Assembly: GCA_026936335.1 (NCBI GenBank)
Contig: JAPMXV010000042.1
Coordinates: 186,001-250,000, forward strand
DNA length: 64,000 nt
Reading direction: 5' to 3'
Source of the DNA: Mantamonas sphyraenae STR306
Taxonomy: Eukaryota; Protista; CRuMs
The notes under the pieces are model-generated. The model was not told where the DNA came from. It did no database searches and worked only from the letters and a program-made list of their open reading frames with translations. The position numbers were made by a program, and so were the translations under genes. Shown here piece by piece: positions 1 to 64,000 of the stretch. Within the stretch, counting starts at the first letter, position 1; every line of letters starts with the position of its first letter.

Positions 1-3000
1 ATTGAAGTTGATCTTCACAAATTCAAAGCCCTCCTTGCGCATCTGCTTGCTGATCTCGGGCTCCTCCGTCAGCGTCATCCTCCTCTGCCTGCCTCCAGCA
101 GCCCCTCCCACACTGGGTCCGATTTCCAGACTCTGCACCATGCTGCTCATCTCCTCCTGTTGGGCAATCGACGACAACGCCGCCCCACTGACGCTTCTGT
201 CACGCCCACTCGACCCCAACTCCTCGTACCGGTTGCCAGCACGCGACGACAGGATCAGCTCCTGTCCATTCAGACCCAACACAGACTCTTCCTCGTCCAA
301 GGGCGTCGGACGGTCGCTAAAGTGCAGGTAATGGTCTCCTGCTTCCAGCTCCCGCTTGGCGCAGATCATGTGCAGCAGCTCGCCCACATTCTTCTGCTGG
401 CCAATCTTCACCGTGGTACGTGCGCCGTTGTTGTTCGGCAGAATCACTTTCACCACCACCGTGCCGTCCAGCAGCGCCAATCCCTGCTGCTGGCACCATT
501 CGTTCGTACGCATCAGAATCTCACTGTTCAACAACGGTGCCTGCACATCACACGCACGCAGGTAGCGCAGACCGTCGCTCCACACCACAAAGTCGCTCTT
601 GCGCACCGCCTGCATGTGCCACTCCATCGACACAAACACAAGCACAAACCGAAGCTTCTGCTCGTCTTCCGTACGGATTTCCAGCAGCTCCCGCAGTGGC
701 ACTCGCCTCAAGCTGCCCTCGTCTCCCATTTGCTGCTGTTGTTCTTGCTGCTGCTTCGACGTCCCTTCTCCTTCCTGTTCGCTGCTCTTGCCCTTGGAGT
801 AGATGGCCAACAGGTTGACTCCGTCCAGCGAGTCCCGAAACAGAATGCTGCGCCTGTCCTGGCTCAGCCGAACATACGTAAGGATGGGTCCGCTGTCCTC
901 GTCCTCAAAATCGTCCTCCCAGTCGTCTGCCATGTCGTCTTCCTCCTCCTCCTCCTCCTCATCCCCAGCACCCTCATTCCCTTCGCCTTGTCCTCCCTCA
1001 TCCGAGTCCCCTCCTCCTCCTCCTCCTCCTCCTCCTCCACGTGATCCACGCTGCATCTCTGTGCGGTACCTCACATCCACACACAGGCCTCCACGTGCAC
1101 GCTCTGCGGCCTCTTTGGCCCCCGCTGCCGTCTCCTTGTCCTCCTCCTCGTCTCGCTCAAAGAACGCCCCCTGGAACATTTCCACCACCTTTTCCTCCAT
1201 CACAAATGCCGTCACACTTCGCTTCACCCTCCGTTTCACCGCCTCCTGTTCCGCCAATGCTGCTTCTGCCTCGGCTTGCTCCTTCACGCGGGACAACGTG
1301 CGCGGTGCGAGTCCACCCGCACGTTCCTCCTCCTCTCCCTGCTCCTCCCCTTCACCACCCTGCTGCTGCGCTTCAGTCTGCTGTTGTGTCTGTTGTGCGC
1401 CCTGTCCCACCTCAAAATCCAGATCAGCCTCATCCAACTCCTCAGGGACGTCCGGCACCTCGGGCGTGTGACTCTTGTGGCTCGTGAATCGCATCCAGAT
1501 GGAAGGACGCTCTGCGGAGCCCTTGGAAGCCTTGGCCACCTTGACGTCGGTCTGATAGCCCTTTTCCTTCATGTTGCTGCTCAGTTCCACCTCCACGAGC
1601 ATTTCCAACTCTTGCAGGCTGCGCGGTGTCACCATGCGCTGGTTGAGCAACACTCGCAGTCCGTCAATCCAGTCCACATACTCGTGCACATTCAGTGCCA
1701 CAAAGTGCAAGGCGTCACGCTTGCCCTCCTCAAAGACAATCGAAAACGACATGGTGTTGGCTGCCCCCAGCTTGCTGTCCCAGTACGGCACCGCCAACAG
1801 CTTGCGTGGCACCACCACCGCCTTGATGTCGCGCACATCCAACCGTGTCGCCACTTCCACCAGTCGATTGCGTGTGTCTGCGCGCAGTTGGCCCTGAGCC
1901 CCACGATACTCCACGTACGCATCCACCACCTCTTTGCGCTCACGTCCATCCACCACCAACAGGTGTGTGCGTGCGCCACTCAGGCACACAAAGCTGATGA
2001 CAGCCGCCCCTCCACCTGCCCCACTCCTGGCCTGCAGGAATCCACCCAGTTCCAACACGTGCATGCGACTGGCACTCAACAACTTCACCGCACGCTTCTC
2101 TGCACGCGCGTGCATCTCGTCCAACTCTCCCTGTGTCACAACCTCCACACGCACACTCGAGTGGCTGTCCGTCCGCGAAAGATTCCCAAACAGATCCCTC
2201 TTCTCCAGCGCCAATGCCACCGTCTGCGAGTCCCCTCGTCGTAGTTGCAGCATCGACGCACGTCCTGCCGTCCTTGTGCTTGCCTCCACCTTGCTCTTCA
2301 CCTTTGCCAACTGAGCCTGTCGTTTCTTTGCCTCAGCCTCCTTCTTCCTCGTTTCTGCCGCCTGTCTCTTCTTCCTCTCCCCTGCCTCCTTTGCCTGCCT
2401 TGCTGCTTCCTCTGCCTCACGTGCCTTGTTCTCCTTCTCCATGGCCGCCTGCTGCTCTTTGCGTCGTGCCTCCCTCTCTGCAGCCATCCTCTCCTGCTCC
2501 TCCAGTTTGGCTTGCATCTCCTGCAACTCCAGTGTCTGCGACTGCCTCGCCTTCAGCTCCTCGGCCTGTGCCAGCATGCTCTCGTATGCACGCTGCTGGT
2601 ACACTCCTGCATTGTACGTTTCCTCTCGCAGCATGGCCTGCCGTGTCCTGGCAACCACCTCCTCGTCACGTCGTGCATCCACGTGTGCCTGGTACTCTTC
2701 CTCCAGCCGCATCCCTTCCAGCGTACGTTCGCGCATCTCATCCAGCCACATCGACAGATCCGCTTGATACTGTGCCTCCATGAACATGCCCAGTCTAGCG
2801 GCCATGGCTGCTTCCACGTTGGCATTGCGCACCTGCCTTCCGTATCTCTCTTCCACCTCCATGGCTGCTCGGTTGGCCTCCACCTTTGCCCGTTCCGCCT
2901 CTTCGATCAGCATGCGCACCACACGCCGCATGCGATACCCGCGAAACGACGCCTGGATGCACACCGCCGCACGTCGCATGCGTTGCAGGAACAAACGCAC

Positions 3001-5785
3001 GCCACGGCGGATGCGATATGCTCGCCAGTAGCGTTGGATCACAGAGCCGGCACGGCCCATGGCACGCTCGCGGTACAGTTCCAACTCGGCGTACTTGCGA
3101 TCCTTGAGAAAGACCTTGGTGTTGCCAATGGCCCAGCCCACTTCGCTGTCTTCGCTGCCTGTGCCTGGGTCTCCCGTGCCCACCTCATCGTCCTCGTCCC
3201 CTCCGGCATCGCTTGATTCCAACAGCCGTGTGCACCACGCTTTGGCGTCCAACCCTTGCAGTTGTTGCAGCTCCGCCTCGCTGGCCAACACACGGTACTG
3301 GTCCACGAAGCGTTCGTGGCTCACACGCACAGGGAAGCCCATCTTGCGAATGAGAATGCTGTCCATCATGCCCGTGTACCGCAGTTGCCGCAGTATCATT
3401 CGTGAGTCAAACTTGTCCGCTTCCTTTTCGGCGTTGGGTTTCAGACACCGCACAAAGTGTGGCTCCGTGGCACCCAGGTTGGTCATCAGATCGCTCAGTT
3501 GTGCCTTGAATTTGGCCCCAACTGTGGCTGCACCCTTCTTGCGTCCACGTCCACCCCCTCCCATCCGCCGTGCTCCAGCCCCACCGCTGCTGCTGCTGCT
3601 GCTGCTGCCTGCGTCTTCCCCCTCAGAGGGAGGTTTGGGAAACAGCGACGCCACAAAATCGGAGCGTGATTCCTGCGTGAGCGTCTTGAGATCCTCGCTC
3701 ACCGTGTCCTTGTTCTTGTCCATAAAGTGTGTGCTATCGTACTGCACGTCGCCTGCAAAGTGTCCCACCGCAAAGTCAGTGCGTGAGCGCGGCAGCCGGC
3801 TAAAGTTTGGATGTTTGCCGTGCAAGTCGCGGATCTTGTCGAGGAAGCCCTGGTCGGAACCCTTGGGCAGACGACACTCCTCCTGAAGCACGGACAGGAT
3901 GCCTGTTGCCTTCTTTTCAATCAGATCCAGGCATGCTTGGTTGTCGGTAAAGTTGACCGAGGTCCAGGGGACATTCTCGGCCTCGTACACGGCCTGCTCC
4001 GTCTTGAACGCATGCTGATTGAAGTGCTGCTGCAACTTTTCGTTGGCCAGATTGATGCACAGCTGCTCGAACGAGTTGTGTTCAAACGACTCAAACCCAA
4101 AGATATCCAGGATGCCAATGAAGTTGACAGAGGTGGCCGACGGCTGCATGGCCTCGTTGATGCGCTTCACCAGCCACTCAAACACGCCGTTGTACAACGC
4201 CTTGACAAAGGCATCGCGGTTGTCCACCGCCTGCTGTCGCGTAAGGGGCTTCTGCATCACATCGCGTCCCACCACAATGGATCGGTTGCACAGGCAACGC
4301 TGCAGTGCACTTGCTTCCACACGAAGCAGCTGCGCAGCAAGAATGACAGCACCTGCATCCTGGATGTCAGCCTCATCCTGACCATTGGCCACAAAGAGGA
4401 CGTTGCCCAGGTGTAGGATGGCACCCAGCACCTTGAACAATTGCGTTTGCAGCTTGCCCGAGATGCCCAACTTGCTCATGGCCGTGCGTGTCAGGGCATA
4501 CTCTGCTGCATCGTCCATGCCCTCGATGCTCAGGCATCCCGATGAGTTGAGGAAGGCATACTCGTCGGCAGAGAGCAGACACAGCTCCTGGCGCATCTTG
4601 TCCGAGGCCCCACTCAGCAGCTGGTAGAAAATGTGGTAGTTGCGCTCCTTTGGCGACTGGCGGATCACACGCGTCTTTTCCAACAAGTATGTGTCCATGG
4701 ATGCCCCAATCATCTGTTGGGTGCGTGAAAAGTGCACCTTGAGGAACTTGCCAAACCGCGACGAGTTGTTGTTGCGCACCGTTTTCGCGTTCCCAAACGC
4801 CTCCAGAATGGGATTCGACTGCAGGATCTGCTCCTCCACATTGATCTTACTCTTGCCTCCTCCTCCTCCCCCTCCCCCTCCCGTTGTGTTGCCTGCGGAA
4901 GCGCTGCCGCCTGCACTCAAGCCCCCACTGGTTGCCTCGGCGATGTACTGCAACACAATCTTGGTGGCCTCCGTTTTACCTGCGCCAGACTCACCACTGA
5001 TGATGCACGACTGGTTGATGCCCTGTGTGATGAGTGCACGGTAGCAATCCTCTGCCACCGCGTACAGGTGAGGTGTATGCATTCCCTGGCGCACAGCGTA
5101 GTACTGACGCATCACTTCCACGCCGTACATGTTCTGGATGCGCTTGAATGGATTCACAGACACCAGATAGGGACCTGTGTATGTCTGTTGGGGACGGGAG
5201 TGTGGGTGCGTGGCACAGGTGTGGATATCCGTGGCGTCAGTGGAGTGGGTGTACGTACAAGGGAGGCCCACCTCGACGAGAGGGCCGCCTTGGGAAGTGC
5301 AAAGGTTTTGCAGCGACTCCTTCTACAAACCTACGTAGGGCTGTTCACGTGCAAAGCGCACTTTGAGGGTGTGCAACAATGACCCCTCATGCAGGTCGTC
5401 CAGGTTGACCATGTCGTCGATGCCCTCCAGGCATGCCTCGGAGCAAGGCGACAGGTTGTTGGTGCTGACCTGAACTTCGTTGTCGTCCCCCACACGCACC
5501 ACCGCCTGTTGGCCATCGGTGGACAGTACCTGACCAACCACCAGGCCAAGTGCCTCGTCTGGAACCCATACCCAGGCTCCCTGTGGCGTGTGTCAGTGCA
5601 TGTGGCTCGTGTGTGTGCGCGTGTGTGTTTTGAGCTCAACCTACCTCCGAGACAAACTGTGGTCACACATGGGGTTTTGTGGTGGTGAGGTCATGGTCGC
5701 ATGCGAGGGGGATTGGTGTCAGGGAGAAGAAGGGGGTGGGATGGATTGGGGAAAGGCAGGGGATCCACGTGGGCTGACGTACCAT
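1..5785 (-). CDS. Unconventional myosin (SH3-like N-terminus, motor, 2 IQ, coiled coil, 2x ELMO-type PH, RBD-like); 3' end runs off the window
   Basis: Manual minus-strand translation: GAWVWVPD, DDMVNLDDLHEGSLLHTLKVRF, TYTGPYLVSVNPF, P-loop GESGAGKT, NPILEAFGNAKTVRNNNSSRFGKF, IQRYWRAY and IQASFRGY. Inferred exons 5785-5783 (ATG), 5656-5645, 5580-5335, 5184-1 (frame open to the edge, hence missing from the ORF track). Confidence 0.95.
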
Positions 5786-5824
5786 TTGGATTTCTTTTGG
5801 CGGCCAGGTCGCCAAGGAAAACCC
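5786..5824. promoter_or_regulatory. Putative 39-bp bidirectional promoter with central quasi-palindrome
   Basis: Lies between the inferred divergent ATGs (5785, 5825); TTGGCGGCC-A-GGTCGCCAA at 5797-5815. Confidence 0.5.
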
Positions 5825-7292
5825 ATGGTGAGTGACCCCAACCCGATTGAACAAATCCCACACACAGACACACACACACACAGAGTGACACTGACACATG
5901 CACTCCCCGGCGTCCACACAGTCGCAGAGTTGGTACGACTGGTGGTGGGGCGCCCCTGCCACGTCAACGGACGACGATGCAAACAACAGCAACGACGACG
6001 ACACGGAGCAGGACAAGGGCAAATCTGGTCCCAGCAACAGCAAGTCGGACACAAGTGAATCGTACAAAGACAGTGTGGAGAAGCACAAGGAGGCCCGTGT
6101 GGCTGCTGCAGATCAAGAGCGCGTGCGTCAAAATCGAAAGGCCCGGCTGAATGGCCATTCGCCAATTCGCATCCTCGCTCTTGACGGAGGCGGCGTACGC
6201 GGCTACCTCACATGCATCTTGCTGCAACGCATGGAGAAGGCCCATCCGGGATTCATGGACTCCATCGACGTGTTTGCAGGTACGTGTGTGTGTGTGTGTG
6301 TGTGTGGTGGAAAAAGGTGTCCGTCCGCCTGAGTTTGCTCCGCAAGCCCCGTTTTTCCCTTTGACTTTTTCCCCGCAAACTCGCACACTGGCGTTTCCCG
6401 GGCTTCCCATGACTCACACAGGCCAATCTCCAGGCACATCCACGGGTGCAATTGTGGCAGCTGGGCTCGCATACGGCTGCTCGGTGGATCAAATGATCAA
6501 ATTCTACGAGGAGGACGCAGTGCGTGTGTTTTCGCGCGCTCCATCATGGAGGAGGTGGCCAGCCTGGACGGATGGACAGGCTCCGAGTTTCCCCACTCGC
6601 CTTTGCGGGAGCTGCTGGTGGCCACGTTGGGAGAGGCCACCCTGGATGACACCCCACGGGGTCTGTTTGTGCCCACCACCGATCTGCTGGGCGAGAACGA
6701 CCAGACGGTGCAGAGCGACTCGTGGCACCCTCGCTTCTTCCACAATCTCAACGGAAGCAACGATTTGGACCAGAAGCTGGTGGATCTGGTCATGCGTTCC
6801 ACGGCAGCCCCGTCCATCTTCCCCATCTACCAGGAGTTTGGCGACGGAGGCATTGTGGCCAACAACCCGTCGTTGGAGTGTCTCATGGGTGTGCTGTCCT
6901 CTCTGGACAGGAAGGCGGACGGAATGCTGTACAGTGGCTCCCTTGGGGATGCCGACATCCGCCTGCTGTCGCTGGGCACCGGACGCATGCAGCACGACAT
7001 GAAAAAGTACATCAGTGCAGGCAACCTGGATCTGGGACTGGACGATTGGTTGGTCCCTCTCATCACCATGCAGAATGACGCCCAGTCCCAGCTGGCAGAC
7101 GCCCATTGTTCGCAGCTCCTCGGTTCCCGATACCGCCGCATCAACCCGCTCCTGACAGAGAGCATTTCCCTGGATGACGTGCAGCAGATGTCCAAGATTG
7201 CAAAGGCTGCCAACGAGACCAATCTCGACGACCACATCGACTGGCTGCACGCCAGCTTCATGGCCGATCCCGAAGACGCCGAGTTGTTGTGA
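5825..7292 (+). CDS. Patatin-like phospholipase (apparent frameshift near 6523-6540)
   Basis: RILALDGGGVRG, nucleophile motif GTSTG formed across intron 6280-6433, RSTAAPSIFP, DGGIVANNP. Probable ATG at 5825 followed by intron 5828-5921. Frame change between FYEEDAVRVF and SIMEEVAS. Confidence 0.9.
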
Positions 7293-7337
7293 AGGCAGGC
7301 GTAGCCCCAAGCCCAATGCACACGCATTCGCTTTTGT

Positions 7338-9718
7338 TCATTTCTTCCTTCGCTTCCTCTTCCTGCGTGGACTCTTGACAGTGGGCACATCCTTCGCCAC
7401 ATTCAACCCGTGTGCCACACCACCTACAGTTGTTGACTCTGTATCCATCTCCCCTTGTCCAACTCCTGTCCCACCACCACCACCACCACCACCACCACTG
7501 CTGCTGCTGCTACTCTCTCCCATCTGTGGAATCTCCTGACCAATGCCTCCTTCCTCCTCCTGCGCCCCGTCGTTCATCTCGGGGTCTCCCTCCTCAAACT
7601 CGTCTCTTGTACGCACCTGTCCCCTCTGTGCTGTTCCTGCTGTTCCCCCACCCAACTCGTCCATCTCTTCCTGGAATACAATCTCCTCTTCCATGCCCCC
7701 GATTCGCCGCAGAGGTTCGTCGTCGGCGTCAAAATCACCGTACTCACCATGGTTGCGCTCCTCCTGGTCATCCATCTCGTCCTCCTCTTCGTCCTCTCCC
7801 CCTCCCATGTCCACATTCCATGCATTCACCCTTGATTCTGCCGCCGCCGCTGCTGCTTGCCTCTCGTGCATGGAATTCAGCAGCAGCATGCTCTCCTCAT
7901 TGGCCTGCATGTTCTCCTCACGGATGCGTTCCAGTTCCTCCTGCTCGTCCAGACCCTCGTACAAGGAAGGGTTCATGCGCCGGATCTCCTCCACCTCCTT
8001 GGCACTGCGGATCAGTTCCTCGTCGCCTCCGCCTGTGCCCACCTGTTTGATGCCCTTGAAACCACTCAGGATCTGTTCCTCCGACACCCCACTCAGTAGT
8101 TGTCGCACCACGTGTTGGTACTCACTGTTGTGTGCCATCACAACCCCCATCTGCCGCTGTTTGTACCTTGTGGGCAGACTCGAGTGCGTAATCACAACCT
8201 CTGGTTTCCTTGCAGGCTGTGTCATGGCCTGTCGCAATTCCTCATTGCTACTATCCGCCACATCCACCACCTCACTTGACTCGTCCCTGGCCACCCGCTG
8301 CCCTGAGTCCTCTCCCACCGCACCCTGCCCCCTTTCCCCACTCTCCCCACTCTCCCCACTCTCCCCATCCCCTTCCTCCTCCACAGTGATGTTGGGCTTG
8401 CCCAGTCGTGCCTCCATCTCCCGGATGGTGGCCTTGGCTGCAGCCAGCAAGCCAGCCGTCCGTGTCTTTTCCGTGTTCAGCTTGGCAAAACTCGGCGGCT
8501 CGTAGTTGGCGTTGTCGGTCATGCGATGCTGGATCAACGCAGGCAGGTAATCCAGAATGTCCATCAGATAGAATTTCATCGTGCGCCTCGTGATGTCGTC
8601 CGTCCATGGGATCACCTTGGCACTGTGCACCGCTTTGTACAGACCCCGCTTCATCTCCAGGTACCGCTCACGTGCCGTGCGAGGACTGGCATCCAGAATG
8701 AAACAGATCTCCTCCAGGTCTTTGTCCAGTTTGTAGCCCTCGCAGACGATAAACACACACGCTGCCAAGATGACCTCGGGTTTGCGTCCCGTCAGCAGCC
8801 ATTCCAACTCTGCAAACCGCACCAACTCCACAATCTTCTCCTTCACAAACTGCACATTCTCGTCCAGATTCAACGAGTCGACCACCACGTCCACAAAGTG
8901 TTCGGGCTTGATGGGGGCAATGTCCGAGAAGCCCATCTTCAACACCACCTGCTTGAACCGCTCTCCCAACTTGAACGGATTGCAATTGATCGCACGGCCT
9001 GCCTTGACCAGGGTGACTGGCAACCTGTGACGCCTGCACACGGTGTAGATGCATGCACCCACCCACAGCTCTGCCTCCGCCCCGTTTCGCCACCCGCCCA
9101 GCTTTTCGTTGAAGAAGCGTTCCACCAGATGCGCCGCCTCGGTTGTGTACGTTGTGTTCATCTTGAGCGACGTGCACCACACCTTGACGTTGTTGTTCAT
9201 GTCCCTCTGTGCGCCATGTGTCAGTCCTGTGCTCGGGTTCCGCTTTTTGGCGCGTTTTACGCGCCACACCCTTCCTCCTCGACACCGCTGGTTTGCTCCC
9301 CCCACACACACACACACGACCCCGTCAAGGTGCTTATCACATGTGCTCACAAATAGTGTGCAGTGTGTCGCGTTGTGTGTCCTCTCCCTGCGCTTACCTT
9401 TGCATTGCGCGCCGAGATGCTCATGCCTTCGTCCGGGTTGGCGCGATTCGGACCGCGGAAGCCACTCTCCTCGAGCTGAGTGTATGTCATGGTGGAATCC
9501 AGCTGCGACTGGTTAATGACCTGGTGACACAGCGTACAGGTGCGTTCCTGGTCCACGTTGATGAACGCAGGCAAGCCAAACTCGTGACACTTTGGACACT
9601 CGAGGAACTGGTCTGACGCGTTGGCCATCGTCGAAGCCACCCCAGACGACGACGACGATGACGACGACGACGACGACGACGAAGATGACGAAGAAGACGC
9701 TGCGTACACCGATGCCAT
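7338..9718 (-). CDS. BRF2: TFIIB-related factor, BRF2-like TFIIIB subunit
   Basis: Zn ribbon CPKC...CTLC; intron 9397-9207; two cyclin folds with LVRFAELEWLLTGRKP and IPWTDDITRRTMKFYLMDILDY, then EPPSF and ELIRSAKEVEE; acidic tail. BRF family is secure, BRF2 versus BRF1 less so. Confidence 0.75.
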
Positions 9719-9850
9719 CGTTTTCGGTTTTGGAACTCCTCGACCGCGACGACAAGAGGTGTGTGTTTTGGTCGACCTGGCGCCCAGTGGCGACCAAAAG
9801 CACGGTTCTCCAGTTTGGGCTTCCAGCAGACACAGTCACATACAAAAAGG

Positions 9851-12800
9851 ATGGCATACAAGCATTCGGACACGTTGCCGGATCTGGACTGGAGCCAGGA
9901 TTCGATTGACGTGAGCGGGAACAATCTGGAGGAGCTGGAATGGCCGGAGGACCAGGAGTACGGGGCTGTGGAACACCTGTTTGCACGCTCGTCGCACATG
10001 CACACCATGCGCAATGTGCACCTGTTCCACGCCTTGTTGACATTGGATGTGTCCGACAATCAGCTGGAGACGCTTCCGGCTGAACTTCCAGCCACCCTGA
10101 CCCACCTGGACGTCTCTCGCAACCAACTGACCACGCTTCCACCCTCCCTGGCCGCATGCACTGCCCTCCACACTCTGGTGGCCAGTGACAACGTCATTGC
10201 AGACCTGCAAGGTGACGCACTGCCTGCCATGGCTGCCCTGCGTACGCTGGAACTGGCCAACAACCTTGTGGGCGACCTCCCCGCCGCAATCGGCACCCTG
10301 CACCAATTGGAGACGCTGGTGCTGTGTAACAACAAGCTGGCTGGCATCCGAGCCGATCTGGGTGATTGTGTGTCGTTGACCGAGCTGGATCTGGCCGATA
10401 ACCAACTGACGGCGTTGCCCTCACACCTGGCTTCCCTTACGGCCCTGCAACGACTCAACCTGGCCAGCAATCTGCTCACCAACCTGCCACATACCTTTGA
10501 CCGCATGGCCTCTCTCGTGTGGCTCAATCTTGCCAGCAACCATCTGGAAGGCATCCCTGCCTGTGTGTCCGCAATGCCCTCTCTGTGCGAGCTCAGTGTT
10601 CGATTGTACGTTCCACCCCTGCCCTGCCCGCGTGCATGCACGTTGTGCACCCGTACACTTGCACACGCGTTCCATGTGGACCTGCACGCCCATGCTTACA
10701 CTCACTTTGGGGAAACACCCACGCACCACCGTGGTGGGATGGCCACAACAACGCAAACTGCAGCAACCAGTTGACGAGCATTCCCGACCACATCGAACAT
10801 CTGGGCAGGCTTCAAACATTGGATCTGAGCGACAACATGATTGAAGTGGTGCCCCACCAACTGGTATCGCTGGTGCAATTGGAAGATCTGATGCTGGCAA
10901 ACAATCGCATCCGAGAACTTCCTGCTGATCTGTCGGAGCTGGACAATCTGTACACACTGGATCTGCGTGCCAACAAACTGGACACACGTGCCATTGCCGT
11001 TGTGTTGACGCTTCCATCGCTTGGGGTGTTGCATGTGGATGACAACCCGTTGCCCGAGGCGGTGTTGGATGCGCACACCTTGCGTCGGCAATTCCAGGCC
11101 CTGGATGAGGCCGTGGGCGAGGAGGTGCTTGCAGCTGCGGCTGCTAATGAGCTGCTTGGTGAGGAAGCGGAGGGAAGCGGGGCAGTGAGCACACTGTCCG
11201 AGTATACGTCCAGCACATACCGACACTCGCAGATGGAGATGATGCATCGCAAGGTGCGACGCGTGCTGCTGCGCACACAGGACGAGGAGCACGAATCCCT
11301 GGATTTGCACAAGAAGCAACTGAGCCAAGTGCCCACGGATGTGTTTGCCATGTCCTGGCTCCTGGAGTTGGATTTGAGCGACAACAGCGTGGATGACATC
11401 GGCGCCTTTGCACACGCCACGCTTCCACACATCACCTACCTGGACATCAGCTACAACCAAGTGCACGATGTCAGTCCCCTGTTTGCACTCACCTCCCTGA
11501 CTCAGCTCAAGCTGGATTCCAATGCCATCGAGACCCTGGAGTGGCCTGCGTGTGCTCGGCAGCGTCAGGAAGATGCCATGGCATCCATGCAGCAGGAGGA
11601 TTTGCAACAACAAGAGACCAGCACCAACGACGGCACAGACACATCCACGCACAATGGTGAGGACCATGAACCCAGCAGCAGGGTGCCCATGTGGACCCAG
11701 TTGACGCAGTTGTCGATGAGTGGCAACTACGTGACGCACATCCCAGGCACCCTTGCGTGTGCGAGTCGTCTACGCACACTGGACATTGCCAACAATCGTG
11801 TGGAACGCATGGATGGTGCGTTGGCAGGTCTGACGCAATTGACAGAGTTGAACGCAGCCAACAACCAAATGGTGGTGATTCCAGACGCCGTGTTGGCCAT
11901 GAGTGCACTGACCAACCTCAACATGAGCCAAAACAGGCTGTTTATGCTTCCCACTGACTTGGGTCGTCTGGAAAACCTGCTTGTGCTTCGCGTGCAGGAG
12001 AACGAGCTGAGTTCGCTGCCACAGCAGATTGGCTCACTGCAGGGGCTGATGCAACTGCACGCCAACGACAACCAAATCAGCACGCTTCCCGGTGAGTTGA
12101 CCTACCTGCGACACCTCAAGGTGCTTGTGTTGGACAACAATCTCTTGTCGGCGCTGCCTGCGGACATGAACCAGTGCGACGCCTTGTCGGAGCTCTCGCT
12201 GGCTGCCAACCACTTCAGTGCCCTCCCTGTCAGCTTGTCGGGCATGCGTGCCCTCGTGCGGCTTGTATTGTCGGACAACTGGATCATTGGGTTGCATGCA
12301 GACGCGCTGGATCACCTCGATGCGTTGCGCGAACTCAACCTGGCACGCAACCAGATTGTGGAGTTGCCCGAAGCCCTGTTTGACCTCACCACCCTCCAGC
12401 GTCTGGACGTGTCGTACAATCGCATCCAGACGCTGCCTGCACACGTGTTGCGCCTGGAGCGCCTGAGCGAACTCAGCATCAGCAACAATCTGCTGGAGGA
12501 GCTGCCGGGCCAGTTGGGACAGATGCAAACATTGGCTGTGTTGGACGTGGAGAGCAACCCGCTGTCCACCATCCCGTACCCTGTGGTGCAACAGGGAGTG
12601 TCCGCCATCCTTGCTCATCTGCGCTCCCCGTACCTTCGCGGCGATGAGACGGTGGAGGATTTGCTGGACGGGGCCGTGGAAGAAGAGTGGGAAAAGCTGA
12701 GGCTGCGCAATCTGAAGCTGACGGCGGTGCCGGAGCTCATCTTTGACATCCACTCGTTGAACTACCTGGACCTGCGACACAACTACATCGAACGCATGCC

Positions 12801-15800
12801 AGCACGCATTGGCGAGTTGCACGCACTCACGCAATTGGACCTGAGTTTCAACCAGATTGGCAGCATCCCGGGCGAGTTGGTGCAGTTGACGGCCTTGCGC
12901 GAGCTGGAACTGGCGTACAACCAGATCACATCGGTGCCCAAGTCGCTGGGACAAATGACCACGCTGCTGGCCTTGGGATTGGGTGGCAATTGCATACGCA
13001 CGTCGTACAAGAACTACGTGGACATGAGTCGCAAGAGTCTGCACACCAAGTTCATCAGCAGCAAAAGCATCCCGCCGGAGATTGTCAATTTGGTGCAACT
13101 CAAGTCGCTGGAGATGTGGTCCAACGACCTGGACTGTCTGCCACCGGACATTGGATACTTGACGTCCTTGGTGCATCTGAATGTCATGTGCAACCATCTG
13201 CAGGTGTTGCCCTCGGAGATTGGCCTCATGTTTTCGCTACAAACGCTGCACGCCGGTGGCAACCAACTGTCGGAGTTCCCCCACCAGGTGGGCCTCTTGC
13301 GCTCCCTGCGTCGTCTCTTTCTGCCTCGCAATCGCATCGCCAGCATCGACGAGGGCATGCTGGGGGCGTGTGCCTCGCTGCGTCACCTCACCCTCAACCG
13401 CAACCAATTGACTGTGTTGCCCCAGGATGTGGTCACCCTGGAGCACTTGGTGGAGTTGAACGTGTCCAACAACCAACTGTGCGAATTGCCCCCCGGCATG
13501 GATCAGCTGCGTTCGCTCGTGCGTTTGGACATCTCGTGCAACCAACTGACCACCTGGCCGCCCGATCTCCACGCACTGCCCCTGCTGGAGTATTTGAATG
13601 CGTCGCACAATGCGTTTGAGGAGCTGGCCCACCTGTGCGGCGAGCCACAATCCACGATGGACATGCTTGCTGGCGGCGAGTGGGAACGTGCCTTTCCCTC
13701 GCTCACCACCCTGCGTCTGAATCACAACCAACTGCGTGAGCTGAGCATGGACATTGGATGCATGGAAAAGCTGCGTGAGCTGAACCTGGATTGCAATCTG
13801 CTGACGCGGTTGCCCACGGAAATCGGCCTTCTGGTGCGTCTGGAACGATTGTCGATTTGGGGCAACGAAATCACGTACCTTCCCCGTCAAATGGGCCAGC
13901 TGGAGTCGTTGCGTGTGTTTCGCATGGGCGGTGGCTCGGGCAACGCGGACATCCTTCCGTCCAGCATGCGCAGCCTGCCGCAGCTCAAGGTGCGCGGGGT
14001 GTATGCCATGAACACGGTGAGCAAGGGCAGGATACGCAGCATGTGGAAGAGTGCCGTGGTGAGCACGGAACAGCAGGCGCGTGTGTTTGACCTGCAACTC
14101 AAGCGCAAGCAAAAGGTGCGTCAGGCCATGCACGAGGAATGGTCCTCACTGGAGCTGCCCTCCCAGTTCATCCAAACCCTGCCACGGGAGTTGTACTACA
14201 TGAGCAGTCTCGTGCGTTTGGATCTGTCGGGTAACCAATTGGTCAGCATTCCCGTGGCCTTTGCGGAGGGGTTGGCCTCGCTCAAGGCCCTGGATCTGTC
14301 GGACAACCAGTTGGACAACGACGGTGTGGCCAGCCTGTATGCCATGAGCACGCTGACATCGTTGCGACTGGACATGAATGATATCGGGCACGTGGATCAG
14401 GTCGGACGCCTGGAACGTCTGCGTGAGCTGCACGTGGGTGGCAACCGGCTCACGAGTTTGCCCAACAGTTTGGGTGTCCTGACCGACCTGCGTCACTTGG
14501 CCATTTGGGGCAACCATCTGACGGTGAAGGGCATCCCACGCACGCTGGGCAAGCTTGCGTTGCTGGAGACACTGAATGCAGAGTACAACCTGATTGGCAC
14601 ACTGCCGTTGGAGATGTGTCAACTGCACCAGCTGCGAGACCTGCGTGTGAACTACAACAAGTTGAGTGAGGTGCCACTGGGTGTGTTGGGCGGTCTGACC
14701 TCGCTGGAAACCCTGTCTCTGGCAGGCAATGAGATTGCCGAGTTGCCCGGAGACGTGTCGGGTCTGATCTCTGTGGTGGACATCAATGTGTCGCACAATC
14801 AGTTGTCGGAGGTGTGTGACGAGGTGGCGCTGTTGACGCAACTGAGGCATCTGAATCTGCAGGACAACCAGTTGCTGAGTGTGAATCCTCGGCTGGGCGA
14901 ACTCCACGAGCTCATCAGCCTGGACGTCTCCTACAACCATCTCATCAAACTGCCCACACAGTTGAACGGACTGTCACGCTTGCGATCGCTCAACGTGGAG
15001 GGCAACGAACTGGTGGATTTGCCAAGGGAGGTGGGTCAGCTCGAAGATCTGACGGAACTGCGCATCAACACCAACCAATTGCGAGAGATTCCGGCGGATG
15101 TGTTGGACTGCCGTGCGTTGATGGTGTTGCAGGTGGCCAACAATCGTCTGACGCAATTGCCACCCAAGATTGGGGCGTTGAAGGAGTTGCGCGATTTGCG
15201 TGTGTCTGACAACGACATCCGCCACCTGCCAATCTCCCTGGGCAACCTGGACAACCTCGCCACCTTTGACTTTGGCGACAATCCCATCCGTGAGCCCGTG
15301 CCCGAGGACGTGGTGGCCCAGGGTGTGCCTGCCATTGTGGCCTACTTTCGCGATCAGCTGCAAGACCCGACGGAGCTGTTGTTCCAGGCAGCAGAACGCA
15401 ACTGGAAGGAACTGAAATTGGACGGACGCTCGCTGCGTGACATCCCGCAGGAAGTGTTCCAGCTGCCCGATTTGGAGGCGTTGGATCTGTCCATGAATGT
15501 GTTGGGCATGGAGGCTGTGGAGGGCAAGCTGTGCGAGATGATGGCAACGCTCACCCATCTGGATCTGAGCGACAACTCGTTCCGTCGTATCCCACAGGAT
15601 GTGTTTGACATGACGGCGCTGCGTGTGTTGCACCTCAACTCCACGGGCTTGCGTTCCGTTCCCTCGTCTCTGGGTTCCCTGACCCGTCTGGAGGAGTTGG
15701 GATTGTCGGGCAACCAGCTGACGGCGGTGCCCACCACCGTGGCCAACCTGACGGCCATGCAAGTGTTGCTTCTGAGCAACAACAATCTGCCGCGCTTGAG

Positions 15801-17538
15801 TGCGGGAGTGGCACACATGCCCCACCTGCACACGCTGGACATCAGCAACAACTCGCTGACACAATTGCCAGCAGAATTGGCAGCATGCACACGTATGGAG
15901 CATCTGGACGCAAATTTCAATGCCATCAGCAAGATTTGCTTCTCCTTGGCCAGCATGCCGCATCTGCGTAGGCTGGGACTCAATGCAAACGCACTGCATG
16001 AGGTGCCGTTTTGCACGACACCGGTTGACCGCAAGCACAGGGGACGCAACAGCAAGGGGCGAGGTGGCGGCAAGGGTGGAGAGGGAGAGGAGGCACCGGT
16101 GGTGTTTATGCATTTGATGGAGGTGCATCTGTCGCACAACAAGCTGCGTGAGCTGCCTCCACTGGGCACGACATTTCCCGTGCTTCGTCGCCTGATGGTC
16201 AACGGCAACTCACTGCAGGAATTGTCACTGGGGGACGGGTACGAACCCATGATCCCCAACATGGGCCAGAGCGGCGCAGAGCAAGGTGGTCACACACACC
16301 ATGCAGAGGGGCACGCGACCTCTTTGTCGTCGTCGTCGTCGTCTTCCTCGTCTTCCTCGTCCTCATCAACCTCCTCCTCACCAATGTTGGCTGCTGGGGG
16401 CAGCAGTGCAGGAGGAGAGGAGGATGGGACGAGTGATGGACCAGAGTACATCAAGAGTGCATTCCTGCCTGTGCGACACGTGGGCCATCCGCTGCACGAG
16501 TTGGCATTGAGTGGAAACAACCTTCGCGAGATTCCACCGGAGCTGTTGGTCCAATTGGGCAACCTGGAGATTCTACACCTGGATGGCAACCTTGTGAGCA
16601 CATTGAGCGAAGAGTGGCAATGGATGCGGTCGCTGAAGCAGGTGACGCTGAATGGCAACCAGCTGCAGGTTGTGGACGAGGCCTTGTTTGCCCTCACCGA
16701 GTTGCGTCACGTGGACTTGAGCAACAATGGCCTGCGTGAGCTGTCGCCTCGTGTTTGCCAGCTCACACGACTGCGACACTTGGGATTGGCCAAGAATGAG
16801 CTCAAGGGCCTGCCCAGCAGTCTCCACCTGTGCACGGAGTTGTCCATGCTCGACGTGTATGGCAACCCTTTCCGTGCCCTGCCCTCCCATGTGGTCGACC
16901 GTGGCACACGCTCCATTCTTGTGTATTTGGAACAGTTGTACCGCAAGGAGATGCAGGTGCAAGCCATGGCCAGGAACGGCGCAGGGGTGTCTTCCTCCTC
17001 CACCTCATCATCCTCATCATCCTCAGCATCCTCATCGTCAACATCATCCGCAGCAACAGCAGCATCGCAACAACATACATCGACACAGGCTGCCGCCATG
17101 TCTCCTGGCAAAGTCAATAGCTTTGCAACGTCGGGGGCGTTTGGTACAAAGTCGGCGTCGCTGTTTTCGTCCCCACAAACGGATGTTGGGATATCGTCGT
17201 CATCATCGTCGTCGTCGTCGTCGTCGTCCAAGGTGTCGTCGTCGCCCATGTCCCCGTTTCGTGCGAGTGGAGGTGGACGCGTATCTGTGTTTGGTGGGTT
17301 GGATGGCAAGGATAGCCAGGATGAGACGCCGGAGAGTCCGACACTGGCCAACAGAATCTTTGGGCTGTTTTCGGGTGGAGCTGGACAGGCTCAGGGTGCA
17401 TCATCGTCATCGTCATCCAGTGGCACAAGTGGCACGGGGGCTGCTTCATCGTCGTGGAGCACGTGGGGTGGCTCGTTGTTCGGCTCAGCCACACAGGAAC
17501 AGTCACAGCAACCACAGATGCCCGACGAGACCACGTGA
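9851..17538 (+). CDS. Giant (about 2500 aa) leucine-rich-repeat protein made of several capped LRR solenoids
   Basis: Dozens of LxxLxLxxNxLxxLP repeats; intron 10606-10763 joins ORF 9761-10774 to ORF 10519-17538; Ser-rich tail. Confidence 0.92.
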
Positions 17539-17658
17539 GGAAACCCAACTTGTGTGTTTGTGCGGTAGGCAACGCAACGCAACGCTGGGAAGGAAATGAA
17601 GACAAGTGGACTGGGTGTGTGATTGGATTGTGTGTGTGTGTGTAGTTGATTGCAGTGC

Positions 17659-20005
17659 CTACTCTGCACCCACAGTGTAGTTGTCGGCGCGGATGCCGAT
17701 CTGCTCGCTGTAGCGTACGCTCTGGCCGTTGTCTGTGCGACCCACGGTGACGACAGAGACGGGACACATGGTTTGGTCGGACATAAAGTCGATGGTGATG
17801 GGGAAGAAGGAGTCCTCGTCGGCGTGAGGGACATGGAGCTCCAGGTTGCCCGTGGTGTTGGAGTCGTCGATAAAGTCGATCTGCCAGTGGAACACCCCGT
17901 TGGCAAACTGATAGTTGCCGTCGATGGTTTCAATCTTGGGCTTCTGGGCAGAGACGAGTGGGATGGCAATGTCGACGTAGTTGAGGTTGAGGGGATACTG
18001 GCGCTCGTACTCGATGCTGACGACGGTGGTGTTGTTGGGACCGTCCTGTGGCCAGCAATTGATGGTGATGGGACACATTTCCTCCTCGTTGCTGCTCATC
18101 TTCCAGCGCAGGAGGCCATTGGGCTTGCCCACCATGAGCGGCTTCTTCTTGTACGCCAGCAGACGTTGTTTGGAAAACATGCCCTTGTCCACGCCCGGGT
18201 TGGTCATAAACTTGAAGCCCGCGGCGTTTTCCACGTCCACCTTGACGGCCAGTGTGGTGAGATCGTCCGAGGTGACGGTGATGTCGAGTTCACCCTTGCA
18301 CTCCATGTTCTGCACGTCGCCGTCCCGGGACAGCTGCACAGACACACGCTCCTGCACGTTGATGTGCACCGCCTCCCGGTCCACCTGGGGCATGGAGGCC
18401 TGTGCAGAGGAGCCCGAGCTGGTGGACGAGGCCACCTGCTGCTCGTCCATGATGATTTCGCCCTCGTTGGCCAGCTTGGCAAAGAGGTCGTTCTGAGAGG
18501 CACCCAGACCCAACCCCAGGCCTCCACCCATGCCACCCGATGAGCCACCACCGCCACCCAGCTTCATGCCACCGCCCATGTTGGCGAACGCGTTGGACGT
18601 GCTGCTGCTCACCTCGTTTGACGCAGACGACGACGAACCCGTGCTGCCAGACGTGTTTTGCTTGACCGAAAACCCGTCAGATGAGACTGCGAGAGGGCAT
18701 AGTGGGTGTGTGGGGGGAAGGAAGGGGAAGGAGGGGGTGTCAGTGTGTCAGTGTGGCTGAACACCACGACGCAGCGGAAGAGGTAGGAAGGTGGGAAAAG
18801 ATGATGACAATGGCAAGAAGAAGAAAAGGTCCAACATACGCATGGAACCAAACGAGCTGGAACTGATGCCACCGGCAGAAGCAAAGCTTCCGCTGGAAAC
18901 ACCGGCGAGCTTGTCCATGCGCTTGCGCTCTTCACGCTTGGCGTCCAGGTCTTTGGCAATCTTGTCCGCCTTCTCCTTGGTCTCCTTGAGCTTGTTCTTC
19001 TGGATGATCTCCTGGATCTTCTCCTCGTGGCTGTCCATCTCAATGTACGTCTTGATTTGGCCCAGCGAGCAGTTGGTCTTGTAGCCGAGGGTGATGACCT
19101 CATCAAAGGCAAACACAAGTTCGTAGCTGCGCGACGAGACATGGGGGGGAGCACACACACACACATACACACATGCATGGGTTAGTCTCAACAACGAGGG
19201 GGCACATGGGCAAGGGGATGGCGAGGCACACGCGTGCGGGTGGCGGGAACAGGGACGGATTCACACTGGGAAATGGGGGACGCACATGTGCTCTTCGACG
19301 GCGCGCTCGTCGACGACGTTGTGAGGCCCACAGCTCTCGGGAACCTGGAGGGGGGACGGAACGGACACAGGAACAGGATGTAAGCGGAACATTGCCGGCG
19401 GATGATGCGGTGTGTGGGATGAGGATGGGAGGTGGAAGGGCAGGAGGAGGGCCGGAGGGCGAAGCACGGGGGTTTCGGAGAGGGGAACGCACAATCTTGG
19501 CCAGCGTCTGCAGGGTCTCGATGTCCTCGAGGATGTTGCTCTGCTTGTTGGTGATGAGCAGGAGGTAGAGCGAGTCCATGGGATGGTACACATAGCGCAC
19601 ATTCTCCGTTTCAATAAAGGTATGCTGCTTGCCGCTGCCAATGAGCTTGGGAAACGCGGCCAGCAGACCCTCGATGCGCACCTTGGAGATGTCCACAAAG
19701 TTGCGTGCCAGGAGGGCTGTGAGGGGAATTGGAAGAAGGGGGAAAGAGGGACGGGAGAGGAAGGGATGGAGAAGGGGAGGGAGAGTGGCGTTGTGTGTGA
19801 GCAACAACGTGGAACCCGGCGGGGGAGTGGCGTTCAGGTGGCACTTTCCACGTACGCTTGCCGTTCTTTGTGCAGATTCCAGCAGAGAGGACCACCTGTG
19901 GGAGAAAGCATGGTGAGGAACGGGAGAGAGGGGGGGAAGGGGGGGACGTGTAAGAGGGGAGTGATGACACAAACGGGGTGAGAACATTGGGAGAGGACTC
20001 ACCAT
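17659..20005 (-). CDS. ARCN1: Coatomer subunit delta
   Basis: Multi-exon: M|[71 protein letters not shown]-terminal mu-homology domain. Confidence 0.95.
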
Positions 20006-20064
20006 GACGGGTTTTGGGTTGACGGCGCTGGGGGAACCACACACACACACTGGGAAAGCCCAAA

Positions 20065-20096
<32 letters not shown>

Positions 20097-20097
<1 letters not shown>

Positions 20098-20489
20098 TGA
20101 GCCAACCTGCAAGTGTGCCTGGTGTGTATCGACGCGCCCTGAGGCTGATTCCGTCGTATGTGCGGTCGCCGGGGGTGCAGGAGTTCCTGCAGAAGGAGTT
20201 TGTGGCGACGTTGGAAGGGTTTGGGGCATCGCAAGAGGTGATTGACGAGTTGACACCGAACCTAAACGACGTGTCATACATGGAAGAGGTGACCCAGATG
20301 CAGGTGCGCCAACAGTTTGAGAAGGAGGCCGGCGAGACCGACCCCAAGCGGATTGGCAAGTTGCTTTCCGAGGCCAACAAGCAGCTGGACGCCATCCACA
20401 AAAACGTCATTATTGAGAAACAGTTCTTCCGCGACGCGGCCAAGGAACAGGAGGTGGAAGAGGCACTGCACGTGCACAAATCCGGCTGA
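20097..20489 (+). CDS. LYR-motif (Complex1_LYR-like) mitochondrial protein
   Basis: VYRRALR motif and [24 protein letters not shown] typical of LYRM proteins. Confidence 0.7.
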
Positions 20490-20507
20490 AATGGAACACA
20501 AAGGGGC

Positions 20508-22819
20508 CTATGCATTTTCCAACCTGGCGCTCATCCTCTTCTTTTGCAACTGCGAGTTTGCCCTGCGTGCGCCAGCCCTACGCATCGATTGCACCTCTTG
20601 CGGCACCAGAGGGCTCTCTGTTGTTTGTGTCTCTGTCACCTCTTTCCCATTGCTGTCGTCGTCGTCGTCGTTGTTGCCGCCACTGCTGCTACTGCTGCTG
20701 CTGCTGCTACTGTTCTGCTGCTTCTCCTTCTCCTTCTCCTCTTCGTCTTCCTCATTGTCCTTCTCCTTCTCTTCCTGTTCCCGATCCTTCTCCTCCTCTT
20801 CCTCCCCATGATCATCATCACCCCCACTTGCTTCGCCACTTTGACTCCCCGTGTGGCTGCTGTCTAGCTGGGATGTGTATGAGGTCTCATAGGCACGCAG
20901 GTTGCTGGACATCTCCTCTTCGCTGAGTTTGTCGGCCAGCAGCGACATATGCACACTGGCACGCACCCAACGGGTGGCCTCATCGGTGATCACGCGTCGG
21001 TACGTGCCCAAAGGCCCACTGAGGACAAGGGTGCCTCCGGTGTCACGTAGTTGATGTTCAGCCTCCTTGTCCTTGTCCTTGTCCTTGTCCTTGTCCTTGG
21101 TAGAGGAGGAGGAGGAGGAGGATTTGCCGCCTGCCTCGCTTGGATACAAATGGTTGGAATGGAGGCCGTAGGAGAGGTCGGTTTCCAACACAAAGGGAGA
21201 CACACCCTGGGCGGCATTCCGTGAGCCATGAGCACCTGCACCACCACTGCTGGACGAGGCGGTGGAGTCTGTGCGTCCCGGACGTGCCACCAAACCCACG
21301 CCACCCAGCACATCCTCCACCTCACGTGCATGCTGTTCCGGTGTCACAAACTCCCATTGGGACACGGGATCCTTGGCGCTCTCCTCCTGCCACAGGGCAA
21401 GTGCATCGTCGTCCAGGTCCTCAAACACCAGTTGCACCTTGAACCCCGGGGGGAACTTTTTGCGCACCTCACTCTTGTGGGGACCGTCCAGCTGATCCAG
21501 ATCAAAGGTGAGCAGGTTGGACTCTGGGATGAAGGCAGAGTGGAACCCAAACCGGAAGATTTCGATGCTGGAGCGCGTCAGGCTAGCCATGCGGCTGGCG
21601 TACCTGTGTTTGCACTTGACATACATATCGCCATGGACCACAACGTCCACGTCGCCAATGTCGTTGTGTGCGTTGTTGGAGTAAGGAAACACACTGTGGT
21701 GGGCAGGAACACACGGGTGGGTTGGACGGTGGGCATTTTGGTGTGTGTGAGCGTCGCTGGTTTGGGCTACGGGTGCGCACGAGCCAAACACACACACACA
21801 CACGCACACAGGCAGGGATGGAAAGTGTTGATGATGACAAAAGACAAGGCGTGATCAAAATGGGAAGCACACCCATGGATGGTGGACGGGGTGGGAAGGG
21901 GAAAGGGGAAACGCGAAGACGCAGAACAGATGTGGGGGATGGGAAAACGCACGTAAGCTTCTCGCCCTTCTCGAGACGTGCGCGGTTGTCAAACAGTTCC
22001 ACGGTGTGGTTCTTGAGCACACGGATGTGAGGTCGCACGGCGTTGTTCTCCCAAAACGGGGCGCCGATGAGACGGATGGTGCGCAAAATCTTTGGCGGGA
22101 AGTTGTTGAGATCGACGGCGCCTTGGACCTTCCACAAATCCATATAGTACACACAGCTGCGGAAGGAACACGGCAGAGGCCACGTGACGCCCAGAAATCA
22201 TCACCATGGCATAGGACAACAGTGTGAGCGGGTGCAGGATGGGGAATGAATCCACAGGAGGCAGAGAGGGGCAAAACAACAACAAAGCAACTCACCGGCG
22301 CTGGGAGGGGTAGCGTACGCCGTTGCCATCTTTGGTCCTTCGAGCGGCGTAAAAGTCGAGGGCATCGATCCAGGAGCCACAGAGACCGGCGTAGATGAGA
22401 TAGGCAGCAATGATGGTGCCTGTGCGGCCCTTGCCAGCCATGCAATGGACGGCGACGATGTGGTCGTCGCTCTGGGAGAGCCAGTCGTGCATGGTGTTGA
22501 GGACGCGGTCGAGTTGGCGAAGCTGCGGACAGTGGTGGTCGGGGAAGGGAAAGTCGATGACGCGGTTGTCAAACTTGGAATAATCATAGACGCGTTCGCT
22601 GGAGTTGATGATGAGGTAGTTGTCCGGGTGGCGTTTGTTGAGGAAGTCGGAGACGGCGGCGATCGGGTTGCGGTACGCCCCTTCCAGACCGTCCGAGGGT
22701 AGGCCCATGCCAATGATGTTTGGAGTGATGTAGGACAGGTCCAGGTCAAACTCATCGTCCTGTAGCCGTCGTTTTTCCTGCGACACCACCCCTCGCACCT
22801 TGTTCAACAGGCCCGACAT
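20508..22819 (-). CDS. PTEN: PTEN-like phosphoinositide phosphatase with C2 domain and long acidic tail
   Basis: [84 protein letters not shown]; several introns. Confidence 0.92.
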
Positions 22820-22872
22820 GGTTGTCACTGCTTGTGCTGGGTCCCCCCTCGTGCGCACCCACCGCAAAAAGC

Positions 22873-23588
22873 ATGGCCACCGAACTCGGGTCCTTTGTCG
22901 ACAGTGAGTTGGGAACATTGGGAAGAGTGGGGAGATTGAGGAGATGGGGATGGGGATGGCAATGGGAACGCGCAAGGCCGAAATGGGAGTGTGTGTGTGT
23001 GTGTGTGGCCTACTCTCTGACACCTGCCATCATTGTGTGTGTGTGTTACCACACAGAGATCGTGTCTGTGCTGACGAGCGATGGAAGGATCATGGTGGTG
23101 AGTGGCAACAACGACGGGTGCGGGGGGGGGAAGGAACACGGGGGGAGAAGCAGCAGGGAGAGAGTGAGAGGGGGGGCAAGCGCGGAATGCGCGCGGAGGC
23201 ACCGTGGTGACGATGTGGGCTGACATGACACACATGGCACACGCTGACACATGCACAGGGGACATTGCGAGGCTACGACCACGTGACGAATATTATTCTG
23301 GACCAGTGCCACGAGCGGGTCTACTCTGCCGAAGAGGGCGTCACCGCGGTGCCGCTTGGCTTGTACATTGTCAGGGGCGACAATGTGTACGTGTGGACGC
23401 AGTGCAGAGGGTGGCAGAGAGACCATGTGTGGATGGAGGAGGGACTTGAGCTGACACGTGGACGGGTTCCCCCTGTGCACATGGGCATCAACCACAGCGC
23501 CGTCATCGGACTTGTGGACGAGGACAAGGACAGAGAGATCGACTACGAGAACATCAAAGCGGCGCCCTTGCCACCCATCAAACATTAA
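22873..23588 (+). CDS. LSM8: U6 snRNA-associated Sm-like protein LSm8
   Basis: Spliced: MATELGSFVDKIVSVLTSDGRIMVGTLRGYDHVTNIILDQCHERVYS...LGLYIVRGDNVAVIGLVDE...IKAAPLPPIKH. Confidence 0.92.
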
Positions 23589-23645
23589 CAGAGGTCGCAA
23601 AAGACACACCACACACAGACACACACATACATAGATAGAGACACT

Positions 23646-23967
23646 TCATTGCCGGCTTGGAGGCCGCGGTTTCGGAGGGCGAGGCTTGCGAGGCTTTTTG
23701 CTTCGACCCCGTTTGTTGGAAGAGGAGGAGGAGGAGGAGGATGATGATGAAGAGATGCTACCAGCAGCACGCGCAGCATTGGTCTTGCTGGGGGATGAGG
23801 ATGGGCGACGGGTCTGTTTGTCGCGCTGTACAAAGTGCGTGTTGGTCATAGGTGCATCCGAGAAGAACAGGGCCATCTCGTCGTCGTCCATGGACAGAGT
23901 CATGTTCATGGCTGCGGAATCGCTTTGAGCCCGCGGCGGGGTGGGTGTGCTTGCAAATCGTTCATCG

Positions 23968-24013
<46 letters not shown>

Positions 24014-25492
24014 TGTCGTCGTTGTCGTTGTCACGTGAGTTGTGCCTGTGGGTGTGCGTGTGCGTGTGCGTGGTGGTGCCCACGTGCTGCTCCACGCGTG
24101 CTTTGCGGCTGAGCACCTTTGAGGAGGAACGGAGAGAGCTGGCTTTGACGTCGTTGCGCATCAACGCAAGGGCGACGGCGTCGTCCTTGTCTGCCACCAC
24201 CACGTCCTGTGCGCCATGTTGTCCACCATCGTCACCGTGTGCTCCATCGCCTCCACTGCGATTGACATACTCGTTCAACCACACATCCTGCAACTTGCTG
24301 TTCAGGGTGCGCATCTCTCGGATGCTAGGTTTCCGCAGCGTGTCTTCCGACGAGGAGGAGGTGGTGGTGCCAGCAGCACCCTGCTCATGGGCCACGTGTT
24401 GCTGCATCCGTTCCACATCGCCCTTAAACACCATTTCCTCTTCGATGCATCGCTGTACAAACTCCACATCCTTCATCAGTGCCGTGTGTTCCGCCTGCAA
24501 TGCAGCGCGCAGGTGATCCACCACGTCGTCCATGTCCAACACGGACAGTGCCTGTGATCGTGCTTGTCCCTCTTCCACCTCTTCCACTCCATCTCCTTCT
24601 CCTTCTCCGTCTTTGTTGTCGTTCCCACCACCATCCCCACCATCCTTCTTCACGTCATCCTCTGCCCTTCCACTGTCCTCCCCTGTGTATGCGTGTGGCG
24701 AGGCGGAGGTCCGTTCCAACAGGGAAAGGGTGCGCTCCTGCACCTCGTCCACACTGCTGCCACTCTTGTTACTGCGTTCCATGCGTGATTCGGGCCTGCG
24801 TACACTGTCCACCTGCGTCAGGGCCTGCTTGCTGCTCCGTTGCGTCTGTACATACTCCAAGATCTGTCGTTCCCGCGGCGTACCCACCACCTTGGCCATC
24901 ACCGCCGCCGCCGCCTTTGAATCTCCCATGCTGCCGCTACTCCGTTGGATGTTCTCCACAAAGTGTTGGATGTCCGCTTCCAGAAGCGATCGTCCGCGTG
25001 TGTTGAGCTCCCTTCCGTTTGCGCCCGCCAACCGGGCCCGCAGCACATCAAACTGCGCGTCTGTGTCTGCACCCAGCTCGTCGCAGATTTCCAACAACGC
25101 CTCCAGCTCCCTTTTTGCTGCCTGTGGGTGTGTTGGGTGTGTTGGGTGTGATGGGTGTGGGTGTGTGTCCGTGTAAGCAGCCGTGGTCCCCAAGCGCGAG
25201 AGACTTTCCGTTGCGTTGCTTGTTCACTCACCTCGTTGTTGTCGATCTGCACTTCCCCAAGCATCCTGCGCACCTCTGCGTGTTCCTGCGGCTCCAATCG
25301 CGCCTGGATGAGGTCGATGAGAAGGGTGCGTGGTTGGAAGGCAGCGGAGGAGGGGGACAACGACGGGTGGTCGGCCTCCTCAACGTTGCCTTGATCGTCA
25401 TTGTGGTTGCCGTGATGATGTTGGCCGTGTCTGTCGTCGCCTTGCACATACAATGGCTTGTCGGCAATGGCCGAGAGGTCGAATGCGCTCAT
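23646..25492 (-). CDS. CCDC24-like coiled-coil protein
   Basis: LIDLIQARLEPQEHAEVRRMLGEVQIDNNE|AAKRELEALLEI and MDDVVDHLRAALQAEHTALMKDVEFVQRCIEEEM resemble the two conserved CCDC24 blocks; one intron about 25231-25122. Confidence 0.65.
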
Positions 25493-25556
25493 GCGGCCAC
25501 CGCAAAGAGAGTTCAGCCCCCACGGAACGGAAAAACCAGGAGAAACTTTGGGATCC

Positions 25557-25572
25557 ATGTCGCAGCCGTGGG

Positions 25573-25607
<35 letters not shown>

Positions 25608-27125
25608 GGAGGAGGAGGGGATGAGGGAAAGGAAAGGGTGAAGCCTGCGTTTGACGGGGCAAAGTACCTGCGGGAGCAGAAGGAGAACAAGACGACGGTG
25701 ACGCCGGAGGAGTGGGTGGGACTTGTGCAGGCACAGTTGGGCAAACACGATTCGGAGGCAGTGCAGGGGATGCAATTGGCACTGGACGGGGGCAGTGATG
25801 GCAAAACGCACATGGTGGTGAGGTACACGTGTGAGGCCGGGGCGGTGGAGACACCCGGCAGCGAAGAGGCGCGCACACAGGGCCAGCTGGATGTGCTCAA
25901 GTTCTACGAGGACTACTGCCGGCTGCCCAAGAGCAGGGCAGGGGCCCAGGTGAAGATCCTGAACGCGGTGGTGCGCTACCTGGTGGCACCGTACTCGGAC
26001 TTTTTGACGGAGGCGACGCGGGAGTGGCAGACGGTGCAGGAGGCGCTGTACCCACGCCTGCGTGACTTGGCACACTACGAACGCTTCCACGTGCAGCGTG
26101 CGTACCAGGGCTTGCCGCAGGTGGATCTCCCCTTTGACACGGTGGTGCCCGAGTACCTTGCGGTGGACTTGTGTGTGGACACGGGCGAGCAGTTACACAG
26201 CGTGACTCAAGTGCACCTCGACGCGTGGGGCGTAAGCTGGGAGGTGGCCATGACACAAGCCATGAAGAACCTGACATCGTCGTCGTCGGGGGGCTCATCA
26301 ACAAGTCAGCAAGGAGGCAGTGGTGGTGGGTTTATGAGCCACGTGACGGACGAGTGTTGCTACCACATGGCCAACTGGAGGGACGGACACGACTCGGCAC
26401 GCATCCTGTTGCCGAGTGCCCAGTCGTTGCCTGTGCATGGGGATCTTGTGTTTATGGCCCCGCACAAGGATGTGCTCCTGATCACAGGGAGCCAGGATAC
26501 GGCGGGGCTGGCCCAAATGGTGAGCATCACCATGCGTGTGTTGGGCCAAGGCGAGACCGTGCTTATGCCCGTGGCATTTCGATTGACACAGGAGGGCCAC
26601 TTTGAGCCGTTTGAGCCAACGACGGCGGTAAACGGGAAGGGAGAGGGAGAGGCGGGGTCGTTGAGTGAGAAGCAACTGGAAGACATGAGCACACTGGCCA
26701 AGATGTTGGCCAACCTGCACAAGCAGACACTGGCCAGCAACTATCGCAGCCAGAAGCAGCTGATGGACAAGCTGAACGAGCAGGAACAGCATAGGCAGGG
26801 GATGACGGACGATGAGGCGGTGTTGGTTGCATCCGTGACCGTGATGCAAAACAGCGACACAGGCGACATGCTGTCCTACTGTGTGTGGTTGGATTGTGCC
26901 GAGACATGGATTGGCCAGGCCGACCTCATCATGTTTGCCACCAAGGAGAGCATGCCTCCCGTGCTTGGCTCCGCTCGATGGGCCGATGTGGTCGCCGTTT
27001 GCGGTGACCTGCTGGACGAGGTGCCCGACGTCGTTCCCAAACGCTGGCGCACTCGTGCCTTCCCCTCCCCGGAGGTACTGGAATCCCTCATCGACAAGGA
27101 ATTGCCCGCCAACATGAAGGTATAG
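25557..27125 (+). CDS. Intronless DUF1444/YtpQ-like protein of bacterial type
   Basis: LYPRLR, LDAWGVSWEVAMTQAMKNL, DGHDSARILLP, LPVHGDLVFMAPHKDVLLITGS, SYCVW, KRWRTRAFPSPE resemble bacterial DUF1444-like proteins (recalled, not searched). Confidence 0.65.
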
Positions 27126-27235
27126 TAAGGGAAATGTAGCACACGTGGTGTGGGTGATTGTGCGTGTGTGTATGTGTGTGTGCGGTGCGATGCGATGCTC
27201 GACAAAACAAAAAACCCGACCCAGCTGCTGCCCTG

Positions 27236-30200
27236 ATGAGCAATCACAGATCGTCAGCAGCGTCGCGTATGCGCTACGTTGGCAACTACTCGTTGAGCAG
27301 CACCGTGGGCGAGGGCAGGTACGTTGCGTGTGTGTGTGTGTGTGCGTGTGTCTTTGCCAAGAAGTTTCTAAAGTGGCAGACGCTTGTCGCCACCCCCCAC
27401 GCATGCTCCGTTTTGCGGCCCACACTCACACGGCCAGGATTACGACACACTTGGCCCCACGTGTGCGATGGCGATGGACGCACACAGCTTTGGTGTGGTG
27501 AAATTGGGCACTCATCTGCCCACAGGCGAAAGGGTATGGACGGGGAGGCGGCGTCAATTTTCTTCTTCTGCGTCTCCTCACTTTGCTTCCAGAGTTCCTC
27601 TCCCGCGTGGCCTCGGCCCTCTTTGGTTCGCCTTTTTACTCACACCCACACCCACAGGTCGCTGTCAAGATTCTGGAGAAGGACAAGCTTTCGGACAGCA
27701 CAGAGAACGATCGGATCCAGTGAGTTGTCCGTGGAACACGGCGAGAGGAGGCTTTTTGGGCATCGGTCACTTTCGTTCGGTCGTTTTGCCCTCCATGGGC
27801 TTGGGTTAGGTGCATGTGGGAGGCATGACTGCAGGCCCCGGTGGGCTGCCATGTGTGGCGTGGCACCGGTTGTGCGTATTTTGCATGCTGCGTGCGTGTG
27901 CCAGGCTTCCAAGTGCAGTTTCGCTCGTTGGCAGGAACGCACAACAACAACAACGGTTCACGTTTTCGCCCTCGTGTCGCTTGCATGGCGTGTCTGTGCG
28001 TGCTTAACTTGCATGTGTGCGATGTGTGCCGCCTCGCAACGCATGTGGTCTGGGTGTGTCTGTGATTCATGTCGTTGGTGGAGCGTGGCGGGTGTTGTTC
28101 CGCCACACGCGTCGCCCTGTGTGTGTCCAAGCTGACCCAAATCGCCTCTCGCACAAACGCGAAAACCGTGCAGGAGGGAAATCTCCATCATGAGGCTACT
28201 GGACCACGAGAATATTGCCAAGCTGATTGAGGTCATCGATACGTCACGGCACCTGTTCCTGGTGAGTGGAGAAAGCGGGTGTGTGGGAAGGCAGGGGCAA
28301 GGAGCGAGAGAAAAAGCCAAGGAGGGGCGGATGGAGGGGTGGGGCAAGAGGGGATAAGGACAGAACTTGGCCATGGATTGTGTCATGCCATGCTGACATG
28401 AGACATGTACATGCACACCCCCACGCACACATCGACACAGGTGATGGAGTACTGCAGTGGAGGAGAGTTGTTTGACTACATTGTGGCGCACCAGCGAGTG
28501 AAAGAGCACGAGGCACGCAAGCTGTTCCGTCAGATTGTGTCGGGCGTCTCGTACTGCCACAAGCACGCCGTCATCCACAGGGACTTGAAGCCCGAGAACC
28601 TGCTGCTGGACGGCAAGAAGAACATCAAAATCATCGACTTTGGGTTTGCCAACGTGATGGCTCCCGACGGTCTGCTCAAGACGTTCTGCGGCTCGCCGGC
28701 GTACGCAGCCCCGGAAATGGTGGAGGGACGCGAGTACACAGGGCCGGAAGTGGACATCTGGAGCATGGGAGTGATCCTGTATGCGCTCCTGTGTGGCTAC
28801 TTGCCGTTTGACCACGCCAACATTGGCAAGTTGTACCGTCTCATCCTTGCGGGCAAGTACTCGTGCCCGGAGTTCATGTCCGAGACGGCCGAGGATTTGC
28901 TGTCCATCATGTTGGTTCCCACACCCAGCGAGAGGGCGACCATTGATCAGGTGATTGAACATCCGTGGATGAATGAGGGCTACGACAGCCTGTGTGTGGA
29001 TCTGGAGGCGTTCAAGGAGCGGGAGGTGGATGTGGATCGGCAAATTGAGGCGCAGCTGAAGGAGATGGGCTTTGACACAACCCAACTGGAGAGTGACCTG
29101 GAGCAGCTGAAGCACAACCAGGTGACGGCCACGTACTACCTGCTGAAGAACCGCAAGGGGGGCAGCAACGCAAAGCCTGTGGACACGCAGATGACGCAGG
29201 GAGAAGACCCGTACGAGGACGCCTCGTCGGACGATGACTACGATGAAGATTACAGCACGGACGAAGAGTACGACTCGGATGGGTCGTACTCGGGTTCGAG
29301 TGACGGGGAGGAAGGCAGCGGAGGGATTGGCAAGAAGCGACAGGACTCGAAACGCAACGTGACGGCGGCCGCGTTGAACATCACCATCACCAAGGGTGGG
29401 CCGATGAGTGGACGTCGCAAGAAGAACGCACCGTCGCTGGGATTCGATTCGATTGCAGAGGAGCCGCTGACGGAGGAAGAAGAACCGCCGGAGGAGGAGG
29501 AGGTGCCGCCGTCGTCGTCGAACACACACGCGGGAGCTGCGGGCGACTTGACCATTCCGCCGTTCAAGGGGGCGTCTTCGGGCAAGGGCAAGTCGTCGTC
29601 GTCGTCGTCGGGTTACCGTGCGGTGATGGACAAGGAGAAGCGGGAGGAGGAGGAACGCAAGATGGACGAGCTGTACGCCAAAATGGCCAACTTTCACTTT
29701 GGTGGCTCGGACGACAATCAAGAGGGCGAGTCGGGCAGCAGCGGAAGTGGCAGTGGCACCGTCAACAGCCTGGCCAACACAGGCCCCGCACGCAGGCGCT
29801 CCAAGTCGATTTCCGTCACCGCCATGCGCATGGAGGAGGAGGAAGAGGCGGCAGCGGCGGCGGCGGCGGCAGCAGCAGCATCAGCAGCGTCGTCATCGTC
29901 ATCCTCCTCCTCCTCCTCGTCGTCGTCGTCGGCAAACGGCGAGCTGAGCGAGGAGGAACTGCTTGCCATGGGCAAAGGACGTTCGCGTACACACAGTGTG
30001 GACCCACAGGCGGCAGCCAAGATTGCCGTGCGTTTCATGTCGTCGATGACGGCCAACCTGCGCGAGGTGAAGGGCGCGTTCAACGTGGACACCACGTCGT
30101 CCAAGTCGCCCGAGTACATGGTGGCCGAGATCCAACGGGTGTTGGGCGAATCGCAGGTGGAGAGCAAACAGGACGGGAACCTGTTTCGTTGCTACCATGC

Positions 30201-30342
30201 CACCAGCAGGGTGCGCTTCGAGGTCGAGGTGGTCAAGATTCGCAACCTGCCCCTCAACGGCATCCGCCTTAAACGTGTGGCCGGCGACACCTGGAGCTTC
30301 AAGAAGCTCATGCAGTATCTGACAAGTCAGATGAAGATGTGA
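27236..30342 (+). CDS. CAMKL-family Ser/Thr kinase (MARK/AMPK-related) with UBA-like and C-terminal KA1 domains
   Basis: GEGSFGVVK (spliced), VAVKIL, HRDLKPEN, DFG, TFCGSPAYAAPE, HNQVTATYYLL, KA1 end VRFEVEVVKIRNLPLNGIRLKRVAGDTWSFK; four 5' introns. Confidence 0.93.
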
Positions 30343-30486
30343 GCATGGATGGGAGCACAGAGAGAGAGAGTGTGTGTGTGTGTGTGTGGGTCTCGGAGGA
30401 AACAAAGTTTGCGACTTTGCCAGGCCGGTGCTCCACGCGAGCCACACAAACCCCCCCCCCAACCCCCCCAACCCCAACCAGGAGTG

Positions 30487-32326
30487 ATGTCCAAGTACAG
30501 CGCTGTGTGTGGGTTGATGCTCATCGCCCTGCTTGCTGCAGGCGTGATGGCCAACATGGAAGAGTCGAGCTCGGAAGTGTCAAGCGCAGAGGTGAGTTCC
30601 CAGTAGAGCGTCGTAAGATTGGGCGATTGGGCCTTTGCATGAAGTTTTGTTGATTGTGTGCGGCTTGCCAGTGTATTTGTCTGCCTGTGGTTGCTCTGCG
30701 ATATGGATGGAGACCGCGTGGAGAGCGGCAGGGGTGTTTGCGCGCTGACTCGCATGAGACCCGGAATCCCCCCTTTTTTTTTCCGGCGGGTCGCAGCTTT
30801 CGGCGAGCGACGCCAGCGATGCCAGCGATGCCAGCGACGCCAGCGACGCCAGCGACGCCAGCGACGCCGAGGAGGAGGTGTACGATGAGGAGGCGCAGGA
30901 AAAGGTGGAGCAGGTCAAGCGATCATACACGCCGCAGCGGATCAAGGATGCGGTGCGCAAGGTGATGTCGTTTGTGAAGGACGCAGACTCTGCGTTTCAG
31001 CAAGCGCGTGTGATGTACGAGTCACTGCGCGCGCAGGGCCTGCGTGTCCACCTGTCGGATATGGTGCGCATGTTCTTCCACAAGCTGAAGCAGCAACGCA
31101 AGATGCATCGGTTGCCGAAGAGTGCGTCTTCGCAACGGAGCGATGACGAGGAGGTGTGGTCCGACGACGAGTGGGACGCAGAGGAGTTGGATGACGTGAT
31201 GGGCCAGGGCCACAACGCAGAGATTGCAGATGCGGACTTTTGGGGCCGTCGTCGCCGTCGCGGCTTTTTCCGACGCATTGCTCGTGTGGGACGTCGCATC
31301 GGCCGCTTTGTGGGCCGTGCGGTGCGTGGCATTGCGCGTGGCATCGGTCGCGTGTTTTCCAAGATTGGCAAGGTGGTTTCCAAGCTGGCAGCCAAGGTCA
31401 TGCCCCTGGTGGGCAAGATTGTCAACAACCCGTGGTTCTCGGGAATCCTGAACGTTGCGTCGTACTTTGTGCCTGGCCTGAGTGTGGTCAACACGGCGGT
31501 CAACTGGTTGCGTCAGGGCACGCAGCTGTTTTATGCTGTGGCAGGAGGTCAGCGTGCGCAGGTGCAGCAGATCACACACGAGCAGGCCAACGCCCAGGCG
31601 ATGGACATGATGGCCCTGGAGATGATTGAAGCCGCTGTGGTGCAGGCCAAGGAGCAGCGTGACTTCCGTCTGTACGATTTGATGAACGGACCGCGCTCGA
31701 CACCCGAGGTGCGCCACCACCTGCACTTGTTCCTGCGCCGCTACGGTGGCACGGACCACGGCAACGGCGTGTTGACATTCCGTTCGGATGCCAGCATGCA
31801 GAAGGCCGAGGGTGCGATGAAGCAGGCTGCGATGCAGCGCTGGAACCAGATGCAACCCCACTGCTACGAGAAGGACATTACGCTGGATTTCGACAGGCAG
31901 GGTGCATCGGTGAAGTGCAACGCAGGCTATGCAGTGACATCCGTGTGGAAGAGCGGCTGCAACGCTCTGTACTGCATCGAGAAGATGCGCTGCTGCGGCT
32001 GGAAGCGGGCTGCGGCCACGCGTCAGTACCGTGCCAACTGGGTGCTGTCCATGGACCGATCGGGATGGAGCCGATGCAACGGAGCGATGTCGGGTCTGGC
32101 ACGCTCCCATGGCGCTCAGCTGCAGAACCTGGAGCACGCGTACTGCACCGAGCTGCCGCTGAACGGCATGAACGCCATCGAGGTGAGCAACCCGTTTGCA
32201 GGCGGACCCGGCTGGAAGGGATGCCCCGCGGGGTACTTTATGGTGGGTATGCACCGTCGCGAAGGCGCTCCCGCTGGTCGCAGTGGTCTCACGGACGTCG
32301 ACAGTGCCATGTGTGTGTCCCTGTAA
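30487..32326 (+). CDS. Secreted protein: signal peptide, acidic pro-region, cationic amphipathic helix, C-terminal Cys-rich triple repeat
   Basis: MSKYSAVCGLMLIALLAAGVMA; in-frame intron 30592-30796; GRRRRRGFFRRIARVGRRIGRFVGRAVRG; CYEKDITLDFDRQG...CNALYCIEKMRCC, NWVLSMDRSGWSRC...LQNLEHAYC, GWKGCPAGYFMVGMHR. Confidence 0.8.
30806..30868 (+). repeat. 9-bp tandem repeat (AGCGAYGCC)n encoding (SDA)n
   Basis: About seven in-frame AGCGAC/TGCC units in exon 2 of the secreted protein gene. Confidence 0.9.
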
Positions 32327-32375
32327 GGAGAATACAGCAACGTGTTCAAGTTCAATTACACTAGAAGAGGTGATG

Positions 32376-32575
32376 GAGACGTGCATTGGATTGTGTGTGG
32401 GAGGGAGGTGGACGAGGAGGTGGAGACGGCTCTGGTGATGAACATGGAGGAGCGGGAGCGAATGTTTGAAGCCGGGTGCATGGAGGCATACGTGGAGGAG
32501 ATGGCGGGATGGAAGGGCTGGGTGACACTGCCGGACGAGGTGATGGAGCGTGTGTTGAAGTGGATGGTCGTGTGA
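32376..32575 (+). pseudogene. Orphan 3' fragment of an ankyrin-family paralogue
   Basis: DVHWIVCGREVDEEVETALVMNMEERERMFEAGCMEAYVEEMAGWKGWVTLPDEVMERVLKWMVV* is identical to the end of ORF 32648-36121 but has no upstream gene body. Confidence 0.85.
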
Positions 32576-33228
32576 GGAAGAAAAAAGAAGCGGGGATTGG
32601 TGCAACACGAACTCTTTTTGTGCAGTTGTTCAGCGGGGTGAGACGGGATGAACAGAGGGAACACGAGTGCCATGAGAGCGTGTGGACGATGGGGAAGCGT
32701 GGGCAAGATGATGGAAGTTTTGGGCGAGGACGGGGTGGATGTGAACGAGCAGGAGGAGGGAACGGGGAAGACGCTGTTGATGTGTGCGTGCGAAGGTGGT
32801 CGTGCAGACAAGGTGTGGGCGCTGTGCAAGGCGGGGGCGGATGTGGAGATGGAAGACTGGAGTGGGCGGCGTGCAGTGGAGTATGGGGTGGAGGCGGAAG
32901 CGTACGAGTGCGTGTGGGTGTTGGTAAAGTGCTTTGCAGGGAAAGAACTGGAGGGAGGGAAGAGTGGGCAGTGGACACGGAGCAGGGTGGTTGGAAGCGG
33001 ATGGCGGGTGTGGGAGGAGGGGGAGGAGGGACGGGAGTGGCTGCGTCGGATGTGCTATGGAGGAGGGAGCGAGAGGGAGCGACGGGTGGTGGAGTGGGAG
33101 GAAGGGGTGCACTTTGCAGTGGGGGAAGAGGAGGACATGTGTGTGGAGATGGTTCTGCTGATTGGGGAGGCAGAGGGGCTGGAGAGGGAGTGTGTGAGAC
33201 GGGTGGCAGAGTGGCTGACCGTGACCAA
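32376..33228 (+). repeat. About 853-bp direct repeat, copy 1 (ankyrin-gene 3' end + spacer + 5' constant region)
   Basis: Aligns by eye to 35922-36775 with only about a dozen substitutions and one indel. Confidence 0.95.
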
Positions 33229-36121
33229 AGGGACCGGAGCAAAGCGGGGCAGATTCCGCTCCGCAGCGGCCTCCCGTTCATCTGCAGAGGAGTTGCGGAG
33301 AGGTAATGTCACGTCTGTCGCTTCGAAGGGCAAGGGAGAAACAGAGCGAATGTCGAAGCTCGACCGCATCAAGCGACGGCAAAATCGGGCGGCGGCACAG
33401 CAAACGGTGACACCCACTCCCGCGCAGCAATTGCGTTTGCTGGTGCGGAAGGGCATGGCGGATGAGGTGAGTACATTGGTGAAGAAGGGATTCCAGACGC
33501 CGGAGTGGAAGGCAGAACTGGATGCATGCGTGTATGCCAGCGCAAGTCGGGGCGACGCCACATGCCTGCAGGTGCTGCTGGAAGCGGGTGCGAGCACTGA
33601 GCACATGGAAGGTGGACGGGGATGTGTGTGTGCAGCAGTGCGTGGAGGATCGGTGGCGTGTCTGCAGTTGTTGCTAGACGCGGGTGCGGATCCAAACGCT
33701 TGTGGGAAACGCACCACACCTGCGCTTTCTGAGGCCATCAAATCGGGCGATGAGGAAATGGTGCGCGTGCTATTGGGTTGTAAAGCGACGAGGGTGATTA
33801 CGGGTGACAAGGAGTGGCAACCGCTGGCAATAGCAGTCAGCTGTGGTTTGTCGGAATCTGTGGTGCGGGCCTTGATCGAGGCTGGTGCCCTGGTGAACAT
33901 GCGAGGCATGGGTGGGGCGAATGCACTTCATGTGGCTGTGCAGCAGGGAAACGCGAAGCATGTCAAACTGTTGTTGGAGCACGGGGCAGATGTGAACATG
34001 AGAACCAATGCCAATTCGACGCCGCTGTCGCTGGCAGTGATCCATGGTCACGCTGACATAGTCGACGTATTGTTGGAGGCCGGGGCGGATGCACACATGC
34101 ACGAGGGAAACAGAAGAGGTCGCTCGCTGTTGGCCGAGGCGGCGTCCATGGGGAATGTCGAGTGCCTGCGCGCGCTGCTGAAGCATGGGTCGATTGTGGA
34201 CGGGGAGTGGGGAGGGGACATGGATGTCCAGAGTGTGCTGATGCTGGCAGCTCAGAAGAATGTGGAGTGTGTTGAAGCGCTGATCGAAGCAGGGGTCGAT
34301 GTGAACGCATTGGGGCCGTTGGGGGTCACTGCCGTGCAAACTGCGGCCAGCCTGGGCAATTTGAGTGTGGTGAAGGCATTGGTGAATGCGGGTGCACATC
34401 TGGACAAAGTCAATGACCACGGAAGGCCTCCGTTGGCCGAAGCAGCGAGGGCAGGGCATTTGGAGTGTGTGCGATGGTTGCTGCAAAAGGGGGCAAACGT
34501 GGATGCAGTGGACAGCGAAGGGCGCACAGCACTGCTGGACGCTGTGAGGAGCTCGCACGTGGAGGTGATAGAGATGCTGTTGGAGTCTGGGGCGGACCCG
34601 GAACTTGGAAATGCCGAGACCTTCCCGTTGTGTGAAGCGGTGATGTGCAGGCGAGAGGACTGCGTGCGTGTGCTGTTGGGACACGGAGTGAATGTCAACA
34701 GGACAAAGGCGCGCAACTTCGGCCGCTATCATCAAGAACAGAGTGTGCTAGAGTTGGCAGCAGCACAAAGACAACTCGCTGTTGTTCAGTTGTTGCTGGA
34801 AAGCGGGGCCCATGTGCGTGACATTCCGGTGGTTCTCGCTGCAATTCCGCATCGTTCATGGGATCTCAAGGCCGGGGCGGAAGCGGCGGAGATTGTTCGA
34901 TTGCTGCTCGCAGCTGGAGCCAGTGCGACGCTGAGCGATGGGTACTCGTCACCCCTGGTGAAAGCTGTGCAAAGCGGATCTTTGGAGTTGGTGCAAATGC
35001 TGTTGGAAGAGGGGGTGCCGGTTACGGAGGATTCGACCGGGAGCTTGAGTGGGTTTGGTCGGTCGAGTGTGATGGAAGTTGCGATGCGCACTGCGTCCAA
35101 CTTTGGACCAGAAATACCAGCAGCGCTCTTGGATGCAGGAGCAGACCTTTCCACGCTGGAAGTGCCTTCAGGCATGTGGCATCTGGCAACGAAGGCTGTG
35201 CAACTTGCGCGTGGCACGATTTCGGTGTTGGCTCTCCAATGTCCGCCTGTCTCGGCAGAGGAGATCACAGAACTGGCTGCTGCTTTGCGCCGCCGTCCGA
35301 CCGTGGTGGAGTCATTGTGGCTAAATGATGTTTCACAGAGAGGGAGAGACAAATGGGAGGTGGGTGGGCTGTTGTCGCAAGTGAGGCATGTCAAGATCAA
35401 TGTGAAGCGGGACACCCTTCGGGCAGATTCGCTGGTGGATAAGCTTACGGATATGGTGTGTGCTCCCGGCAGTGCCGTGCGTGAGTACACAGTGATTGGA
35501 GAGCTGGGAGACGTGAGCAACTTTGTTCGTCGATGCGGAGAGGCATCGTGCAATCTCGAGTACGTGTGTGTGAACACTCGGTTGGGAAAGTGTGAGGTGA
35601 GCGAGGATAACTGGCAGCTTTGCTACGTCGTGGACAACTTTGGGGCGTGGGATCGGACACAGGTGCTGCAGCGGAACCGAGAAGCTGCGCAGGCGATGCT
35701 GCAGAGTGCCATGGCAGGAGACGTGCAAGGGGTGAAGAGGGCACTGGATCTGGGAGTGAGCATCAACAGCAGAGCGGGTGAGCTGAAGGACGACACTGTG
35801 CTGGAATGTGCATTGCAGGTGGGAGAGGGTGGACGAGAGCTGCTGACGTTGGCCAGGGAGGAAGGAGCGCGTGTGACACCGAGGGCGGTTGAATTGGCAC
35901 ATGAAGGTGGTGGGTGGAGGCGAGACGTGCATTGGATTGTGTGTGGGAGGGAGGTGGACGAGGAGGTGGAGACGGCCCTGGTGATGAACATGGAGGAGCG
36001 GGAGCGAATGTTTGAAGCCGGGTGCATGGAGGCATACGTGGAGGAGATGGCGGGATGGAAGGGCTGGGTGACACTGCCGGACGAGGTGATGGAGCGTGTG
36101 TTGAAGTGGATGGTCGTGTGA
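32648..36121 (+). CDS. Intronless ankyrin-repeat protein A (1157 aa): constant N-terminus, long Ank array, LRR-like segment, terminal Anks, C-terminal F-box-like motif
   Basis: Repeated ALHxA...G...V.LLLE.GADVN units; ends LPDEVMERVLKWMVV. Confidence 0.9.
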   Translation: MNRGNTSAMRACGRWGSVGKMMEVLGEDGVDVNEQEEGTGKTLLMCACEGGRADKVWALCKAGADVEMEDWSGRRAVEYGVEAEAYECVWVLVKCFAGKELEGGKSGQWTRSRVVGSGWRVWEEGEEGREWLRRMCYGGGSERERRVVEWEEGVHFAVGEEEDMCVEMVLLIGEAEGLERECVRRVAEWLTVTKGTGAKRGRFRSAAASRSSAEELRRGNVTSVASKGKGETERMSKLDRIKRRQNRAAAQQTVTPTPAQQLRLLVRKGMADEVSTLVKKGFQTPEWKAELDACVYASASRGDATCLQVLLEAGASTEHMEGGRGCVCAAVRGGSVACLQLLLDAGADPNACGKRTTPALSEAIKSGDEEMVRVLLGCKATRVITGDKEWQPLAIAVSCGLSESVVRALIEAGALVNMRGMGGANALHVAVQQGNAKHVKLLLEHGADVNMRTNANSTPLSLAVIHGHADIVDVLLEAGADAHMHEGNRRGRSLLAEAASMGNVECLRALLKHGSIVDGEWGGDMDVQSVLMLAAQKNVECVEALIEAGVDVNALGPLGVTAVQTAASLGNLSVVKALVNAGAHLDKVNDHGRPPLAEAARAGHLECVRWLLQKGANVDAVDSEGRTALLDAVRSSHVEVIEMLLESGADPELGNAETFPLCEAVMCRREDCVRVLLGHGVNVNRTKARNFGRYHQEQSVLELAAAQRQLAVVQLLLESGAHVRDIPVVLAAIPHRSWDLKAGAEAAEIVRLLLAAGASATLSDGYSSPLVKAVQSGSLELVQMLLEEGVPVTEDSTGSLSGFGRSSVMEVAMRTASNFGPEIPAALLDAGADLSTLEVPSGMWHLATKAVQLARGTISVLALQCPPVSAEEITELAAALRRRPTVVESLWLNDVSQRGRDKWEVGGLLSQVRHVKINVKRDTLRADSLVDKLTDMVCAPGSAVREYTVIGELGDVSNFVRRCGEASCNLEYVCVNTRLGKCEVSEDNWQLCYVVDNFGAWDRTQVLQRNREAAQAMLQSAMAGDVQGVKRALDLGVSINSRAGELKDDTVLECALQVGEGGRELLTLAREEGARVTPRAVELAHEGGGWRRDVHWIVCGREVDEEVETALVMNMEERERMFEAGCMEAYVEEMAGWKGWVTLPDEVMERVLKWMVV

Positions 36122-36775
36122 GGAAGAAAAAAGAAGCGGGGATTGGAACAACACGAACCCCTTTTTGTGCAGTTGTTCAGCGGGGCGAGACGGGATGAGC
36201 AGAGGGAACACGAGTGTCATGAGAGCGTGTGGACGATGGGGAAGCGTGGGCAAGATGATGGAAGTTTTGGGCGAGGACGAGGTGGATGTGAACGAGCAGG
36301 AGGAGGGAACGGGGAAGACGCTGTTGATGTGTGCGTGCGAAGGTGGTCGAGCAGACAAGGTGTGGGCGCTGTGCAAGGCGGGGGCGGATGTGGAGATGGA
36401 AGACTGGAGTGGGCGGCGTGCAGTGGAGTATGGGGTGGAGGCGGAAGCGTACGAGTGCGTGTGGGTGTTGGTAAAGTGCTTTGCAGGGAAAGAACTGGAG
36501 GGAGGGAAGAGTGGGCAATGGACACGGAGCAGGGTGGTTGGAAGCGGATGGCGGGTGTGGGAGGAGGGGGAGGAGGGACGGGAGTGGCTGCGTCGGATGT
36601 GCTATGGAGGAGGGAGCGAGAGAGAGCGACGGGTGGTGGAGTGGGAGGAAGGGGTGCACTTTGCAGTGGGGAAAGAGGAGGACATGTGTGTGGAGATGGT
36701 TCTGCTGATTGGGGAGGCAGAGGGGCTGGAGAGGGAGTGTGTGAGACGGGTGGCAGAGTGGCTGACCGTGACCAA
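35922..36775 (+). repeat. About 853-bp direct repeat, copy 2
   Basis: Near-identical to 32376-33228. Confidence 0.95.
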
Positions 36776-39242
36776 GGGTAGTGGGGCGACGAAGAAGAAA
36801 GTGGCAGGCCGCCCGAACAGGCAGACGGCGTTGCTCGTGGCTGTGGATCGGAGGAGCAAGGAGGAGATGGTTGAGATTCTGACGCAGAAAATGGATGGAA
36901 AGGAGTTGGGAGATACGTGGAAAAGCGACGTGCAAGAAGCGCTCTTGTTTGGAGCGGCTGCAGACGACGGTGAGCTCGTGCAGCTGGCCCTGGATGCTGG
37001 AGCTGAATTGAACGGCGTCTCGACGGACAAGCCGTCTGTGTTGATGAAGGCGTGCGAGATCGGAAGCGAAGAGCTGGTGGCGATGCTGTTGGCTGCCGGA
37101 GCAGACCGTGAGGTGAAAGATGCACGTGGATGGACCGCGCTGATGTTTGCTGCACGTGGAGGGCATGCTGGGTGCATGAAGTTGATGATTGATGAAATGC
37201 GAGTGGACGGGCTTTCACGGGATGGGGACACGGCCTTGAAGTGTGCAGCAAGGAGTGGGAACGCCGAGTGTGTGCGGTTGCTGTTGGACTATGGCGAGTT
37301 CACAGGGCCCAGTGTAGAAGGGCTGCAAACGCCGATGATGTTGGCAGCCCAAAGAGGACACAAAGAGTGTGTGGAGATCCTCCTGGCGGCTGGATCGTGG
37401 GTGAACTACGTCGACTCTGATGGATGGACCGCATTGCTTGCAGCGGACAGCGGAAATCATCAGCAGATTGTGAGCATGTTGATCGAAGCAGGGGCAAATC
37501 CCAATGTTCGATTCAAAGGCTGGAATCTGCTGTCTCGTGCAGCGGCAGCCGGACACGTGCAGACCTTGCGCGAAGCCGTTGCAGCTGGGGCCAATGTGGA
37601 TGCAAAGAATGCCAACGGGTCCACCGCAATGCACATGGCATGGCTCAGTGGCCAAGTAGAGTGTGCAGAAGTGTTGCGTGCGGGGGGAGCGAGCGCAGAT
37701 GATGCAACGTTCATGATGTTCAGTGCATTAGTCAGTGGCGAAAGTGCTGGTGCATCCTCGCTGAAATCGCTCTCGGATGAGGCGAAGCTGGCCATGGCCT
37801 GTGCCGTTGAACTAGGCAATGTGGCGCTAGTGCGCACTTTGCTGGAACTGGGTGTGGATCCAGACAGCATGCTGAGTGAGGGAGTGAGTGTGTTGACGTG
37901 TGCAGTGGCGCAAAGGGGCGTGAATTCGACGGCAATTGTCAAGTTGCTGTTGGAATCTGGCTCAGACGCACGTCGGGACCCAACGGCGCTTTCATGCGCT
38001 GCGAGGCATGCAACGTCGGATGTCGTGGAGCTGCTACTGGAGCACGGAGCGGATCCATCCGCATGTGATGGTGGTCTGATGGTGCAGTGGATCAAGAGGC
38101 GAGCGGGCGACGAAAAGTGCACTGTTGGGATGCTGCTCGTTGCTGCTGGCGCAGACGTGAGCGACGTGTGTCTGGGAAACGAAGCAATGGGGGTGCGTAT
38201 GGCGGCAACGGCCGTGGCTGTGGCAAAGACTCCTGTTGCGAGGGTGAACTTGAGCAAGCAAGGCAGCACGGAGAGGCTGGAGATCGATCTTGGGGAGCTG
38301 GTAGAAGCCATGGAAGAACGACCGGGAATGCTGGAAGCTGTGGAGCTGGACCATGTGACGATACGAGAACAGAGGAGGGCAATTGAGTTGTTGACAACTC
38401 AGTTGGTTGAACTGAGCATGCGTGACAGCGATGTGGATTCTTTGGGATGGTTCAGCGTGGAAGGGGTCGTGACGGGGCGCAAGATGTCACTGAGGGTGCT
38501 GGACTTGCGCAAGACAGTGATTCCGATGTGGGTGAGGATGCAGATGCGAAGGTTTGTGCTGGAAGAACCTCGCACACGACTGGAGCGCTTCTTGGTTGGC
38601 GCCTGGTTTGAGAGGACAGCGGTGCAGAGCAGCGAGTATGCAACGGTGTCGAGAGAGAATTGGTGCCTGTGTGAGCTTTACACCGGGATCAACGGGTTCA
38701 ACAGCGTGCGAGGAGAGTCTGAAGAGGTGCTGAACCGGAACAGGGAAGCGGTATGGAAAATGCGCGAGGCCGCACGAAACGGGGATTTGGATGGGGTGCG
38801 GGAGGTGGTTGGCTGGGGAGTGGACATTGATTCGCGTGGTGGAGAGTGTCTGAAGAACGGGAGGAAACTGCGGTTGGATATCGGTGACGGTTTGCAAAGG
38901 GATGGGCGTTGGACAGTGCTGGAGATAGGCGTGGAGACCGGGAACGAGGAGCTTGTCGCGTTTGCGCGTGCACGGGGGGCTCGTGCATCAACTTGGGCAG
39001 CGAGGCTGGTGGAAAAGAAGGGCATTGGGTGGAGGCGAGACGTGCATTGGATTGTGTGTGGGAGGGAGGTGGACGAGGAGGTGGAGACGGCCCTGGTGAT
39101 GAACACGGAGGAGCGGGAGCGAATGTTTGATGCCGGGTGCATGGAGGCATACGTGGAGGAGAAGGAAGAGTGTGAAGACTTGTGGTGGACCCTGCCAGAT
39201 GAGGTGATGGAGCATGTTGTGATGTGGATGGGCAGACAATGA
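36195..39242 (+). CDS. Intronless ankyrin-repeat protein B: same constant N-terminus, different core, LRR-like segment, C-terminal F-box-like motif
   Basis: First about 194 aa almost identical to protein A; GWTALMFAARGGH-type Anks; LVELSMRDS and LRVLDLRKT; ends LPDEVMEHVVMWMGRQ. Confidence 0.9.
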   Translation: MSRGNTSVMRACGRWGSVGKMMEVLGEDEVDVNEQEEGTGKTLLMCACEGGRADKVWALCKAGADVEMEDWSGRRAVEYGVEAEAYECVWVLVKCFAGKELEGGKSGQWTRSRVVGSGWRVWEEGEEGREWLRRMCYGGGSERERRVVEWEEGVHFAVGKEEDMCVEMVLLIGEAEGLERECVRRVAEWLTVTKGSGATKKKVAGRPNRQTALLVAVDRRSKEEMVEILTQKMDGKELGDTWKSDVQEALLFGAAADDGELVQLALDAGAELNGVSTDKPSVLMKACEIGSEELVAMLLAAGADREVKDARGWTALMFAARGGHAGCMKLMIDEMRVDGLSRDGDTALKCAARSGNAECVRLLLDYGEFTGPSVEGLQTPMMLAAQRGHKECVEILLAAGSWVNYVDSDGWTALLAADSGNHQQIVSMLIEAGANPNVRFKGWNLLSRAAAAGHVQTLREAVAAGANVDAKNANGSTAMHMAWLSGQVECAEVLRAGGASADDATFMMFSALVSGESAGASSLKSLSDEAKLAMACAVELGNVALVRTLLELGVDPDSMLSEGVSVLTCAVAQRGVNSTAIVKLLLESGSDARRDPTALSCAARHATSDVVELLLEHGADPSACDGGLMVQWIKRRAGDEKCTVGMLLVAAGADVSDVCLGNEAMGVRMAATAVAVAKTPVARVNLSKQGSTERLEIDLGELVEAMEERPGMLEAVELDHVTIREQRRAIELLTTQLVELSMRDSDVDSLGWFSVEGVVTGRKMSLRVLDLRKTVIPMWVRMQMRRFVLEEPRTRLERFLVGAWFERTAVQSSEYATVSRENWCLCELYTGINGFNSVRGESEEVLNRNREAVWKMREAARNGDLDGVREVVGWGVDIDSRGGECLKNGRKLRLDIGDGLQRDGRWTVLEIGVETGNEELVAFARARGARASTWAARLVEKKGIGWRRDVHWIVCGREVDEEVETALVMNTEERERMFDAGCMEAYVEEKEECEDLWWTLPDEVMEHVVMWMGRQ
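39027..39161 (+). repeat. Third, partial copy of the constant 3' block
   Basis: GGGTGGAGGCGAGACGTGCATTGG...GCATACGTGGAGGAGA matches about 35912-36046 closely, then diverges. Confidence 0.9.
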
Positions 39243-39272
39243 AAAACCGATGGTCGCAGCAGCAGGCACGTG

Positions 39273-40499
39273 TCACTCGCGTACCCACCGCCCCACAGAT
39301 GCCTGATCATCACACTGACACCTGCGTACGAACCAGTTTCGCTTCCACTCGTCCTTGGTGGTGTCTGTGACTGGCATGGTTGTCTTGAAATTCTGCAGCT
39401 GCGCGTACTGCCGGAGCACAGCGCCCGTGTAGCAAGGGATGCGGTGTTTGAGCAAGTAATCACGCGCAAACACTTGAGCGTTGCGCACTATCCGCTGAGC
39501 AGCGGCGGGATTGTCGAGGGCCCAGCCGACGCGAGCGTTCAAGTTGGTGGCGTTGGCTGTGAGAGAAAACGGGACATAGTGGGTCCAGGGCTGGAGCATT
39601 GGATAGAAGAACTCCAGGTCGGGACTGTCGACTTTAAAGACGAGGCTGGATCCGCTAAGCTGTGTGCGTAGACGCGTCGAAGCACAGTTGCCGGGCAGGT
39701 GCGCCACAAACGCGTAGTTCTGCTGCTCCAGGGCGGTCAGAGGCGGTTTTCCATGTGGCACATCTGAGAGATCGCCAATGCGGCTTGATCCGCGGTGAGT
39801 GAATCCCACGTCGAGCAAGGGACTGTATGCCCATCGCATGATCCGCTGTCTGGTTTGCTCGTGCGGCCACAGGGCCCCGCGCCACACAAGCTTTGGGAGC
39901 TTGCGGTGCCAAGGAATCCAATGTGAAGGCCCCAAAGTTTGGATGTCGCCATAGGAGATGGGAATGTCCACATAGCCGTTGGTGCGACAGAAACTCAGCA
40001 CAGGTGGTGGCGGTCCCTTTCCGTGGCTGCCTACGTCTCGCGAAACAGGCCAATCACCGGATGAAAGGACAAGATCCAAGTCGGGCAGCCTTGCGCGACG
40101 ATGAACTTGCATGAGCACGTCGAGGAGTTGCTCAACGATGCCCTCGCCGTTGCCAAACTTTCCGCGGGTGAACATTTTCCCGTCCACCACGCGGACACGC
40201 AGGTTTCGGCTGTCAAGAGCTTCTGCAGCGTCAACCATGTCCTTTGTAATCCCGCCGGCGTGGATCCAGGGCCTGAAAAACTCGAGCACAACCGGAGAGG
40301 CCAACTGTTGTGGGTCGCAGTCGTTTGCCACCAGCCAGTCGTCGAGAGAGAGACTCGGTGATGGCTGGGGGTCTGTTGCACAGCGACAGTCCCCTCGTTC
40401 ATCTGCATGTGTTGTTGGTGGGGGCATGTGCACTGTGAGGAGGGCAAGCAGGAACAGAAGGCTGCCAAAGAGGACAGGTGCCCAGTGCCGAAACCTCAT
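39273..40499 (-). CDS. Glycosyltransferase family 90 (CAP10 / POGLUT-KDELC-like), type II membrane protein
   Basis: N-terminal TM, LPDLDLVLSSGDWP, PWHRKLPKLVWRGA, PGNCASTRLRTQLSGSSLVFK, EFFYPMLQPWTHYVP, AQRIVRNAQVFA. Confidence 0.88.
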   Translation of the reverse strand: MRFRHWAPVLFGSLLFLLALLTVHMPPPTTHADERGDCRCATDPQPSPSLSLDDWLVANDCDPQQLASPVVLEFFRPWIHAGGITKDMVDAAEALDSRNLRVRVVDGKMFTRGKFGNGEGIVEQLLDVLMQVHRRARLPDLDLVLSSGDWPVSRDVGSHGKGPPPPVLSFCRTNGYVDIPISYGDIQTLGPSHWIPWHRKLPKLVWRGALWPHEQTRQRIMRWAYSPLLDVGFTHRGSSRIGDLSDVPHGKPPLTALEQQNYAFVAHLPGNCASTRLRTQLSGSSLVFKVDSPDLEFFYPMLQPWTHYVPFSLTANATNLNARVGWALDNPAAAQRIVRNAQVFARDYLLKHRIPCYTGAVLRQYAQLQNFKTTMPVTDTTKDEWKRNWFVRRCQCDDQASVGRWVRE

Positions 40500-40576
40500 T
40501 TCTTCGGCAGCGTTTGTCCTGGATGCGTGGGGGGAGGGATGGGAGGGATGGGACAGTGCAGTTCATTGAATCCAAA

Positions 40577-41468
40577 CTATGTTTCGCCACTGCTCTTGTT
40601 CTTGCGATCCTTGCCCATGGAGCTCATGGTCACCTGCTTGTACGAGTCGGGAACTGGAAAGAGGTCGTCGTTGAGCTGTCGATACGAGTCGTAGTTGGCA
40701 AAGGTGACCTGGGCACTGACGGTGGGGACAATGGGTATGTCCAGGCGCACAGGAAAGCCTGCCTGGTCGCCCGGAAACTTGAGCTCGATGAACCGTTGCA
40801 GGTTCTGAAAGTGGGTGCTGGTGGGCGACAGGATTTCAAACAGGGGCATGACGTCTTCCACTTCCAGTGGAAAGTTTTCGCTCATCCACACGGTGGACTT
40901 GAACGATTTGGTCCACGAGCGCTCGCTGGGTGTGTTCTTTGCCTTTTTCTTTTTGCCGTACCACGTTCTGCCTGAAGACGACGACGACGAAGAGGCTCCA
41001 CCACCCGACTGTGCGTCATCGAATTCGTCGTGGGCATCCACAAACACGTCCCCGTCCTCGTCGACGATAGGATCACCGTCGTTGGCTCCCTCGACGTCTG
41101 CGTGCTCCTGTCCACCCTGCTTCACTTCCGCAAACAGCCGCTCCACCTCTTCAGCGCTCATGTCGCTGTCTCCTTGCATGAGTTGCTCCATGATCTCCAT
41201 GCGCCTCAGCTGCTCCTGCCTCCTTCGTTCCACGGCCTCGCGCTCTTCCTGGCTCATCTGTGCGTCCTCCTGTGCGTCCAGTTGCTCCAACCTCCGGATG
41301 GTCTCCACGTCCATGATGCCTTCACTGCCTTCCACCTCATCCAGCAGCACAAATCCGTCGTCGGTGGTATCGTCCTGGCTGCTTGATCCTTTCAGCGCTG
41401 AACTCGATGCAGATGAGGATGCGGAGAGATGTGATGAAGATGAAGATGAGACTGCAGATGCAGACGCA

Positions 41469-41515
<47 letters not shown>

Positions 41516-42615
41516 CGATGACGAGGATGACGATGCACGTGCACTTTGAGAAGGGGTGGTCTGCGCCTGCTGTTCCGAGGGTGTGCGCATCACAGAGTGC
41601 AACTTGAGACCCTTCATGTCCCAGACGGTGCACTCATACTCGTTGACATACTCCTTCTTGACGCCGCCAAACATGGTGGTACGCTGTGAAAAGGAGGCCT
41701 CACGGGAGTTGACGTCGTTGCGCACGGTGTTGTTGCGCAGCATGGCCTTGCAGTCCTTACGTACGCGGCGCAAACGGCGGCGATTGAGTCCTGCAAAGAC
41801 GTCGGCATAGGTTTGGGCGTCGTGGTCGACGAGGTACAGGCGTGCGGGCCCGCCGTTTGGGCGATCGGCGTCGTCACCGAGAAAGTGGAAGGAGACGTTG
41901 CCCCTGTTCCACTGCATGTTTTCAAAGTTGAGCAGGGTGGTGTCCACACGCACGCGTGCGCCCTTTTTCCACACGCGGTAGGTGTCGTTGGGGCAGAAGC
42001 GCGACACAAGCGGCACCCAGGACTGGAACTCCCAGTTGATGTCCAGGTAAAAGTCAGGCAGATCCTGCAGCTGCTGCACGAGCGCAGGGCTGCGCTCCAC
42101 CCATGCGTTGTACACAGACTGTTCGTAGCGCGCATACACGGGCAGCAGCACGTTCAGGTCACCCGTGTGCACCGCCTCTGCCAGCGCCGTCCACCCTTCT
42201 GCGTTCCGCACCCGCGGCATCGCTCCATACTGCAGCAGTAATGTGATGCTCTCCAAATCTCTGTTCAACACCGCATAGTGTAGCGGCTGCGGGGCGTACA
42301 GCCAGGTGACGTGAGCAAGCAAGCACATGAGCAACAGGCAACAAACTGTGTGAGTGTGTGCTATTGTCCGGTGGCCCGTCGCCTATCCACGACACCTACC
42401 GTCATGCCTGCCTCATCCAATGAATTCACATCCCACTGTGCAGCTTCCTCGGCACTCAGCGTCTGCTTGCCCTCCTCGACGCGGTTGAGCACGCTGCGAC
42501 GCGCAAGCAGCAGTTGCACCAACAGTGTCGTGTCACCATTGTGCGCTGCCTCGTGGATGGGAAAGGCAGATGAGGACAAACTGGAAGCATTGCCATTGCC
42601 ATTGCTGCTGCTCAT
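40577..42615 (-). CDS. ANKRD13: ANKRD13-family protein (Ank repeats + GPCR-chaperone domain)
   Basis: FPIHEAAHNG, GWTALAEAV, LPDFYLDINWEFQSWVPLVSRFCPNDTYRVWKKGARVRVDTTL, VWMSENFPL, GFPVRLDIPIVPTVSAQVTF. Confidence 0.9.
41468..41535. repeat. (GAT)n trinucleotide microsatellite encoding poly-Ser in ANKRD13
   Basis: Long GATGATGAT run; similar poly-Ser, poly-Gly and poly-Asp tracts occur in many genes here. Confidence 0.9.
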
Positions 42616-42705
42616 CCTTCCACGTGTGAGATTCTTGGGGGGCCGTTTTGCTCTGCTCCACCCGCGTCTGCGCTCCCAACTCATGCCACACGGTTCACGT
42701 TGCAA

Positions 42706-43107
42706 ATGGGCAGCGGCCGTGGTGGTGCTGCGTCCCATCTTGTGGGGCTGATGCTGCAGCTGGTCACCCTGGGCACAGCCGTGGTGCTGCTCTCGGGCGT
42801 CTCTGCGTACGTGGTGCGTGGTCCTCCGCCTTTGTACGCCCCACGCAGCGTGTTTGCCTTTCCAGGAATGCCAGTCACAGTCATTCGCTCGCCCATGCAT
42901 CACCTCCAGGCCCCCTCCGAGCTCGTCTTTGTCGCCTTGCTACAGGTGAGCATCCTCGCGGGCGTCGTTCTCTTTGGCGACCATGCCTGGCATCAACAAG
43001 ACAAGTACGACCGTCTCTGGCTCCAAGTCATCGGTCTCATTCTATTTGTGATTTGCACCATCATTTTCCACACCACCTGGACGGTGAAATTCAGTCGACC
43101 GCGCTGA
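42706..43107 (+). CDS. Small multi-pass membrane protein of unknown function (weak TMEM243 resemblance)
   Basis: Three hydrophobic segments; fills the slot divergent from ANKRD13; possible 42-nt in-frame intron 42807-42848. Confidence 0.5.
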   Translation: MGSGRGGAASHLVGLMLQLVTLGTAVVLLSGVSAYVVRGPPPLYAPRSVFAFPGMPVTVIRSPMHHLQAPSELVFVALLQVSILAGVVLFGDHAWHQQDKYDRLWLQVIGLILFVICTIIFHTTWTVKFSRPR

Positions 43108-43210
43108 ATGCACCGAACGCAAACCCCCCCCCGCCACCTCCAATGTACAGTCTCCTCCCTCCTCACTTGCCTCCACGTTTTGCCCATCTTTGCGTTACAT
43201 GCTTTCATCA

Positions 43211-43561
43211 CTACCCTTGTTCCTTGGCAAACGACTCCACGTCCACCGCCAGCTTGTTCTCCAGATCCGGAAAGTTCTTCTTCACTCGATTCTGAGCGTG
43301 TGTGCGTGTGTGTGCGTGTGATGGTGCACGTGAGTGAGCTGCGGCAAGTGAACGGTGGCTGGGTGGAATGCAAGCAAATCAGGTGGGTGGACGTACGAGC
43401 ACGCAGTCGCGGTAGGCGTTGAAGAGATCCTCGCACGGGTTCTCGGTGGCGTTGCCCTTGAGAAAGTCCCCTTTGTACCACAGATTGAAACAAGTTTCGT
43501 ACTCCTCCTTGACGCGGTTGCACCGGCTCCACTTTTTCTTTTCCTTTTCAACCTCACTCAT
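43211..43561 (-). CDS. TRIAP1: TRIAP1/Mdm35 twin-CX9C mitochondrial intermembrane-space protein
   Basis: CNRVKEEYETCFNLWYKGDFLKG...PCEDLFNAYRDCV; intron 43396-43292. Confidence 0.88.
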
Positions 43562-43618
43562 GGACGGTAGCGGTGCCTGCGAACGGGCAGGCAACGTCAT
43601 CCCGCCTCTGCCCATCCC

Positions 43619-44689
43619 ATGTCCAAGCGCAAAGCGGACGTACTTCAACAACAAGCCGACGGGACAGCCGATGCAGACAGCACCGACGATCTCATGGCCC
43701 AGTTTGAGGCCAGCATCCAGCCGTTGGTGTCCAGCAACAGCAACAGCAACAGCACGGAGGAGCCGGCTGCCAAACGAGCCCGTGTCGACAACGACGACGA
43801 GGACGCCGCCGAGGATGGAAACGAGTCCTCATCCGCAGGCAATGGCGCACACAGCAGCCACAATGGCGAGCAAACATCGTTGTCGCTGGAAGAGGAGTTG
43901 AAGCGCAAAGAGGAGGCGCTGATGGCCAAGCTGGCCGCGTTGGAGAGCGCCGATCCCTTGTTGAGCGAGCTGGCGGCGGCCTCGACGAACGATCAGGGCC
44001 CAAAGGAAACGGTGGTCAAATCCGTGACCATTGCCAAGGGTCCACAACGGGTGGCAGAAACATCAACGACGACTGCGGGGGAGTGGGAAGCGGCGACTCC
44101 GGACTTGGGCGGCACAGCCGCGGCGCAGTTTCCGACAGGTCACCATACACAGCATCAGGCCTGGTACGGCAACGGATACCAGGGACACACGGGAGGCACA
44201 CTTGTGCACGGGATGGGAGGCGGCGGCCAAGCGTGGTATGGCGCGGGGCAAGGGCAAGGTGGCTGGGCGGCTGCGGCTGCGGCTGGGTACACCACCGAGG
44301 CAGGACAACAGGCAGAGGAGACGGAGGAGGGCAAAGGTGAAAAGGAGGAAGCGGAGGACGAAGAGGAGGAGGAGGAAACTGTGTATCGCATGTTTGTGGG
44401 TGATTTGGGCAACGACGCAACAGACGAGCTGCTGAACAAGGCGTTTGGCAAGTTTGCGTCTTTCCGCGGCGCCACCGTGGTCATGGACGCATACCGAAAG
44501 AAGCCCAAAGGGTATGGCTTCTTGACATTTGGCAACGCAGACGACTACCTAGCTGCATACCGCGAGTTCAACGGCACCTTTGTCGGGTCGCGGCCTCTCA
44601 AACTGCGACGGGCAAAGGGCAACGAAGGCCGTTCATCCAAGGGCAAACATGACAAACGTGGCAAAAAAGGGCAGAGGAGGAGGCGATGA
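43619..44689 (+). CDS. RBM42: RRM protein, RBM42-like
   Basis: YRMFVGDLGNDATDELLNKAFGKFASF...KPKGYGFLTF...DYLAAYREFNGTFVGSRPLKLRRA. Confidence 0.8.
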   Translation: MSKRKADVLQQQADGTADADSTDDLMAQFEASIQPLVSSNSNSNSTEEPAAKRARVDNDDEDAAEDGNESSSAGNGAHSSHNGEQTSLSLEEELKRKEEALMAKLAALESADPLLSELAAASTNDQGPKETVVKSVTIAKGPQRVAETSTTTAGEWEAATPDLGGTAAAQFPTGHHTQHQAWYGNGYQGHTGGTLVHGMGGGGQAWYGAGQGQGGWAAAAAAGYTTEAGQQAEETEEGKGEKEEAEDEEEEEETVYRMFVGDLGNDATDELLNKAFGKFASFRGATVVMDAYRKKPKGYGFLTFGNADDYLAAYREFNGTFVGSRPLKLRRAKGNEGRSSKGKHDKRGKKGQRRRR

Positions 44690-44901
44690 GATGAGTGATG
44701 AATGTGCAATGGATCAAAGTTGCGTCGGTTCAACAAACGGGCCAAGGAGCCGTCAGAGTGGCGATGAATCGATGTTTGAAGTAGTGAGTGATTCTTTACG
44801 AATGAAAACCATGTCTGCTGCGGTCTCTCTCTGTGTCTGTTTGAGTTCTGGTGATGCGTTCAAACGACCAGGAATTCGCACTCTGGCACCCAACCCAAAG
44901 G

Positions 44902-45941
44902 ATGAGTGTGAGGTTGTTGCTGGTGTTGGCTGTGGCGAGTATTGTGGTGGGCGTGGCCTGGGGAGAAGTGGAAATCCATCGCAAGCGTGAAGGACGGCTG
45001 GACGGGGCCGTGGTTGTCGATCGAGCAACATGCACGTGCGACTGCTGGGACGGCGCATACAAACTGGGCTATTCTCGTGGCCACTACAAGTTTATCTTCT
45101 TCAACATGGAGTTTGAGACGCTGGTGTTGTTCCTGGGCACCTGGGCTTGCCTGTATCTGGTGCAGGTGACCCTGTTTGGTCTCGTCCACCGCCTGTACAC
45201 AGCACCACACACTGTGCGCTGGCCCGCTGCCATTGGCATGCTCAGCACTGCCTGGGGTGGCTTCTATGGCTGGTGGATGTTCTTCAACTACATCAACGAC
45301 CAGTTTTACGGCCTCTTCTGGACACAAATGCTCTTCACCGTCACCGAACTTCTCCAGACCGTCCTCTTTCACCTCGAGGTCGACAACACCCAACACTTCT
45401 CCATGTCTCGCGCATGGCCACGCATCGCCATTGCCTCCTGGCACATTATCCAGGGTGGCCTCAATGAGTGGATTCGGTGCGTTTTCTGCCCGCTGCCCCA
45501 ACTCGCCCAGGCACTCGGGCTCCCCCCGTTTCCATTATGCCCCGCTATCCTCTTTCCCTCCCGTGCACATGTCCATGTTCTCCATTCCATCTGCTGGGTC
45601 GGCCCTTGTTTGTTGTATCCCGCCCTTCCCGACCCTCGACTCGCTGACACTTTGACACTTTGTGTTGATGATCACCCGGGCTTTGCTTCGCTCTTAGCAA
45701 CGTGATGAACTCGGCGAACCCTTGGCACAAAGCCACGCGAGATTACCTGTTTATTGCCACCGATCTCGTCATGATTGCCTGTACTGTTGTCGAGATCAAG
45801 CGCCAGTACGGTCCCAAGCGCCTGCGAGCTATCCGCACACAGCTGTTCATGCGCGTCGGCGCTCTCATCGTCGCCTTTATCGTTGTCTTTAACCTTGTGC
45901 TTGTGCTTCGGCCCCAAGAGTATCGCATGATTGTGCAATGA
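44902..45941 (+). CDS. Uncharacterised multi-pass membrane protein with signal peptide and CTCDCWD motif
   Basis: Signal peptide, ATCTCDCWDGAYK...YKFIFFN, GWWMFFNYINDQFY, WTQMLFTVTEL; one intron about 45477-45698. Confidence 0.7.
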
Positions 45942-46013
45942 GTGAGCAGCATGAAGGCACGCGTGGACGAAAAACAAAAAACACAGAGAAAACCCCTTCG
46001 TGCTCTTCAGCCA

Positions 46014-47492
46014 ATGCTCCTCCGAAGCTCCGCTCCTCTCTTGCTGCTGCTTCTGTGTCTCTTCTCGCTGGCTGTGGCCAACGACCATTGCCAGGTGCGC
46101 AACGACCAGGGCAACGTCGCCTACGACTTGTCCGCACTCAGTGCCGTGCCTCTGGTCACCAAGGATCCCCAAGGTGGCGAAGTTCTCTTTTCCGTCTGTG
46201 GGGCACCTCATCCACCTGGGCAGTGCACTGCTGACCAAGCCATTGCCTACCAACAGCGTACGTGCGGTGATTCCCCTGCGCCTTCCTTGGATCCAAGCCC
46301 CTCACACAAACGGTATCCCGCAGACGGCACCGAGTGCTTCAATCTTGGGAACAGCACCATGGGCACGTTGAAACCGGGGCCCAATGGCATCAACGCTGTA
46401 TACACCGGCGGCGACGTCTGTGCCAACGGCAAGCAGCGCGAGTTCCATCTGCAGATTCTGTGCGACCCTTCGGGTGATGCAGGCGCGGCCACTGTGCTTT
46501 CTGTAGTCGATGAGCAGCCCGTGTGCACCTACCACGTTTCCTTGTCCACTGTCCATGCCTGTCCCAATCCGCAGCCTGACTCTTGTGTCACTGGGATGCC
46601 AGCGGAAAACGATACGATCTTTCAGCCCTGCGCGGCCGCGTTTACAACGCACCCACAGGCGAAGACCATGGCTTTGTTGGGTTTACCCTTTGCAAAGCCA
46701 TCGAGCCGACACCCACCGTGTGCGCCAAGGCTACTGGCACCAAGACCATGCAAGCGTACAGCACAGTGCGTATCAACGTGTGTTTGTTCGTCCCCCAATC
46801 TCGGCCTATTCTCTCACACCCACCCACCGTCTCTCTCTTGTGCTCTCACAGACCGACACGAACTTTGCACGGTGCTCACTGACTTCCGTCGCGAGAGCTG
46901 GCAGGAGGGCGCCGGTTCGCTGACGCTCGCCTACGCGTCCGCGTCCATGGACGCAGGCGTCGATGTCCACCTTGTGTGCGACCCGTCTGTGGACGCCAAA
47001 GTGGTGGGACAGGCCGACAGCTTTGCCACCAACTTCTATGACGTCACTCTTGCCACCAAGCATGCCTGCGCCGCTAATTTGTGCTCCGTCACCACTCCTT
47101 CGGGTGCACATCTGGATTTCAGCCCGATTGCAGGCGTGGCACTCAATGTCTCGGACCAGTATGGCAACGACTACATCTTCACAGTGTGCGACAACGTCGT
47201 TTCCCGCCCTTCCACCTGCAACATCGACGCTCAGTCTTTCCAGATGAACCCCAACGGATTCTGCATCCCCACAGGGCTCGCTTCTCAGCCCAGCTGGAAT
47301 GCCACTGACACTGCAGTGACCGTTACCTACGGAGGAGGCGCAGTATGCGGCGTTAAGCCGCGCTCCTTTTCCATCGAGTTTTCCTGCGACCCCAACAATG
47401 AGTTCACCCCGGTGGGCCACGTGGTCGAATCTCCTGTTGGCTCATGCCAGTATCACGTCAAGGCAACGAGCAAGTACGCATGCACGGAATGA
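46014..47492 (+). CDS. Secreted protein with three mannose-6-phosphate-receptor-homology (MRH) domains; apparent frameshift near 46585
   Basis: Signal peptide; C...YDLSAL...FSVC...YTGGDVC...CDP...CTYHVSLSTVHAC, a second unit CHWDASGKRYDLSAL in another frame, and a third ending CQYHVKATSKYAC; no TM segment. Confidence 0.8.
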   Translation: MLLRSSAPLLLLLLCLFSLAVANDHCQVRNDQGNVAYDLSALSAVPLVTKDPQGGEVLFSVCGAPHPPGQCTADQAIAYQQRTCGDSPAPSLDPSPSHKRYPADGTECFNLGNSTMGTLKPGPNGINAVYTGGDVCANGKQREFHLQILCDPSGDAGAATVLSVVDEQPVCTYHVSLSTVHACPNPQPDSCVTGMPAENDTIFQPCAAAFTTHPQAKTMALLGLPFAKPSSRHPPCAPRLLAPRPCKRTAQCVSTCVCSSPNLGLFSHTHPPSLSCALTDRHELCTVLTDFRRESWQEGAGSLTLAYASASMDAGVDVHLVCDPSVDAKVVGQADSFATNFYDVTLATKHACAANLCSVTTPSGAHLDFSPIAGVALNVSDQYGNDYIFTVCDNVVSRPSTCNIDAQSFQMNPNGFCIPTGLASQPSWNATDTAVTVTYGGGAVCGVKPRSFSIEFSCDPNNEFTPVGHVVESPVGSCQYHVKATSKYACTE

Positions 47493-47517
47493 TCGAGGCA
47501 TGTGATTCATCGGTCAG

Positions 47518-47608
47518 TCATCTGAAAATCAACGACCCCGTCCCCCCTCCACTGTGCACGGATTGAAGTCAATTTCATCGAATCTCATCTGAAAATCAAC
47601 GACCCCGT
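47518..47608. repeat. Short duplication of the spastizin stop-codon region
   Basis: TCATCTGAAAATCAACGACCCCGT at 47518-47541 and 47585-47608. Confidence 0.9.
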
Positions 47609-50600
47609 TCCCCCTCCTCCACTGCTACTTCCCACCCCCCCACCGCCTCCACCCCCATCTCCTCCTCCTCCACTCATCCCGCTGTTCTGCTCAATAAACT
47701 TTTGGCAAAAGTCGGCCACCTTGCTGCCAACCTTTTCTGCCTCCTCCTTCACCAGCATCACATCGGCCAAGTTGCGTGTCTTGACCGCAATCAAATACGC
47801 CGCTTTCAGCTTCCGGCAGGCCAGACACGCCTTGACCTTCATCCTGTCCGAGTTGAGCTTGGTCACAAGCTTCTCCGCCGTTTTCCCGTCGTTCAGCTCG
47901 TTCGCGTACACTTCGATCGCACCTGTCAGCAGGATTTCGTCCCAGTCGCGGTCACTCACTGTCGTCTTGACCTCATCCATCAGTGCGTTCAGCTTGCTTG
48001 TCTGCTTGCGACGCACAAGGTCTTTCAGTGCGTTGACATAGATCGTTGTCACCGGCAGCCTAAAGTCCTGCACCACACGGTACGCCAGGTCAAAGTTGCT
48101 CAGAAGCAACAGTTGCTGCGCCACTGCACACTTCACCTTGTCGTTCGCAAACAGACTTGCCTGGTAAAAGTCCACCGCCCGCTGCTCGTGGAAAAAGTCC
48201 GACACCTCCATCTCCAGGTTCACTGTGCGAATGTACTTGCTGATGTCGGCGTCTGACAGCAACGTCGTGGCCATGGCTCCACCCTGCCCGCGTGTTGACG
48301 TCTGGTGCACCATCCCTTCCAGCAGGTGCTTGCGCGAGTTTTCCAGATATGTCCGTCGCTGATCGTAGTCCGTGATGTTCAGGTACAGCTTGATGCACGT
48401 CAGACCAGCGCGCACATAGTCCCGCATTGCGCACTGCACCTGGTACAACACGTCAAAGTACTTGGACGCGTTCAGGAAACGGCACACCGCAAGCAGGTAG
48501 TGCTGCACACTGCCCAGCGTGCTGTCCACCTCCCGCAGTGCGTCCAGCATCGTGTCCACCAGCGACCGGCTCAGACAAAACTCCAGGATTTCGTCCACAA
48601 ACAGACTTGCCGCAAGACCATTGTCCACCACACGCCGCACAGCCTCGCCCACTCGCCAGTGTCGCGTCAGGAATGCAACCTGCATACGGTACGTACCGTA
48701 CGTCTCCAAGTAGTACAGGCACTCCCGTGTTCGCACCTCATCCAAGTTGCTCCTTGGTTCCCGCTGCACTGTCGCCACAACGCTTGTGGACGAGCCGTTG
48801 TCCATCTTCTTTGTGCCAAACACGTGCAGCGCCTTCAGGAACGACTCTTGCGAAAAGTCGTCGTCCGAATCGCTGTCCTCTTCCACCACCGTCGTGTCTC
48901 GCTTCAGATACACCTGCCGTGCCAGCGCTTCGTACTGCTGCTTCACATGCTCCAGCGTTGTCGGCCGCCTGTACTCCAGCGTGTTGACAATCTCCACCAG
49001 CGTACGAGACGTGCTCTCCATACTTGCCGACTTGATCGACCCCATCCTGTCCTGCATTCGAGCAGAGTATGCACTTGCACGCATCGCCACAGACGACGAC
49101 GAGGAGGAGGACGAAGACGAGGACGAGGACGACGATGACGACGCTGTGTGCATCCCTTGTCCTCCGTAGTCGCTGTTGTTCGACTTGTGCGATGACACAC
49201 TGTCCAGCGAGCCCGAACGCTCCCTTCGCGGGCGCCCGTCCTCCCTCAGCTCCTCCGCTGCCTCCAGAGGCGTCAGACAGTACCGAAACTTCTCGCGTGC
49301 CTCTTCATACTTGCCCGAAGACAACAAGGCAAAGCCCCAGTGCGACCACACGGGCTCCGAGTCGATGCCACACTTGGTGGCCACCTCCACAGCGATCTCA
49401 AATTCTTCGTGCCGGATCAGCTGGTCACGCACAATGCGTGCTCGGTTGGGGTTGCTAAAATCCGACAGCGTCACCGAGATGTGCGTGCTTGCACTTGCAT
49501 TCAGAAGCTCCTGCCACAGCTCCACATAGGACAGGTACGTGTCGCAGATGGACACGCCTCCGTTGCCATACTCCAGGTCCTTCATGAATTGCATCTTGCC
49601 GTACAGCAGCAGTTGCTGCACCATGTTGATGATCAAAAACTCGTCCGCACTGTCCTCAGCCTGCAGTCGCTGCGACAGTGTGTCGCACAGCTGCAAACAC
49701 GCCTGCCCCGCCTGGTATGGTTTGCACAGATCCAAGAACGCCTGTGCAAGGTCAATGCTTGGTGCCTCGTGGAATTGGTGCATCTGGCGCAAGTTGTCAT
49801 CTGCGTCCTCGTTGCCCGTGAGCACCACGTAAAAGATGTCCTCCGGCATGTTGCTTGCGAACCGCGCTGCCATTTCGTCAAACTCCTCCATGTCCGCTTG
49901 CAGGTTCGTCGTCAGACCTCGTTCATCGTCGCCATCCTCTGCGACACCTCGTCGTCGCAGTCTGTCCATGATCTTGCTGCTGCGTCGCTTGCTCGGCGTT
50001 CCCTCTCCTCCTCGCTCGTGCCCTGCCGTCGTGTCCGAAAACGACACAGACGGCAGCGACGACGTCGACGACATCCCTGCACCTGGCCCACTTCCCGTAT
50101 TCCCACTTGCCAGGCTCGAGCCGTATCCCGCGCCAAGCTCGCCAAACGCTGTGGTCGCATTGCGTTGGCTGCTGCGTGTGTTGCCGTTTGCCAGGGACGA
50201 CGACCCTGTGCCTGTGCCTGCGCCTGCAAATGCGCCATTGTTGCTTTGCGACAAACTCAGAAGATCGGTGGCGTTCAGAGCGCCGGCCTTGGGAAACTCG
50301 ATGGCCTTTTGGGCAAACTCAATGCACAGCCTGTCGTTGCGTAGTTGTGGCAGAGCCACAAGCAGCTGTGCAACCACAGCCGCCTGTTTGGTCATCAAAA
50401 GGTTTTCCACAAGCACGTGCGGCTTGGCCATCAGGTGATCCAGCCGTTCCTGGTACTCGGGCGGCAGACGCACAAGCACCTGCAAACCCAGCTCCACCTC
50501 GCGCAGCTCCGCCTCGTCCTCTTTGCTCACGTGCTCCATTAGGTTGGACAACATGAACTGCACCAGGAACAGCTTGGATGTGTCCGACACACTCGAGCTC

Positions 50601-53600
50601 AGCATCGCTTTGCAAATCGCCACACTCTGTCCGTCCAGCTCCACAAGCCTCTGAACAGCCATGGCCGAGTCGTGGTGGATCGAAAGTACATCCGTGATGT
50701 ACCGTTGCTCAATCAGCATATTCAGGTCCTGGCCTTCGCGCGGGAAAAACGCCACAATCTTGCGCGCCAGAGCATACTCGCCCATTTCAACCAGATGCCT
50801 GACAATCTCCTCTGCCCTGCGCATGCACGCCTTCTCAATAAGCTGCCACGTGGCCCACCGTGTGGTCACTTCCATGATGCGTGCGTACAGGCGGCTCAGC
50901 TCGAGGCGCCGTTCTACCTCTTCGTACGTCTCGGTGTTGCTGTGCTCCCTTGCCAGCTGGCTGCGGCACATGCTCAACAAGTCGATGCATCGATCTACGC
51001 TGTAGTACTGGTGGCACTGCAACACAACCTTGGCCGCCACCAGCGGGTTCTCCTTCAGTCTCCGCGCGTACCGCCATGTCTTGCTCTTGCTGCCCGGGTA
51101 CTCACGAATCACACGCACCAGCAGCGAGTCTGGAGCTCCATGTGACAGTTTCGAGTCGGCCAATTCAAACGCTTGCTGCACCTCCCCCATGCTCGCCAGT
51201 TTGCTGACCACTCGCTTGTAGAACTCCTCCTCCTTTGCGTACTCCTGCTGGTTGAGCAAGTCGAAGCACTCCTCTTGTTCTGCTGTCAGAGGTTCCAATG
51301 GCCCACTTGTCCCGCCGCCTCCTCCACTGCCTGCATCCCCTCCGTCGCTTCCTCTCCATCGCGCCTCGCGTTCCATATCCTCCACCTCCCTTGTCTCCCT
51401 TGTCTCGCCGCTCCCGTCCTCCTCAGACAGATCCTTGTCCGCCCACGGATTGATGACCGTGTTTTCCTCTTCGCGCAGGTTCTCCAGACTGCTGCGCTTC
51501 TTGAATCTCTTTGTCAGCGAGCTCAGCCTGCTCTTTGCAGTCGGCGTGCTGCCGAGCAGCGCGGGCTCATCCTCGCCCAGCAGCGGCCCCTCGTCTTCAT
51601 CCTCCTCTCCATCCTGGCCGGCTTCACGTCGCGACCCGTTCTCCTCCTCAAATCCCACCTCAAAGGGTCCGTTCTCCACCGAGTCCGACGTGCCGGCACG
51701 CTCTCCCTTGCGCTTGCCATACCTGGGTCGGTCCTCGTTGTCGCTTTGGCTGCCTGCATCTCCCTCGCTGTTCCCTTCGTCAAACAGCGTCCGGTGCACC
51801 GCCCGTTTGGCCATTTTCTGGGCCATCGATCGCCTGGGCATCGCATCGCCTCCAGCCATCGAAAGCAGGTCCTGCTGCTCCTCGTCTGCCTCCATGCCAC
51901 GTACACTCTGCCCAGGGTCGCCACTGGCATACTCCACTAGCTCGCCCACCGCACGCATAGCCGTCCGCCGCGACAGCTGCAAGAAGGATCCCGAGAACAG
52001 GTCAAAGTTGCGTGCCCTGTGCTTCACCCAGCGATGAAGCACAGGATACGCCTCCGAGTTGCGGCTGGCGAATTCAATCACCTCTTCGTTCAGGGCCGAG
52101 CCTGGGAAGCGCACTGTGCACGCGAGGGCAGCCAGCAGCGGCGAATACTTGTCCAGATACTCCACAATGTCCATGCTCAGCGTGTACTCCTGCGGCTGCT
52201 GCTGCTGTTGCGCAGAGGGCGATGAGGCGCTCGCCAACAGTCCACCACCTCCCTGCGGTGTCGAGGCTGACATGGGCCGTGGCGATGAGGCGTCACCATG
52301 CAGCGACAGCGGCGTGACGGGGGAAAAGCCCCCGTCCAGGCTTGCCACACCCATCTGCTTCTGTGGCGTCTGTGCCAACGAGGACGGGAATGGACTGGCC
52401 GGAATGGCCGTGCTTAGGATGATCGACACCAGGTCCACGTCCATCAGCGCTGCCAGGCTCTCTGCCTGCTGGTACGACTTTCGCTCAAACACAAGCTGGT
52501 TCAAGATGTCTCTGGGCGACTGTTGCAGCGCGCCAAAGTAGTCAATCTTCTGTCGGCTTGCACCTGCGCCAGCCAGCACACCTCCATCGTCACCCTCGCC
52601 TTCTGCCGCGCTGCGCTGCTCCTCCAGAATGTTTCCCATGGACAACAGGTAGCGCAAAAAGTGTGCCATGTACGCTTCCTTGGACACGCCCGTCCAGAAC
52701 GATGCAAAGCCCGTCACGTTGCCTGTGATCATGGTGCGCGTGCTCAGCGCTGTCGATCCGGCCTCGCTGGGCGCCATTTCGCTGCCTACACCGCCTGTCC
52801 GCCACCCACGGACACTTCATCCCACTCGTCCACCGAGCTGAGCTCGCCTCGCAGTGGACGAGTCTGGTACGTGCGGCGAAAGTTGCTAAACTCTGCAATG
52901 AGATCGCGCAGCTGCATCTCCGTCACAAGGGAGCCCATGACGTCGGTCAACTTCACCAGCGCCTCTTTCATCAGCTGGCGGCTGCGTAGGAAGCTCTGCA
53001 ACTCTGTGTAGTCGCTGGGCACGGTTTCGATGCGTGACAACACCTGTGGCAGCGGCTGTTCTGCATCTTCCAGCAATAGTTCCCAGCAGCGCATCAGCGA
53101 CTCGAAATACTCGTGCACTGTCGCTTGCATGTCTGTGCTGGTGCCTCCTTCTTGGCTCTGTCCGTCACGCTCGTCGTTGGCGTTGCGCCCTCCCGCATTT
53201 CTCGATGCCTGCTGGGCGCGAAGTCTCTCTTCTGTCAGTTGTTCCACTCGCACAGAGTACAGTACGTCGTCCAGTTGCTCCAGATACTCGTGTGCACGCT
53301 CCAGTTGTGCGCCGACCTCCTTGCGGTCCTGTTCGTCGCCCTGGCTGGGAGCGGCAGCGTACAGCATGTCCACGCACACACAAAACGCCTTGACGAGATC
53401 GCGCTTCTCCAGCAACGCCACAGCTTGCAACGGTTGGTTCGACTCATTGTACTGTGCCAAGCTACGGTGCATCTCCTGGGCCACGTCCACCTTGGAGGCC
53501 AGCTCGCCCGATTCGATGCCGTAGAACTTGATAATTTCCTTGGCCCGTTGGTAGTCGTCGCTGCGCAAGCACATGTTGATCAACGTCTCGGGCGAAGACA

Positions 53601-56600
53601 GGATCTGGTTGATGACCACGCCGCTGTGCTCAAAGTCAGTGCGCACTTGCTCCACACTCACATCCTGCGCGCTCACCTTCCACTCCTTGGCCGCACGCCG
53701 CACAATTCCCAGCCTCCACCGTGTTTCGCGACACAGGGTACTCAGCGACTCCATGCGCATGCGCTGAGCCTCGTGGCTGTCAAGCGCAGACGTGTGCGGC
53801 GTGCTGCTTTCCAACAGGTCGCCCGACACACTCAGCTGCGATTGCACAAACTCGAGAATCTGCTCCACCTGGTCCGGGTGACATACAAACGTGGATGTCC
53901 ACCAATTATCATAGTTGGGGATGCTTTGGCCCAGCAACGCCATGCGTGTTGGCTGGCTACACTCAGGTTCCGCGCGGCCCTGGCTGTAGCCAGCGAGCGT
54001 ACTCTGACCGTGACCACCCGTCGCCATACCTTCTGCCATCGCGCCTGTGATTGGAGAGGCCCACGGAGCGAGCCCTCCTGCACTGATGGGCCCATTTGCT
54101 TGCTGTGACATGCTGGTCAATGTCCCGCTCGACATGGACGGGCCAGAGCTTGCCGCCACGGCACCGCTGGTACCAGCAGCCACGGGTGTCCCTGTAGTGG
54201 AGCCGCCTGTGATGGATGCGCCGTCGTCTCCCGTGCTGGCGCTGGAGACTTCGTCGCGTTCACGGTCGTGATTCCAATCCGACTCTCGCACAAAGATGAG
54301 CGATACCAGATTCTCGAGCATACCCAGGCGATAGTGTGCACTGTGAATGTCACGAAGTAGCGGGGAAATAGCATCGAGCGTGTCTGCAAGCGACTGCTCC
54401 TGGCTTTCCTGAACGCGCAAATGTTGAAGCACACTCTGGATCGCCTTGAAACTGCGGATGAGCATCAAATCTTGCTGGACCTGCGCATATGTCTCGTCCG
54501 AATCTATGGGCGAGCGAGAAACCAGCTCAACAAACGCATCGAGGTCGATCGAGGAGACGCAGCGGTGCATAATGTACAAAGGCGAGTGCGACTCGAGCAA
54601 GAAGAGGATCTTGCGGGCCAGGCTCTCGCGGGAGGGCTGCTTGCTGTACACGCCGCCTGCACCTCCTCCAGACGAGGTGAGGGGATCCACGAGCGACTGG
54701 CCGTGCAGGAGCAGCTGGTCTGCACACCACCAGCTCATATCCATCTGATGGGCTAGCCTGTCACAAGCAATGGCTAGCAGCGGTTCCTTGCACCTCTCTC
54801 GCACTTCGTGTGACCACATGCAGGCCAAAAGCTTCTCTCGCGCCTGGATCTGCGTCGCAAACTCGTCCCAACCCATCAGGAGCAGGATGGGACGCAGCTC
54901 AGAAAACGGCATTGTCAGCGACTCCAGCGCGGCAAAGTCCTGCAACTGCATCAAGTGCAATCCCCGTTCCAGAACAAACTCAAGAAAGTGGATGCCGTTC
55001 ACGCGCACAAACGGGAAGAAGTGCCTCCAGAAGTCCACGGTGAAGTGATCGAGCTCGTCCAGCTCCGCCTGACCATCGTCCTGTGCTTCCTCACTTGCAG
55101 ACGAAGCTGAAGCGGTGGAGCGTGTGCGCAACGCCTCTCGGTAACGACGAAATGCGTCCGGCAGCACGGAGCTGCGATTCAGTTTGCTAATCTGTTCGTC
55201 CTCAAGGTCGTTGAGAATGGAGACGAGAGACAGGTTGTTGGAGGCCACGAGAGCCTCGTAGAGATCCTGTTTCCAGGCGTCGGTGTGCGACGATGAAGAT
55301 GATGGGAGTGGTGTCTGCATGAGAGCGTCCTCCCCTGTTTCGAGTTCATGCTGGCGTCGCAGCTCACGAAGGACCTGCTCCAGCAGCTGAGACAGCTTAA
55401 GTTCTGCGGCCATGTGCTGATCCACATGCGTGAGATACTGGAGCAGAGTGAGGAGAGGTAGGCGGTCGCTGTGCGAGCCCAGCAGCTGCTGCAGGCACTG
55501 AGTGTACAAAGCCTGCAGATCCAAGTTGCAGGCAGTAGCAGCAGCTGTGTTCGATTGTCGTCTTCAAATTCCAACAGTTGCTGGATGATGGCGTGCCCTA
55601 ACGGGGGAAGACGAAGAAGCACGGTTCGCAGCTGAGAAAGGGTGTCGGCAGACAGATCGGCGCGCTCCGGTCGTCTCCTGGCAAGGCGCGGGTCAGCCAA
55701 CCTCTCTGAGTACGCATCCTCCATGCTCTCTTGGCGTGCGAGACGCCCGTGTTTGGAAGTGCCAGTGTGGGCGTCGCCAGAGCCTCCTGCAGATGTGGTC
55801 GCGCCAACGCTGCCGGTGACGGACGACACCGCGCCCGAACCTGCCGCAGAACCAGACGCAGCGCCGGAACCAATGGCGTTGATGAAAGAGCTGCTAAGGG
55901 AGGAGCCTGTGCGTGAGGAGGTGCTGTAGGACGAGGAGGAGGCCGAATCGCTTGAACCGGCTTCATCCTGCGAGGGCATCCACGTCGCCAGGACCTTGTT
56001 GCTTTCGTCCAAATGCCGCGCAAGACTTTCTGTTGGGTTGACAAAGGCGTAGAGGGTACGGACTTGCTGCAGGGCGTCCTCGTCGAACGCAGACTCGTCA
56101 AAGCGTTCGCGGTAGACCCAGGCGACGCTCTCCAACAGCACGTTGAATTCCAGATGGTGCACGAGGGCGTCGTGCATGCGCAGCATACGGCTCGAGTCTT
56201 CCTCAACGAGAGACTGGAGGGACGTGTGAGCGTGAGTGGCGCCAGTTTGGCTGGGAACAACGAACCGGGATCGGGAGGGCAGAACGTACGCTTGTGGCAA
56301 AGTCTTCGTACTCAGCCAGACACAGCCATAACAGGTGTGCTGCAGAGGGCACTGTGCCAGATGTCATCCTGAGACGCGGGTGAGGGAAATACGGGAGTGA
56401 GGCATGCGGGGAAAAGCGCGGACGGTGGGCAGAGTGTCAGCGTCTGTGTCCACGCGTGGCCCCGTTGACGACGACATCCGTGGGCGCAAGGGTAGGACGC
56501 AAGAGGGGCTACGGCCATCACGAACCAATGTTTGGGAGGCCCTCCATAGATGAGTGTGCGCAGCATGGCCATGATGTGTCCGCGTGCCTCGTACGAGGGT

Positions 56601-56770
56601 GAGTCTGCGTTCCAGAGCTGGTGAATGGTCGCCCGGGCGAGTTCAAAGTGGCCCAGGGCAAGCTGGTTGCACATCAGCGTAAACAGCTCCTGCTGGTCGT
56701 GTTCTACCAGAAAGCCAAAGACGGAAGCCGGGTCTGCCTGCGCCTGCCGATGCAACTCGCCGGCCAGCAT
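47585..56770 (-). CDS. ZFYVE26: Spastizin (ZFYVE26/SPG15)-like, about 2900 aa, no FYVE domain visible; two apparent frameshifts
   Basis: N-terminal ELFTLMCNQLALGHFELARA, VPSAAHLLWLC; C-terminal HEAPSIDLAQAFLDLC, RDQLIRHEEFEIAVEVATKCGID, ECLYYLETYG, MRDYVRAGLTCI, CRKLKAAYLIAVK; two 5' introns; frame breaks near 55548 and 52813. Confidence 0.88.
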
Positions 56771-59206
56771 GCTTCACGACGTTCTTTTGGCCCTGCTCGG
56801 GTATGCAGGCTCTCTCATCGTCGAGGACACAAAGTACATGTGTTTCCGTGTGGCCGACGACTTTCCCTACCTCGACACATCCGAACGCGAACAGATCAAC
56901 CGCACTGTTGCCCTGGGCTACCAGTATCGCCAGATCGACGCCTTTGTACGCCTCGTCCGCGACCAGAACGCCATCCAGTGGGCAGACAAGGCGGCACATG
57001 GCGGCAAGGTGCATTTGGATCACACAGACTCGTCTTCTACCCATTCACTGTCTGAATACTGCCCTCGTGCGTTGTCCAGTGCCTATGGCTCGTCAGCCAG
57101 TGTTTCCCGCGTCGCGCTCCGGTTCGGACTCGGCTAACACCGTCCACACACACACAAACGCGACGCAACCATGTTTTGGATGTGGTTCCACGTCTCGTGT
57201 GCGTGTTCCGTGCTCGCAACACACGCAGGCGGCTTGTACATGTTGGCGCTGTGCGTGGGTTTGGATCAGGTTGGCGACGCGTATCGCGACGTCGTCCTGA
57301 ACGCAGAGCAGGCAGTGGTGGCTCAAGAGTCGCCCATGTCGCTGACGAAATTGTATCAAATGGTGGCCGAGGTGAGTGGGACGCGTGAGAGAAGAGCCAC
57401 AGGCGGGGCAGAGTGGGGTGCCAGGGTTTTGGCGCGAAAACCAATTGACGGCGGCTGGATGTAGCCAGGCTGACACAGAAGGGTGTTTGTGGGTTGACAC
57501 AGTACGAAGTGATCTTCCCGGCGCTTCTGAAGCTGATCAACAGCATCATGGACGAGCGTCTGCACGGCACGGAAGTGTTGGACCTTCTGCAGAGCATGAG
57601 CACACAGGGCAACTCTGCCGTGCAGCGATGCATGGAAGCGCTGCAGTACGAGTGTCACAAGGTGTTGTACGGCCAGCTGACGACGTGTGTTGTGCACGGT
57701 CTGCTGGAGGATGCACACCAGGAGTTTTTCATCCAACAGCTGGATCACGGTTCCGGGAGCGAGTCGGCAAGTGGGGGCGCAGTGGGCAGCACGACAGTGG
57801 CTGACAGTACGCATTTGGGACAGGTGATGGACTCGTTGACCTTTTTCAGCGGCCAGGGCTCACAGCTGCTTGGCGCGAGCCTGGCCAGCAACGCAGTCAC
57901 AACATACCAGCTCCGCGTCGAGCGTGTGCCCTCGTACATTCCCATACGAGCGGCCGAGAAGGTGTTGTTTGTGGGTACGGCGGTGCAACTGCTGCAGCGG
58001 TATGGAGGAACGAGCAACCTGCCAGAGCTAGATTTGCTGTCGTTTGCGCAGAACCTGCAGGAGCTGCAGGCGCTGAAGAAGTTTCATTTGATCTCGTTTG
58101 AGCTGGAGATCGAACGCATTCGCAAGTGTGTGGCTGCACATCTTTGGCAACTGGTTGTGGTCGAGGCAGACTTGAAGACTCACCTGGAAACGCTGCGCAA
58201 CTATTACCTGCTCTCCAAGGGTGAGCTGTGGCAGTGCTTCATTGATCGCACGGCGTCGTTGATGGCCACTCCGCCCACAAATGCCAAGCAGGCAGCCAGT
58301 GACCTGAACGTCCACCTGCAGGAGAGTGCGGTGCAACTCAGCATCCACGACGAATTTGTACAGCAGCTGAGCATGGACTTTGCCTCTGAAGATGGGAGAA
58401 CCAGCGCAGGAGTCACATCATCATCATCATCATCGTCATCGGGGTCGTCGTCTTCATCGAGCGGGGTGAGCGGATCGGACGAGGTGGATCCGTGGAGTCG
58501 GCTTGAGCTTACATACGAAGTGGCGTGGCCGCTGAACCTGCTGATCTCACCAGAGACGTTGAGACAGTACAACGAACTGTTTCGTTTCCTGTTTGCTGTG
58601 AAGCGCATCCAGCTGGAGCTGCAGCGAGTATGGCGTGTGCAGATGATGAGTCGAGGCGCGAGCAGGGATCGCTCGCTAGAGCGCATGTGGCAGCTGCGCA
58701 ATCATATGGGGTTCCTGATCGACAACTTGCAGTATTATTTGCAGGTGGATGTGATGGACGCGCAGTACCAAGTGCTGGTGGGCAAGATCGAGGCGTCGGA
58801 AGATTTCGAGAGTGTGAAGCAGGCTCACGAGGAGTACGTGGTTCTTTTGTGCAACCAGTGCTTCTTGCACGCAAGTGCAGTTAAACGGGCGTTGTTGAGC
58901 ATCTTTGCTCAATGTCTGGAGCTTTGCCAGGTCGCCGGCCGTTTTGGGGAGAAGGGCACGCTGGAAGAGGCTCGCATCCGGGAGTTGGATGTTTCCTACG
59001 AACGCCACACTCTGTTTCTGTTTACTATTCTCAGCGGGGTCAAGAACCAGCGCCAGAGTGCAAACCTGTCCCAATTGCTGTTGCGCATCGACTACAACCG
59101 CTTTCTGTCTAAAAAGGTTGCCAAGAGGAAGCGGGCACTGGGCAAATCCAGCACAGGTGGAGCGGTGGGTGTTGAGACGGACACTGAGAATGTGAATGAA
59201 GGATGA
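56769..59206 (+). CDS. TUBGCP4: Gamma-tubulin complex component 4
   Basis: MLHDVLLALLG, VPSYIPIRAAEKVLFVG, YYLLSKGELWQCFI, LTYEVAWPLNLLI, WQLRNHMGFLIDNLQYYLQVDV, LSQLLLRIDYNRF; introns about 57067-57228 and 57372-57501. Confidence 0.93.
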
Positions 59207-59262
59207 AGGATGACGCGAGCATGCACTGCGCGAGCAAAGACAATCCGCCGCTTTTCTGCACC

Positions 59263-60364
59263 ATGTCTGAGGAAATGCCGCAGGATATCATCATCCACGG
59301 GGATATCGATGACGAGGTGCGCATGGAACTGAAAAAGATGACGGGCACAGCCAAAGAGATCGACAGCGATGAGGAGCGTGATGGCGACGACGGCGGCTAC
59401 CGGTACAAGTCGCGCAAGGAGGAGTCGCTGACGATGCAGGGGTCGTCCGACAAGCCTGCGGAGTCGACAGACCGCAATGACTACCGGTACGTGCGCAAGT
59501 CGATGCGAACAGGCCCCAAGGGCGTGCTGCAGGACTACAAGGACGAAAAGGCTCGGCTCCTGGAGGAAAGGCAGTTTGACCAGGAGCAGCTGGAGGCGAG
59601 ATTGCGCAACATGGTGATCCTGCGTCACGTGTCTCAGGCCACACAGGAGCAGTATGAGAACGAGGAGGAGGAGGACGATGAGGACGACGACCTGGACGAG
59701 GAGGACGCCGAATTCTTTCGCCAGTACAGGGAAAAGCGGCTGCAGGAGATCTCTGCTTCGCATACACGGTAAGTGATGGTCTGCACAACAGATCATGGAG
59801 CATGCGCGCGAGGCGCAAGGGGCATTGGGGAGCGAGTACGGGCGCATGAGAAGTTGCGCGCTCACACAAGGGGCATGTGCACAGCATCTTTGGTTCTGTG
59901 ACCGAGGTGGACCGCAGCAACTTTGTGCAGGAGATCGATGAAGAGAGCGAGGAGGTGTATGTGGTTGTGCATTTGTATCAAGAGGTAAGTTGGAGAGCGT
60001 AGGGGCAGGGAAACTGGCGCGTTGCAAATGGTGGAGCCCCTGCTCACGTCGTAGCACATGACGGACGATGTGTGCACACATCTACACACAGAACATCAAA
60101 GCATGCCGTTTGGTGAACCATGCGCTGGTGATGCTGGCACGAGAGTTTCCGTCGACCAAGTTCCTGAAGATCTGGTCCACGGAAGCGCAGGCAGACTTTG
60201 ACGAGATTGCCCTGCCAACCATCATCGTGTACAAAGACAAGCAGGTTGTGGAGACATTCTTGCGGGTACAGGACGACCTTGGGGAGGAATTCGACGAGCT
60301 GGCGCTGATGACGCTGCTCACGAGCAAGAGCCGCACGGAAAACATGTTTCAGCGGCTCCTGTGA
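59263..60364 (+). CDS. PDCL: Phosducin-like protein (PhLP1 type)
   Basis: RTGPKGVLQDYK, FFRQYREKRLQE, FGSVTEV, VVVHLYQE, LAREFPSTKFLKI, ALPTIIVYK; two introns. Confidence 0.88.
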
Positions 60365-60440
60365 TTGTGACTGAACACAAAAGCACGGAAAATGAAGCAT
60401 CGCAGCAGGAGTGTTATTGGTTGCGACGCTCGTGGCAAAA

Positions 60441-61959
60441 TCAAAGGTATTGGGCCCACTCGAACTCGCCGAGGCCTGCACCGTGGGAGGTCTTCCACCC
60501 TCCCTTGCCGATGCGCTCCTTGCGTTCCTGTTCGGTCTTTTGGTAGTCCTCCCACTTTTCAACGGTGAGGCGTTGAAAAGCCGAAACGAGTGGGTTGAGT
60601 TCGACCGAGTTTTTGTCCTTGTGTTGCTCGTGCATCTTTTGCTCCTCGCTCAAGGCCCACAGGTCCTGCTTGAGGACTGGGGTCAAGTAAAACTTGTGGA
60701 CAAACCAGTAAAGGAAGGGGCGGATGGCATAGGGCAGCTCGATACCGGCCACCTGGAGCGGGCCCCACAGGAAAATGTAGATGGTGCGTGTGTGCGTCTC
60801 GTCGACGGGGATGGGGAACATCCAGTGGAGGAACTTGTTGACGAGGTTGGAGCGCTGCATGGGATAGTCGAACCACAGGGTCATGTCGTTGAGGGAGCCC
60901 TGGTCGCCGGTGAAACTGCAGGGCGAAGCGAGGTGAGGCCGTGTTAGAGGTGCCAATGGAAGGAGAGACGTGGATAGGAGAAATGAGGAGAAAGCAAGGG
61001 AGGGAGAAGGGGAATCGCGCTTGGGTAGAGAAGTGCAGGTGGTGTGTGGCAGGGTGGGGCAGGCGCGGAAAGAGCATTCAACGAGGCAAAACGTACTACT
61101 GCGCGAGGACGGAGCTGCCCATGTCAGTCTTGTAGTTGACCTTGACGGCGTCGTCGTGGCGTTCGACATACTGGAGCTCAGGCCACCAGAAGGGCTTGTA
61201 CTTGCGGTGGAGGAAGGCGTGGTAAAAGTCGCAGTTGTTCTCCACGACCATGGTGAAGTGTGCCGGGACGACGATGTCGACAAACTTGAAGGGCATGGGA
61301 GGGTCCTTGTCGAGCCAGGGGATGGAGACAACCTCTGTCTTGTCGGCGAGGTCGGGGTCGCCCGGGAAGAAGAAGACGACGCCGTACTTCACACGGGTCG
61401 GGTAGCTGCGGATTTTGATGTTGGGCAAGCTCTTGAAACTCTTGGGGATCTCGTGGTTGATCTTGACGACCTTGCCATCGCTGTTGTACTCCCAGCCGTG
61501 GTAGCAGCAGGCGAGGTTGTCGCCTTCGACGTGGCCGGCACTGAGGCGGAGCTGGCGATGGGCACAGCGATTTTCCACGGCGTGGACAGTTCCGTTGCTG
61601 GTCTTCCACAGAGCAATGCTGGTCTTCCACCAGACGGCCTCGACGACCTCGCCGACCTTGATGTTGTCATAGATCTCAATGGCGTGCCAGTAGTTGCCGT
61701 TCATGCCGGCGGTGCGTGCCTTTTGACGCAGGGTCTCGCGCCTTCGAGGACCGCCGCTTCCGGCAGTGGGCTGAGTGCCGGCCGAAGAGGAGGAGGAGGA
61801 GGAGGAGGAAGAGGAAGAGGAAGCCTGTTGGGTTTGCTTCTGCTTCTGCTGCTGTTCCTCGCATGCACACTGGCAGCCGCAGGCAGAGGTGTGCTCAAGA
61901 CGGGCTGGCACAAGGTGGCCGAGGAGGGTGCTGACGCGGGCTTGCGCTTCCAGGGACAT
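60441..61959 (-). CDS. Rieske non-heme iron oxygenase (VanA/KshA-like) with N-terminal PTS2
   Basis: Rieske ligands ENRCAHR...LACCYHGWEY; mononuclear Fe motif ENNCDFYHAFLH and distal QD; intron 61096-60916; RVSTLLGHL near the N-terminus. Confidence 0.9.
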
Positions 61960-62119
61960 CGGAAAAGCAAAGAAAAAAATCAGGTGCGTGTGTGAGCGCA
62001 TGGCATGTGTGTGGTTGCAGTGTCTGGGGATGATTGCGAGAGGAGGGCGGTCATGGGCAGAGGGAGCAGGGTGTGCGTGTGGCATGTGCACTGACAGGCG
62101 TTTTGGCGCGTTGTACAGG

Positions 62120-62574
62120 ATGAGCGGCAAGGCAGCAGCAAAGCAGGCGTCGGGCTTCATGGCCAACTACCACCGTCAGTACATCGCCACTGGCTCGGGC
62201 ATGCCCGTGTGGCATGTGATGGGCATTGTGGCACCCATTGGCTACGCCGTCAAGATGACCCGCAAGCGTAAGTGGTGGGAGGAGGAGGAAACAGGGCGTG
62301 CATTGGCTTCTCCACCGGCTCGTTTCCACGCGCCGACCCTCTTGCGCACACAGCACACGCTGCGACGCAATGGTGATGGCAGGAAAGGGGTGGGTGGGTG
62401 TGGCCGCCATGTACATATGTGACTACGTGTGTAGCATGCGGTGGGGATGGTGTGTGTGTGTACAAGAGGCTAGAGAAGGCGTGGCAACTGACCCAATCCG
62501 CGCTCGGAAATCGCCCCGTCGCCCCGTTGACACCACGTTGACCGATTGCAGCCTCCAACAGCGAACACCACTGA
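62120..62574 (+). CDS. Mitochondrial ATP synthase subunit f-like
   Basis: ANYHRQYIATGSGMPVWHVMGIVAPIGYAV resembles Atp17/ATP5MF; inferred intron 62268-62551 gives ending PSNSEHH*; probable 5'UTR intron 61984-62118. Confidence 0.6.
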
Positions 62575-62682
62575 TGGCGAAGCAGGATAGGATGGCGTAT
62601 GCGCCTTGATTTGGAGAGATTTGCAAAGAATGAATCGCGCACTTGCGCTTACGTCACCAAGTGTGTGTGGAGAGAGAGTGAG

Positions 62683-64000
62683 ATGCCGGCGAAGCGAGTG
62701 AAGCGGCAGCGGAAGAAGGCCAAGTTGATGGCCCAGCAACGACGTGACCAGCTTCAAGGTGATGCCCACAATGTGTCTGTTGGCACGCTGCTGCGTTCAT
62801 CGGTTGTGGACGACGGATTTGTGGCTGGAGCGGCCTCGTCGTCTTCGTCGTCGTCTTCGTCGTCGTCGTCGTCGTCGTCCGGCTCGCTGTCCAGCAGCAT
62901 CGAGCACAAGGTGCGCGTTCAGAAAGGGGAAAATGACAAAAGCGGGGACAAAATGGACGGGGTGGCGAAGGAACTGGATGTGCGCACGCTGTTGCGTGGC
63001 CTGGACTCGCAGGACGAAGAGGTTGTGCTGAACAGTAGGTTTCGGAGCGGCGGCTACCAGCAGAGACACAGACATTTGGACACTGACACATGCAAACCCT
63101 ACCTCCCCCCCCCCAACTCCACCCCGGGTTACATTTGTCTTTGGGCACTCTCTTTCAGACGTGCGGCTGTTTCGACGCCGTCTGCAGCTGGAAGAGCACC
63201 TGCTGCAACCCGACACGGACTCGCGTGAGGTGGTCTCGTCGACGTTTCTGTTTGACTTTCTCAAGGCAAGCCCCACGGCCACCGAAGTGTTTCGTGTGTG
63301 GAAAGTGCAATTTGAGCAGGTGAGTGGCACTGTGAGAGTGCAGCGTGTGAGCTCCAGGGGGTCGTCCAAGGGCCCCGCAAGTCCGCGAGGCTGTTCGCAT
63401 TCCCGATTCTGACACGTCGTTCGCCACACAGACGCCGACAAGCAAGTTGGGCGTGGCCGTGGTGGACCTCATGGGCGCATTGCTGCAACGAGCATGTACG
63501 TCGACGCTCAAGACGAATGGGGCGACGATTGGCCAAAAGGTGGTGCGCAACTGCATGCCTTTGCTGCACACTGGAGTGGCTGCCAAGAGCAGGGCGTTGC
63601 AGGCGTCAACATTGCGGCTGATGGCAGCTGTGGTGGCTCGTGGCTCCTCCTTGGCACGCGAGCTCCTGGCGGGGTTTGACTTTCAAAGCAAGGCGTTTGC
63701 CAACCTGGTGCAGCGCCGCGGCGCAGTTCGCCGGAAGCCAGACTACAACGACCCGCGTGCAGCGTACACACAGCTGGTGGTGGCTCTGTTGAACACGCCT
63801 AACGACGGAGTGGTACGCAGTGTTCTGGCTGTGCGTGGTCTCGTGTACAACCTGTTCCATGCCCTGGCCGCCGATCCTTTCTACCTGATCGAACCCCTGT
63901 TGAGCAGCATCCGACGCTGTGTGGTGGACAACGGCTCGCTGCAACGCCACGAAAAGGTGAATCTGCTCAATGACCACGCCCTGGAGTGCATTGCTTCGCT
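62683..64000 (+). CDS. URB1: URB1/Npa1 nucleolar pre-ribosomal protein, 5' part
   Basis: FLKASPTATEVFRVW, STLRLMAAVV...LARELLAGFDF, DPRAAYTQLVVALL resemble the Npa1 N-terminal domain; two introns; truncated by the window end. Confidence 0.7.

Follow-up and report, generated by a model that had tools for sequence, protein, structure and literature searches.

Recently shared ends and apparently ancient cores in a tandem pair of ankyrin-repeat genes of Mantamonas sphyraenae

How two neighbouring genes can be nearly identical at their ends and unalignable as DNA in between is the question raised by a locus in a 64 kb window of the Mantamonas sphyraenae genome ("the window" being the whole stretch of DNA analysed). 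Two open reading frames lie here in tandem on the + strand: gene A (32648..36121, 1157 codons, matching Pfam Ank_2 at 1e-99) and gene B (36195..39242, 1015 codons counted from the ATG). Each exceeds 1000 codons in sequence whose composition predicts a stop roughly once per 25 codons, and each is complete, with an ATG and a stop, the leader being identical in the two. Gene A consists of an N block, a basic linker, ∼16-17 ankyrin repeats, a ribonuclease-inhibitor-like (RI-like) LRR, an ankyrin-like pair and a C block; gene B has the same architecture with ∼12-13 ankyrin repeats. In both products, the long ankyrin array is preceded by two ankyrin repeats at the N terminus and by an acidic stretch rich in Gly and Trp, and it is followed by the RI-like LRR, the ankyrin-like pair and a short tail.

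Self-BLASTN of the locus and of the whole window paired 32376-33231 with 35922-36778 at 98.4% identity over 857 aligned columns, and at both edges of this block identity drops away within a few bases. The left edge lies ahead of the DVHW/WRRDVHW codons; on the right, the edge follows WLTVTK. The ∼98% identical C+spacer+N block with sharp boundaries described in the initial annotation is therefore real. Thirteen substitutions and one 1-nt indel separate the copies, with one difference in the C part, five in the 72-nt spacer/5' leader and eight in the N part. Spacer copy 1 (32576..32647, +, 72 nt) is purine-rich, with a T-run followed by GTGCAG and a leader carrying an in-frame TGA (32639-32641); spacer copy 2 (36122..36194, +, 73 nt) has CGA in place of this TGA. 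By BLASTN, the only repeats of the 64 kb window are the 857-nt pair and two matches to a third C copy; apart from the orphan C copy described below, TBLASTN and BLASTN of the window found no further block copies or fragments.

The N block, which ends after WLTVTK, encodes two ankyrin repeats (Pfam Ank_2 covers its residues 9-95) and then an acidic stretch rich in Gly, Trp and Arg. Copy 1 (32648..33231, +) and copy 2 (36195..36778, +), the latter delimited by its BLASTN match and by comparison with copy 1, differ by a dS of 0.040 and a dN of 0.0088. Five of the changes are synonymous and four non-synonymous, against a neutral expectation of ∼1:3.5. Both copies are thus under purifying selection (dN/dS 0.22). 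Across the block as a whole dS is ∼0.03-0.04, and in the codon alignment the N block and the opening portion of the C block reach a third-position identity of 0.9-1.0.

The C block occurs three times, each time in a different state. Copy C1 (35909..36121, +; the ∼70 last codons of gene A) lies in its native context, which is colinear with the transition from core B to the C end of gene B. Copy C0 (32376..32575, +, 200 nt) corresponds to the last 65 codons of gene A plus the stop and differs from C1 at one site in 195 nt (dS 0.027). It is an orphan: it begins 50 nt past the point where an unrelated ORF of 482 aa (30878-32326) terminates, and no ankyrin ORF lies upstream of it. A remnant of a third gene upstream of C0 was considered and rejected, since local alignment of the 78 nt preceding this copy with the region upstream of C1 was not significant (p=0.13) and ORF 30878-32326 is unrelated to gene A. 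The leading C element of the array proposed initially is accordingly present as a copy, not as a gene end.

The third copy, C2', closes gene B; in a gapped alignment (35911-36113 versus 39026-39231) it is ∼90% identical to C1. Its first 138 nt (39024..39161, +) share a common left edge, and over the 132 nt compared they differ from C1 by two non-synonymous changes. The remainder (39162..39242, +; the last 24 codons) is old, with a dS of ∼1.8 relative to the tail of gene A, although the motif LPDEVME.V..WM is kept. The initial annotation wrote this copy as C'; it is not uniformly weaker but a mosaic of a recent 132 nt and an old tail, so that there was more than one tract. The left edge of the C0/C1 tract (35922) and that of the C1/C2' tract (∼35909) fall within 13 nt of each other, at a GGTGGTGGGTGGAGG-type motif. 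The edges of the shared tracts lie in Gly-rich or basic linkers.

The cores belong to a second, much older age class. Core A (33232..35908, +) and core B (36779..39023, +), compared as 33232-35921 (2690 nt) and 36779-39025 (2247 nt), give no BLASTN match to each other at word size 7. In the codon alignment their amino-acid identity is 16-53% and their third-position identity ∼0.2-0.4, around the 0.33 expected by chance. These results agree with the initial statement that the cores do not align at the DNA level and that they differ in ankyrin number, which motif spacing places at ∼16-17 in A and ∼12-13 in B. The proteins are nevertheless homologous, though diverged, directly beyond the right block edge (KGTGAK.. 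versus KGSGAT..) and likewise immediately before the C block, and over their C-terminal 320 residues the two products are 41% identical. Because the two share this identity and have no other relatives, the cores are best taken as anciently diverged true paralogues rather than unrelated ankyrin genes.

Searches for relatives covered both ends of the proteins. The N block gave one weak ankyrin match in an index of 5.8 billion proteins, within which proteins of 636-2025 aa were covered. A profile of the C-terminal 320 residues gave only weak ankyrin-like matches, at profile positions 200-290, among 1.84 billion representatives of any length. The N and C modules had no relative in the library of 1.84 billion proteins, nor a confirmed one in JGI metagenome contigs or IMG/VR. 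Among the neighbouring genes, best protein matches reach 26% identity for a GT90 gene, which is convergent with gene B and has its stop 30 nt from that of gene B, and 34-38% for GCP4.

Domain analysis returned ankyrin families only. No NTPase (NACHT, NB-ARC), effector or F-box domain was found in A or B by Pfam, and the N block and C domain yielded nothing besides ankyrin. PADLOC gave generic ankyrin matches and NCBIfam only ankyrin-effector matches, all sub-threshold. The RI-like LRR comes from an AlphaFold model of gene A residues 835-1157 (pLDDT 70-89), for which Foldseek retrieved ribonuclease inhibitor and the NLRP1 LRR as weak matches (E ∼1e-3, TM ∼0.3); the single-sequence model of the N block was unusable (pLDDT 34). 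The extreme C terminus carries the 13-residue motif LPDEVME.V..WM. A split F-box, formed by this motif at the C end and ACGRW at the N start, was rejected because ACGRW falls inside a Pfam ankyrin repeat; neither an F-box nor a PRANC profile of Pfam matched at E values as high as 10, and sequence comparison with the PDB gave no match. Our best reading is that A and B are lineage-specific cytosolic proteins composed of ankyrin repeats and an RI-like LRR.

The most probable explanation of this locus, to which we assign a probability of about 0.6, is that A and B are ancient tandem paralogues in which one to three recent events of non-allelic conversion or templated repair affected the ends and the spacer. 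Simple tandem duplication predicts uniform divergence, as the initial annotation had argued, and a dS of 0.03-0.04 in the blocks beside saturated cores rules it out. The homogenised ends that it proposed are likewise supported: the shared blocks are far younger than the cores, at synonymous sites and in the non-coding spacer as well, which indicates that the ends were copied between units. Homologous but diverged sequence past the right edge and before the C block places the tracts inside colinear old paralogues. Colinear homology flanks them at the N/core edge and in the C1/C2' pair, while the left flank of C0 is the 3' end of an unrelated gene. The blocks show one pattern by which gene conversion is recognised, a tract far less divergent than its homologous flanks, synonymous and non-coding sites included.

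Under this explanation, A and B would have arisen by duplication, and long afterwards a 0.86-kb stretch would have been copied between two unit junctions by non-allelic gene conversion or templated break repair. The copied stretch would start 200 nt before the end of one gene, cross the 72-nt spacer and reach 584 nt into the following gene; a second, 138-nt tract would link all three C ends. Two variants fit as to the direction of copying. In variant (i), the A-B junction, whose two flanks are both native, would have been copied to the 5' side of A, replacing A's own N terminus and leaving C0 behind as an out-of-place passenger, with the left end joined through GAG/TGGAG microhomology. In variant (ii), C0 would be all that is left of a third paralogue since lost, and the junction at C0 would have been the donor; homology would then stop at C0's truncated edge, which would explain the coinciding tract edges. 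Conversion would survive only in the interchangeable end modules: tracts into the target-binding cores would either not be initiated, as no DNA homology remains there, or be selected against.

Each variant carries a cost. Variant (i) requires a non-homologous left junction, and variant (ii) requires a deletion whose end falls precisely on the tract edge, as well as a third gene that left no detectable remnant upstream of C0. Furthermore, edges coinciding within 13 nt would be expected only a few per cent of the time from independent random events. This counts against the conversion explanation, which can account for it only through variant (ii), through a motif prone to breakage or through a genuine module boundary.

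Two rival readings fare poorly. In the first, a single gene with two extremely divergent haplotypes (cores A and B) was strung in tandem by the assembler, the C end of haplotype A having been overlapped with an orphan C0 of haplotype B. A false haplotypic duplication produces just such an order, with a shared flank ahead of A and again ahead of B, a block divergence of 1.6% could be heterozygosity, and the join could sit within the 132 nt common to all C copies. Such alleles, however, would have to be saturated at synonymous sites and ∼140 codons apart in length between flanks with a dS of 0.04. The false join would have only ∼120 nt of overlap to use, the 64 kb hold no other duplicated segment, and the junction is seamless, in frame and provided with a proper stop. 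A real orphan C0, its first 132 nt recently converted and its tail old, would still be required, so that conversion is not avoided; we regard an artefact as very unlikely. In the second, the ends were never copied and owe their identity to very strong purifying selection, a structured RNA or an LTR-type mobile element. The end modules are indeed maintained as protein, as the dN/dS of the N block indicates, but conservation extends to synonymous sites and the non-coding spacer. No Rfam match and no excess of RNA folding were found (z -0.6 to +1.1), which speaks against a structured RNA in the block. Between the repeats, where an LTR retrotransposon would carry gag/pol-type genes, 2.7 kb form an unbroken ankyrin ORF, in frame with both repeats, colinear with gene B and free of transposon genes. 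Maintenance without copying is therefore scarcely credible.

Two further readings accept the duplicated layout and differ in what it encodes. A and B could be one gene of ∼2170 codons with an internal duplication, in which a 55-nt intron from 36118 (GTGAGG) to 36172 (GTGCAG) takes out the stop and joins C1 to the second N block in frame. Donor and acceptor motifs and the T-run are all there, the proposed splice keeps the frame, the second spacer has CGA against the in-frame TGA of the first, and an intergenic gap of 72 nt leaves scant room for a terminator and a promoter. On the other hand, the introns definable in the window are ∼160-200 nt long with GTGAGT or GTACGT donors, the G-rich sequence is full of GT dinucleotides with a one-in-three chance of an in-frame event, other local gene pairs are equally tight (30 and 77 nt), and both units start and stop with codons of their own. 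A single gene is distinctly doubtful on this evidence, and even if true it would alter the gene model and leave the mosaic as it is. The reading favoured at the outset, in which C-spacer-N is a family-wide homogenised module serving as a recombination handle to swap, insert or loop out ankyrin cores in a diversifying receptor repertoire, draws on real features. Constant ends do surround a variable core, tract edges fall within 13 nt in three copies and in inter-domain linkers, at least two separate tracts are present, the predicted proteins are made up entirely of ankyrin and LRR binding scaffolds, and an orphan C0 would be the expected left end of an exchange-built array. Yet the 64 kb hold two genes and one fragment, both genes complete with their own ATG and stop, and no silent or partial cassettes. 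The recent tracts are all of similar age (dS 0-0.04) and thus form no continuum of exchanges, and Pfam and PADLOC found no signalling or effector domain. Relatives of the N and C modules are absent from the collections searched, which says nothing about the same genome and lends no support. Nothing here shows programmed receptor shuffling; the handle-library claim is so far without support, and we consider it unlikely.

Conversion of the kind preferred here is an ordinary and, at domain size between tandem paralogues, well-documented route of duplicated-gene evolution. In the human G-gamma/A-gamma globin pair, a converted 5' part is sharply bounded. In Trypanosoma brucei, transfer of GAF-A from TbrPDEB1 to TbrPDEB2 is a domain-sized conversion between tandem paralogues (PMC2689650). 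As in that type of conversion, A and B are closely spaced paralogues on the same strand, a discrete near-identical tract stands out from a diverged remainder, tract edges are domain borders, and both genes stay functional, here as judged from sequence. Unlike such cases, the tract takes in an intergenic spacer together with the end of the gene upstream of it, an orphan 3'-end fragment remains ahead of the first gene, and the unconverted parts are saturated rather than merely diverged. Clustered spidroin (MaSp) genes combine conserved terminal domains and variable repetitive cores with intergenic conversion (PMC9779670). They too are repeat-protein genes that exchange termini and flanks while their cores differ, but spidroin cores are internally homogenised low-complexity repeats, whereas the ankyrin cores lack DNA-level identity both internally and between genes.

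Cassette systems of antigenic or receptor variation (Anaplasma msp2, Borrelia vls, Neisseria pilS, trypanosome VSG, lamprey VLR) use one expression site, many silent partial cassettes, and somatic or clonal change. The present locus resembles them in that a variable core lies between constant 5' and 3' ends, and such ends could guide homologous exchange. It differs in consisting of two complete genes, both with leader, ATG and stop, in a 64 kb window devoid of silent cassettes; cassette systems switch, and the one sequenced locus gives no evidence of switching in A and B. NLR/STAND receptors carry LRR, ANK, WD or TPR sensors, and plant R-gene clusters show mosaic exchange. The tandem arrangement, the patchy exchange and the ANK and RI-type LRR scaffolds of A and B are similar, with ankyrin arrays and a modelled RI-like LRR (a weak Foldseek match) as candidate repeat sensors; NACHT or NB-ARC NTPases and recognisable effector domains are absent. 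In contrast to ANK-PRANC proteins, A and B have no profile-recognisable C-terminal F-box or PRANC.

As it stands, the locus is a textbook-clean case of patchy concerted evolution, with a dS of ∼0.04 beside saturation within one gene pair and a converted tract that carries an intergenic spacer and a passenger 3'-end fragment. Such a repeat can mislead assemblers and gene callers, which makes it a useful warning for annotation. The direct 857-nt repeats could also let unequal recombination delete or duplicate the 3.55-kb unit, as a by-product and not a demonstrated function. The case marks the interchangeable modules of an orphan ankyrin-LRR protein and would gain greater importance only if the same block flanks many different cores elsewhere in the genome. 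It is improbable, in our estimation, that the 857-nt block is the constant module of a genome-wide family in which recurrent recombination at fixed edges swaps ankyrin-LRR cores between loci. Were this so, the edges near the G-rich motif at 35909-35922 would be exchange sites, and the family would form a germline repertoire of cytosolic binding proteins with a cassette-like logic.

Two neighbouring ankyrin genes, gene A (32648-36121, 1157 aa) and gene B (from the ATG at 36195 to 39242, 1015 aa), are long ORFs with shared ends and strongly diverged middles, termed core A and core B. By BLASTN, 32376-33231 and 35922-36778 are 98.4% identical over 857 columns; apart from this pair and the matches to a third copy of the shared 3'-end module (C block) near 39030, the search revealed no repeats in the 64 kb window. 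Base-by-base alignment of the 857-column pair revealed 13 substitutions and one indel, with identity lost within a few bases at both edges. In a codon alignment of A and B, third-position identity is 0.9-1.0 over the first 195 codons and the initial part of the C block, whereas in the cores it is roughly 0.2-0.4. As this matches the chance expectation of 0.33, the cores are saturated. The contrast between blocks and cores shows that the pattern of constant ends around a variable core is real and far beyond chance, and bears out the near-identical ends, non-aligning cores and sharp boundaries described in the initial annotation.

The C blocks are not uniform copies. C1, which ends gene A (35909-36121), lies in its native context on both sides, but C0 (32376-32575) does not. 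C0 is indeed a copy of the C block, as had been proposed, but it is an orphan fragment: an unrelated ORF of 482 aa has its stop 50 nt before C0, and no ankyrin-like sequence was found upstream of it. The third copy, C2', at the 3' end of gene B (39024-39242), matches C1 over 138 nt with the same left edge. It is a mosaic: the 132 nt compared differ from C1 at two sites, but its tail is old, and the last 24 codons have a dS of about 1.8 and keep only a protein motif.

Ankyrin families are the only Pfam matches in A and B. Both proteins run from the shared 5' part (N block) through an ankyrin array, an LRR-like region and an ankyrin-like helical pair to the C block. The N block comprises two ankyrin repeats (residues 9-95) and an acidic Gly/Trp/Arg-rich stretch without any match; motif spacing gives about 16-17 repeats in the array of A and 12-13 in that of B. 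AlphaFold modelling of the C-terminal 323 residues of A gave a mean pLDDT of 63; alternating strand-helix units make up the first 143 residues of the model (pLDDT 70-89), and the C block is of low model confidence. The top Foldseek matches of the LRR-like region were ribonuclease inhibitor and NLRP LRR domains (E about 1e-3), giving moderate support to a predicted RI-like LRR. A profile search of 1.84 billion representative proteins found no relatives of the C-terminal region, bar weak ankyrin-like hits. The 41% identity between A and B over this region shows that they are genuine paralogues within a family specific to their lineage. Neither protein was found to contain an NTPase, an effector, an F-box/PRANC domain or a start resembling a signal peptide.

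Since becoming identical, the N block copies have diverged to a dS of 0.040 and a dN of 0.0088. The 5 synonymous and 4 non-synonymous changes, against a neutral prediction of about 1:3.5, show purifying selection on both N copies since copying, and both ORFs have been kept open for more than 1000 codons. The dS between C0 and C1 is 0.027, and the spacer (72-73 nt, between C block and N block) has 5 differences in 72 nt. Constraint alone as the cause of block identity is ruled out by the identity at synonymous and non-coding sites, and no RNA family or folding signal was found in the blocks. This likeness even at synonymous and non-coding sites, set against saturated cores, supports the earlier proposal that the blocks are homogenised. 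Copying between units, by non-allelic gene conversion or templated break repair, is the only adequate process. Past the right edge of the tract, and likewise outside the left edge of C1/C2', the flanks remain homologous yet old, as expected of tracts within colinear ancient paralogues. The orphan C0 could have arisen in two ways. The A-B junction may have been pasted ahead of gene A; the left junction carries a GAG/TGGAG microhomology, perhaps together with a 5-nt slippage deletion in C0. Alternatively, C0 may be the leftover of a lost third unit and have served as donor.

The initial annotation went further and proposed that the constant blocks are handles for a diversifying receptor library. 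The best point in favour is where the two tracts begin: the left edge is at 35922 for C0/C1 and at about 35909 for C1/C2', within 13 nt of each other at a G-rich GGTGG-type motif; for independent random tract ends, the chance of this is only a few per cent. Any one of three things would account for it: a truncated donor that restricts homology, a motif prone to breakage or a genuine module border. Against a library, there are two complete genes only, silent cassettes are absent, the recent tracts differ little in age, and further copies are absent from the window and from every collection searched; apart from the coinciding edges, the idea has no support so far. A false tandem placement of two divergent haplotypes by the assembly is possible but improbable: it would still call for a converted orphan C0 and for alleles with saturated synonymous sites, joined through an overlap of about 120 nt. 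An intron of 55 nt (36118-36172) would link A to B in frame, but the GT-AG introns observed in the window are far longer (about 160-200 nt).

The DNA is nuclear and comes from a compact, non-human eukaryote (59% GC). Codon usage in the ankyrin genes (33263-35914, 36810-39035) is atypical for the window: third-position C is 0.18-0.19 versus 0.24-0.43 in 15 other ORFs, and third-position A plus T is higher, which gives the 32-40 kb stretch its strong GC skew (+0.3 to +0.4). The 482-aa ORF (30878-32326, + strand) belongs to no Pfam or NCBIfam family; it combines an amphipathic, Arg-rich stretch with a C-terminal half rich in Cys. C0 is in frame with it, with one TAA and 16 codons between, which is taken to be coincidence. 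Directly upstream (30806-30868) lie seven perfect-looking copies of the 9-nt tandem repeat AGCGACGCC.

Neighbouring genes encode a MARK-type kinase with a KA1 domain, a PTEN C2 domain protein, and ANKRD13-like, GT90 glycosyltransferase, ATG27/CIMR, ZFYVE26-like, GCP4 and TFIIB/BRF-like proteins. Searches of protein collections gave nothing beyond 26-30% identity for GT90 or 34-38% for GCP4. Several GT-AG introns interrupt the 5' part of the kinase gene (27158-30342, + strand; e.g., about 28237-28443, GTGAGT donor); they contain (GT)n and CA-rich tracts and indicate a genome that is compact but not intron-free. The shortest intergenic distances are 30-80 nt; the 30 nt between the gene B stop and the convergent GT90 stop (39242-39273) and the 77 nt from the GT90 start to the ANKRD13-like stop (40499-40577) make overlapping UTRs likely. 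On the minus strand, a 912-aa ORF (52786-55524) and the 1730-aa ZFYVE26-like ORF (47585-52777) lie 8 nt apart in different frames, and their combined length is close to that of a spastizin-type protein; a frameshift, an assembly indel or an unusual tiny intron may have split a single gene here. An intron whose donor is of GTACGT type divides a Rieske [2Fe-2S] oxygenase (60441-62166, - strand) between two overlapping ORFs; the oxygenase has a weak PaO-like C-terminal match and could be plastid-type or sterol-desaturase-type. A giant LRR protein (9761-17538, + strand), a further repeat scaffold encoded by a very large gene in the window, combines a 2339-aa ORF with an upstream LRR exon, joined over a ~160 nt intron near 10612-10770, and has at least 28 LRR_8 matches.

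The A/B pattern matches the domain-sized conversion between the tandem paralogues TbrPDEB1 and TbrPDEB2 (PMC2689650), as well as the spidroins, where termini are exchanged among clustered repeat-protein genes (PMC9779670). The likeness to cassette variation systems is limited to constant ends around a variable core. The A/B mosaic is an instance of an already known kind of process, and its wider importance is modest unless many such units turn up genome-wide.
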